Origin: Heterodontus francisci
Lineage: Eukaryota
Direction of reading: 5' to 3'
DNA length: 64,000 nucleotides
Assembly: GCF_036365525.1 (NCBI RefSeq)
Contig: NW_027140807.1
Coordinates: forward strand, 558,001 to 622,000
The notes under the pieces are model-generated. The model did no database searches and was not told where the DNA came from. It saw only the letters and a program-made list of their open reading frames with translations. How positions within the stretch are numbered: position 1 is the first letter of the stretch; the number at the start of each line of letters is the position of its first letter. The translations under genes were made by a program, and so were the position numbers. Below, one piece after another: positions 1-64,000 of this stretch.

Positions 1-271
1 AGAGAGCGGAGCCAAGGATTATGGAGAACAGGTAGGAAAGAGGGATCGAGGCCAACATCAGATCAGCCATGATCTCTGGTTGCAAATTCCTCTCTCACCA
101 GCCCTCCTCCAATCTCCTACATTTAGCTATTTACATTCTTGCTTCTTCAATGCAATGCTTACTCTTTTGCCTGTTTTCACATTCTCTCGCCTTTCTTTAA
201 ATTGAAGAGAGTAAACTAGTCGACGTTTTCAATGCTAGTAAGAGACGTATTTTGACTAACATCTCACTTAC

Positions 272-357
272 CCTGGACAGTTAATTTAGTGCCATCTCCA
301 AAATACATAGGTTGAATACTCCCTGCTCCCACATCATCACCTCACATCACAAAACAT
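272..357 (-). other. TRBJ: TCR beta J segment (coding 272-329, GAGSIQPMYFGDGTKLTVQ) with 12-RSS (heptamer 330-336, nonamer 349-357)
   Basis: FGxGT motif, phase-1 GTAAG donor at 271, CACATCA-12bp-ACAAAACAT on + strand. Confidence 0.92.
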
Positions 358-672
358 TCCCCAACTCTCTTCTGGAAGAAAAGAAACTCACTGGGCCATT
401 CCTTAATATTTGATAGTGGCCTCTGGTTAACGCAAGCTAACTGTAAGTTAATGTAAACTCGTGGACTAACCAGGCAGTTTGCAGTTATAACTAACAGAAT
501 TCCCAAGACTGTCTGCCCCGTCTATATGTGGACCCGTTCATCAGTTATCCACCGTGGCAATCCTGACAATAGGAGATTTTCTCTAAGTCCCTCACAATTA
601 TTCATTCAATCCTTCTTGCAAGATGTTTACAGGTGACCCTTGCTTCACTGAAAACAAAGAAACTGAACTCAC

Positions 673-757
673 CCAAAATCGTCAACGTGGACACGTCCCC
701 AAAATGTAGCAGGTTGGTATACCCGCCCGCACTGCACTAAACAACAATACCAAAATA
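673..757 (-). other. TRBJ: TCR beta J segment with non-canonical motif (coding 673-729, GGYTNLLHFGDVSTLTIL), 12-RSS
   Basis: FGDVST in place of FGxGT, GTGAG donor at 672, CACTGCA(730-736)-12bp-ACCAAAATA(749-757). Confidence 0.8.
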
Positions 758-944
758 CAACGATGGGTAGACAGATGTCTAGACAAACAAATAGATAGAT
801 AGGTGGACAAACAGACAGACAGATGGATCCACAGTCCAACAAATAGATAGGTACATTGATAGATAGATAGATAAATAGATAGACTTACAGATGAAAAGAT
901 GTATTTACATAGATAAATATATACATGTGCAAACATAATCTTAC

Positions 945-1022
945 CTAAAACAGTGAGTTTAGTCCCAGCTCCGAAATAATAAATGTCACCAGAGCACAAT
1001 GATAAACTCATGTATTAAAACA
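945..1022 (-). other. TRBJ: TCR beta J segment (coding 945-994, SGDIYYFGAGTKLTVL), 12-RSS
   Basis: FGAGT motif, GTAAG donor at 944, CACAATG(995-1001)-12bp-ATTAAAACA. Confidence 0.93.
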
Positions 1023-2499
1023 TCACCTGTCTTTGAGCCCTTTCCCGAAGTAGCCCCTCATAATAAGGGAGAACCGACAAGTATAAGGAAAATTTGTCCA
1101 TAGGAACATAGCAACTGGGGAACAGGAGTTGACCATTCAGCCCTTCGTGCTTATTCCGACATTTAATTAGATTATAAATTATTTGTACCATAACCCCATC
1201 GACCTGCCTTCTTGGTTCCATAACCATTAGCATCTTTGCCGATCAAAAAATAATCAACCACACATTTGAAATTTTCAGTTGACCCCTCAGCTTTCTGTGG
1301 GAGAGATTTCTGGATTCCACGGGGCATTTTGGAAACAAGTCCTTCTTGACATCACTCCTGAATGGTCTAGCTATCAGTGTATGATTTTGCTCTCTTGTTC
1401 TGGACCCATCACACCAGAGGAAATATCAGATCCTACCATTATCTTAAACACATCAATTGGATCACCCCTGAATCTCAAATTCTCAATTTACTGCAATCCT
1501 ACTTTAAACAACACATCGTCATAAATTAAACTCTTTCAATTCCGTTATTATCCTGGGTGAATGAGGAAAGGTCATGGGGCCCTTGACACCTCATTGTCCA
1601 CTGGATATGGGTAGCCCACCAGTTCGATTAGTAACTTGAAAATACTGGGTCTCAAAACGGTTTCATTCATTGCCGCTCGAGGTTAAGAGGGAATAGATAG
1701 AATTATACAGAATTTACAACACACAAACAGGCCATTCAGCCCATCTGCTCCATGCCAGTGTTTACACTCCACTTGAGATTCCTCTCATCCCCTTCGTTCA
1801 ATTCAATTTTTTTTTATCCAATCTACTTTTTTAAACCCACTCCTTGTAGTATTGAGTTCCACATTCGCACCACTGTCTGGGTAAAGAAATTTCTCCTGAA
1901 TTCCCTATTGAATTTATTACTGACTGTCTGACATTTATGCTCTCCCCGTTCTGGTCTCCCCACAAGTGGAAAAAACTTCGGTGTGTCTACCCGATCGAAA
2001 CCCCTTTCAAAATCGTACAGACCTCTACCAGGTCACCCCTCAAACTTCACTGCTCTCGAGAACGGAGTCCCAGTCTGTCCGACCTTCCCCAATAGTTATA
2101 ACAGTTTGGGCAGCACAGCTGTTAATCTGTATTGACTTACCTTATCCAGAGCCTCTACATCATTTCTTTTATAATATGCAGACCAGAACTGCATACTGAA
2201 CGATGCAATCTGACATTTTTCGTTCTATGTCTGTGTCCTCTTGTTCTTCTCTTACAAGCGCAATCATTCTATTTGTATCTACATTGCTGTTTGTTCTGTT
2301 TATTTTAGAGACCCTCCCTTATGTATCCACTCAAACCCCTTCCCTACAGTGAAACGAATTCGGCAGTTGTAGGTCTCCATTTGTAAGCTGAAGAATTGTA
2401 ATTAATTCACCAAATTTCTATATTTTCACCCCCTCGACCACCTCACGTGAATTCCCAAATTGAATCAACTTTTCCAGTATTAGGAATGCATTCACTCAC

Positions 2500-2578
2500 C
2501 TAAAACCACCAGTTTGGTCCCATCTCCAAAATATGCTTCGGTATTGGAGCACACTGGTATGGGGCTGTCACAAAATCC
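2500..2578 (-). other. TRBJ: TCR beta J segment (coding 2500-2549, SNTEAYFGDGTKLVVL), 12-RSS
   Basis: NTEAYFG closely resembles mammalian TRBJ1-1 (NTEAFFG); GTGAG donor; CACACTG(2550-2556) with CACAAAATC(C) nonamer at 12-13 bp. Confidence 0.93.
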
Positions 2579-3183
2579 CCTTCAATCCCCTTAGATTGTT
2601 AAGTCTGTTCCATTGAAGTTCCTATTATGTAAATGACCGTAAAGGTCGTAGGAACATGGGGACAGGAGGTGGCCATTCAGCCCTTCGAGCCTGTTCCACC
2701 ATTCAGTTAGTTCAGGGTTGATCTGACTCTTAACTCCATCATCCCTCCTTGGTTCTGCAACCCTCAATACTTTTGTTTTACACAGGTCGATCAATCTTGG
2801 ATTTGAATTTATCAATTGACCCCCAGTCTCAACTGATTGTTTTGGGGAGGGAAGGAGGGGGGAGAGAGTTCCTGATTTCCACTACCCTTTGTGTGAAGAA
2901 GTGCTTCCTGATATCACCCCTGAAAGGTGATAATTTAAATTGTTCTGGACACCCCCCAACCTGAGAAAGCAGCTTCTCTCTCTATCTATCCAACACCTCA
3001 AACCCCTCCATTATATCAGCCCTTAATGTTCTATATTCGAGGGACTGTCAGCTTAGTCTGAGTAACCAGTCCTCATGAGTTAACCCTTTAATGTATCTAA
3101 TATCTGAACATTACTCCTGGTGATTTTTAAACTAGATATAGATTCTGATCGATAGGAGGAACAGAAATACAGAGTCACCTTAC

Positions 3184-3259
3184 CCAACACTGTCAACTTG
3201 GTCCCATCGCCGAAGTAAGCTATGTCTTTTGCACGATGCTCCAAACTCAGTCATGAACA
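3184..3259 (-). other. TRBJ: TCR beta J segment (coding 3184-3231, KDIAYFGDGTKLTVL), weak 12-RSS
   Basis: FGDGT motif, GTAAG donor, CACGATG(3232-3238)-12bp-TCATGAACA (degenerate nonamer). Confidence 0.9.
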
Positions 3260-3574
3260 GACCCGGGAGATGTTCCCCTTGTAACTGAACGAGACAGGGC
3301 GGGGTGGTTCACAGGCCAGGGTCATATTGGACTGGTCTTTGCAAACCAGAAAGAAGGGCCAGCGTCGTCCACACAAATGTAATCACATTTCCACACAAAT
3401 GACACACAGTTCTTCTCTTTTCCTCAGGATTGTTCTAGGTTTTCAGGCTGGACCACTCTGAGACATCTTTAAGATGAAAAGGGCCCAGTTCCCGTTATAA
3501 TCCAGGGCCATGTTGACTCGTTTACTCTGTTGTCACTGCTCTTCTGCTGATCCTCCACCAGGTGTGTAGAGCGA

Positions 3575-3654
3575 GGTTTTTGTACGGAGGTTGCATTGGA
3601 TTTTATCACCGTGTCCCTGCTGTTCCCACAGTGATAGACACTCACACAAAAAAT
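3575..3654 (-). other. TRBD: TCR beta D segment GGAACAGCAGGGA (3614-3626) with upstream 12-RSS and downstream 23-RSS
   Basis: + strand GGTTTTTGT(3575-3583)-23bp-CACCGTG(3607-3613), 13 nt, then CACAGTG(3627-3633)-12bp-ACAAAAAAT(3646-3654); 12/23 arrangement typical of TRB/TRD D segments. Confidence 0.95.
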
Positions 3655-3768
3655 AGGAACGCAAAACTTACATGTCGCCGCCACTTGAAGTGCTCCCGAG
3701 GTCTTCACCTGGTGACGGCAGTTGAGACTGAGGTGCTGAAATTTAGTTAGACCTTTGGAGCACAATTA

Positions 3769-6700
3769 GAGGACATTCAGCCCCTCTCCAGTCTATTAAA
3801 CAGGAACAGGAGGAGAACATTCAGCCCCTCTCCAGTCTGTTACACAAGAACAAGAGAAGGCCAATTCAAACCCCTCTCCAGTCTGTTACACAGGAACAGG
3901 AGGAAGACATTCAGCCCCTCGCCAGTCTGTTACACAGGAACACGAGGAGGACATTCAGCCCCTCACCAGTCTGTTACACAGGAACAGGAGGAGGACATTC
4001 AGCCCCTCTCCTGTCTGCTTCACAGGAACAGCTGGAGGACATTCAGCCTCTCTCCAGTCTGTTACACAGGAACAGGAGGAGGACATTCAGCCCCTCTCCA
4101 GCCTGTTACACAGGAACAGCTGGAGGACATTCAGCCCCTCTCCAGTCTGTTACACAGGAACAGGAGGAGGACATTCAGCCCCTCTCCAGTCTGTTACTCA
4201 GGAACAGGAGGAGGACATTCAGCCCCTCGCCAGTCTGTTACACAGCAACAGGAGGAGGACATTCAGCCCCTCTCCAGTCTATTACACAGGAACAGGAGGA
4301 GGACATTCAGCCGCTCTCCAGTCTGTTACACAGGAACAGGATGAAGACATTCAGCACCTCGCCAGTCTGTTACACAGGAACACGAGGAGGACATTCAGCC
4401 CCTCACCAGTCTGTTACACAGGAACAGGAGGAGGACATTCAGACCCTCTCCTGTCTGCTTCACAGGAACAGCTGGAGGACATTCAGCCCCTCTCCAGTCT
4501 GTTACACAGGAACAGGAGGAGGACATTCAGCCGCTCTCCAGTCTGTTACACAGGAACAGGAGGAAGACATTCAGCCCCTCGCCAGTCTGTTACACAGCAA
4601 CACGAGGAGGACATTCAGCCCCTCACCAGTCTGTTACACAGGAACAGGAGGAGGTCATTCAGCCCCTCTCCTGTCTGCTTCACAGGAACAGCTGGAGGAG
4701 ATTCAGCCCCTCTCCAGTCTGTTACAAAGGAACAGGAGGAGGACATTCAGTCCCTCTCCAGTCTGTTACACAGGAACAGGAGGAGGACATTCAGCCCCTC
4801 TCCAGTCTGCTACACAGGAACAGGAGGAGGACATTCAGCTGCTCTCCAGTCTGTTACACAGGAACAGGAGGAGGGCATTCAGACACTCGCCAGTCTGTTA
4901 CACAGCAACAGGAGGAGGACATTCAGCCCCTCTCCAGTCTATTACACAGGAACAGGAGGAGGACATTCAGCCGCTCTCCAGTCTGTTACACAGGAACAGT
5001 CGGAAGACATTCAGCCCCTCGCCAGTCTGTTACACAGGAACACGAGGAGGACATTCAGCCCCTCACTAGTCTGTTACACAGGAACAGGAGGAGGTCATTC
5101 AGCCCCTCTTCTGTCTGCTTCACAGGAACAGTTGGAGGAGATTCAGCCCCTCTCCAGTCTGTTACACAGGAACAGGAGGAGGACATTCAGCCCCTCTCCA
5201 GTCTGTTACACAGGAACAGGAGGAGGACATTCGGCCCCTCTCCAGTCTGTTACTCAGGAACAGGAGGAGGACATTCAGCCCCGCTCCAGTCTGTTACACA
5301 GGAACAGGAGGAGGACATTCAGCCCCTCTCCAGTCTGTAACACAGGAACAGGAGGAGGACATTCAGCCCGTCTCCAGTCTGCTACACAGGAACAGGAGGA
5401 GGACATTCAGCCCCTCTCCAGTATGTTACATATGAACAGGAGGAGGACATTCAGCCCCTCTCCAGTCTGCTACACAGGAACAGGAGGAGGACATTCAGCT
5501 GCTCTCCAGTCTGTTACACAGGAACAGGAGGAGGGCATTCAGACCCTCGCCAGTCTGTTACACAGCAACAGGAGGAGGACATTCAGCCCCTCTCCAGTCT
5601 ATTACACAGGAACAGGAGGAGGACATTCAGCCGCTCTCCAGTCTGTTACACAGGAACAGTAGGAAGACATTCAGCCCCTCGCCAGTCTGTTACACAGGAA
5701 CACGAGGAGGACATTCAGCCCCTCACTAGTCTGTTACACAGGAACAGGAGGAGGTCATTCAGCCCCTCTTCTGTCTGCTTCACAGGAACAGCTGGAGGAG
5801 ATTCAGCCCCTCTCCAGTCTGTTACACAGGAACAGGAGGAGGACATTCAGCCCCTCTCCAGTCTGTTACACAGGAACAGGAGGAGGACATTCAGCCCCTC
5901 TCCAGTCTGTTACTCAGGAACAGGAGGAGGACATTCAGCCCCTCTCCAGTCTGTTACACAGGAACAGGAGGAGGTCATTCAGCCCCTCTCCAGTCTGTTA
6001 CACAGGAACAGGCGGGGGACATTCAGCCCGTCTCCAGTCTGCTACACAGGAACAGGAGGAGGACATTCAGCCCCTCTCCAGTATGTTACATATGAACAGG
6101 AGGAGGACATTCAGCCCCTCTCCAGTCTGAAACACAGGAACAGGAGGAGGACATTCAGCCCCTCTCCAGTCTGTTACATTTGAACAGGAGGGTAACATTC
6201 AGCCCCTCTCCTGTCTGCTACACGGGAACAGGAGGAGGACATTCAGCCCATCTCCAGTCTGTTACACAGGAACAGGAGGAGGACATTCAGCACCTCTCTA
6301 GTCTGTTACACAGGAACAGGAGGAGGACATTCAGTCCCTCTCCAGTCTGTTACACAAAAACAGGAGGAGGACATTCAGCCCCTCTCCAGTCTGTTACACA
6401 GGAAGAGGAGGAAGACTTTCAGCCCCTCTCGTGCTTGTTACACTGGAACAGGAGGAGGACATTCAGCCACTCTCGAGTCTGTTGGACAGGAGCAGGAGGA
6501 GGACATTCCGCCCCTCTGGAGCCTGTTATACAGGAACAGGAGGAGGACATTCAGCCCCTCTCCAGTCTGTTACATAGGAACAGGAGGAGGACATTCAGCC
6601 CCTCTCCAGTCTGTTACACAGGAAGAGGAGGAAGACATTCAACCCCTCTCGAGTCTGTTACACTGGAACAGGAGGAGGACATTCAGCCACTCTCGAGTCT

Positions 6701-9700
6701 GTTGGACAGGAGCAGGAGGAGGACATTCAGCCCCTCTCCAGTCTGTTACATAGGAACAGGAGGAGGACATTCAGCCCCTCTCCAGTCTGTTACACAGGAA
6801 GAGGAGGAAGACATTCAGCCCCTCTCGAGTCTGTTACACTGGAACAGGAGGAGGACATTCAGCCCCTCTGGAGCCTGTTCTACAGGAACAGGAGGAGGAC
6901 ATTCAGCCCCTCTCCAGTCTGTTAGACAGGAGCAGGAGGAGGACATTCAGCCCCTCTCCAGTCTGTTACATAGGAACAGGAGGAGGACATTCAGCCCCTC
7001 TCCAGTCTGTTACACAGGAAGCGGAGGAAGACATTCAGCCCCTCTCGAGTCTGTTACACTGGAACAGGAGGAGGACATTCAGCCACTCTCGAGTCTGTTA
7101 GACAGGAGCAGGAGGAGGACATTCAGCCCCTCTGGAGCCTGTTATACAGGAACAGGAAGAGGACATTCAGCACCTCTCCAGTCTGTTAGGCAGGAGCAGG
7201 AGGAGGACATTCAGCCCCTCTCCAGTCTGTTAGACAGGAGTAGGAGGAGGACATTCAGCCCCACTCGAGTCTGTTACACAGGAGCAGGAGGAGGACATTC
7301 AGCCCCTCTCGAGTCTGTTACATAGGAACAGGAGGAGGACATTCAGCCCCTCTACAGTCTGTTACACAGGAAGAGGAGGAGGACATTCAGCCACTCTCGA
7401 GTCTGTTAGACAGGAGCAGGAGGAGGACATTCAGCCCCTCTGGACCCTGTTGTACAGGCACAGGAGGAGGACATTCAGCCCCTCTCCAGTCTGTTGGACA
7501 GGAGCAGGAGGAGGACATTCAGCCCCTCTCCAGTCTGTTACATTGGATCAGGAGGAGGACATTCAGCCCCTCTCCAGTCTGTTACACGGGAAGAGGAGGA
7601 AGACATTCAGACCCTCTCCAGTCTGTTACACTGGAACAGGAGGAGGACATTCAGTCACTCTCCAGTCTGTAGACTGGAGCAGGAGGAGGACATTCAGCCC
7701 CTCTGGAGCCTGTTATACAGGAACAGGAGGAGGACATTCAGCCCCTCTCCAGTCTGTTAGACAGTAGCACGAGGAGGACATTCAGCCCCTCTCCAGTCTG
7801 TTACTCAGGAACAGGAGGAGGACATTCAGCCCCTCGCCAGTCTGTTACACAGCAACAGGAGGAGGACATTCAGCCCCTCTCCAGTCTATTACACAGGAAC
7901 AGGAGGAGGACATTCAGCCGCTCTCCAGTCTGTTACACAGGAACAGGATGAAGACATTCAGCACCTCGCCAGTCTGTTACACAGGAACACGAGGAGGACA
8001 TTCAGCCCCTCACCAGTCTGTTACACAGGAACAGGAGGAGGACATTCAGACCCTCTCCTGTCTGCTTCACAGGAACAGCTGGAGGACATTCAGCCCCTCT
8101 CCAGTCTGTTACACAGGAACAGGAGGAGGACATTCAGCCGCTCTCCAGTCTGTTACACAGGAACAGGAGGAAGACATTCAGCCCCTCGCCAGTCTGTTAC
8201 ACAGCAACACGAGGAGGACATTCAGCCCCTCACCAGTCTGTTACACAGGAACAGGAGGAGGTCATTCAGCCCCTCTCCTGTCTGCTTCACAGGAACAGCT
8301 GGAGGAGATTCAGCCCCTCTCCAGTCTGTTACAAAGGAACAGGAGGAGGACATTCAGTCCCTCTCCAGTCTGTTACACAGGAACAGGAGGAGGACATTCA
8401 GCCCCTCTCCAGTCTGCTACACAGGAACAGGAGGAGGACATTCAGCTGCTCTCCAGTCTGTTACACAGGAACAGGAGGAGGGCATTCAGACCCTCGCCAG
8501 TCTGTTACACAGCAACAGGAGGAGGACATTCAGCCCCTCTCCAGTCTATTACACAGGAACAGGAGGAGGACATTCAGCCGCTCTCCAGTCTGTTACACAG
8601 GAACGGTCGGAAGACATTCAGCCCCTCGCCAGTCTGTTACACAGGAACACGAGGAGGACATTCAGCCCCTCACTAGTCTGTTACACAGGAACAGGAGGAG
8701 GTCATTCAGCCCCTCTTCTGTCTGCTTCACAGGAACAGTTGGAGGAGATTCAGCCCCTCTCCAGTCTGTTACACAGGAACAGGAGGAGGACATTCAGCCC
8801 CTCTCCAGTCTGTTACACAGGAACAGGAGGAGGACATTCGGCCCCTCTCCAGTCTGTTACTCAGGAACAGGAGGAGGACATTCAGCCCCGCTCCAGTCTG
8901 TTCCACAGGAACAGGAGGAGGACATTCAGCCCCTCTCCAGTCTGTAACACAGGAACAGGAGGAGGACATTCAGCCCGTCTCCAGTCTGCTACACAGGAAC
9001 AGGAGGAGGACATTCAGCCCCTCTCCAGTATGTTACATATGAACAGGAGGAGGACATTCAGCCCCTCTCCAGTCTGCTACACAGGAACAGGAGGAGGACA
9101 TTCAGCTGCTCTCCAGTCTGTTACACAGGAACAGGAGGAGGGCATTCAGACCCTCGCCAGTCTGTTACACAGCAACAGGAGGAGGACATTCAGCCCCTCT
9201 CCAGTCTATTACACAGGAACAGGAGGAGGACATTCAGCCGCTCTCCAGTCTGTTACACAGGAACAGTAGGAAGACATTCAGCCCCTCGCCAGTCTGTTAC
9301 ACAGGAACACGAGGAGGACATTCAGCCCCTCACTAGTCTGTTACACAGGAACAGGAGGAGGTCATTCAGCCCCTCTTCTGTCTGCTTCACAGGAACAGCT
9401 GGAGGAGATTCAGCCCCTCTCCAGTCTGTTACACAGGAACAGGAGGAGGACATTCAGCCCCTCTCCAGTCTGTTACACAGGAACAGGAGGAGGACATTCA
9501 GCCCCTCTCCAGTCTGTTACTCAGGAACAGGAGGAGGACATTCAGCCCCTCTCCAGTCTGTTACACAGGAACAGGAGGAGGACATTCAGCCCCTCTCCAG
9601 TCTGTAACACAGGAACAGGAGGAGGACATTCAGCCCGTCTCCAGTCTGCTACACAGGAACAGGAGGAGGACATTCAGCCCCTCTCCAGAATGTTACATAT

Positions 9701-12700
9701 GAACAGGAGGAGGACATTCAGCCCCTCTCCAGTCTGAAACACAGGAACAGGAGGAGGACATTCAGCCCCTCTCCAGTCTGTTACATTTGAACAGGAGGGT
9801 AACATTCAGCCCCTCTCCTGTCTGCTACACGGGAACAGGAGGCGGACATTCAGCCCATCTCCAGTCTGTTACACAGGAACAGGAGGAGGACATTCAGCAC
9901 CTCTCTAGTCTGTTACACAGGAACAGGAGGAGGACATTCAGTCCCTCTCCAGCCTGTTACACAAAAACAGGAGGAGGACATTCAGCCCCTCTCCAGTCTG
10001 TTACACAGGAAGAGGAGGAAGACATTCAGCCCCTCTCGTGTTTGTTACACTGGAACAGGAGGAGGACATTCAGCCACTCTCGTGTCTGTTGGACAGGAGC
10101 AGGAGGAGGACATTCCGCCCCTCTGGAGCCTGTTATACAGGAACAGGAGGAGGACATTCAGCCCCTCTCCAGTCTGTTACATAGGAACAGGAGGAGGACA
10201 TTCAGCCCCTCTCCAGTCTGTTACACAGGAAGAGGAGGAAGACATTCAGCCCCTCTCGAGTCTGTTACACTGGAACAGGAGGAGGACATTCAGCCACTCT
10301 CGAGTCTGTTGGACAGGAGCAGGAGGAGGACATTCAGCCCCTCTCCAGTCTGTTACATAGGAACAGGAGGAGGACATTCAGCCCCTCTCCAGTCTGTTAC
10401 ACAGGAAGAGGAGGAAGACATTCAGCCCCTCTCGAGTCTGTTACACTGGAACAGGAGGAGGACATTCAGCCACTCTCGAGTCTGTTGGACAGGAGCAGGA
10501 GGAGGACATTCAGCCCCTCTGGAGCCTGTTCTACAGGAACAGGAGGAGGACATTCAGCCCCTCTCCAGTCTGTTAGACAGGAGCAGGAGGAGGACATTCA
10601 GCCCCTCTCCAGTCTGTTACATAGGAACAGGAGGAGGACATTCAGCCCCTCTCCAGTCTGTTACACAGGAAGCGGAGGAAGACATTCAGCCCCTCTCGAG
10701 TCTGTTACACTGGAACAGGAGGAGGACATTCAGCCACTCTCGAGTCTGTTAGACAGGAGCAGGAGGAGGACATTCAGCCCCTCTGCAGCCTGTTATACAG
10801 GAACAGGAAGAGGACATTCAGCACCTCTCCAGTCTGTTAGGCAGGAGCAGGAGGAGGACATTCAGCCCCTCTCCAGTCTGTTAGACAGGAGTAGGAGGAG
10901 GACATTCAGCCCCACTCGAGTCTGTTACACAGGAGCAGGAGGAGGACATTCAGCCCCTCTCGAGTCTGTTACATAGGAACAGGAGGAGGACATTCAGCCC
11001 CTCTCCAGTCTGTTACACAGGAAGAGGAGGAGGACATTCAGCCACTCTCGAGTCTGTTAGACAGGAGCAGGAGGAGGACATTCAGCCCCTCTGGACCCTG
11101 TTGTACAGGCACAGGAGGAGGACATTCAGCCCCTCTCCAGTCTGTTGGACAGGAGCAGGAGGAGGACATTCAGCCCCTCTCCAGTCTGTTACATTGGATC
11201 AGGAGGAGGACATTCAGCCCCTCTCCAGTCTGTTACACGGGAAGAGGAGGAAGACATTCAGACCCTCTCCAGTCTGTTACACGGGAAGAGGAGGAAGACA
11301 TTCAGACCCTCTCCAGTCTGTTACACTGGAACAGGAGGAGGACATTCAGTCACTCTCCAGTCTGTAGACTGGAGCAGGAGGAGGACATTCAGCCCCTCTG
11401 GAGCCTGTTATACAGGAACAGGAGGAGGACATTCAGCCCCTCTCCAGTCTGTTAGACAGTAGCACGAGGAGGACATTCAGCCCCTCTCCAGTCTGTTAGA
11501 CAGGAGCAGGAGGAGGACATTCAGCCCCACTCGAGTCTGTTACACAGGAGCAGGAGGAGGACATTCAAACCCTCACCGCTCTGTTAGACAGGAGCAGGAG
11601 TAGGACATTCGGCCCTTCTCCAGTCTGCTACACAGGAACAGGAGGAGGACATTCAGCCCCTCTCCAGTATGTTACATATGAACAGGAGGAGGACATTCAG
11701 CCCCTCTCCAGTCTGAAACACAGGAACAGGAGGAGGACATTCAGCCCCTCTCCATTCTGTTACATTTGAACAGGAGGTTAACATTCAGCCCCTCTCCTGT
11801 CTGCTATACAGGAACAGGAGGAGGACATTCAGCCCATCTCCAGTCTGTTACACAGGAACAGGAGGAGGACATTCAGCCCCTCTCTAGTCTGTTACACAGG
11901 AACAGGAGGAGGACATTCAGTCCCTCTCCAGTCTGTTACATAGGAACAGGAGGAGGACATTCAGCCCCTCTCCAGTCTGTTACACAGGAAGAGGAGGAAG
12001 ACATTCAGCCCCTCTCGTGTTTGTTACACTGGAACAGGAGGAGGACATTCAGCCAATCTCGAGTCTGTTGGACAGGAGCAGGAGGAGGACATTCAGAACC
12101 TCTGGAGCCTGTTATACAGGAGCAGGAGGAGGACATTCAGCCCCTCTCCAGTCTGTTACATTGGATCAGGAGGAGGACATTCAGCCCCTCTCCAGTCTGT
12201 TACACAGGAAGAGGAGGAAGACATTCAGCCCCTCTCGTGTTTGTTACACTGGAACAGGAGGAGGACATTCAGCCAATCTCGAGTCTGTTGGACAGGAGCA
12301 GGAGGAGGACATTCAGACCCTCTGGAGACTGTTATACAGGAACAGGAGGAGGACATTCAGCCCCTCTCCAGTCTGTTACACAGGAAGAGGAGGAAGACAT
12401 TCAGCCCCTCTCGAGTCTGTTACACTGGAACAGGAGGAGGACATTCAGCCACTCTCGAGTCTGTTGGACAGGAGCAGGAGGAGGACATTCAACCCCTCTG
12501 GAGCCTGTTCTACAGGAACAGGAGGAGGACATTCAGCCCCTCTCCAGTCTGTTAGACAGGAGCAGGAGGAGGACATTCAGCCCCTCTCCAGTCTGTTACA
12601 CAGGAACAGGAGGAAGACATTCAGCCCCTCTCGAGTCTGTTACACTGGAACAGGAGAAGGACATTCAGCCACTCTCGAGTCTGTTAGACAGGAGCAGGAG

Positions 12701-13765
12701 GAGGACATTCAGCCCCTCTGGAGCCTGTTACACAGGAACAGGAGGAGGACATTCAGCCCCTCTCCAGTCTGTTAGACAGGAGCAGGAGGAGGACATTCAG
12801 CCCCTCTCCAGTCTGTTGGACAGGAGCAGGAGGAGGACATTCAGCCCCACTCGAGTCTGTTACACAGGAGCAGGAGGAAGACATTCAGCCCCTCTCCAGT
12901 CTGTTAGACAGGAGCAGGAGGGGGACATTCAGCCCCTCTGGAGCCTGTTATACAGGAACAGGAGGAGGACATTCAGCCCCTCTCCATCTGTTGGACAGGA
13001 GCAGGAGGAGGTCATTCAGCCCCTCTCCAGTCTGTTACATAGAAACAGGAGGAGGACTTTCAGCCCCTCTCCAGGCTGTTACACAGGAAGAGGAGGAAGA
13101 CATTCTGCCCCTCTCCAGTCTGTTACACTGGAACAGGAGGAGGACATTCAGCCCCTCTGGAGCCTGTTATACAGGAACGGGAGGAGGACATTCAGCCCCT
13201 CTCCAGTCTGTTAGACAGTAGCAGGAGGAGGACATTCAGCCCCTCTCCTGTCTGTTAGACAGGAGCAGGAGGAGGACATTCAGCCCCACTCGAGTCTGTT
13301 ACTCAGGAGCAGGAGGAGGACATTCAAACCCTCTCCGCTCTGTTGGACAGGAGCAGGAGGAGGACATTCAGCCCCTCTCCAGTCTGTTACAGAGGAACAG
13401 GAGGAGGACATTCAGCCCCTCTCCAGTCTGTTACACAGGAACAGGAGGTGGACATTCAGCCCCTCTGGAGCCTGTTATACAGGAACAGGAGGAGGACAGT
13501 CAGCCCCTCTCCAGTCTGTTACACAGGAACAGGATTAGGACATTCAGCCCCTCTCCGGTCTGTTGCAAAGGAACAGGAGGCGGACATTCAGCCACTCTCC
13601 TGTCTGTTACACTGGAATAGGAGGAGGACACTCAGCCCCTCTCCAATCTTTTACACAGTAACAGGAGGAAGACATTCAGCCCCTCGAGAGCCTGTTACAC
13701 AGGAACAGGAGGAGGCACTTTAGCCCCTCTTGAACCTGTTGCACCGGAACAGGAGGAGGCCATTC
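3769..13765. repeat. 44-bp tandem satellite (consensus CAGGAACAGGAGGAGGACATTCAGCCCCTCTCCAGTCTGTTACA), ~225 units, running into an assembly gap
   Basis: Directly visible tandem repeat; ORF track shows 44-aa periodicity (3 units). Confidence 0.98.
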
Positions 13766-13928
13766 NNNNNNNNNNNNNNNNNNNNNNNNNNNNNNNNNNN
13801 NNNNNNNNNNNNNNNNNNNNNNNNNNNNNNNNNNNNNNNNNNNNNNNNNNNNNNNNNNNNNNNNNNNNNNNNNNNNNNNNNNNNNNNNNNNNNNNNNNNN
13901 NNNNNNNNNNNNNNNNNNNNNNNNNNNN
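13766..13928. other. Assembly gap (N run)
   Basis: Run of N. Confidence 1.
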
Positions 13929-14499
13929 TTTCTTTCTGTCCCTCTCAATTCCCTCCCTCTGTTGCACCCCTTATCCCAATCCCTGCCTCCGTCCCTTACC
14001 CTTTTCTTTCCCTGCATTGTCCCTCCACAACCTGTAGGATCTCAAGAAGCACCGGCTACGGGTCCTCAGATAGAACGCACTTACTGTATCCAGTAAATTG
14101 TGCACACTGCAGTCTCTTCACCTATCACTCAGAGAGTCCAAGGTCTTCCAAACTAGGGGTGTGCAAGTTCCCAGGTGTTCTGTTGATGTGCGCAGTGCTG
14201 TTATCATTTCAGCTGATTTGTCTGCACACCAACACCCATCGCCCATGCACCTGGTCCTCAGCCACAACATTGAGGGTTTTACTCTTTTGTTCTGTTCTTC
14301 TGCTGCTTGCTCTTCAGATGAAAGTGACGCGAGTTTCTGGGTTGAAGAGGTTCCAAAAATGTCTAACAATAAAGGTGGACGTTGAATGAAGGATTGGGAT
14401 ATGGGCACAAAACATTTTCAAAGAAAGGCCATTATGGAGTCATCAAAGTAAGTACATTTCCCTTTGTCCTTTTGCAAACATGGCACAAAGTAGGAATCC

Positions 14500-15075
14500 A
14501 TTGCTGCTTCTAAAAGTTCCCTGGACATTATAGAGCGATGAGAAGTCATGTTCAACTTGTATAGAATCTTCCTTAGACCACAGTTAGAGCACTTTTCACA
14601 GTTCTGTTATTCATTTTAAGAGATATAGAGATACAGGAGAAGGGGCAAAAAAGTAATGACAAGGATGATATCAGAACTGAGAGGTTATAGTTATCAGGAA
14701 GAGCTGGAAAGAGAAGGCTGAGGGGGTGATCTGATGGAGGGCTTTAAGATTATGAAAGGGCTTTGGATAGGGTAGACGTGAAAAAGATGTTTTCACTGGT
14801 GGGGGAGTCAGGAACTCCGAAACATCAACAGAAGATAGTCACTAATAAATAAAATCGGGAATTCAGGAGAAAATTCTTTACCCAGAGAGTGGGAGGATGT
14901 AGGGAGTGGGATAAGGCGAATAGCGGAGATGTATCCAAGAGGGAAGCTAGGTACATAAATAGGGGGAAGGAGATTTAGAAGGATCTATTGATGGGAAGAG
15001 ATGAAGACGGGAGCGAGGAAGCTCGAGTGGAGGATGAACACCAGCATGAATGTGTTGGGCCGAATGGGCTGCTTC
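14500..15075 (+). mobile_element. Degenerate CR1-type LINE 3' fragment (approximate bounds)
   Basis: Similar to the 3' part of the intact CR1 at 54000-54600 (e.g. ttctttacccagagagtg, gggccgaatgg tail). Confidence 0.7.
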
Positions 15076-15164
15076 TTTGCTATTTGCCTCACGGCACAGA
15101 CCAAGGGATATAGTGCATCTCACCTGAGAAGGCAAACCAGCCGCTGGTTTAACATCTCAGGTGA

Positions 15165-15550
15165 AAATGCAGCACTCCCTTAGTACTGACCCTCTGACAG
15201 TGCAGTGCTCCCTCAGTAATGACCCTCTGACAGTGCAGTGCTCCCTCAGTAATGACCCTCTGACAGTGCAGCATTTCCTCAGTACTGATCCTCTGAAAGT
15301 GCAGTGCTCCCGCAGTACTGACCCTCCAACAGTGCAGCACTCCCACAGTACTGACCCTCTGACAGTGCAGCACTCCCTCAGTACTGACCCTCCAACAATG
15401 CAGCACTCCTTCAGTACTGACTCTCTGACAGTGCAGCACTCCCTCGGTACTGACCCTCCAACAGTGCAGCACTCCCTCTGTACTAACCCTCTGACAGTGC
15501 AGCACTCCCTCGGTACTGACCCTCCAACAGTGCAACACCCCCTCAGTACT
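15165..15550. repeat. 33-bp minisatellite (CACTCCCTCAGTACTGACCCTCTGACAGTGCAG), ~11 units, SINE-associated
   Basis: Visible tandem repeat; 11-aa periodic ORFs. Confidence 0.9.
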
Positions 15551-16249
15551 GAATTGACCAAGTTGGCTGCATTGGCGATCGATGGGCGGTAGGTGGTGAT
15601 ATTGCTCCACTAACCCTGATCGCTTCTTCATTTCTCGGCCGTTCCTTCCTCTGACAGCGACATCAGCTCTGCAATTCCCTCCCTAACCCTCTCCACCACC
15701 CTCTCCTCCAAACCGGACCGTTTTCGGGACGTTTTCTCTACGGACGCTGAAGTCGCTGTATAAATGCAAGTCACATTTGTGAACAGGAGGTCCAGGACTT
15801 GGAGCATGTCCTCCAGAAACTGATTCTGCCGGCAGTTTCGCTTTATGTTCCTTCTACGGGTAGACACGAACTAAACTGGTCACAGAAAAAGTAACTGGAA
15901 TTTGTCACGACCGGGATTTCGCGTTTTGTTGCTCCAATTTTCAGCACTTGCCTGTCGTCACTTGATGCAACTGAGTGGCACTGGGAGAACAGTTAAGTGA
16001 TAACTACATTGATGTGGACCAGGAGTCAGGTAGAAGGGGGTAAGTAGGGCAAATGTTTTCCTGTGGGACATTAGAGAACCAACAACAATCAGGTAGTTTC
16101 ATGGTCATAATTCATGTCACTGGTACTTTATCTCAATCAATTGAACTTCAACTCTTCTGAAGGCTGCAGTGGGGTTTGAACTCGCGACTACCAAAGCGCC
16201 AGCCCGGGCTGTTGGCTTACTGGTCCAGTAATATCACCACCAGTCTAAC

Positions 16250-17385
16250 AACTCAGCTTGTCCCATTCCCCGGCCTTTTCCCTGTAGTCCTGTAAATTTT
16301 TGTTTCTCTTCAGGTAATTATCCTGGACCTCGATTGACTCTATCTCCATCGCACTGTCAGGCAGTGCATCGCAGATCATAACACTCACTGTGTTGAAAAG
16401 GGTTTTCCCCTGTCACGTTTGTTTGTTTGGGTTTTTTTGCCGTTTACCTTAAACTGGTGTCCCCTGGTTCTCCAGACTTCTGCCAATGAGAACAGATTCT
16501 CTCTATCTACTCTGTCCGCACCCCTCATGATTTGGAACAACCCTATCAAGTCTAATCTCAAGTTTCTCTTCTCTATGGAGAACCACCCCAGCTTCTCCAA
16601 TCTATCCACGTAACTGAAGCCCCCTCATCTCTGGAACCAATCTCTTAAAACATTTCTGCACCCTTTACATCCTTCTTAAAGTGTGGTGTCCAGAATTGGG
16701 TGTAATATTCCAGTTGAGGTAGAACCCGTGTTATGTAGAAGTTCGCCATAACCTCTTTGTTTTTCTTTTTAATTTGATGCCTCGATTGATAAAGCCCAGG
16801 ATTCAGTCGGCCTTATTAACCACTTCCTCAACTTGCCCTGTCATCTTGAGTAATTTACATTGATATACCCCCCAGGTCTCTCTGTTCCTGCACCACCTTT
16901 AGAATTGTATCCTTTATTTGAGATTGTCTCTCCTCGTTTTCACCACCAAAATGAAACACTTCACACTTTTATGTAATAAACTGCATTTGCTATTTGCCCG
17001 CCCATTCCACCAGCCATTCTACATCCTCTTAAAATCTATCACCATCCTCCTCACGGTTCATAATACTTCCACGTTTTGTGTCATCTGCAAAGTTTGAAAT
17101 TGTGCCCTGCCCACCCAAGTCTAGGTCATTAATATCGATCAAGAAAAACAGTGGCCCCTGGAGAACCGCACTATATACCTTCCTCCAGTCTGAACAACAA
17201 CTGTTTACCACTACTCTGCTCCCTGTCACTTTGTATCCATGTTGCTAATGCCCCTTTTATTCCATGGGCTTTATCTTTGCTGACAAGCCTGTTATGTAGT
17301 ACTTTAACAAACGCTTTTTTTGAAGTTCATGTGCCCCACATCAACCGCATTACCCTCATTAACCCTCTCTGTTACCTCATCAAAA
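16250..17385 (-). mobile_element. Degenerate CR1 LINE ORF2 fragment
   Basis: Minus-strand ORFs with QGPLFFLIDINDLD...FADDTK and RLEKLGWFSIEKRNLR matching CR1 RT/C-terminus. Confidence 0.85.
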
Positions 17386-17931
17386 AATGTGTATCCGACT
17401 CTTGGTTTTCTGATTCGTCTACAGAGTGCTGGCTGTTTCAAAAGGCCGTGTCGTATTCATCATCTCTGCAGATGGGAGAACCTCAAAGTATCCTGTGTGA
17501 CTGACCACTTCCTCTGATGTGTCTGTATATATCAGCCGTAGTTTAGTGGGGAGCACCTCGGCACTGAGTCGGAGGTTTGTGGGTTGAAGACCCTGTACAG
17601 AGATTTAAGCACAAAATCTAGGCTGACACCCCCAGTGCAGGACAGAGAAAGTGCTGCACCGTGTGGAGGTGTCGCACCGAGTTACTCTCTTTATTTTGGC
17701 TGAGATGTTAAAACGAGGCCCCCACTGCAGACGGGTAGGATTCCATAGCCACTATTTCGGAGAATAACAGGGGCATTCTCCAGGGTTTCCAGGCACAATA
17801 GTCATCCCTCAACCAACTTTACTAAAACATATTATCTGGTCATTCTCAGTTGGCGCAGTACTACGCAGAACCCGGGGCTGCAAATCGAGTTCGATCAGAT
17901 GTCAGACAATGAATTTCCATTCAGCGAGTGA

Positions 17932-17950
17932 TCGCGCCCTCTGGCGGCCG
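17932..17950 (-). promoter_or_regulatory. Near-consensus CTCF-binding motif between V cluster and D (CGGCCGCCAGAGGGCGCGA)
   Basis: Matches the CCASYAGRKGGCRS core (G at the A position) in locally CpG-rich, apparently non-repeat sequence; binding not demonstrated. Confidence 0.65.
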
Positions 17951-18679
17951 CAGAGGCAATACGATGGAGCCTGAATGATTTTCATCACCATTTACCATTT
18001 GGATCATTCATCTGGCGTTACCGAGTCGCAGCCGGAGTGTGATCAATGCTACCTACTTCCAGTGAGACGTAGGATTATTTATTGCCATGTGCAAAGATAA
18101 CCAGATGGTGACAAGTGGAGCAAAACTCCCCCCCTCCCTCCACCCACCCCTCCGCTACCAATATTGGATCTAAGATGCATCAGTTGGAATTCATTCCTGG
18201 TTATGTGAATTCACCTCACATTGGTATTTCGAGACAGGGTGCCGACCGGGAGTTTTATAACGCTGCTTGATCTTGGAGCCTGCAAGTAAAGGGTTACTAT
18301 CTTGTTGGCACGTGGAAAAGACTTCTGATCTGCATCCCTGCAATTTTGCTTCAATAATTAGAGAGCACATTAGCTCAGGAACTCACTTTCGACTTCACTC
18401 GCATAATGCAGGTTGGAAATGTGAACAGCATCACTAATCCGTAAAGACTGGGGGAAATCTTAGCGCCGGGAGCCCATTAAAAGTCTTCCACTTAATAAAA
18501 GCCAAGAAAAAGAAATGACGGCATGTTGTAGATTTCGGGAACTCCAGTCCAATCTGAAAATATCTGGGGCTGTAGCAAAAGTGGTCGAGCAACAGGGTGA
18601 GTAATTTCAATAGCAACATTCTTCTCATTATTGATACTGCAAGAGGGACTCGTGTATATGAACCAGAATAATTTTACAT

Positions 18680-19335
18680 CAATGTACAGCAAGGAATTAG
18701 GAAGGCGAGTAACATGTTAGCTTTTATTATAAGGCGTTTGAAACATAAGAGTAAGAAAATTCTTCTGCAGCTAGTTAGGACTTTGGTAACAACACACCTA
18801 TAGTGTTGTATAGAGTGTTGCTTTCCTTATCTACTGAAGCATGTATTTGCCTCAGCGGAGGTTGCAACGAAGGTTCACTCAATTGGTTCCTCGGAGGAGA
18901 AGGCTGCCCAATGAGGAGAAATTGAGTCGAATGGGCTGTTATTCTCTGGAAGAATCAGAGGTGATCCATTTGAAACGTACAAGATGATGAGAGGGTTTGA
19001 CAGGGGACACACTGAGTGGCTGTTTCCCCCCTGGCTGGAGAACCTAGAAATAAGGGGTCGAAGCTTCAGGATAAGGGGTCGTCTATCGTACTTAGATGAG
19101 GAGGAATGTCTTCACTCAGAGGGTTATGACTCTTTGGAATTCGGAGAGCTTTGGATTCTCAGTCAATGAAAATATTGAAGACATGAGATCCATAGATTTT
19201 AGGCACCAAGGGAATCCAGGGATGTAGGAATATGGCGGGGAAGTGGAGTGAAGGTAGCAGATCCTCAAGATCTTCATTACGTGGAGGAGCAGACACGGCG
19301 GGCCGAATGGCTTACTCCTGCTCCTATTTTCTCAT
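18680..19335 (+). mobile_element. Degenerate CR1 LINE 3' fragment (approximate bounds)
   Basis: Similarity to CR1 ORF2 C-terminus and 3' UTR (gggccgaatggc). Confidence 0.7.
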
Positions 19336-21339
19336 GTTCTGATGTAAGTTGTTCCTGTGCATTTGCAGTGTCAGGTCATTGTGTCATCACAGCACATACG
19401 GTCTAAAATATTATCTTTCTCTTCCGGTCTATCCCGTGTTTCACTTGACCATGAAGTCTCGTCATGGCAAACCCTGAAGCCAGTTACGGGCCAACAGATC
19501 TTGATAAGGGAAGTTTGTCGATTTCAGTGCAATTTCCAGGCAATCGGAATGAATTATAATCAGAGCAGAGAAAGTTAAGGGACCCAGAGGAAGGTGGTGT
19601 TGGAAATCAGGAAGGGTTTTGATAAATTGAACAGAGCGAAGCTGTTTTCTGTGGCAGGAAGGTCGCTAACCAGGGAGGCGCTGATTTAGGGTCAGTGGCA
19701 AAAGAAGCAGAAGCAGGACGAGGAGAAAGATTCTGACTGGGACGGGTATTAATGATCTGGAACACATCACCTGAAAGGGCAGTGGAATGGGATTCAGCTT
19801 TCAAAAGGGAATTGGATAGATCCTTGGAGCAGACGATTTCCAGGGCAAGGGCAAAAGGGCAGGAGAGTGGGACTAACTGGATAGATATTTTCACAAAAGC
19901 AAGCAGAGGCGGGAAGATCTCCTTTCTGTTGAATCTTTCTGTGATGCTAAAATGTGGACAGATCAGAAAGGAACAACTTGACATCATTGCCTTTATTTAA
20001 GAAAAGTAAAACTATTCTCCACCCTTTGGCATATGAAACGTGACAACAAAGATATTGGGAGTCTGTGAACCTTATCTGTTATCTCTATGGGTGCATTCTC
20101 ACTGCAGACAGGGTTCCAGTCAAGCAAACCCTACTTATATGGCTGTGTTGGAGTAGGAACTGCCCTGGGACAAATTCCTCCCGGTACACCAGGGAATTCT
20201 GTCAAGAGCAGGCTGGTTATCATCTCAACAGGTCAGTGTTGAAGAGGTTTAACATGACATGTGGAAGTATGTCAATGAGACACCGGTCATTCTTTTTTCA
20301 ATAGGGGCCCGAAGACTGTCTTCGCCCCTGGTATTGATCCATCCATATCCAGATTTGATAGATTTGCTTCAGTGAGGAACCGTTTTGGGATGCAGTCGAT
20401 GATTAAGTGGAGACATGACATGTCACAAGAGCTGCCAGCTTGGGAGGAACAGGAACTTTGTGCCTGGCATTTTGGTGCATTCCCCGCCTCATGTCTGGGC
20501 CCTGTTGTGGATCAAGTCACCGCAATTGGTTTATTTCTGTTCATTTACGGGATGAGGGCTGGCGAGGGCTACGTTTATTCCCAGGTCTAAAAGCTCTGAA
20601 GCAGACTTCTTCTTGAATGCAACTCCGTGGCTGACTAGGCCCATTCCTCAGGGCAGTTAAGGGTGAACAGCACTGCTGCCGGGGTCTGGAGTCACTGAGA
20701 GTTCAGACTGGGTGAGGGAGGCAACATTCCTTCCCTAAAGGATATCACTGAACCAGGTGGCTCTTTCCGCCAATCCAGCAGCTTTATGCTGAGCATCATT
20801 GCTGGAATACAACTACTGTTACAAAGGCTGCCATCATCAACAACGACATTATTGGTCGACAAGGATGTCAGAAGGTGAACGAGGTGTCCTGGCTATTTTG
20901 GCATCTGGCAAAGGCTGCGTTCCGAAGCCTGCCTCTTCAGAATGCAGCCTTCCATACCAGTGCCCTGTTTAGCTTAGTGATAAAACCCAACACCGTTTAA
21001 TTCAGAGAGTACAGATCTGAGAGATGCCGGATAAACCTTATTCTTGAGATTCACTGTGACACCAGTGACAGTCTCAGTCAGCTCGATGGACCCTCCACCA
21101 GTTGGACCGTGTTTCAGCTGAAAGCCCGGCGCCAGCGCCTGGGAGTTCCTGCTGCGAATTCGTTAGACCAAAGTACGTGAATTGAATGCAGTTATGAGAC
21201 AGTGCACTCCAGGAAGGTGGTGATTGCTCTACCTGGGGATATCGGAATATAATTTCTGAAAATGAGATGGATAAGTTAGCGGTTTGTCAATAAAAAAGAT
21301 ACTGATACGCAGATTAACCACAAGCATTATTCATGGTTG

Positions 21340-21995
21340 GCGCTGGACAGGTTGAGAGAGCAGTTAATAAAGCATACAGTATCCTGGGCTTTATTAAAAG
21401 GGGCAGAGAGTACAAGAGCATGGAAGTAAGTTGAACTTGTACAAGACACTAGTTCAGCCTCAGCTGGAGTATTGTGTCCAGTTCTGGCACTTGAGGAAAG
21501 AAATGAAAGAATTGGAGAGAGTGAGGGAAAGATTCAGGAGAATGGTTCCACGGGTGAGGGACCTCAGTTATGATGATAGATTGGAGAAGTTGGGATTGTT
21601 TTCCTTGGAGGAGAGAAGGCTGAGAGGTGATTTGATAGAGGGATTCAAAATCATGAGGTGTCGGGACAGAACAGATAGAGAGAAACTGCTCCCACTCGTG
21701 AAAGGATGGAGAATGAGAGGGCACAGATTTAAACTAATTGGAAAAAGAAGTAAAAGTGACATGAGGAAAAAATTGTTTCACACAGCGAGTGGTTAATGTC
21801 TGGAGTGCAGGCCCAGAGAGTATGATGAGGGCACGTTCAATCGGGGCATTCAAAAGGGACTTATGAAAAAGGAAGACTGTGCAGGGTTACGGGAAGAAGG
21901 CGGGGGAATGGGACAAAGTGAATTGCTCATTCGGAGGGCCAGTTCTGACACGATGGGCCGAATGGCCTCCTGCACTGTACCAATTCTCTGATTCT
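21340..21995 (+). mobile_element. CR1 LINE 3' fragment
   Basis: ORF LYKTLVQPQLEYCVQFW...LEKLGLFSLEERRLRGDL; 3' UTR with (ATTCT) tail. Confidence 0.9.
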
Positions 21996-22712
21996 GTGAT
22001 GAGGAATGTCGATGATAAGTGGCAGTAACTTGATTGCTAACCAGATGATCAAAATTGGGTAAAATTTGTGATAAACACAACAATGGTCAGTTTAAACGGT
22101 ACAGGGTGATATTCTAAGACAATAAGATGTATCTATCCATCGGAACTTTGATAGTTCTGTCTTTCAGCAGAACCAAGCCATCTATTTATCACTTTAAGAG
22201 CTGCTTGCAAGCTGAAAGATAGAGATGCAGACTCACACAGACAATACCAGCACAGCTGAAGAGATTTTTCTTTTAACTTGTTGAGTTATTTTGATCAGGA
22301 ATGCGATGCCTGAAAGGATGGAGGAAGCAGATTCAGCAGTAACTTGGAAAGGAGATTGGGAAATATATTTGAACAGGAAATATCTGCCGCCCATTGAGGA
22401 AAGAGCAGGAGAGTGGGATGAAATAAGTAGATCTTCCGAAGTGATGGCACAGGAACGATGGGCCGAATTGCCTCCTCTGTCCTGTATGATTGTCCAATTC
22501 TTTGCAGATTATTTCATCCGCTTTGGAAAGTACTGAAGTGTGGAACTGGATTTTGAGCTGTCTCTCTGGGAGCACTGAGAAACTATTGGATTATTTCAAC
22601 ACTCTGAAAGTTGATGGAAAACTCTGCAAAGTTTCATCAATGAACAGCTGACTTTATGAACTCTGCTTCCTTGAGTTTTCCTCTCTAACACTCACAGTAT
22701 AAGAGGGTGGTA

Positions 22713-23413
22713 TGTTTTTGACGCAGCCCTGCTCCTGTTTGAATCACTGTGATCACTAGCAGCACAGTAATACACCGCCCTGTCAGTCTGATCCACCCTC
22801 AGTATTTTCAGGCTGCAGGTTTTAAGATCGGGTCTGGTGGCTTTAAATCTCTCCTTGAAACCGTCTTCAGGCATTGAATCAGAGGTACCAACCGAGGTCA
22901 CTATGAGCTGCAACCCTGCTCCGCTGTGCTGGCGATACCAGTACATGTAGTTCTCGTTGGTGTCATTCTGGAAACAGTGCATTTCCGCCGTTTTCCCCTC
23001 TGCGACCGTCAGCCGGTTCCCCCACTGGGTAACGACAGCGCTCCTGGACCAGGCTGTGGAGGAACATGAGAAACATATCGGGTCAAAAAGAACAGACACA
23101 ATAAGGAGAGAGAGAGAGATTTAATGGTAAACCTCCCGATGCACACCACAGTCGATCAGCTCGCTGATGCCCCAGCACAGGGGTCATGTGCTGATTCCCA
23201 GAATCGCTGGGCACAACTGCAGTGGCGCTAAATAGCGACACTTGTCCTCAACAGTAAAACCAAACCAGTAAATCTCTAACTGATTGGAGCCCTTTGATAT
23301 CAACAGGAATTGTGTCTCAAAGCTGATTAACTGGGGCCTGAATTTCCCTCCAAGTAGGAGCAGTAACCTGGGAGCAGCAGGAACAGTAGATGGAGGTAAA
23401 CAGGACACAGCAT
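22713..23413 (-). CDS. TRBV: TRBV gene V1, potentially functional: leader 23368-23413 (MLCPVYLHLLFLLLP), V exon 22752-23053, 23-RSS 22713-22751
   Basis: Ig V domain with C..WYRQ..YYCAASD; CACAGTG-23bp-TCAAAAACA; GT/AG phase-1 intron. Confidence 0.93.
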
Positions 23414-23514
23414 GATGCAGGAATGTGAACCCTTCTTTCAACCTTCCAACTTGGTCCAGCTCTCACGCACACTGCAGTCCTATTGGTGCACAGCCTGCTT
23501 TTGTGATGCAGTGT

Positions 23515-23527
23515 GGAAGTGACTTCA
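23515..23527. promoter_or_regulatory. Candidate V promoter ETS/CRE-like element GGAAGTGACTTCA
   Basis: ~100 bp upstream of V1 ATG; resembles TRBV decamer AGTGAYRTCA; related motifs at 26627, 60209, 61847. Confidence 0.45.
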
Positions 23528-23689
23528 TTGCAATGTCAACCAATAGAACTTCCCTTGTGTATCCAACAAAGAAGGTGGTTCTTTCACCTGTGTGGGTGTA
23601 GGAATTAGAATTACACAAGATTGACTTGCAAAGTCCCATCTATTGCAGGGTTTGGGGATGTTCATAAAGATTGAAATGATTGACATATA

Positions 23690-24660
23690 TACCAACTTGA
23701 TTGTATTTTTCGAGGAGGTGACTTGATGTGTAGATGAGGGGTAAGTAGTTGATGTCGTCTACATGGAATTCAGTAAGGCTTTTGATAAAGCCCCACAAGA
23801 GAGATTGGTTAAGAAGCTAAGAGCACATGGGATCCAGGGCAATTTGGTAAATTGGATTCAAAATTGGCTTATTGGCAGGAGGCAGAGGGTAAAGGTCGAG
23901 TGTTGTTTTTGCGAGTGGGAGCCTGGGTGGTTGATGGTCGGCGCAGACTCAGTGGGCCGAAGGGCCTGTTTCGGTGCTGTAACTCTAATCTAATCTAATC
24001 TAATAATCTGTGACCAATGGTGTACCACAGCGATCTGTGCTGGGCCCTTGCTGTTTCTGGTGCAAATTAATGATTTTGATGTGAATATAGCAGGTATTAA
24101 ATATAAATTCGCAGACAACATGAAAATTGTTGACGTTGTAAATAGTGAAGAGGGAAGCCTTAGATTTCAGGACGATATGGATGTACAGTTCTGGGCACCA
24201 CACGAAAGGAAAGATGTGATTGCACTGGAGAGGGTCGAGAGGAGATTCACCAGGATGTTGCATGGGATGGAACATTTCAGCTATGATGAGAGACTCAAAA
24301 GGCTCAGGTTGTTTTATACCCAGCAGAGGAGGCTGAGGGGGGACCTGATTGAGGTATACAAGATTATGAGGTGCACTGATAGGTCAGATAGGAAGATTTT
24401 TTTCCCTTTATAGGAGGGGCAATAACCAGGGCATAGATTTAAGGTAAGAGGCAGGAGGTTTAGAGTGGATGTGAGGAAAAAATGTGTCAACCAGAGGGTG
24501 GTTGGAATCTGGAACGCTCTGCTAAAAGAGGTGGTAGAGGCAGGAAGCATCACAACATTTAAGAAATATTTAGATGAGCACTTGAAACGCCATAGCATAC
24601 AAGACTACGGGCCAAATGCTGGAAAATGGGGCGAGAATATTTAGGTGCTTGATGGCCGGC
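23690..24660 (+). mobile_element. CR1 LINE fragments (RT region to 3' end)
   Basis: ORFs FSKAFDKAP..., INDFD...FADNMK, LERVERRFTRML. Confidence 0.88.
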
Positions 24661-25760
24661 ACTATTCGGTAGATGGGTCAATTCACTGCTGCATTGCTTG
24701 CTCAGTCTTTTCAGAAGCAAGTGGGACTCAGGCTGCGGTGGAGCTCCATCCCCACCTCCTGGCTGTAACGTGTAACTACAGGCACCTGCGATTTGCACAT
24801 TGCAATTGATAAAATAGGCATTATGAAGACATGCTTTGCAATTGCTCCATCTTCCTCATTTTTATCCATTGCTTCAGCTGGTGACGCTGGTGACATCGTA
24901 TTAGATAGAACTTACAGCACAGATTCAGGCTATTCGGCCCCATGGGCCCATGTTTCAGACTAGTCTGGGGCAGATGGCGGTGTAGTTGTGATGTCACTGA
25001 GCTAGAAATCCAGAGGCCGGGGGGGGGGGTGTGGTGGTGGAGGGGGTGGGGGGAGGCGGATTCTCCAGGGGACATGCGTTCAAATCCCACCAGGTCAGAT
25101 GGCAGAATTTAAATTCGGAATCTAAGGAATTCTGGAAAATCATAGCCAGAGCCTCCACTATCTCTTTTAGAACTCAAGTATGAAATCCATCTGTTCCAGG
25201 GGACTTGTCAGATTTTATTCCCTGAAGTTTCTCCAAGACTTTTTCTCAATTGATATGAATATCCTTAATTTCCTCACTCTTTTTAGACCCCCACATTACT
25301 GTCTATTTCTGGTATGGAACTTGTGTCTTCAACTGTGAAGACAGGCACAAAATATTAGTTCAATTCCACTGCCATTTCCCCATTCCCCATGATAATTATT
25401 CCTGTCTTTACCTCTAAGGGACCAACGTCAACTTTAGCTACTCTCTTGCTTTTTATGTAAAAGCTCCTACCATCTGTTTTTATATTGCTGGTTAGTTTAT
25501 TCTCATATTTTATTCCAACATCCGATGAAAGAACATAAACAATGTCTTCACCCAGCCCTATCAGTATGAGGTGCTATTTCCTGCTCCCTAATGTTTTTAT
25601 CCAGCATCCATTTACATGTATCTGGTTGTGGGGAGTTAGAACATGGGAGTTCTGCGATTCGAACGGGCACTGAACAGATGCAGATCCGCATCCGATCAGC
25701 CAGGGCTGCTCTTCACCGAATGCTGGGTTAAATGCATCTGTTTGAAGGGAGACATGTGAG

Positions 25761-26533
25761 GGTTTTTGTCAAGGCGGCCAACGACTCTGAACCGTTGTGT
25801 CCCATCAGCAGCTGCACAGAAATACACCGCCTCGTCTTTGGCGTTCACACTCTCGATCGTCAGAGTGGATTTCTTATTTTCCAGAGTCCTCGTGATTGCA
25901 AATCCGCTCTTAAATCCATCTTCATATTGAGGTTCACCTGCTGCTAATGTAAACCCGATTAACAGGAATCCTCTGCCGGGGGACTGACGATACCAGTACA
26001 TGTTGTTGCGAACTGCTCCTTCCTGCAGACAGTTCATTTCCACGGGTCCTGGTTGTTTAACAGCCAGTGACTGAGGCCATTGATGTATCACATCACCCCG
26101 GCAAACACCTAGAAAGAGAAATTAGAGTGAATGAACTGGTATCGATGGAGTTACAATTGCGACGATGGACGTCGGTGTTGCACCGAATTAACGACGGAAA
26201 TTCGGTCTGTGTCCTAATTTCCTGCAAGCATCTGGATCTGTAACAACTGTAAAATAGAATTGTGGAATCCACAAGCTTGCAAGTGGGTGCAAACATTAAA
26301 GAGTTAACATCATATTAATAGCACTTGTCTTCCCGAACTGGGGGACAGATGAATGAGTTCACTGTCTGATATGAAATAATCGATTACTGATTTAACAAGT
26401 AATCGCTGCTCAGTTATATTGAGATCATTAATCATCCCTTTCTATTATCAAATGTAGAAGAGTGATTGGGACAGAGTGTTAACCTACTCAGCGCCAGAAG
26501 GGAAATAGCAAAGAGGATGAAACTGAAAGGCAT
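25761..26533 (-). CDS. TRBV: TRBV gene V2, potentially functional: leader 26488-26533 (MPFSFILFAISLLAL), V exon 25800-26108, 23-RSS 25761-25799
   Basis: IHQWP...C...WYRQ...VYFCAAADG; CACAACG-23bp-ACAAAAACC. Confidence 0.93.
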
Positions 26534-27320
26534 GTTTGCGGTGGATCTGAGAGACTTTCTGCTGGTTACTCTGGGTTTTAAGGGAGGGAGAGAGATGAGG
26601 TGTTGGCAGAGCGGATCGTCATAAGAGGAAGTTATCTCAAGGCAATGATCCCCGCCCCTACATTTAAGTTGTCCCCCATTCTTTTGCTTGCTTCTTTATG
26701 CCACCGTTTCCCTCTTTATTCTCTCCCCTTGCCTCCCCCCTCGTCACTTTCTGCTCCACTGTAAATATCCTCATTCTTATCTCTTTGTGAGCTTGCTTTC
26801 ACACCGAAGCCAGGTGATCTCTGAAGGTAACGAGGTGTTGGAGAAGGGGATTTGTCCCAATCCTTTCCCTCAGACAGCATAACGGCTCCCCACACTCCTC
26901 CTTCCACCCTTTCAGCTCTGCCCTTTAAAACCCCTTTTCACCCCGCTCCTCATGTACTTGTTAATATATGGAGGCAACAGTGAAGAGAGAGGCGAGGCAA
27001 TCATTGACATGGCATTATTGATAACTCAAAATGAGTTGAACTCTTCTACATTTACAGAGAGTAGGTCGACTAATCGATGTGAATGGTATATCATTTATCA
27101 AACGTCATGAAGTAAAGAATAGAGGCAGGTAGGTTAGTGGATGATAGATCGATAGACAGGTTGCAGACAGGTAGATGAGTGAAATGTATGCACAGATGCA
27201 GACAGACAGTTGTGTGTTTAGATAGACAGATTGATAAAGAGACATACAAGGAGACAGACAGAGTCACAGGCAGACAGAGAGACAGATCACTCTGCCACAG
27301 TTAATTCCTGTCTCCTTTGG

Positions 27321-28252
27321 GGTTTTTGTTGAACTGCTGTATTTCTCTGAGTCACTGTGTAAACTCCAGGCACACTAATACACGGCTGAGTGATTCTCCC
27401 ACAGGCCGGAGGACTCCAGGTAAAAGTGAGTGCTGTCAGGTCTCCTGGCGGTGAAACCGTCCACCTCACCGGAGGGGGTGACCATGTCGATGTAGTTAGA
27501 ATAGAAAAGGTCCTGAGGCTCACTGTCAGGGTGCCATCGGTACCAGTAGAAATACGAGTCAGCTGCTGCTTCAGTGCAAATACACTCGATGCTGACTGGA
27601 GATCCCGGGGAATGGGATATAGAAGGGGGAATCTGTTGGATCAGCACGGCTCCAACATCTGGAAAACACAAAGTGAGCAGAGAGGTGTTAAGAATGACAC
27701 ACCATGAAATGGTAAATGAATGGAGAGGTGGGAGTGTGTGTGAGAGAGAGACAGAGAGAGAGAGATTCGTGTTATAAAGACAGAAAAATAGAGAGGGAGA
27801 AAGAGTGAGTGAGAGAAAATGAGACATGCAGAAAGAGAGAGAGAGAGAGAGAGAGAGCATGACAGAAAGTTAAAGGTAAAACCAAGGGTAATCCATAGAA
27901 CAAAGAAAGGGAAAGAGTGAGAGAAAGAGAGAGAGAGAGGAAAGCAGACAGGGACAGGGAGAATGAGAAACGGACAAAAGGAGAGTCAGACTAGAAAAAG
28001 AAAGAAAAAAGAGGATAGGGAGAGAGAAAGTGTGAAAAAGATAGGAAGAAAAAGAGAGAGAGAGACCGAGTGATATATAAACCGATGCAGAGAGAATCTA
28101 CACAGCCAAACGGTGTTAATAAACCTCGGAGGGGGTTAAACCCCAAAGGCGACATTCGGGGAAGGATCAGTGAGGATCACTGTCATCTCCCAGTTCAGTT
28201 CCACCTTACCCCTTAACACCAGCAACACAACCCAGAGGTGAGACACAGTCAT
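27321..28252 (-). pseudogene. TRBV: TRBV pseudogene V3 (CAWS family): leader 28210-28252, V exon 27360-27658 with in-frame TAG in YYC motif, intact 23-RSS
   Basis: AVY*CAWSL (stop at 27375-27377); CACAGTG-23bp-ACAAAAACC. Confidence 0.92.
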
Positions 28253-28849
28253 CTCTGGAGGGAGACAGATCCATGTGTTCATGATGTGAAATCACTGAGC
28301 TGTTTTATTGCAGAATATCTCAATGTTCTGAGTGGGATTTACTGTCCCCTCCTCCCCACTGTTAAATGGTCGGATGGGAGGAGCAAATCTCTTTGTACTT
28401 GTTCATTGTCTCCCACGAGGGGACTGTACTTTTCTGGGGCGGGGTTAAACCAGGAGCTGAGTAATCGGCCGGGCTGTGTCCTCCCATTGATGGCGGGGAC
28501 TGGAGTTACTTTAAAACTGCAGCAACTCAGAGGATCCCTCTGAGATAGCAGTGATGTGAGGGAGTTAGGTAAGGGGAGTTACACTGTATGTCTGACATCC
28601 CGATCTAACCAGTGAATGGGAGATTTTACTCTGCACCTTATTGCTAGGTGATGGGTTTGCCTCTGTACCTAACCAATGCGTGATAGGCTTAACTCTGTAT
28701 CTAATCGGTATGTGATGGGATTGACTTTGTGGAAACATCCTCTGTAAATCTACCCTATCAATCAGTTCCATCATTTTATAGTATTCTAAGTTTGTCTCTC
28801 TGCTTCCCCCTGTCACATTCCCCCCAGCCTGAGCCCAGCCTGTTGTGAG

Positions 28850-29184
28850 GGTTTTTGTTTTAGGATATTCAGAAAATCGATCTTTGTCCTAATTTCCTAC
28901 AAGAACCTGGAACTATACAACTGTAAAATTAAATAATGGAATCTACATGCTTGCAAGTGGGTGGAATTATTAAAGTGTTAACATCATATTAGTAACACTT
29001 GGCTTCCCAAACCAGGGAACAGTTTAAAGACTTCACTATCTTATATTAAATGATTGATTGCTGATTTCACTGTTTTATTGAGATCATTAATCAGTTGATC
29101 AAATGTCGAAGAGTGATTGGAACAGAATTTTAAGCCAATCAGCGCCAGAAGGGAAATAGCAAAAATGATGAAATTGAATGGCAT
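28850..29184 (-). pseudogene. V2-family relic: leader (29139-29184, donor GT mutated to TT) plus intron, V exon absent; nonamer-like GGTTTTTGT at 28850
   Basis: Clear similarity to V2 leader/intron 26195-26533. Confidence 0.75.
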
Positions 29185-29899
29185 GTTTGGTGCGGATCTG
29201 AGACACTTTCAGTTGGTTACTCTGGTTTAATGGTGAGAGGCAGTTGTAGTTCACCTGGTGCAGAACGTCATTAAGAGGGTCCCGCCCCTAATTTTCAAGT
29301 TGTCCCCCATTCTTTTGTTTGCTTCCTTACGCCCCTTTCCACTTGTTTCTTGTCTCCATTTCCCTCCTTCCACCCCACTTTCTACTCTGCTGCAAATATC
29401 TTCACTCTCTTCCCTTTGTGAGCTTGCTTTCATGCCGAGGCGAGGGGAACTCTGAAAGTAGCGAGGTAGGTGAAAAAAACAAGGGGCGTTGCAACGATAG
29501 CTGCTTTGGGTCTCCAGAGGTAACTGTGCATGTCAGGGGATTATCAACATCCTTTTGCAAATTAAAATCAGTAGTGGAGGAAGAGAAGGTGGATAGTTCG
29601 ATGGCAGCCGAGGCGGCTCATATAACATCACTGCAAAGTGGCAATCTAACTGCGTTTGGCCTTTGAAGTGAAAAGATTGCAGAAGCAGAGGAATTGACTC
29701 ATTGATAAGCGGCGCCAAAGCCTGTGGTGGCGCGAAATATAGTGGAGCCACTGCGCCGACCAGTGGCAGCATGGTGCAACTGCAATAAGCTGTGTTTGTT
29801 ACTTTCCCAGTGAAACCCATGCTGTGGTCTTCTTCAAGTCACTTCCTGAAATTCATCCTCCTTCTCAGTGTTTCATCCTCTCCTGCCGAGGATTATTAC

Positions 29900-30241
29900 C
29901 CACAGAATTAACGATACAAATGCAGTCTTTGTCCTAATTTCCACCCAGTATCTGTGCAGATGTAAAGCAGAATAGTGGAATCTACATGGGTAGAAGTGGG
30001 TGTAGATGTTATATGGTAAACAGTATATTCGTAACACTTTTGTTGCCAAAGAAGGGGGAACAGTTTAATGAGTTCACTATCTTATATTCAATAATTGATT
30101 GCTGATTTCACAAGTCACCGCCGCACAGTCTTGTTGAGATCATTAATCAGTTGATCAAATGTAAAACAGTGAGTGTGACAGAATTCAAACATACTCAGCG
30201 ACAGAAGGAAAATAGCAAACGTCGATGAAATTGAATGGCAT
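29900..30241 (-). pseudogene. Second V2-family orphan leader (30195-30241, 47 nt, frameshifted) plus intron, no V exon
   Basis: Similarity to V2 leader/intron; GTATGT donor retained. Confidence 0.75.
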
Positions 30242-30289
30242 GTTTGCGGCGGATCTAAGACACTTTCTGCTGGTTGCTCTGGATTTAAG

Positions 30290-31890
30290 GGAGCGAAGCT
30301 GAGGGAGGAAACATTAATGGGATTAGCATCCTTGAAAGTTGATAAATCACCAGGGCCAGATGAAATGAATCCGAGGCTGCAAAAAGAAACAAGAGAAGAT
30401 ATAGCAGAGGGTCTGACCATCTTTTTGCAGGTGTGGTGCCGGAGGATTGGAGAATTGTTAATGTTGTGCCTCCGTTTCAAAAGGCAGAGAAGGATAGACT
30501 GACTACTTACAGTCCAGTCAGTCTGACCTCAGTAATGAGCAAATTATTGCAATCTATTCTGGGAGACAGAATAAACTGTCACTTAGAAAGGCACAGATTA
30601 ATCCAGCATAGTCAGCATAGATTTGTTAAGGGACGATGTTGTTTGATCAATTTGATCGAATTTTTTGAAGAAGTAACAAGGAAGATAGATGAGGGTAGAG
30701 CAGTTGACGTGGTCTACCTGGATTTTAGCCAAGCTTTTGAAAAGGCTGCACATGACAGACTGGTTAAAAAAAAAAAACAAAATCCCATGGGATCCAGGGA
30801 AATGCAGCAAGGTGGATACAAAATTGGCTCAGTCCCAGGAAAAAAAGGGTAATTGTTGATGGGTGTTTTAGCGACTGGAAGGCTGTTTGCAGTGGCGTTG
30901 CACAGGGCTCAGTACTGGGTTCCCTGCTTTTTGTGGTATTTATTAACGGTTTGGATGTAAATGTAGGGGGGCATAATCCAAATGTATGTAGATAACACAA
31001 GGATTAGCCGTGTGGTAGATCGCGAGGTGGATAGCTGTAGGCTGCAGGAAGATATTAATGGTCTTGTCAGATGGGCAGAACAGTGGCAAATGGAATCCAA
31101 CTTGGAGAGGTGTGAGGTGATGCATTTGGGGAGGTCAAACAAGGCAAAGGAATACACGATAAATGGGAAAATACTGAGAAGTGCAGAGGAAGTGAGGGAC
31201 CTTGCAGTGAATGTCTACAGATCCCTGAAGGTAACAGGACAGGTCGATAAGGTGGTTAAGAAGGCATATGGAATCCTTTCCTTCATTAGCTGAGGTATAG
31301 AATACAAGAGCGGGGAGGTTATGCTGGAACTGCATAACTCATTGGTTAGGCCACAACTTGAGTATGTGTGAAGTTCTGGTCACCTCATTACAGAAAGAAT
31401 GTAATTGCACTAGAGAGGTTACAAAGGAGATTAACAAGCATGTTTCCCGAACTGAAAATGCAGCTATGAGGAAAGATTGGATAGGCCGGGGTTGTTCTCC
31501 TTGGAACAGAGAAAGCTGCGGGGAGATCTGATTGAAATGTACAAAATATTGAAGGGGCCTGGATAGAGTGCATGTGAAGGGTCTATTCACCTTGGCAGAG
31601 AGGTCAGTGATGAGGGACCATAGATTTAAAGTGATTGGTAGAAGAATTAGAGGGGAGATAAGGAAAATCATTTTTCACCCAGAGGGTGGTGATGGTCTGG
31701 AACTCACTGCCTGAAAGGGTAGTTGAGGCAGAGACCCTCAACTCATTCAAAAGGAGTCTGGATTTGCACCTCAAGTGCTGTAATCTGCAGGACCAAATGC
31801 TGGAAGGTGTGATTAGAATAGGTGGATCGTTTTTCGGCCGGCACTGATGTGATGGGCCAAGTGGCCTCTTTCTGTGCCTTAAACCTTCTA
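30290..31890 (+). mobile_element. CR1 LINE ORF2 (RT) to 3' end, frameshifted
   Basis: ORFs KSPGPD, PEDWRIVNVVP, YSPVSLTS, YLDFSQAF, WQMESN homologous to intact CR1 ORF2. Confidence 0.93.
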
Positions 31891-32029
31891 TGAGACTATT
31901 GGAGTGATAGAGTGTATGTGAAAGTGCCAAGGAATGAGAGAGAGACAGAGTCACAGAGGATGATATGGAGAAAAACAGTTAGAGAAAAAGAGAGGCAGTG
32001 ATAGAGATAGATGGACAGAGGGAGAAAAA

Positions 32030-32652
32030 GATATGCCTGTCTGTCTATCTATATAGCTATCTATCTATCTATCACTGTAGCTATCTGTCTATCTTTCTCT
32101 CTATCTATCTTTCTGCATGGCTGTGTGTCTGTCTCTCTATCTGTGTCAGTTTGTCTCTCTATCTGTATGAATCCGTCTGTCTGTCTACCTACCTATCTTT
32201 TTGTCTGTCTGTCTTCATATTTACCTATTTGCATATCTGTCTGTCTATCTATCTATTTGACCATTTGCCTATCTATCTGTCTACCTATCTGTCTGTCTAT
32301 CAATCAATCTGTCTGTCAATCGATCTATCTGTCTGCCTAGCTGTCTACCCATCTGTCTTTCTATTTATCTGTCTGTAATCTATCTATCTAATGTCNNNNN
32401 NNNNNNNNNNNNNNNNNNNNNNNNNNNNNNNNNNNNNNNNNNNNNNNNNNNNNNNNNNNNNNNNNNNNNNNNNNNNNNNNNNNNNNNNNNNNNNNNNNNN
32501 NNNNNNNNNNNNNNNNNNNNNNNNNNNNNNNNNNNNNNNTGTCTATCGATCTATCTGTCTGTCTATCTATCTGCCATCTGCCTTTCTACCTTCCTAGCTA
32601 TCTATCTGCCTGTCTATCTGTCGATCTAATGTCTGCCTGTCTGCCTTCCTAC

Positions 32653-32718
<66 letters not shown>

Positions 32719-32932
32719 GTCTATCTACCAATCTGTCTGTCTGTCGATCTATCTGCCTGTCTATCGATCAAATGTCTGTCTATCTATCTATCTGTCTATC
32801 TATCTATCTATCTATCTATCTAATGGCAGTCTCTCTGCCTTCCTAGCTATCTATCTGTCTGTCTGTCTATCTAATGTCTGTCTGTCTGCCTTCCTAGCTA
32901 CCTATCTGTCTGTCTATCGATCTATCTGTCGG

Positions 32933-33000
<68 letters not shown>

Positions 33001-33040
33001 ATGTCTGTCTGTCTGCCTTCCTAGCTATCTATCTGCCTCT
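32030..33040. repeat. (TATC/TGTC)n microsatellite block containing an N gap (32396-32540)
   Basis: Direct inspection. Confidence 0.95.
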
Positions 33041-33344
33041 TTATGCTGCCTATTGCATGGTGCAGCACACCAATTGGCTTCCGTGTTTTAAGTACACTGT
33101 TCTCTGAAATGACCTAGCAAACTCTTCAGTTATCTACAAGGCATCAAGCACCTTCTCCAGGGCAATGAGTGATGATGAATAACTACTGACTTTCTCAGAC
33201 CCAGGCACCCAGAATGAATAAAAAAAAAATTAAAGCAAGAGAAGAGATAGCAGAGGATCTGACCATCATTTTCCAGTTGTTAATTGGCTGTTTTGGGGCA
33301 TCTTGAAGTCGTGGAAGACCTTAAATATATATATCTTTTCTTAT

Positions 33345-33872
33345 TCGTTCATGGGACGTGAATTTCTTTTGCAAGGCCAGCAATTATTTCACAAAACTGA
33401 TTGTCCTTGAGAAGGTGGTGGTGAGCTGCCTTCTTGAACCGCTGCAGTACATGTTGGATAGGTACTCCCACAGTGCTGTTAGGAAGGGAGTTCCAGGATT
33501 TTGACCCAGTGACAGTGAAGAAACGGCGATATAGTTCCAAGTCAGGATGGTGTATGACTTGGAGGGGAACTTGCAGGTGGTGGTGTTCCCATGAGTCTAC
33601 TGCCCTTGCCCTTCTAGGTGATGGAGTTGGTGGGTTTGGAGGGTGCTGTCTAAGGACACTCGATGCTTTGCTACAGTGTATCATGTCGATGGTACACACT
33701 GATTCCACTGTGGTGTAGGAAGTGTGTGTTGAAGGTGGTATATGGGGTGCTGATCAAGCGAGCTGCTTTTTTCCTGACTGGTGTTGAGCTCCTTGAGTGT
33801 TGTTGGAGCTGCATCCATCCAGGCAGGTGGAGAGTATTCCATCACACTCCTGACTTGTGCCTTGCAGATGAT
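33345..33872 (-). mobile_element. LINE 3' fragment (CR1/L2-clade, same family as 47055-47590)
   Basis: ORFs KAQVRSVMEYSPPAW and SKSWNSLPNS...FKKAAHHHLL. Confidence 0.85.
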
Positions 33873-33990
33873 TGATACTCTATACATCACTTCACAATGG
33901 TGATATTAACTATCTGTCTTATTTACATCATTAATTAACCTTTTAATTAATCAAGTATAGGACAGCGACTGTGACTCAGTTTTAACATAC

Positions 33991-34707
33991 TCAGTGCCAG
34001 AAATTAAACAGTGCAGACGAGGACCTTGAAATTTTGCAGGGGATTAGGGTGAGCCCCTGCCCGGCATACTGCCGATACCACAGCATAATGCTCTTTCTAC
34101 TGTCATAATGGTAACAGCTTAATTCTGCTGGTTCGCCTCCCTTCACTGCCACCAGAGTTGGCCAATGGTGTATCACCTCTGCTAGAGTTTTGCCTTGAGA
34201 AATAAGGAGAATAGTTAAAAAAGTTTAGAACATATTGTGACATTTGATAACCAACTATAACTGTCCAAATAGATAAGTAGGTAATACTAGATAACTATAT
34301 AGGCAGACAATATATAGTTAAATGATATATTTGTAGATATATAGATAATAAACAGATAGATATAGAGATTGAAAAATAATGTAGCAAGTGATATGAGACA
34401 GACAAATTAACCCAGAATTCGGGCAAACTTATCGGTTAAAGATAGCTGTAGTCGCGTCACGAATATATAAGTAACTTTTATTCAGTCAAAAATTTCATTA
34501 AGTAAATATTATTTACAGTGAAAGTAAAGTATGTAGTTTAAGAAATGACAGAAAATCGACTGCAATGATGTTTTATCAATCTAGTTTGATAGAAGTTAGT
34601 AGTGAATGAAAACACAGCATGTATTTTAGCACAGGTGTCTTTATGAACAATGAATCCCTACATGGAAGAAGAGAACAGACGATTAGGAAGAGTTTGACTA
34701 ACTGCAT
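33991..34707 (-). pseudogene. TRBV: Truncated TRBV: leader 34662-34707 (MQLVKLFLIVCSLLP), V exon from 34193 truncated after FR2 (~34040) and fused to a dead leader of another V (33991-34039); no RSS
   Basis: VIHHWPTLVAV...LSC...WYRQYAGQGLTLI followed by leader-like ...TTTCTGGCACTGA|GTATGT. Confidence 0.82.
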
Positions 34708-35695
34708 CCTGCAGACTGGGGGCTGAATCTGTTCATGAATCAATATCAGGCGGCTGAAGATAAAGCAGAGAGTGGAAATGGCAGCACTGGAAACAGGGTT
34801 TCCTTCTGACCCCTCACTTCTGGGTAGGACAGAATCATAACACCCCCTGGTCGGAAGGAGCTTGAATAAGGAACTGCTTCCCGTCTGTATCTGGCTCTCG
34901 TTGCTTGTGTCTGATTGGTGTTGTGTCGGGGAGCTCTTTCGAACAGCTGGGCCAGGCTCGATGGGCTGAATGGCCTCAGCACTGCTGTATGATTCTATAA
35001 ATATATAAGACGCATCAAGTTGCTTGTTTGTATTAGGCAGATAAATATTTATTTTCCCTGTGCGAAACGACAATTCAAGGGCTGTGTTTTACATTGGGGT
35101 GAAATCTTAGATACTTTGAAAAGCGACAGTGTCATGAAGAAGTGGGTTAACTGTTTTAAACAGATGCTCAAACCGCCGTCAGGAGGCAGGTGTTCCAGTG
35201 AGAGACCTATCTGGGGAGGTGTCTCACTTTTGCATTGTGTGAGTCATTGGGGACATGTACAAGAGGGAGCTATGTGTAACTCTTGTCAAAAACCACAGAC
35301 AGCTCATTCAACAGGACCATGAACCCATTTACCCCACCTCGGAATCTGTTCTTGACAGGTAGAGGCTGCCTGAACGAGAAGGATCTGAGCACATTGCTGC
35401 AGCATTTTTAATAATTCATAATGTATTGATGTACTCTGAGTCGAAGGAGAGCAAGAATATGACACTATCAGTAAAATACAAATCATGATAGATCAATAAT
35501 TAAACTAGTATTGTGTAAATAATGGTGTTCGATAGATGATAAACGTCAGATATATGGTGGATGCATATTTTGAGAGGTGAGAGACAGGTAGATAAATCGA
35601 GGACAAATATATATATATGATGAAGATAAATAGATAGATAAATGGTGCAATATAAACAAAACTGGACAGAGAGACAGATAGATAAATAGATAGAG

Positions 35696-35727
<32 letters not shown>

Positions 35728-35843
35728 GGATGAATGCAGAGACGCACAAAGAGACACAGAAACTCGCAGATAGTCAGAGAGACAGAAAGACAGTGAGATA
35801 GACAGACAGGTTTATCTCCCACAATTGCTTTCCTCCCCTTTAG

Positions 35844-36317
35844 AGTTTTTGCTGAACTCCGGCGCTTTTCTGAGTCACTGTGCTGACTCCAGGCACAGTA
35901 ATACACGGCTGATTGGTTCGCCCTCAAGCTGGAGGACTCCAGGTAAAAATGGGTGTAGTCGGGTCTCCTGGCGGTGAAACCGTCCACCTCACCGGAGGGA
36001 ATGACCGTTCCAGCGAGGTTGGAATAGAAAAGGTTCTCGGGATCATGGTCCAGATGCCACCGGTACCAGTAGAAATAGGAGCCAGCATCTGCCTTTGTGT
36101 AAACGCACTGGATGCTGACTGGAGAGCCTGGGGAATGGGATATGGAAGCAGGAGTCTGTTGGATCAACACGGCCCCCACATCTGTAAATCAGAGAGAGAG
36201 AGAAAGAGATTTACCCAGGGACATTGTCTACATCGTTACAAACAAGAAGAGGTAGAAGTGGGCAGAGAGAGAGAGAGAGCGCGCGCTGGGGACCAGTTAG
36301 AGGCAGAGAGGCAGAGA

Positions 36318-36358
<41 letters not shown>

Positions 36359-36512
36359 AGACAGAGAAAGAAATATAGAGGGAGAAGGAGAGAGACAAAG
36401 ACAGACAGAGACTGAGAAGCAGAGACACATGTACATCATTGTAACCTCACAGTTCAGACACCTCCTTACCCGTGAACACCAACAACACAACCCAGAGCTG
36501 AGAGACAGCCAT
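35844..36512 (-). CDS. TRBV: TRBV gene V4 (CAWS family), potentially functional: leader 36470-36512, V exon 35883-36181, 23-RSS
   Basis: Open V domain ending YYCAWSQ; CACAGTG-23bp-GCAAAAACT. Confidence 0.93.
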
Positions 36513-37668
36513 CTCTGGAGGGTAAAGGATCCGTGTGGTTTTGTATGAAATGACTGAACACTTTTATTGTAGAGTATCTCAAAGTTCTGGGCACTGACTG
36601 AAATTCCCTCTCCATCACTTTATCATTCAGATAGGCGGGACCCAGTTTTCTTTCATTTCCGGGGTAGACTCCTGGTAATCGCTTTCTGGAACTGCAGTTC
36701 TGTTTCATTGACATCTGCAGCCCGATCATTCGGATCCCTGTCCAAATATGTGCACACAGTACTCCAGGTGTGTTCTCACCAAGACCCAATACAAGTGTAA
36801 TATGACTTCCTTATTCTTGTACTCCCATCCCCCATGAAACAAAGACCAACATGCCTGTAATTCAACAGAAGCACTTCATTGGCTGTAGAACTCCTTGGGA
36901 AGTTCCAGATCGGCTTTCCAACTTTCTCCCCTCTTTCAGATACTGATGTTGACTATATAGAACTGCAGACAATATAGAACACAGCATCAGGTGAACGGAT
37001 CTATACAGGTGTTGATGTTCCACAGATACATCCTTTCATCCCTCTTTATCTCATCTTCTCAGCATCTCCTGTCAATCCTTTCTGCCTCGTATGTCTACTG
37101 GTTTCCCACTGAATACTATTTACCTCCACCACTGCCTGTGGTGGTGAGTTCCCCATTCTCACCAATCTCTGGGGAATGAAGTTTGTCCTGAATTTGGATT
37201 TTTAGTGACTATTTTATACCTTGTAATTCTGGTCTTGGGCCTCAAGTGAAAATATCTTCTCTACGTATACCCTATCAAACCTATTAATAATATTAAAGAC
37301 TTCTTATCTGGGCACCCCTCATTTCTAGAGAAGGACCCCAGCCTGTTCGATCTTTACTGCTATGTATAATTATACCGTGATCTAAATGTGGTCTAACCAA
37401 TGTATATAGACGCCAGAACTGTGCACAGTGCTCCAGTTGTGATCTAACCAATGTATAGTGCACAGTTCTCCAAATGAAGTCGAACCAAGGTATGAGGAGA
37501 CCTGAAATGTTGACAGTGCACCCAGTGTGTTTTAGCCAAGGAGGTTGGAGACCAAAAATGTGCAAATTCCAATTTTGGAACCCAGGTTCTTGATGATAAA
37601 ACTGTGGATCAGGCCCTGCTCTTTGAGTTCTTGGGAAAATTACGTGAGTTTGAGGTCAGTCTGTGTGT

Positions 37669-38596
37669 GGTTCTTTGTGTCGACAGTGGATAACTCTGAA
37701 CTGCTTTGTCCCGTCAGTCACTGCTCATAAATACACCTCCACATTGACCTTACCTTGGAGAACCGACAGTAGACACCTCAAAGCACAGAAGAAGTAACAC
37801 CAGAGGTGCCTCCGCATTATCCTACAACTCCAGTGGCAAGACAGGTAGTCTAACAGCATCGTGCTCTCCCAAACCAACCTGCCTCGTGTCAGGGCGTGAA
37901 ACACCCCACACCAGCTCCACTGGCTGGGACATGTCATTCACATTCCTGCCACCAGACTCCCCAAAGCAACTGTTCTACTCAGAACTTGGTCGTGGCAGGA
38001 GACTCCCAGGAGGATAGCGGAAAGGCTTTAGAGGTGTCCTCACAGCATCCCTGGAGAGATGAAACATCCGCATCGACTACTGGGGGACCCAGGCTCCAGA
38101 CCATCCCAGATGGAGAAAGGACATACAGGAAGGCATTGGGCACCTCGAGGAACTTAAGGAACATGCAGAGGTAAGGCCGAGGCATCGGAGGGAGCGCACA
38201 CACCTGCAAACTAATCACCTACCTGATCCTACAAGCACCACCTGCCCCTCATGTGACAGAGTCTGCAGATCATGCACTGGACTCATCAGCCATCTCAGAA
38301 CCCATTGAACCGGAGTGGAAGCAAGTCAACCTCAACCCTGGGGAACTGTCTAAGAAGGTGAACTCTCTCCAGCTTCCGTGTTAATTTATTATTTTGCAAT
38401 GTTCTGCAAAAGCGAACCCGCTCTTAAAACCTCAACATACTGAGTTTCACCTCATCAATGAACAGACCTGATTAATGCAGCCCCTCCACCGGCGGATTGT
38501 GGATATCACAACATGTCAGTGTGAAGCCTTCTGTTCTGAAAACTGTCTCTCACTTAATCACATGAAGTGAGCACCAGATCTCCCGTTATTCCACCT
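37669..38596 (-). pseudogene. TRBV: Highly decayed V2-family V pseudogene split in FR3 by an RTE LINE fragment
   Basis: 37669-37750 aligns by eye with V2 RSS/3' end, 38358-38596 with V2 exon (ccgctcttaaa...cata.tgag.ttcacct), and 38690-38810 with V2 intron. Confidence 0.75.
37752..38357 (+). mobile_element. RTE-clade LINE 3' fragment
   Basis: Degenerate ORF ...HQRCLRIIL...LPKQLFYSEL...CPSCDRVCRSCTGLISHLRTH; ends in (AAG) tail. Confidence 0.78.
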
Positions 38597-40398
38597 GGAG
38601 ACAGGGAGCGTGGGGGGGAAAATGTTACTTTGCACTTGGCACGATAGATGTGGGAGTTGTGCTAAAGTCACGATGGACATTCAGGCTCTCTCCTAGTTTC
38701 CTACAAACACCTGGGGGAAAGTAATTGTAAAATAGAACCTGGAAATCTACAAACTGGCATCTGGGTGCAAATATTTCAAAGTTGGACAGATATTAATGTC
38801 ACTTAATGCCCCCATAACGATCAGATTAAAGGCTCAATCTACCTTATATCAAATCATTGACTTTTTTCCATTGTCGGAATATTTTGTGTGAAATAGTTGA
38901 GAAGTGAAACATTTCAGAAGCAGCCAAGTTGACCTGTGGAGCTGTTGCGGGTCAAGCTCACTCTGTGTGAGCATGTTCTCGGCAGCGGCTGCAGTGGAGT
39001 AACACTGGCACCTAGTGGCTCCAGGTGTAACTGCAAGCACTGATTCTGCAGGCGTTTCAGTGTCAGACCCTGAACCTGTTTCAGTCATTAGTTATATTCT
39101 CCTACTTGACTCGTGTTGGCGCTTGTGGCACAGAACGAGATGGAAGCTAATGCACAGATCGGCGCCATTCGGCCCGACAGCTCTCTGCTTCACTCCAGCC
39201 TCAACCAGTCAAATGTATTTTGAAATGCAGTAACTGTTGTAATGCAGGGAAGGAGACAGACAAGCTGCAAGATCAAGTGCAGGGTTAATCAGAAAGAACA
39301 GGGAGTGGCAGTAATTGGACAGGGAAGATGAAAACCAGGGATCATAAATGTAAGGTAGTCCTTAATAAATCCAATTGGGAATTCAGGAGGAGGTTCTTTA
39401 ATCCAGGGAGCGGTGAGAATGTGGAATTAGCGACCAATGGAATGGGTTGAGGTCGAATAGAGACGAGGCAGTTTAGGGGGAGCTGAATAAATACATGAGT
39501 GAGAAAGTAATTGAAGAATCTGTTGATAGGGTAAGATGAAGAGAGATGGGAGGAGGTCGCTCTTTCGAACAGCGAGGCCAGTATCGATGGACTGAATACC
39601 CTGGATGTGTCCTGCATGATTCTATGATCCAATAAGAGCCGTCAACCTGCTGCCTTGTTTCAGGGTCAAGACAGTTTCATTTCCCCCCCTTGTGCTAAAC
39701 GGGAGTTAAAGGGTTAAGTTCTTCACCACACTGAACTGCAGTCAATGTGAAAATTCTTCAAAAGATACCGAAAGACTGAGAGACAAGTGTGTTAACAGTT
39801 TTGAACAGATGCTGAAGCCGCCGTCTGGAGGCAGGTGTTCCAGTCAGAGACGGATCTGGAGAGGTTTCTCGCCTTTGCACTGTATGAATCATCAGAGACA
39901 TGATTAAAGGTTCCAAGATCAACCATTTCCTATTTGTATGGACTTGTGTCCATTAGAGTAATGAGGGTAAGCGGAGATTTGAAAGACGTGGTCAGATGTG
40001 TCTTGATAGAGAAACTGTATCCAGAGGGTCGTATCTACTGTCAGGAGGGTCGATAAACCAGGAACCATGAATTGAAGGTAATTGGGAAAGGAACCAGAGT
40101 GGGAGATGAGTGGAATCTTTCTCCTCAGTGAATTGTTATCATGTGGAGGACACTGACTGAAAGGGCGGTGGAAGACCATCCAATAGTAACTTCCAGATGT
40201 CAATTGGAGAAGTAGATGTAGGGGAGATTTATTAGTGCAATGAAGAACTAGTCAGTGAATGGGAACTAGTTAGACAACTCTATCAAAGAGCCAGTTCATT
40301 CAACAGTAGACATAGAAACTGACAGATAGTCAGAGTGATACAATGACATCCCAGATAGACAGGTCTATCTCCCACAAGTGAGCTCTGTCAATGTTTAG

Positions 40399-41065
40399 AG
40401 TTTTTACTGAACTCCGGCGCCTTTCGGAGTCACTGTGCAGTCTCCAGGCACAGTAATACACGGCTGATTGATTCGCCAACAGGCTGGAGGACTCCAGGTA
40501 AAAATGGGTGTTGTCGGGTCTCCTGGCGGTGAAACCGTCCACCTCACCGGAGGGGGTGACCGTTCCGGCGGGGTAGGAATAGAAAAGGTTCTCGGGCTCA
40601 CGGTCCAGATGCCATTGGTACCAGTAGAAAACAGAGCTAGCTGTTGCTTCAGTGTAAATACACTCGATCCTGACGAGAGTGCCTGGGGAATGAGATATGG
40701 AAGTGGGAGTCTGTTGGATCAACACGGCCACCACATCTGTAAAACAGAGAGGGAGAGAGAGAGAGAAAGAGAGAGATAAAACCAGGGACAATGTCTATAT
40801 TGTTATCAACAAGAAGAGGTAGAAGTGGGCAGACAGAGAGAGAGAGAGAGCGGTGGGGACCAGTTAGAAATAGAGACAGAGATCAAGGCAGAGATAGAGA
40901 GAGAGAATGAGAGACAGAGAAAGAAATATAAAGGGAGAAGGAGAGAGACAAAGAGAGACAGAGACTGAGAAGCAGAGACACATGTACATCATTGGAACCT
41001 CACAGTTCAGACACCTCCTTACCCCTTAACACCAACAACACAACCCAGAGCTGAGACAAAGACAT
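40399..41065 (-). CDS. TRBV: TRBV gene V5 (CAWS family), potentially functional: leader 41023-41065, V exon 40438-40736, 23-RSS
   Basis: Open V domain ending YYCAWRL; CACAGTG-23bp-GTAAAAACT. Confidence 0.93.
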
Positions 41066-42254
41066 CTCTGGAGGGTGAAGGATCCGTGTGGTTTTAAATG
41101 AAATGACTGAGCACTTTTATTGTAGAGTATCTCAAAGTTCTCGGCACTGACTGAAATTCACAGCTTCCTTCTCCATCACTTTATCATTCAGATAGGCGGG
41201 ACCCAGTTTTCTTTCATTTCCGGGGAGGGACCAATGTTTGACGCCTGGTAATCGCGTTCTGGAATTGCAGTTCAGTGTCATTGACATCTGCAGCCCGATC
41301 ATTCGGGGCCCTGTCCAAATCTGTGCACACAGTATTCCAGGTGTGTTCTCACCAAGACCCAATGCAAGTGTAACACGACTTCCTTATTCTTGTTCTCCCA
41401 TCCCCCTTGCAACAAAGACCAACATGCCTGTAATTCAACAGAAGCACTTCATTGGCTGCAGAACTCCTTGGGAAGTTCCAGATCGGCTTTCCAACTTTCT
41501 CCCCTCTTTCAGATACTGATGTTGACTATATAGAATTGCAGACAATATAGAACACAGCATCAGGTGAACGGATCTATACAGGTGTTGATGTTCCACAGAT
41601 ACATCCTTTCATCCCTCTTTATCTCATCTTCTCAGCATCTCCTGTCAATCCTTTCTGCCTCGTATGTCTACTAGTTTCCCACTGAATACTATTTACCTCT
41701 ACCACTGCCTATGGTTGTGGGTTCCCCATTCTCACCAATCTCTGGGTAATGAAGTTTGTCCTGAATTTGGATTTTTACTGAGTATTTTATACCTTATAGA
41801 TCTGGTATTTGGCCTCAAGTGAAAATATCTTCTCTACGTCTATCCTATCAAACCTATTAATAATATTAAAGACTTCTTATCTGGGAACCCCTCATTTCTG
41901 GAGAAGGACCCCAGCCTGTTCGATCTTCACTGCTATGCATAATTATACCGTGATCTAAATGTGGTCTAACCAATGTATATAGACGCCAGAACTGTGCATA
42001 GTGCTCCAGTTGTGATCTAACCAATGTATAATGAGAACGGAACAGTGCACAGTTCTCCAAATGAAGTCTAACCAAGGTATGAGGAGACCTGAAATTTTCA
42101 CAGTGCACCCAGTGTGTTTTAACCAAGGAGGTTGGAGACCAAAAATGTGTACAGTCCAAGTGTGGAACCCAGGTACATGAAGATAAAACTGTGGATGAGG
42201 CCCTGCTTTTTGACTCCTTGGTAAAATTACGTGAGTTTGAGGTCTGTCTGTGTG

Positions 42255-43183
42255 TGATTCTTTGTCTAGACAGTGGATAGCTCTGAACTGCTTTGTCCCA
42301 TCAGTCACTGCTCATAAATACATCTCCACATTGACCTTACCTTGGAGAACCTACAGTGGACACCTCAAAGCACAGGAGAAGTAACACCAGAGGTGCCTCC
42401 GCATTATCCTCCAACTCCAGTGGCAAGACAGGTAGTCCAACAGCATCATCCTTTCCCAAACCAACCTGCCGAGTGTTAGGGCGCGAAACACCGAAAACCA
42501 GCTCCACTGGCTGGGACATGTCATTCACATTCCTACCACCAGACTCCCCAAAGCAGCTGTTCTACTCAGAACTTGGTCGTGGCAGGAGACTCCCAGGAGG
42601 ACAGTGGAAAGGCTTTAGAGATGTCCTCACAACATCCCTGGAGAGATGAAACATCCCCGTCGACTCCTTGGAGTCCCAGGCTCCTGATCATCCCAGACGG
42701 AGGAAGGACAAACGGGAAGGCATCGGACACCACGAGGAACTTCAGGAACATGCAGAGGTAAGGCCGAGGCATCGGAGGGAGCGCACAAACCTGCAAACTA
42801 CTCACCTGCCTGATCCTACAAGCACCACCTGCACCTCATGTGACAGAGTCTGCAGATCATACACTGGACTCATCAGCCATCTCAGAACCCATTGAACCGG
42901 AGTTGAAGAAAGTCAACCTCAACCCCGGGGAACTGCCTAAGAAGGTGAACTCTCTCCAGCTTCCGGGTTAATTTATTATTTTGCAATGTTCTGCAAAAGC
43001 GAACCCGCTCTTAAAACCTCAACATACTGAGTTTCACCTCATCAATGAACAGACCTGATTAATGCAGCCCCTCCACTGGCGGGTTGTGGATATCACAACA
43101 TGTCAGTGTGAAGCCTTCTGTTCTGAAAACTGTCTCTCACTTGATCACATGAAGTGAGCACCAGATCTCACGTTATTCCACCT
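42255..43183 (-). pseudogene. TRBV: Duplicate of the decayed V2-family pseudogene with the same RTE insertion
   Basis: Paralogous to 37669-38596 at ~4.59 kb offset. Confidence 0.75.
42338..42944 (+). mobile_element. RTE-clade LINE 3' fragment (duplicate)
   Basis: ORF ending CTSCDRVCRSYTGLISHLRTH; (AAG) tail. Confidence 0.78.
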
Positions 43184-44983
43184 GGAAACAGGGAGCATGT
43201 GGGAAAAATGTTACTTTACACTTGGCACGATAGATGTGGGAGTTGTGCTAAAGTCACGATGGAAATTCAGGCTCTCTCCTAGTTTCCTACAAACACCTGG
43301 GACAATGTAATTGTAAAATGGAACCTGGAAATCTACAAATTGGCATTTGGGCGCAAATATTCCAAGGTTGGAATGATATAAATGTCACTTAATGCCCCCA
43401 AAACGATCAGACTAAAAGCTCATCTATCTCATCTATCATTGAGTTTTTTTTTTTCATTGCCGGAATATTTTGTGTGAAATAGTTGAGAAGTGAAACATTT
43501 CAGAAGCAGCCAAGTTGACCTGTGGAGCTGCTGTGGGGAAGCTTACTCTGTGTGAGCATGTTCTTGGCAGCGGCAACAGTGGAGTAACACTGGCACCTAG
43601 TGGCTCCAGGTGCAACTGCAAGCACTGATTCTGCAGGCCTTTCAGTGTCAGAAGCTGAACCTGTTTCTGTCATCAGTTATATTCTCCTACTCGACTCGTG
43701 TTGGCGCTTGTGGCACAGAACTAGATGGAAGTTAATGCACAGATCGGCGCATTTCGGCCCCACAGCTCTCTGCTTCACTCCAGCCTCAACCAGTCAAATA
43801 CATTTTGAAGTGCAGTCACTGTTGTAATGCAGGGAAGGAGGCAGACAAGCTGCAAGATCAAGTGCAGGGTTATTCAGAAAGAACAGGGAGTGGGAGTAAT
43901 TGGACAGGGAAGTGAATACCAGGGATCATAATTGTAAGATAGTCCTTTATAAAACCAATTGGAAATTCAGGAGGAGGTTCTTTAACCCAGGGAGCGGTGA
44001 GAATGTGGAATTACAGACCAAATGGAATGGGTTGAGGTCGAATAGAGACGATGCAGTTAAGGGGGGAGCTGAATAAATACATGAGTGAGAAAGGAATAGA
44101 AGAATCTGTTGATAGGGGAAGATGAAGAGAGATGGGAGCAGGTCGCTCTTTCAAACAGCTAGGCCAGGATCGATGGGCTGAATGGCCTGGATTTGTCCCT
44201 CATGATTCTATGATCCAATAAGACCCGTCAACCTGCTGCCTTGTTTCAGGGCCAAGACAGTTTCATTTCCCCCCTTCTGCTAAACGGGAGTTATAGGGTT
44301 AAGTTCTTCACCGCACTGAACTGCAGTCATTGTCAAAATTCTTCAAAAGACACCGACAGACTGAGAGACAAGTGGATTAACAGTTTTGAACAGATGCTGA
44401 AGCCGCCGTCTGGAGGCAGGTGTTCCAGTCAGAGACGGATCTGGAGAGGTTTCTCGCCTTTGCACTGTATGAATCATCAGAGACATGATTGAAGGTTCCA
44501 AGATCAACCATTTCCAATTTGTATGGACTTGTGTCCATTAGAGTAATGAGGGTAAGGGGAGATTTGAAAGACGTGGTCAGAAGTGTCTTGATAGAGAAAC
44601 TGTATCCAGAGGGTGGTATCGACAGTCAGGAGGGTCGATAAACCAGGGACCAAGAATTGAAGGTAATTGGGAAAGGAACCAGAGTGGGAGATGAGTGGAA
44701 TCTTTCTCCTCAGTGAATTGTTATCATGTTGAGGGCACTGACTGAAAGGGCGGTGGAAGACCATCCAATAGTAACTTCCAGATGTCAATTGGAGAAGTAG
44801 ATGAAGGGAAGATTTATTAGTGCAATGGAGAACTAGTCAGTGAATGGGAACTAGTTAGACAACTCTGTCAAAGAGCCAGTTCATTCAACAGTAGACATAG
44901 AAACTGACAGATAGTCAGAGTGATAGAATGACAGCCCAGATAAACAGGTCTATCTCCCACAAGTGAGCTCTGTCAATGTTTAG

Positions 44984-45545
44984 AGTTTTTGCTGAAGTCC
45001 GGCGCCTTTCTGAGTCACTGTGCAGACTACAGGCACAGTAATACACGGCTGATTGATTCTCCCACAGGCTGGAGGACTCCAGGTAAAAATGGGTGTTGTC
45101 GGGTCTCCTGGCGGTGAAACCGTCCACCTCTCCAGAGGGGTTGACCGTTCTAGCAGCATAGGAGTAGAAAAGGTTCTCGGGCTCACGGTCCAGATGCCAT
45201 TGGTACCAGTAGAAAACAGAGCTAGCTGTTGCTTCAGTGTAAATACACTCGATCCTGACTGGAGAGCCTGGGGAATGGGATATGGAAGCGGGAGTCTGTT
45301 GGATCAACACGGCCCCCACATCTGCAAAACAGAGAGGGAGAGAGAGAGAGAAAGAGAGAGATTAACCCAGGGACAATGTCTATATCGTTATCAACAGAGA
45401 AAGAAATACAGAGGGAGAAGGAGAGAGACAAAGACAGACAGAGACTGAGAATCCGAGACACATCTACATCATTGTAACCTCACAGTTCAGACACCTCCTT
45501 ACCCGTTAACACCAACAACACAACCCAGAGCTGAGACACAGCCAT
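44984..45545 (-). CDS. TRBV: TRBV gene V6 (CAWS family, ends CACSL), potentially functional: leader 45503-45545, V exon 45023-45321, 23-RSS
   Basis: Open V domain; CACAGTG-23bp-GCAAAAACT. Confidence 0.93.
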
Positions 45546-47054
45546 CTCTGGAGGGTGAAGGATCCGTGTGGTTTTAAATGAAATGACTGAGCACTTTTAT
45601 TGTAGAGTATCTCAAAGTTCTGGGAACTGACTGGAATTTACAGCTTCCGTCTCCATCATCTTCAACATTTTCCTAGGCGGAGCCAAGCTTTCTTTCTTTG
45701 TTCATGGGCTCCCCGAGGACTCGTCATTTCTGGGGAGGGACCAATGTTTGAGCCCCAGCTCATCGGTTTCTGGGCCTGCAGTTCTGTTTCATGTCTTTGA
45801 AAGTTGCAGAAAGGAAGGGAGTAAATGTGATGTAAACTATCTTCTGTGGTGGAGAGGTGATTAAATGGGCGGGTGTGTTGGTATCATCAATACCTTCAGT
45901 ACTCCCCTGATCATAACCACATTCATCCTGACACCATCCTCACACTCATCATTACCATCTGAGGACACATTACCACCCTCCTCCCGACCGCCATTTTCTG
46001 TGTCAGCCTCACCCTCAGCAGCCTCATAACCATGAAAAGATGCTCACTCCACCATCATTATCAAGCTTGTTCACTTCCAATTGTATCTGAATGTATTCAG
46101 TGATGGGATGTGTGCATTGCTGGGAGGGTCATTTCAGAAAAGCTGAGATGTTACAAGAGTAAATGTTCACTATCTTTCTTAAATATCCATCAGGACTCGG
46201 TAACAATGGAAGTGTTAAAGGTTAGACCAAGAGTGGGGGTGACAACTTAACTATTCCATAGATGCATTTTACATGAAGTGGGAAGATCATGGATGAAATG
46301 GGAAACATTTCAATGTTTTTTGGATTGAATGAGCAGTGGTGTGGTCCATCATCGCACCCCTAACCTTCTGGATTGGGCTCTGGGACTTTTGGTAACCTTG
46401 TCTTTTCCAATGAACAGCTTCTCCCACATCTCCACATAGCTGAAACCCCTCATGCCCGGTCACCTCCTTCTAAATCTCCTTTGCACCCTCTCCATCCTCC
46501 CGGCAATGTCATGTAAAGAAGTGGACACGCTACACCAGTTGAGGCCAAACCAGGCTTTTACTAAAGGGTTTAGCATCAATTTATTGCGTTTGTGTTGCAT
46601 TCAAAATTGTGTGCGTTAATTCTGCTTAATCAGAAAAAATAGTATGAAACATGCATTTCAGTCCGAAATTTTTGGTCGGTGGATTTGTTTTGACTTACCT
46701 GCAGTTTGTTGGCAAAGAAAGAACAAAGAAAAAAGAAAATTACAGCACAGGAACAGGCCCTTCGGCCCTCCAAGCCTGCGCCGATCCAGATCCTCTACCT
46801 AAACATGTCGCCTATTTTCTAAGGGTCTGTATCTCTTTGCTTCCTGCCCATTCATGTATCTGTCTAGATACATCTTAAAAGACGCTATCGTGTTCGCATC
46901 TACCACCTCCGCTGGCAACGCGTTCCAGGCACTGAAGTGTCAGCCTTTTTATTGGCTCCAGTCTGTGGAGTGGCATCTTCTAACTCAGAGAGGAGAGTTT
47001 TACCCACTCAGATAGCACGTTGAGTCTTGAGTACCTCATCTCCTGATTCTACAA

Positions 47055-47590
47055 AGCTTTTCCACCATCTCCAAGGCACAAGTCAGAAGTGTGATGGAAT
47101 GCTCTCCACTTACCGGGATGAGTGCAGCTCCAACAACACTCAAGAAGCTCGACACCATCCAGAACAAAACAGCCCGCTTGATTGGCCCCCCATCTACAAA
47201 CATTCACTCCCTCCACCACCGACACACAGTGGCAGCAGTGTGTACCATCTACAAGATGCACTGCAGCAACTCCCAAAGGCTCCTTCGCCAACACCTTCCA
47301 AACCCTCGACCTCTACCACCGAGAAGGACAAGGACAGCAGATGCATGGGAACACCACCACCTGCAAGTTCCCCTTCAAGTCACACACCATCCTCACTTGG
47401 AACTATATCGCCGTTCCTTCACTGTCGCTGGGTCAAAATCCTGGAACTCTCTTCCTTACGGGACTGTGGTTGTAACTACCCGACATGGACTGCAGTGGTT
47501 CAAGAAGGCAGCTCACCACCACCTTCTCAAGGGCAATTTAGGATGGATAGCAGATGCTGGCCCGGTCAGCGATGCACACATCCCATCAAA
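47055..47590 (+). mobile_element. LINE 3' fragment (CR1/L2-clade)
   Basis: ORF MECSPLTGMSAAPTTLKKLDTIQNKTARLI...SKSWNSLP...FKKAAHHHLL. Confidence 0.85.
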
Positions 47591-47988
47591 TAATTTTTTA
47601 AAATATGTAAATGACAGAAACTGTTTCTATAGGCAGAAGGCAACCCAGAGACATTGATTAAATATAACTGGCAGATGAATTAATGGGGAGAGGGGGGGAG
47701 AAGTGATGATTTATTTAAGCAGCGAGTTGTTATGATGTGGCGAGCACTGTCTGAAAGGGTGTTGGAAGCAGTTTGAACAAGAACGTTCAAAAGGGAATGG
47801 ATTGTACACGTGAATGGAAACAATGTGCATGGCTATGGGGAAGTAGCGGGGGGGGGGGGTGGGGGGAAGAGCAATAACTGGACAGTTCTTTCAAATAAGC
47901 CAGTACGGGGAAGATGGGCCGAATGGTCTCCTTCTCTGCTGTTAACCAAGATGATTCCATGACCTGGTTGCAGAAATTGAGCAGTCAG

Positions 47989-48836
47989 TCTACTGCTGCC
48001 CCCTGCCGGTCGAAGATAAGCACAGAGATTCAATCCACTGCTGCCCCCTGCCGGTGGATGATGAGCACTGAGATTCAATCCACTGCTGCCCCCTGCTGGT
48101 GGAAGATGAGCACTGAGATTCAATCTACTGCTGCCCCCTGCCGGTGGAAGATCAGCACCGAGATTCAATCCACTGCTGCCCCCTGCCGGTGGATGGTGAG
48201 CACTGAATTCAATCTACTGCTGCCCCCTGCCGGTGGAAGATGAGCACTGAGATTCAATCCACTGCTGCCCCCTGTCAGTGGAAGATGAGCACTGAGATTC
48301 AATCTACTGCTGCCCCCTGCCGGTGGAAGATGAGCACTGAGATTCAATCTACTGCTGCCCCCTGCCGGTGGAAGATGAGCACTGAGATTCAATCCACTGC
48401 TGCCCCCTGCCAGTGGAAGATGAGCACTGAGATTCAATCTACTGCTGCCCCCTCCCGGTGGAAGATGAGCGCAGAGATTCAATCTACTGCTGCCCCCTGC
48501 TGGGGGAAGATGAGCACTGAGATTCAATCTACTGCTGCCCCCTGCCGGTGGAAGATGAGCACTGAGATTCAATCCACTGCTGCCCCCTGCCAGTGGAAGA
48601 TGAGCACTGAGATTCAATCCACTGCTGCCCCCTGCCGGTGGAAGATGAGCACTGAGATTCAATCTACTGCTGCCCCCTGCCGGGGGAAGATGAGCATTGA
48701 GATTTAATCTACTGCTGCCTCCTGCCGGTGGAGGATGAGCACTGAGATTTAATCTACTGCTGCCCCCTGCCGGTGGATGATGAGCACTGAGATTTAATCT
48801 ACTGCTGCCCCCTGCCGGTGGAAGATGAGCACTGAA
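47989..48836 (-). repeat. 19 x 45-bp tandem array, each unit carrying a CTCF-consensus motif (minus strand CCACCGGCAGGGGGCAGCA), directly downstream of the V7 RSS
   Basis: Unit TCTACTGCTGCCCCCTGCCGGTGGAAGATGAGCACTGAGATTCAA counted 19 times; repeat is certain, CTCF call is by motif match. Confidence 0.9.
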
Positions 48837-48855
48837 CTCCCGTTCATCCGCTGCA

Positions 48856-49726
48856 GGTTTTTGCAGCTGCGGATCCGCTTTCTCAAACACTGTGCGATAC
48901 TGCAAGCGCAGAAATAGACAGCGGTGTGAGATGGAGCGGCGTCTCTCAGTGCCAAAGTAAACAGTGTATCGCTGGCTCTGTCTGCCTTAAATGACTCGGA
49001 CGTGTAATTGGTAACAGACCCTTCTGTAGCAGAATAGAACAGAGCTTCCAGTGCCCTGTCTGGATGTTGTCTGTACAAGTACATATAGGAATTGGCAGTA
49101 TTGGTCAGCGTGCATCTGAGTGTTGTCGACTCTCCTGCCGCAATCGATAGGATAGAGGGTGACTGTTCCACATAGGAGGAGAGTATTCCTGTGGAATGGA
49201 ACATCGATTAGATTATTATTTCAGTCAATAATGGATTGGAGCAGGAGCTGCATTGCAAGAAAGAAAGGGCTTACATTAATATAGCGCCGTTCAGGACCTC
49301 AGGGCATCAGAAAGTGCTTTGCAACAAATGCAGTTACTCCGTCAGTACTGCCTATTCGACAGTGCAGCACTCCCTCAGTACTGCCTCTGCGACTGTGCAG
49401 CAGTCCCTCAGTACTGCCTCTGCGACAGTGCAGAACTCACTCAGTACTGCCTCTGCGACAGTGCAGCACTCCCTCAGTACTGCCTCTGTGACAGTGCAGC
49501 ACTCCCTCAGTACTGCCTCTGCGACAGTGCAGCACTCCCTCAGTCCTGACATGTGGTTTGTCAGCCTTGACTTTGAGCTGAAGTGCTCTGGAGTGAGACT
49601 CTGACACAGGAGTGTTCCGGACAGAATCACCGCTGACATTGCAATACATTATTCTACAGTTTCAGACTTTGACTGACGTGGGAAGAATGCAGCCATCAAG
49701 ATTAGACAGAGAACTTCAAGCAACAT
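48856..49726 (-). CDS. TRBV: TRBV gene V7 (CACS family), open frame but conserved Trp replaced by Leu: leader 49678-49726, V exon 48895-49188, 23-RSS
   Basis: YMYLYRQ versus LMYWYRQ in paralogs; ends YFCACSI; CACAGTG-23bp-GCAAAAACC. Confidence 0.9.
49330..49545. repeat. 33-bp minisatellite in V7 intron (also 54985-55195 and 57185-57362)
   Basis: CACTCCCTCAGTACTGCCTCTGCGACAGTGCAG tandem units. Confidence 0.9.
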
Positions 49727-51221
49727 GATTTCTTCATTCGATACTAACTCGATGTGTGAACGTGTGGAGTTTTCAACAACACACTTGCAGGCGGTTTCTA
49801 TATTGTATCCAATTAAATACCCAGCATCCGGTTGTCATTGTGATTGGCAGTCACTTACTGCGACACTCTGCTCCACCCCACTACTTTGCATAGCAATGTT
49901 GTAGAATGATACAACACAGGAGGATAGGGGGAGATTGAATAGAGATGTTCACATTTCAGAAAGGGATTTGATAGAGTAGAATTCAGGGAAGCAACCCTCT
50001 ATACCCAGAGAGTGTGCCCATCCCTTATTGCCCCTGAGAAGGTGGTGGTGAACCATCTTCGGGAATACCTGCTGGGCCATGTCAGAGGGCAGTTAACAGT
50101 CAACCACATTGCTGTGGGTCTGCAGTCACATATAGGCCAGACCGGGTAGGAATGGCGGATTTCCTTCCCTGAAGGTAATCAATGAAGACGTTGGGTTTTT
50201 AAGACACTCCATGTTCAGGATTACTCATACTTTCCATGACAGATTTTTATTTATTTAATTAATTGAATTTAAATTGCATTTCTGCCAGTGTGGGAATTGA
50301 ACTCAAGTCTGGGGATCATTAGTCCAGGCCTCTGGATTACTAGCCCAGTAACATAACTGCTCTGCTGCCGAACCTCCATGGTGAATGGGAGTTAAAGGGT
50401 TAAATTGTTCACTTGTCTGAACTGCTAGTTTCTTTGAAGAACACATCAAATGTGACTCGAGTCTGAGGTGAAAGTGGGTAAAGAGTTTTCAGCAGCTTCT
50501 GAACTCGCTGTCAGGAGGCAGGTGTCCCAGAGATGAAGTTATCTGGAGAGGGGTCTCACTTTGAACAGTGTGAAACAGCGCTCAGATGGTTAATGGTTCT
50601 GCGCTGAGTTAGTCCCTGTGCATTGGGGGGTTGTTCGCGTCTGTGTAGTGAAGGCTAGAGGGAGATTAACCAGACTGGTATCAGGGATGAGGGACTTCAG
50701 TTACTGTGGAGAGACTGGAGAAGCTGGGGGTTTCTGCCCTTAGAGCAGAGAAGGTTAATTAGATGTGATACAGATATTGAAGATCATAGAGGATTTTGAT
50801 AGATAATTGATGATAAACCACATCTTCTACTGGTCAATATATAGAAAATCTATGAAAAGATGGTCATTCATTACATTACTGCAGTATGTTTAATTAGTTC
50901 ATACAAAGTGTAATTACCTAAAGATAGATTTAGATAGATAGAGAGACAGAGAGATAGATAACCAGGTAAAGAGATAGATAGATAGAGAGACAGAGAGATA
51001 AACAATCAGGTGGACAGATAGATATGAACAGAAAGCTTCAATCTACTGCTGCCCCCTGCCAGTTGAAGTTGAGCACTGAACTCCCGTTCATCCGCTGCAG
51101 GTTTTTGCAGCTGCTGATCCGCTTTCTCAAACACTGTGCGATACTACAAGCGCAGAAATAGACAGCGGTGTGAGATGGAGCTGCGTCTCTCAGTGCCAAA
51201 GTAAACGAGAGAGACTCACGG

Positions 51222-51656
51222 TTGGTGTGTTGCCTCCCAGGTGCCAGGGTACGTGATGTCTCCGATCGTGTTTTTGGGATCCTTAAGGGGGAGGGGGAGC
51301 ACCCCCAAGTCGTGGTCCACATAGGCACCAACGACATAGGTCGGAAGAGAGATGGGGATTTAAGGCAGAAATTCAGGGAGCTAGGGTGGAAGCTTAGAGC
51401 GAGAACAACCAGAGTTGTTATCTCTGGGTTGTTGCCTGTGCCACGTGCTAGCGAAGAGAGGAATAGGGAGAGAGAGGAGTTGAACACGTGGCTGCAGGGA
51501 TGGTGTAGGAGGGAGGGTTTTGGTTTCCTGGATAATTGGGGCTCTTTCTGGGGTAGGTGGGACCTCTACAAACAGGATGGTCTTCACCTGAACCAGAGGG
51601 GTACCAATATCCTGGGGGGGAGATTTGTTAGTGCTCTTCGGGGGGGTTTAAACTAA
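51222..51656 (+). CDS. CR1 ORF1 C-terminal SGNH/GDSL-like esterase domain (5' truncated)
   Basis: CLPGA, HIGTND, DGLHLN motifs. Confidence 0.88.
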   Translation: MVCCLPGARVRDVSDRVFGILKGEGEHPQVVVHIGTNDIGRKRDGDLRQKFRELGWKLRARTTRVVISGLLPVPRASEERNREREELNTWLQGWCRREGFGFLDNWGSFWGRWDLYKQDGLHLNQRGTNILGGRFVSALRGGLN

Positions 51657-51814
51657 ATCAGCAGGGGAATGGGAACCTAAATTGTAGTTCCAGTGTACAG
51701 GCTGTTGAGAGTAGTGAGGTAGGGGATAAGGTTACAGGGACGCAAGAGGGCACTGGCAAGCAAGAACTTGGTTTAAAGTGTGTCTACTTCAACGCCAGGA
51801 GCATCCGGAATAAG

Positions 51815-54541
51815 GTGGGTGAGCTTGCAGCATGGGTTGGTACCTGGGATCCTGATGTTGTGGCCATTTCGGAGACATGGGTAGAGCAGGGGCAGGAATG
51901 GATGTTGCAGGTTCCGGGATTTAGATGTTTCAGTAAGAACAGAGAAGAGGGTAAAAGAGGGGGGGGGGGTGTGGCATTGTTAATCAAGGAAAGTATTACA
52001 GCGGCAGAAAGGACGTTTGAGGACTCGTCTACTGAGGTAGTATGGGCCGAGGTTAGAAACAGGAGAGGAGAGGTCACCCTGTTGGGAGTTTTCTATAGAC
52101 CTCCGAATAGTTCCAGAGATGTAGAGGAAAGGATAGCGAAGATGATTCTCGACAGGAGCGAGAGTAACAGGGTAGTGGTTATGGGGGACTTTAACTTTCC
52201 AAATATTGACTGGAAATACTATAGTTCGAGTACTTTAGATGGGTCTGTTTTTGTCCAGTGTGTGCAGGAGGGTTTTCTGACACAGTATGTGGGCAGGCCA
52301 ACCAGGGGCGATGCCACATTGGATTTGGTACTGGGTAATGAACCCGGCCAGGTGTTCGATTTAGATGTAGGTGAGCACTTTGGCGATAGTGATCACAATT
52401 CTGTTAGGTTTACCTTAGCGATGGGCAGGGACAGGTATATACCGCAGGGCAAGAATTATAGCTGGGGGAAAGGAAATTATGACGCGATTAGGCAAGATTT
52501 AGGATGTGTAGGATGGGGAAGGAAACTGCAGGGGATGGGCACAAACGAAATGTGGAGCTTATTCAAGGAGCAGCTACTGCGTGTCCTTGATAAGTATGTA
52601 CCTGTCAGGCAGGGAGGAAGTTGTCGAGCGAGGGAGCCGTGGTTTACTAAAGAAGTTGAAGCGCGTGTCAAGAGGAAGAGGGCGGCTTATGTTAGGATGA
52701 GACGTGAAGGCTCAGTTAGGGCGCTTGAGAGTTACAAGCTAGCCAGGAAGGATCTAAAGGGAGGGCTAAGAAGAGCAAGGAGAGGACACGAGAAGTCATT
52801 GGCGGATAGGATCAAAGAAAACCCTAAGGCTTTCTATAGGTATATCAGGAATAAACGAATGATAAGAGTTAGAACAGGGCCAATCAAGGATAGTAGTGGG
52901 AAGTTGTGTGCGGAATCAGAGGAGATAGGGGAAGCGTTAAATGAATATTTTTCGTCAGTATTTACAGTAGAGAAAGAAAATGTTGCCGAGGAGATTACTG
53001 AGATACAGCCTACTAGGCTAGATGGGATTGAGATTCACAAGGAGGAGGTGTTAGCAATTTTGGAAAGAGTGAAAATAGATAAGTCCCCTGGGCCAGATGG
53101 GATTTATCCTAGGATTCTCTGGGAAGCCAGGGAGGAGATTGCAGAGCCGTTGCTGTTGATCTTTAAGTCGTCATTGTCGACAGGAGTAGTGCCAGAGGAC
53201 TGGAGGATAGCAAATGTTGTCCCCTTGTTCAAGAAGGGGAGTAGAGACAGCCCTGGTAATTATAGACCTGTGAGCCTTACTTCGGTTGTGGGTAAAATGT
53301 TGGAAAAGGTTATAAGAGACAGGATTTATAATCATCTTGAAAAGAATAAGTTCATTTGCGATAGTCAGCACGGTTTTGTGAAAGGTAGGTCGTGCCTCAC
53401 AAACCTTATTGAGTTTTTCGAGAAGGTGACCAAACAGGTGGATGAGGGTAAAGCCGTGGATGTGGTGTATATGGATTTCAGTAAGGCGTTTGATAAGGTT
53501 CCCCACGGTAGGCTATTGCAGAAAATACGGAAGTATGGGGTTGAAGGTGATTTAGAGCTTTGGATCAGAAATTGGCTAGCTGAAAGAAGACAGAGGGTGG
53601 TGGTTGATGGCAAATGTTCATCCTGGAGTTTAGTTACTAGTGGTGTACCGCAAGGTTCTGTTTTGGGGCCACTGCTGTTTGTCATTTTTATAAACGACCT
53701 GGATGAGGGTGTAGAAGGGTGGGTTAGTAAATTTGCGGATGACACGAAGGTCGGTGGAGTTGTGGATAGTGTCGAAGGGTGTTGTAGGGTACAGAGGGAC
53801 ATAGATAGGCTGCAGAGCTGGGCTGAGAGATGGCAAATGGAGTTTAATGCGGAGAAGTGTGAGGTGATTCACTTTGGAAGGAGTAACAGCAATGCAGAGT
53901 ACTGGGCTAATGGGAAGATTCTTGGTAGTGTAGATGAGCAGAGAGATCTTGGTATCCAGGTACATAAATCCCTGAAAGTTGCTACCCAGGTTAATAGGGC
54001 TGTTAAGAAGGCATATGGTGTGTTAGCCTTTATTAGTAGGGGGATCGAGTTTCAGAGCCACGGGGTCATGATGCAGCTGTACAAAACTCTGGTGAGGCCG
54101 CACCTGGAGTATTGCGTGCAGTTCTGGTCACCGCATTATAGGAAGGATGTCGAAGCTTTGGAAAGGGTGCAGAGGAGATTTACTAGGATGTTGCCTGGTA
54201 TGGAAGGAAGGTCTTACGAGGAAAGGCTGAGGGACTTGGGGTTGTTTTCGTTAGAGAGAAGGAGGAGGAGAGGTGACTTAATAGAGACATACAAGATAAT
54301 CAGAGGGTTAGATAGGGTGGATAGTGAGAGTCTTTTTCCTCGGATGAGGATGGCAAACACGAGGGGACATAGCTTTAAGTTGAGGGGTGAAAGATATAGG
54401 ACAGATGTCAGAGGTAGTTTCTTTACGCAGAGAGTAGTAGGGGCGTGGAACGCCCTGCCTGCAACAGTAGTAGACTCGCCAACTTTAAGGGCATTTAAGT
54501 GGTCATTGGATAGACATATGGATGTAAATGGAATAGTGTAG
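51815..54541 (+). CDS. CR1 ORF2: APE endonuclease plus reverse transcriptase (frame stays open upstream of 51815: CVYFNARS)
   Basis: ISETW, MGDFN, SDH, KSPGPDG, YRPVSLTS, DFSKAFD, GVPQGSVLGP, FADD motifs; 908 codons with no stop. Confidence 0.96.
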   Translation: MGELAAWVGTWDPDVVAISETWVEQGQEWMLQVPGFRCFSKNREEGKRGGGGVALLIKESITAAERTFEDSSTEVVWAEVRNRRGEVTLLGVFYRPPNSSRDVEERIAKMILDRSESNRVVVMGDFNFPNIDWKYYSSSTLDGSVFVQCVQEGFLTQYVGRPTRGDATLDLVLGNEPGQVFDLDVGEHFGDSDHNSVRFTLAMGRDRYIPQGKNYSWGKGNYDAIRQDLGCVGWGRKLQGMGTNEMWSLFKEQLLRVLDKYVPVRQGGSCRAREPWFTKEVEARVKRKRAAYVRMRREGSVRALESYKLARKDLKGGLRRARRGHEKSLADRIKENPKAFYRYIRNKRMIRVRTGPIKDSSGKLCAESEEIGEALNEYFSSVFTVEKENVAEEITEIQPTRLDGIEIHKEEVLAILERVKIDKSPGPDGIYPRILWEAREEIAEPLLLIFKSSLSTGVVPEDWRIANVVPLFKKGSRDSPGNYRPVSLTSVVGKMLEKVIRDRIYNHLEKNKFICDSQHGFVKGRSCLTNLIEFFEKVTKQVDEGKAVDVVYMDFSKAFDKVPHGRLLQKIRKYGVEGDLELWIRNWLAERRQRVVVDGKCSSWSLVTSGVPQGSVLGPLLFVIFINDLDEGVEGWVSKFADDTKVGGVVDSVEGCCRVQRDIDRLQSWAERWQMEFNAEKCEVIHFGRSNSNAEYWANGKILGSVDEQRDLGIQVHKSLKVATQVNRAVKKAYGVLAFISRGIEFQSHGVMMQLYKTLVRPHLEYCVQFWSPHYRKDVEALERVQRRFTRMLPGMEGRSYEERLRDLGLFSLERRRRRGDLIETYKIIRGLDRVDSESLFPRMRMANTRGHSFKLRGERYRTDVRGSFFTQRVVGAWNALPATVVDSPTLRAFKWSLDRHMDVNGIV

Positions 54542-56706
54542 GTCAGATGATCGGCGCAACATCGAGGGCCGAAGGGCCTGTACTGCGCTGTAATATTCTA
54601 ATTCTAATTCTAATTCTATTGCTGGCTCTGTCTGCCTTAAATGACTCGGACGTGTAATTGGTGACAGACCCTGTTCCAGCAGAATAGAACAGAGCTTCCA
54701 GTGCCCTGTCTGGTTGTTGTCTGTACCAGTACATTAATGTATAGCCAGTATTCTTCAGCGTGCATCTGAGTGTTGTCGACTCTCCTGCGGAAAGCGATAG
54801 GATAGAGGGAGACTGTTCCACATAGGAGGCGAGTATTCCTGTGGGACGGAACATCGATTAGATTATTATTTCAGTCAATAATGGATTGGAGCAGAGGCTG
54901 CATTACAAGAAAGAGAGGGCTTACATTAATATATCGCCGTTCAGGACCTCAGGGCAACAGAAAGGGCTTTGCAACCAATGTAGTTACTCCCTCATTACTG
55001 CCTCTGCGACAGTGCGGCACTCCCTCAGTACTGCCTCTGCAACAGTGCAGCACTCCCTCAGTACTGCCTCTGCGACAGTGCAGCACTCCCTCAGTACTGC
55101 CTCTGCGACAGTGCAGTATTCCCTCAGTACTGCCTCTGCGACAGTGCAGCACACCCTCAGTACTGCCTCTGCGACAGTCCAGCACTCCCTCAGTCCTGAC
55201 ACCTGGGGTGTTAGTTTTGCCTTTGAGCTCAAGTGTTCTGGAGTGAGACTCTGACACAGCAGTGTTACGGAACAGAATCACCGCTGACATTACAATACAT
55301 TATTCGACACAGTTTCTGACTTTGACTTACGTGGGAAGAGTGCAGCCATCAAGATTAGACTGAGAACTTCATGCAACATGATTTCTTCATTCGATACTAA
55401 CTCGATGTGTGAACGTGTGGAGTTTTCAACAACACACTTGCAGGCAGTTTCTATATTGTATCCAATTAAATACCCAGCATCCGGTTGTCATTGTGATTGG
55501 CAGTCACTTACTGCGACACTCTGCTCCACCCCATTACTTTATGTAGCAATGCTGTAGAATGATACAACACAAGGGGATAGGGGGAGATTGAATAGAGGTG
55601 TTCACATTTCAGAAAGGGATTTGATAGAGTAGAATTCAGGGAAACAACCCTCTGTACCCGGAGAGTGTGCCCATCCCTTATTGCCCTTGAGTTGGTGGTG
55701 GTGAACCATCTTCGGGAATGCCTGCTGGGCAGTTAATAGTCAACAACATTGCTGTTGGTCTGGAGGCACATATAGGCCAGACTGGGTAAGAACAGCATAT
55801 TTCACTATGTTCACTATGGAGAAGGATGATGTAGGTGTAGATATCAGGGAGGGGGGTTGTGATATACTTGAACATATTTGCTTTTAAAGGGAGGAGTATT
55901 AGCTGTTTTAGAAGACTTAAAAGTGGATAAGACCGCAGCCCGGATGAGACATATCCCAGGCTGTTATATGAGGCAAGGGAGGAGATTTCAGGGCCTCTGA
56001 CACAAATTTTCAATTCCCCTCTGGCCACAGGAGTGGTCTCAGAGGACTGGAGGATAGCGAATGTGGTACCATTATTCTAGAAGGACACTTGTGCTCTTCT
56101 GAACTCGCTGTCAGGAGGCAGGTGTCCCAGAGATGAAGTTATCTGGAGAGGGATCTCGCCTTTGAACAGTGTGAAACAGCGCTCAGATGGTTAAGGGTTC
56201 CGAGCTGAGTGAGTTCCTGTTCATTGGGGGTTTGTTTGCCTCTGTGTAGTGAAGGTTAGAGGGAGATTAACAAGACTGGTACCAGGGATGTGGGAGTTCA
56301 ATTACTGTGGAGAGACTGGAGAAGCTGGGGGTTTCTCTCCTGAGAGCAGAGAAGGTTAATGGTAGATGTGATAGAGATATTGAAGATCATAGAGGATTTT
56401 GATAGATAATTGATGACAAATCACATCTTCTACTGGTCAATATATAGAAAATCGATGAAAAGATGGTCATTCATTACATTACTGCAGTATGTTTAATTAG
56501 TTCATACAAACTGTAATTACCTAAAGATAGAGTTAGATAGATAGAGAGACAGAGAGATAGATAACCAGGTAAAGAGATAGATAGATAGATAGAGAGACAG
56601 AGAGATAAACAATCAGGTGGACAGATAGATATGAACAATAAGCTTCAATCTACTGCTGCCCCCTGCCAGTGGAAGGTGAGCACTGAACTCCCGTTCATCC
56701 GCTGCA

Positions 56707-57547
56707 GGTTTTTGCAGCTGCTGATCCGCTTTCTCAAACACTGTGCGATACTGCAAGCGCAGAAATAGACAGCGGTGTGAGATGGAGCGGCGTCTCTCAG
56801 TGCCAAAGTAAACAGTGTATCGCTGGCTCTGTCTGCCTTAAATGACTCGGACGTGTAATTGGTGACAGACCCTGTTCCAGCAGAATAGAACAGAGCTTCC
56901 AGTGCCCTGTCCGGTTGTTGTCTGTACCAGTACATTAATGTATAGCCAGTATTCTTCAGCGTGCATCTGAGTGCTGTCGACTCTCCGGCAGAAATCGATA
57001 GGATAGAGGGTGACTGTTCCACATCGGAGGCGAGTATTCCTGTGGGACAGAACATCGATTAGATTATTATTTCAGTCAATAATGGATTGGAGCAGGGGCT
57101 GCAGTACAAGAAAGAGAGGGCTTACATTAATATATCGCCGTTCAGGACCTCAGGGCATCAGAAAGGGCTCTGCAACCAATGTAGTTACTCCCTCAGTACT
57201 GCCTCTGCGACAGTGCGGCACTCCCTCAGTACTGCCTCTGCAACAGTGCAGCACTCCCTCAGTACTGCCTCTGTGACAGTGCTGCACTCCCTCAGTACTG
57301 CCTCTGCGACAGTGCAGCACACCCTCAGTACTGCCTCTGTGACAGTGCAGCACTCCCACAGCCCTGACACCTGGGGTGTTAGTTTTGACTTTGAGCTCAA
57401 GTGTTCTGGCGTGAGACTCTGACACAGCAGTGTTATGGAGCAGAATCACCGCTGACATTACAATACATTATTCGACACAGTTTCTGACTTTGACTTACGT
57501 GGGAAGAGTGCAGCCATCAAGATTAGACAGAGAACTTCATGCAACAT
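56707..57547 (-). CDS. TRBV: TRBV gene V9 (CACS family), potentially functional: leader 57499-57547, V exon 56746-57039, 23-RSS
   Basis: Open V domain WYRQ...YFCACSI; CACAGTG-23bp-GCAAAAACC. Confidence 0.94.
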
Positions 57548-59598
57548 GATTTCTTCATTCGATACTAACTCGATGTGTGAACGTGTGGAGTTTTCAACAA
57601 CACACTTGCAGGCAGTTTCTATATTGTATCCAATTAAATACCCAGCATCCGGTTGTCATTGTGATTGGCAGTCACTTACTGCGACACTCTGCTCCACCCC
57701 ATTACTTTACGTAGCAATGTTGTAGAATGATACAACACAAGGGGATAGGGGGAGATTGAATAGAGGTGTTCACATTTCAGAAAGGGATTTGATAGAGTAG
57801 AATTCAGGGAAACAACCCTCTGTTCCCGGAGAGTGTGCCCATCCCTTATTGCCCTTGAGAAGGTGGTGGTGAACCATCTTCGGGAATGCCTGCTGGGCAG
57901 TTAATAGTCAACAACATTGCTGTTGGTCTGGAGGCACATGTAGGCCAGACCGGGAAAGAACGGCATATTTCACTACGTTCACTATGGAGAAGGATGATGT
58001 AGGTGTAGATATCAGGGAGGGGGGTTGTGATATACTTGAACATATTTGCTTTTAAAGGGAGGAGTATTAGCTGTTTTAGAAGACTTAAAAGTGGATAAGA
58101 CCGCAGCCCGGATGAGACATATCCCAGGCTGTTATGTGAGGCAAGGGAGGAGATTTCAGGGCCTCTGACACAAATTTTCAATTCCCCTCTGGCCACAGGA
58201 GTGGTCTCAGAGGACTGGAGGACAGCGAATGTGGTACCATTATTCTAGAAGGACACTTGTGCTCTTCTGAACTCGCTGTCAGGAGGCAGGTGTCCCAGAG
58301 ATGAAGTTATCTGGAGAGGGATCTCGCCTTTGAACAGTGTGAGACAGCGCTCAGATGGTTAAGGGTATCGAGCTGAGTTAGTTCCTGTTCATTGATGGGT
58401 TGTTCGCCTCTGTGTAGTGAAGGTTAGAGGGAGATTAACAAGACTGGTACCAGGGATGAGGGAGTTCAATTACTTTGGAGAGACTGGAGAAGCTGGGGGT
58501 TTGTCTCCTGAGAGCAGAGAAGTTTAATGGTCGATGTAATACAGATATTGAAGATGATAAAAGATTTTGATAGATAATTGATGACAAACCACATCATCTA
58601 CTGGTCAATGTATAGAAAATCCCGGAAATGATGGTCATTCATTATATTAGTGCAGCATGTTTAATTAGTTCATACAAAGTGTAATCACCTAAAGATAGAG
58701 TTGAATAGATAGAGAGACAGAGAGATAGATCACCAGGTAGAGAGATAGATTGGTATCGAGAGAGGTAGAGAAATAGAGAGTTGGAAGGAAAGTCAGACAG
58801 GTAGAGAAATAGCGAGCTACATGGAGAGACAGTCACTGCCCCTGTAAAAGACAGGAATGTTAATTCGCATTCTACCATTTTACGCCAGCTTTGCAGCCAG
58901 TGGTAGAGTGGGGAATAGAGAGAGAGGGAGCGAGAGAGATGGAGAGAGTGGGATGGAGAGAGAGGGATGGAGACAGAGGGATGGTTAGAGAGGAATGGAG
59001 AGAGAGGGATGGAGAGAGAGGGATGGAGCGAGAGGGATGGAGAGAGGGAGCGACAGAAAGTTATTGATAAGTCACGAACTCATTGAAGGGCGGAGTGTTT
59101 TCGAGGTGATGAATGTTCTCCTTGTGTTCCCAGGTCACTTAAACTTTGTTCCAGACTCTGATGTTTATCATGGTCCAACAGCGCACTCTGCTGTCCCTTT
59201 GGAGAAAGAAAACGCAGTGAAATAAAACCACACCGTATCTATCTATCTGTCTAGCTGACTGTCTGTCTGTCTTTCTGTTTTTATCTGATCTTCATTTCAG
59301 ATATTAAAATCTTTAATAATCTCCCTTAGACCGCTTAAAGTTTACTCTTGTCTTCTCCTTTCTGGAGAAATAATCCCCCGATGTTCAAACTTTCTTGATA
59401 ACTTTAACCTCTGTGTTCTGATATCATTCCTGTAAAGTCTATTTCACAATTCCCCTGTGTTTCAATATCTAACCACTCAATTTCTATTTAAATCCGCCCT
59501 GTCTTCTTGTGAAAAACATGTTCCCAATGATAAAAACACCCAACAGGACGCAGCACCGCCTGGTTTTATCTGAAACAGGTATTTCCTGCTGCCTTTGG

Positions 59599-60093
59599 GG
59601 TTTTTCTTGAACTGCTCCATCGCTCTGAGTCACTGTGAAGACTCCAGGCACAGAAATACACGGCCGAGTGATTCTCCCACAGGCTGGAGGTCTCCAGGTT
59701 GAACTCGTACTCATTCGGTCTCTCAGCGGTGAAACCATCCACCGTCCCCTCTGGATCCACATAGTTAGCAGTATTGGAGTAAAACATCAACAGCGGCTCC
59801 TTCCCCGGCTCTTGTCTGTACCAGTACATGTTGAAGTTACTGCGGCTCCCCTCCACAGTGCACCTCAGTTCCACTCCTTTCCCGGGAAATCTGGAGACAG
59901 CGGCGGGAGTCTGGCGGATAGTCTGTGAGTTCACATCTGGGAGAGAGATGGAGAGAGGAGGAGATCAGTAAACAGGGAACATCTGGGAATGAAAGGGAGA
60001 CAGGGAGAGGAGAGGAAGGTTATTAACGATAATCTTTGTATTTCATACTCACTTACAATGAAATAGGATTATCAGACACAGTAACTGATACAT
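59599..60093 (-). CDS. TRBV: TRBV gene V10 (TRBV30-like), potentially functional: leader 60057-60093, V exon 59638-59936, 23-RSS
   Basis: SQTIRQ...CTVEG...WYRQ...YFCAWSL; CACAGTG-23bp-AGAAAAACC. Confidence 0.93.
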
Positions 60094-60280
60094 CTTTCAC
60101 TTCAACTTGTTCTCTTAATAGACACAGGAGTGAGATCAGGAGCTTAGACTCTTGTGAGGGTCCAAATGCACTCTTTACAAATCATTGGGAGGAACATGAA
60201 GAGCATTAGGAAGTGATACAATGTTGGAGACGCCCATTCCCCCAGGTCAACAAATCAGAATTGAATTGGCTGCCAATCTG

Positions 60281-60329
<49 letters not shown>

Positions 60330-61208
60330 CTATCAGAGTTTACCTTCCGCTCTCTTGCACTCCCTCTCTGTCTCTCTCTCTCTCTCACCTCATGTGTCTC
60401 GGGATATGTCTCCCACTCTCTTCCTTTCTTAGACTCTCTCTCCCTCTCTATCTCAGTCTATCTTCACTCACTTTCTCTCTCTGACTCTCCCTCTCTCCTC
60501 ATATATCTAAGGTTATGTCTCCCATTCTCTCCTTCTCTCTGACTCTCCCTCTCTCATACTCTTGTTATCTCTTTAGTTATTTCCCTTTCTCTGCCTCTCT
60601 CTAGATCTATCTCCCTATCCATCGCAGGCTCTTTATCACAGTCTCTCTTTCTCTCCGTCTCTCTCTCATTATGTGCTCTTGCTGTCTCACTGTCTTTGCC
60701 TCTATCTCCGTCTCCCTCTCTGTCTCAGTCACTTTAACTCTGTCTGTCGTTTTTCCTCTCACTCACTGAACCTCGCTCTCTCTTTCACACACATGCACTC
60801 TCGTTCTCTCTCTAAAGGAGTGGGTGTCCTTGTCCTGCTAATGTGTATCAAGCTGGATCGACATGATCTCCTGCTATCTTAGTTGTCTCACTAAATCCTT
60901 CTCAAAGCCATTGTCTGGTCCATGGTCCTGGATCCCCCTCTGCTGTCCCTGTGGAGAAGGTAAACACAGGGTCAGTGCATAAAAACCCAGATTATTGTCA
61001 TTGATTCCTGATAGTTACATTCTGAGATCTCGTGACATCCTCATTAATCATTCATTGCACCCTCAGCAGTACCTGTTAATCTAGTGTGTCACTACAATCA
61101 TAACTCAACTCTTTTTTTTGTAACAAACACTTTCACTCTGCATAAGGAAACAACAGGTAGAGGCACCGAACGGTTTTATCCCCCACAGGTGTTTCCTGCT
61201 GCCTTTGG

Positions 61209-61732
61209 GATTTTTGTTGAACTGCTCCATCTCTCTGAGTCACTGTGGTCTTTCCAGGCACAGAAATACACGGCCGAGTGATTCTCCCACAGGCTGGAGG
61301 ACTCCAGGTTGAACTTGGAGTCAGTCGGTCACTCGGCGGTGAAACCCTCCACCGTCCCCTCTGAGTCCACCCTTTGTGCAGTTAGGGAGTAAAACATCAG
61401 TTGCAGCTCCTTCCCCGGGTATTGTCTGTACCAGTACATGTAAGGGTTACTGGTACCATCCACGGTGCATTTCAGCTTCACCTGCTCCTCAGAACATCTG
61501 GAGACAGTGGCGGGAGTCTGGAGGATAGTCTGTGAGTTCACATCTGGGAAAGAGACAGGGAAAGGAGGAGATCAGTATACAGGGAAATTCAGTCCAGTGG
61601 GGAGAGAGAAAGAGAGAGAAGGAGAGAACGAAATAAATAAAAACATATCCTAAAGAAATGTTAAGTAGAATTATTGTTTCAATAAAATCCCTTACGGTGA
61701 AACAGGGTGATCAGAGTCAGTAACAGATACAT
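61209..61732 (-). pseudogene. TRBV: TRBV pseudogene V11 (TRBV30-like): leader 61696-61732, V exon 61248-61543 with in-frame TGA at 61329-61331, intact 23-RSS
   Basis: FTAE*P where paralogs read FTAERP/L; CACAGTG-23bp-ACAAAAATC. Confidence 0.92.
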
Positions 61733-62439
61733 CTTTTACTTTAAGCTGCCTTCTGAATCTGCAAAGGGGAGACAGCAGGAGTGATGAGTGTTGTCAATAA
61801 CCAACCCACTCTTTACAAATCATTGGGAGGAACAGGGAGAGCATTAGGAAGTGATGCAGAGATGGTGACGTTCATTTCCCACATCAACAAATGAGAATCG
61901 AGTTGGTTGCCAATGTCCCACTTTCTCTCTCTCTCTCTGTCTCTCCCTGTCCTTTACTTGTGATGCTCCTTTCTTCCTCTCTGTCTCTCTTCTATGCCTC
62001 CCTATATGTCTCAGTCTGTTTATTTCAGACTCTCTCTCACAGATACACACACATTAGGTCTCTCTCTCTGTCTTTGTTTGTCTCTCTCGCTGTGTGTGTG
62101 TGTCTCTCTCTCTCTCTTTGTCTCTCTAAGGATGTGGATTTCCTTCTCCTGGTCATGTATATCAACCTGGAGGACTGTATGTTCTCTCACTGTTTCAGTT
62201 TTCCTGTGAACTCCTTCTCAAAAACCATTGTACATCACATGGTCCTAGAGCTTCCTCAGCTGTCCCTGTGGTCAAAACATAAACATGTGTCAGTCTATAA
62301 CGGCCCCAGTCCTTTTATTGTTATTCTTTCCTGATAGTTACAATCCTGAGATCACGGGATATTCTTATTCAATGAGTTGGAAGATGAATGGGCACGGATA
62401 CAAAGCTGTGCATGTGTGTGCGTGTGTTTTTCACTCGCT

Positions 62440-63100
62440 CTGTCTTTAGTTCACTGTCTCCCTCTGTTTTACTGCTTACTGTCTTTCTCTCCCTGTCTCA
62501 TTCTGTGTGTGTGTGTGTCTGTCACCCAATCTGTCTCACTCTCTTCCTCTGTGTTTTTTTTGCTTTTCTCTCGCACTTCCTTCTTCCCCCTCTCTGTCCT
62601 CCTCTCTCTCCTCTGTCTGTCTCTATGTCTCAGTCGCTTTCCCTCAGTCGCTTTCTCTCAGTCTCTCTCTCAGTCTCTCTCTCTCAGTCTCTCTCTCTCA
62701 GTCTCTCTAACGCTCTCTCTCTCTGTCCCTCTCTCACTCTCTGTCTCGCTCTGTCTCTCAGTCTCTCTCTCTTTCTCTCTGTCTCAGTGTCTCTGTCTCA
62801 GTCTCTTCCTCTGTGTTTTTTGTTTTCCCTCTCGCTCTTTCTTGTTCCCCCTCTCTGTCCTCCTCGCTCTCCTCTCTCTTCTCCTCTCTGTCTCAATCTC
62901 TCTTTCTCAGTCTCTCTCTCAGTCTCTCTCTGTCTCAGGCTCAGTCTCTCTGTCTCTTTGTCTCAGTCTATCTGTCCCAGTCTCTGTCTCTCTGTCTCAG
63001 TCTCTCTGTCGCTGTCAGTTTTCCTCTCAATCTTGTTCTATCCCTCTCTCACACACTCGGTCTCCTTCTCTTTGTCTCTCTCGTTGAGTGTGTGTGTATC
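62440..63100. repeat. CT-rich low-complexity/microsatellite tract (similar tracts at 60280-60810 and 61920-62130)
   Basis: Direct inspection. Confidence 0.9.
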
Positions 63101-63505
63101 CCTCTCGAAGGTGATGAATGTGCTTCTCCTGTCAATGTGTATGAAGCTCGAGGGCTGTATGATCTCTGCCTCTTTCTGTTTTCCTATTAAATGTTTGCCA
63201 GGCCATTGTGTATTCATGGTCCTAGAGCACCCTCTGTTAACCCTACAGAGGAGGAAAACTCAGTGTCAATGCAGAAGAACTCAAGTCGTTTTATAATTGA
63301 TCTTTCCTGATAGTTAGAACCTCAGATCTCGTGTTATCCTTGTCAATTGTTCTTAGCACATTCTCTACTACCTGTATATCTAATCTCTCACTACCACTCT
63401 GACCCATCTCTTCTTGTTATCATAAACACTTTCGCTCTGCAAAACAAAAGAAATTCGAGGCTTCGGGCAGTTTTACCCTCCACAGGTGTTTCCTGCTGCC
63501 TTTGG

Positions 63506-64000
63506 GGTTTTTGTTGAACTGCTCCAACTCTCTGAGTCACTGTAATCTCTCCAGGTACAGAAATACACTGCCGTGTGATTCTTCCGCAGGCTGGAGGGCT
63601 CCAGATTGAACTGGGAGCTAGTCAGTCTCTCGGCGGTGAAACCGTCCACCGCCTTCTCCGGATTTATGTGATCAGTACCTGTGGAGTAAAACATAAACTG
63701 TGGCTCCTTCCCCGGGTATTGTCTGTACCAGAACATGTCAGGGTTACTGCTGCCCTGCACGGTGCATTTCAGCTTCACCTGCTGCTCAGAAAATTTGGAG
63801 ACAGCGGCGGGAGTCTGGTGGATAGTCTGTGTGTTCACATCTGGGAAAGAGACATGGAGAGGAGGAGATCAGTAAACAGGGAACTTCAGTCCAGTGGGAG
63901 AGAGAAAGAGAGAAATAAATAAATAAAAACATCACCTAAAGAAATGTTAAGTAGAATTATTGTTTCAATAAAATGCCTTACGGTGAAACAGGTTGATCAG
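63506..64000 (-). CDS. TRBV: TRBV gene V12 (TRBV30-like): V exon 63545-63840 open, leader cut by window end (63982-64000), RSS heptamer TACAGTG
   Basis: TQTIHQ...CTVQGSSNP...WYRQ...YFCTWRD; TACAGTG-23bp-ACAAAAACC. Confidence 0.9.

Follow-up and report, generated by a model that had tools for sequence, protein, structure and literature searches.

The DNA analysed here (the window) is a stretch of 64,000 nucleotides from Heterodontus francisci (contig NW_027140807.1, positions 558,001 to 622,000), and the arrangement of V, D and J elements in it is that of a TCR-beta (or delta) locus. Twelve V segments, all on the minus strand, were found in the window, and the recombination signal (RSS) was mapped for 11 of them. 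A TRB-type D segment (GGAACAGCAGGGA; 3614–3626, minus strand), located by RSS scanning and from the sequence, is flanked by a 5′ 12-RSS and a 3′ 23-RSS, and J-like open reading frames (FGxGTKLTVLGK) lie below position 3250 on the same strand. A word search returned one catshark V-like protein, P0001 of Scyliorhinus torazame, with 59% identity.

The V segment of main concern, V7, combines an open frame and a V-set domain with a canonical RSS and an in-frame leader splice. Its leader exon (49678–49726, minus strand; MLLEVLCLILMAAFFP-), read from the sequence, is in frame with the V exon across a GT..AG leader intron (49189–49677, minus strand), with the splice acceptor at 49189/49188. The V exon (48895–49188, minus strand), whose open frame ends in ...YFCACSIA, was used alone as the query in the Pfam and structure searches; it gave a Pfam V-set match (3.3e-14), and its matches among solved structures include many TCR beta chains. 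The adjoining 23-RSS (48856–48894, minus strand), identified by the RSS scan and from the sequence, consists of a CACAGTG heptamer at 48894, a 23-nt spacer and the nonamer GCAAAAACC ending at 48856.

The locus contains several minisatellites, and Tandem Repeats Finder (TRF) reported periods of 44, 33, 51 and 37 bp in addition to the array described below. The 44-bp repeat (227 copies, ~10 kb, 3769–13765) starts on the upstream side of the D segment, ~115 bp from its 5′ 12-RSS, and runs up to an assembly gap (N run 13766–13928); a second N run in the window is located at 32396–32539. This repeat was considered as a second CTCF array beside D and was rejected, because its unit is without a CTCF motif by position weight matrix (PWM). 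The 33-bp minisatellite is present in the leader introns of V7 (49336–49548, TRF), V8 (54986–55198) and V9 (57187–57361) and also stands alone at 15168–15552; its words are extremely high-copy and common to contigs of other organisms, and it is probably part of a widespread repeat.

Behind the V7 RSS, on the side of D and J, a 45-bp minisatellite extends over 47985–48835 (minus strand), for which TRF gave a period of 45, 18.9 copies and 93% matches with no indels. Cutting in register yielded 19 head-to-tail units, whose length falls within the 10–100 bp of minisatellite units and which show the variant-unit pattern of such repeats. The array sets in 20 bp past the V7 nonamer, and its first 19-mer starts at +35, so the description in the earlier note of 19 head-to-tail 45-bp units about 20 bp beyond the nonamer was borne out by TRF, the RSS scan and the unit register. 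In-register comparison, PWM scoring and IUPAC matching placed a CTCF-type core (CCGGCAGGGGGCAG) with a partial upstream motif in the repeating unit. At the same time, the units are less uniform than the earlier wording implied: the 19-mer CCACCGGCAGGGGGCAGCA, attributed to each of them, is exact in 10/19, and 8/19 have other variants, together with the single unit (1/19 by string count) that reads CCACCAGCAGGGGGCAGCA, exactly as had been noted. The upstream string CTCAGTGCT, also claimed for every unit, is exact in 13/19 and inexact in the remainder. The 13-mer CAGGGGGCAGCAG occurs 19 times in the window, always on the minus strand, 17 times in the array and once each in the flanks of V8 and V9. 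Fifteen distinct unit variants were distinguished, with identical units in the centre and more diverged ones at the edges, which is the usual picture of unequal exchange.

The origin of the array can be read from V8 and V9, two paralogs that belong to a ~2.2-kb tandem module. Alignments placed one homologous unit behind V8 (RSS 51138) and one behind V9 (RSS 56745), at the offset from the nonamer seen for the V7 array, in agreement with the earlier note. The V8 unit is located at 51038–51082 (minus strand; core CAACTGGCAGGGGGCAGCA) and the V9 unit at 56645–56689 (minus strand; core CCACTGGCAGGGGGCAGCA), and both are weak (10.4 and 10.35 bits by PWM, respectively); in each flank the single unit is followed by a degenerate, truncated second one. 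Both cores read CTGG, and this C>T change at a near-invariant C is the reason for scores as low as ~10.4 bits. Since the flanks of V8 and V9 share the single unit, it belongs to the RSS flank of the V7–V9 subfamily and was multiplied in V7; the minisatellite-built origin proposed earlier, i.e., growth from a unit present once in the paralogs, thus agrees with the alignments. Below the array, where the V7 flank passes into repeated elements, it lacks homology to the flank of V8/V9, which makes V7 the D-proximal edge of the duplicated block. Very high-copy cross-species repeats are located just past the far end of the array (47001–47606 and 47910–48010), one of them with an end of the ...GGGATGGGCAATAAATGCTGGCC... 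type.

The paralogous modules have their own histories. V8 is interrupted by a LINE with an intact 908-aa reverse-transcriptase ORF (51815–54541, plus strand), which leaves a 3′ V piece with the RSS at ~51138–51220 and a 5′ piece at 54543–54854, and a fourth copy of the V7–V9 module (57418–58775, 95.8% identical to 55250–56607) has no V, RSS or 45-bp unit at its end. V9 is intact despite its crippled single motif, which argues that a strong site is not needed to keep the V frame open. The introns of V7 and V9 differ by 9.5%, or about 4.7% per lineage, and the units of the array diverge from their consensus by 4.4% (38/855 cells); the array is therefore not very young, and the two ages are alike. 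In the 104 bp of RSS flank and first unit, V7 differs from V9 at 4 positions, and once the RSS is left out the contrast with the intron is not significant by a rough Poisson estimate.

The strength of the CTCF-type motif was estimated with a hand-entered copy of the JASPAR matrix MA0139.1, whose consensus TGGCCACCAGGGGGCGCTA and column sums are as expected. A typical array unit scored 18.7 bits (p about 3e-7), and 16/19 units are strong (15–22 bits, p 2e-8 to 3e-6), the three weak ones being two CTGG variants at 10.3 bits and one CTGACAG variant at 7 bits. The core of the unit is in register with the CTCF core, and the fit that the earlier note had proposed is thus supported by strong scores. 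The IUPAC core CCASYAGRKGGCRS, with at most one mismatch, was matched 17 times in the window, where shuffles predict 0.91 matches and not one of 100 shuffles reached 17; inside the array, 14 units match at this threshold, 2 of them exactly. Outside the array, a single equally strong site was found in the window (17932–17950, minus strand, 20 bits). This lone motif (CGGCCGCCAGAGGGCGCGA) has V1, the D-proximal V, on one side and the D-J cluster on the other; it points the same way as the array and is a candidate V/D-J boundary site. Additionally, weaker CTCF-like motifs (12–13.6 bits) are present in the duplicated V5/V6 module, at 39003–39021/43588–43606 and 39816–39834/44401–44419 (minus strand, the array direction), ~565 bp and ~1.4 kb behind the RSS.

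The partial agreement with the upstream ZF9-11 motif claimed earlier held less well: TCTCAGTGCT matches the consensus CTGCAGTTCC at 5/10 positions, and this requires a 9-bp spacer rather than the usual 8-bp one, with which the match falls to 3/10. Note that this upstream motif is optional, being present in 13–15% of CTCF sites, and that its spacer length is reported to vary.

The array units depart from the CTCF consensus in one regular way, with G in place of A at core position 3, so that the first triplet is CCG, a known natural methylation-sensitive variant. In the CTCF core, the cytosines at positions 2 and 12 are followed by G or A, and these are the two positions where methylation governs binding (PMC10484683). 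The CpG of the CCGG block, which the earlier note had pointed out as methylatable, does lie at core position 2, and CCGG is retained in 14/19 units. At the same time, the core CpG is changed more often than the rest of the unit (5/38 variant cells vs 33/817 elsewhere, a 3.3-fold excess, P 0.02), which hints at some germline methylation, and such methylation would block binding at position 2. A close match with a proven site is provided by the chicken HS4 probe CCCCCGCTAGGGGGCAGCAGCGAG, whose CTCF binding was demonstrated by EMSA and was lost on mutation of the core (PMC12885311). The shark unit CCACCGGCAGGGGGCAGCAGTAGA has CCxCCG and the block AGGGGGCAGCAG in common with this probe, and the two cores are nearly identical.

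The orientation of the units toward D and J, as previously described, was confirmed: all of them are on the minus strand, like V, D and J, and D-J is located at lower coordinates. Because the units are copies of each other, their common orientation counts as one independent observation. According to the convergent rule, the N-terminus of CTCF would face cohesin arriving from the D-J side; no convergent partner site was found in the window. Among the 11 V segments with a mapped RSS, a motif of at least 8 bits within 150 bp of the RSS was found only for V7–V9. The array therefore has the position of an RSS-associated V-gene CTCF-binding element (CBE), beginning no more than 100 bp from the V RSS, on the D-J side, and oriented to D-J.

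Public reads were compared with the stretch 46900–49900 in four runs, all consisting of short contigs. No contig spans the array, and its length rests on the assembly. An assembly artefact, i.e., an incorrect copy number or an array misplaced from a paralogous V, is considered very improbable, even though no public contig bridges the array, the larger 44-bp array of the same window ends in an N run, and the contigs of the same-species run X1 over the V exon are V9-like at the diagnostic sites. Set against this, the array consists of 15 distinct unit variants in a fixed order with no N beside it, its first unit joins the RSS flank without a break, in just the way seen in V8 and V9, and the unit words were found in reads of the species in every bin of the array, with a summed depth of 60–1100 in X1. 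The flank at 47001–47606 and the 33-bp intron array reached a depth of 10^5–10^6 in the same contigs. Origin of the array from a dispersed transposable element (SINE B2-type) was considered and rejected, because the array is low-copy compared with the flanking repeats and its unit is present in the window only behind V7–V9. In the two runs from other organisms (X7 and X15), array depth was zero; however, the V exon was barely covered too, so these runs say nothing on conservation. In the RNA-type run X5, from the X1 sample, the depth on the V exon and leader was about 100-fold that on the array, and the contigs of this run contain the leader splice joint 49187>49677. The mapped V contigs have V9-like bases at the diagnostic positions 49077, 49093 and 49719, so expression is established at the level of the family and not for V7.

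The pattern of variation among the units bears on whether the core has been maintained. Variant cells amounted to 6/323 at non-CpG PWM positions and 27/494 outside the PWM (Fisher P 0.01), and to 0/114 at the high-information non-CpG positions. However, Fisher tests on cells (P 0.005–0.01) count inherited variants repeatedly, as the cells are not independent, and a fairer test was obtained by redistributing the 22 variant types among positions at random. At least 16 strong units were then kept with a probability of 0.03 when the CpG changes stayed in place and of 0.30 when every change could move; the permutations with fixed CpG changes gave P = 0.03–0.09 overall. Selection on the core within the array was accordingly rejected as a claim, with a permutation P of 0.03–0.3 despite the significant Fisher test. 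The copy number, too, bears no sign of being selected and is most likely a product of neutral drift.

A rival reading is that the array is a neutral minisatellite without CTCF occupancy, in which the motif is a chance likeness or a dead site, the DNA is methylated and packed into nucleosomes in lymphocytes, and recombination is unaffected. This possibility is a substantial one, if somewhat doubtful. The lack of clear core constraint in the permutation test and the excess of change at the core CpG speak for it, and so do the loss of the strong motif in V8 and V9, with V9 still intact, the abundance of minisatellites in the locus, including the 10-kb array next to D, and the greater divergence of edge units than of central ones, as in drifting arrays. 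A G-rich core of the GGGCAG type may itself favour expansion, which is to be counted on the same side. On the other hand, a 19-bit match exactly at the RSS flank and facing D-J is unlikely to arise by chance when 0.91 core matches are expected per window, and the CpG has been kept in 14/19 units and the strong motif in 16/19 despite an age like that of the V7/V9 split (4.4% vs ~4.7%).

A further rival is that the protein bound to the array is not CTCF but, for instance, a different zinc-finger protein or a factor of the meiotic hotspot type, or that the array acts through DNA structure. The part of the unit that resembles the upstream motif (CTCAGTGCT) and the GCAGCAG tail are indeed also well kept, and the upstream CTCF motif itself fits at 5/10 positions only. 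Nevertheless, we regard this explanation as improbable: the block that is kept best falls on the CTCF positions of high information, where 0/114 non-CpG cells are variant, and no alternative motif was identified. An Rfam search found no RNA family at the array, and a coding repeat was rejected, since the array ORFs are mechanical and the Pfam hits on them are artefacts of the repetition, in that no single stretch passes by itself.

For an array of this position, motif strength, orientation and single-unit origin, CTCF binding is likely, judging from the motif. The strong, same-orientation cores in 16/19 units, together with a spacing of 45 bp that can accommodate one ~35 bp CTCF footprint in each unit, lead us to infer that several CTCF molecules are bound where the single CpG of the unit is unmethylated. 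The reading placed first, to which we assign an even chance, is that the minisatellite arose from an RSS-flanking CTCF-type site, binds several CTCF molecules if its CpG is unmethylated, and acts as a direction-specific barrier to cohesin. Slippage or unequal exchange would have expanded the CTCF-type site in the RSS flank of one TRBV subfamily into the array behind V7, and the site would have stayed single and decayed behind V8 and V9. With the N-terminal side of CTCF facing the D-J recombination centre, the V7 array could form a multi-site barrier to cohesin extrusion coming from D-J. Such a barrier would keep the V7 RSS close to the centre and make V8 and the segments past it harder to reach by scanning, like the single proximal VH CBEs of the mouse, and both stalling and an effect on V use are expected consequences of binding rather than observations. 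Note that if cohesin stalls first at the far end of the 850-bp array, the stall point would lie up to ~870 bp from the RSS that is to be held.

A broader proposal would be that RSS-adjacent CTCF sites are ancient in the antigen-receptor loci of jawed vertebrates, and that a shark TRBV subfamily has turned such a site into a copy-number-variable super-anchor, in which the number of units (one weak unit in V8 and V9, 19 in V7) and CpG methylation set cohesin stalling, V joining and partition of the V cluster; this is put forward as a speculative and rather unlikely extension. If CTCF does bind, the shark TCR-beta locus would provide closely related V genes whose RSS-adjacent CTCF sites form a natural dose series, in which the effect of CBE number and strength on V usage and scanning barriers would be directly measurable. 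Moreover, the control of V(D)J recombination by loop extrusion, so far demonstrated in the mouse, would be pushed back to the base of the jawed vertebrates. Without CTCF binding, the array would simply add to the minisatellites of a locus already rich in repeats.

Several known systems resemble the array in part. The chicken beta-globin 5′HS4 (FII) and H19-type sites are like the shark unit in the CpG at core positions 2–3 and the CCG triplet, and the HS4 block AGGGGGCAGCAG is identical; however, they occur singly, in insulators or imprinting control regions, and are not minisatellites. In the DXZ4 and Firre macrosatellites and in the HRNR VNTR, as in the shark array, how many CTCF motifs there are follows from the number of repeat copies. 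Whether CTCF binds DXZ4, whose units are kilobase-sized, depends on the state of its chromatin. In the case of the human HRNR VNTR, it has been conjectured that additional units bring more CTCF sites and alter folding (PMC10234305). Unlike the shark array, DXZ4 is a macrosatellite of large size and HRNR a coding repeat, and neither adjoins a recombination signal. Tandem same-direction CTCF sites of the protocadherin and beta-globin clusters are described as stronger insulators (PMC7087399). The likeness is that several sites of the same direction add up to a stronger boundary, and the difference is that the sites in these clusters are taken to be separate, non-repetitive elements. In a cartilaginous fish, the little skate, CTCF motifs are oriented into TADs, so that an orientation code operates at TAD boundaries (PMC10115646).

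The earlier note knew of no description of such an arrangement in a TCR locus. This stands for sharks, since no paper on CTCF in a shark TCR locus was found among open papers and preprints, and needs qualification for the mouse, in which the TCR-beta locus has two CTCF-bound sites near RSSs. Of the known kinds, the V-gene CBE next to the RSS in mouse Igh comes closest, and the precedent invoked in the earlier note, namely, proximal VH CBEs near the RSS that raise V use and impede further scanning, is confirmed by the literature. In mouse Igh, the proximal VH CBEs are located within 100 bp of the RSS; those directly downstream of a V promote its use and block further RAG scanning, and every VH CBE is oriented toward D (Ba et al. 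preprint). The shark array resembles sites of the VH81X-CBE type and the RSS-near Tcrb sites in that it lies less than 100 bp from a V 23-RSS, on the D-J side, and faces D-J. It differs from the mouse CBEs in that 19 putative sites follow each other in tandem across 850 bp where the mouse has a single one, in its occurrence in only one V subfamily of the window, and in belonging to TCR-beta of a cartilaginous fish. What is new, compared with these systems, is the multiplication of an RSS-adjacent V-gene CBE-type site into a minisatellite beside the RSS of a TCR V gene.
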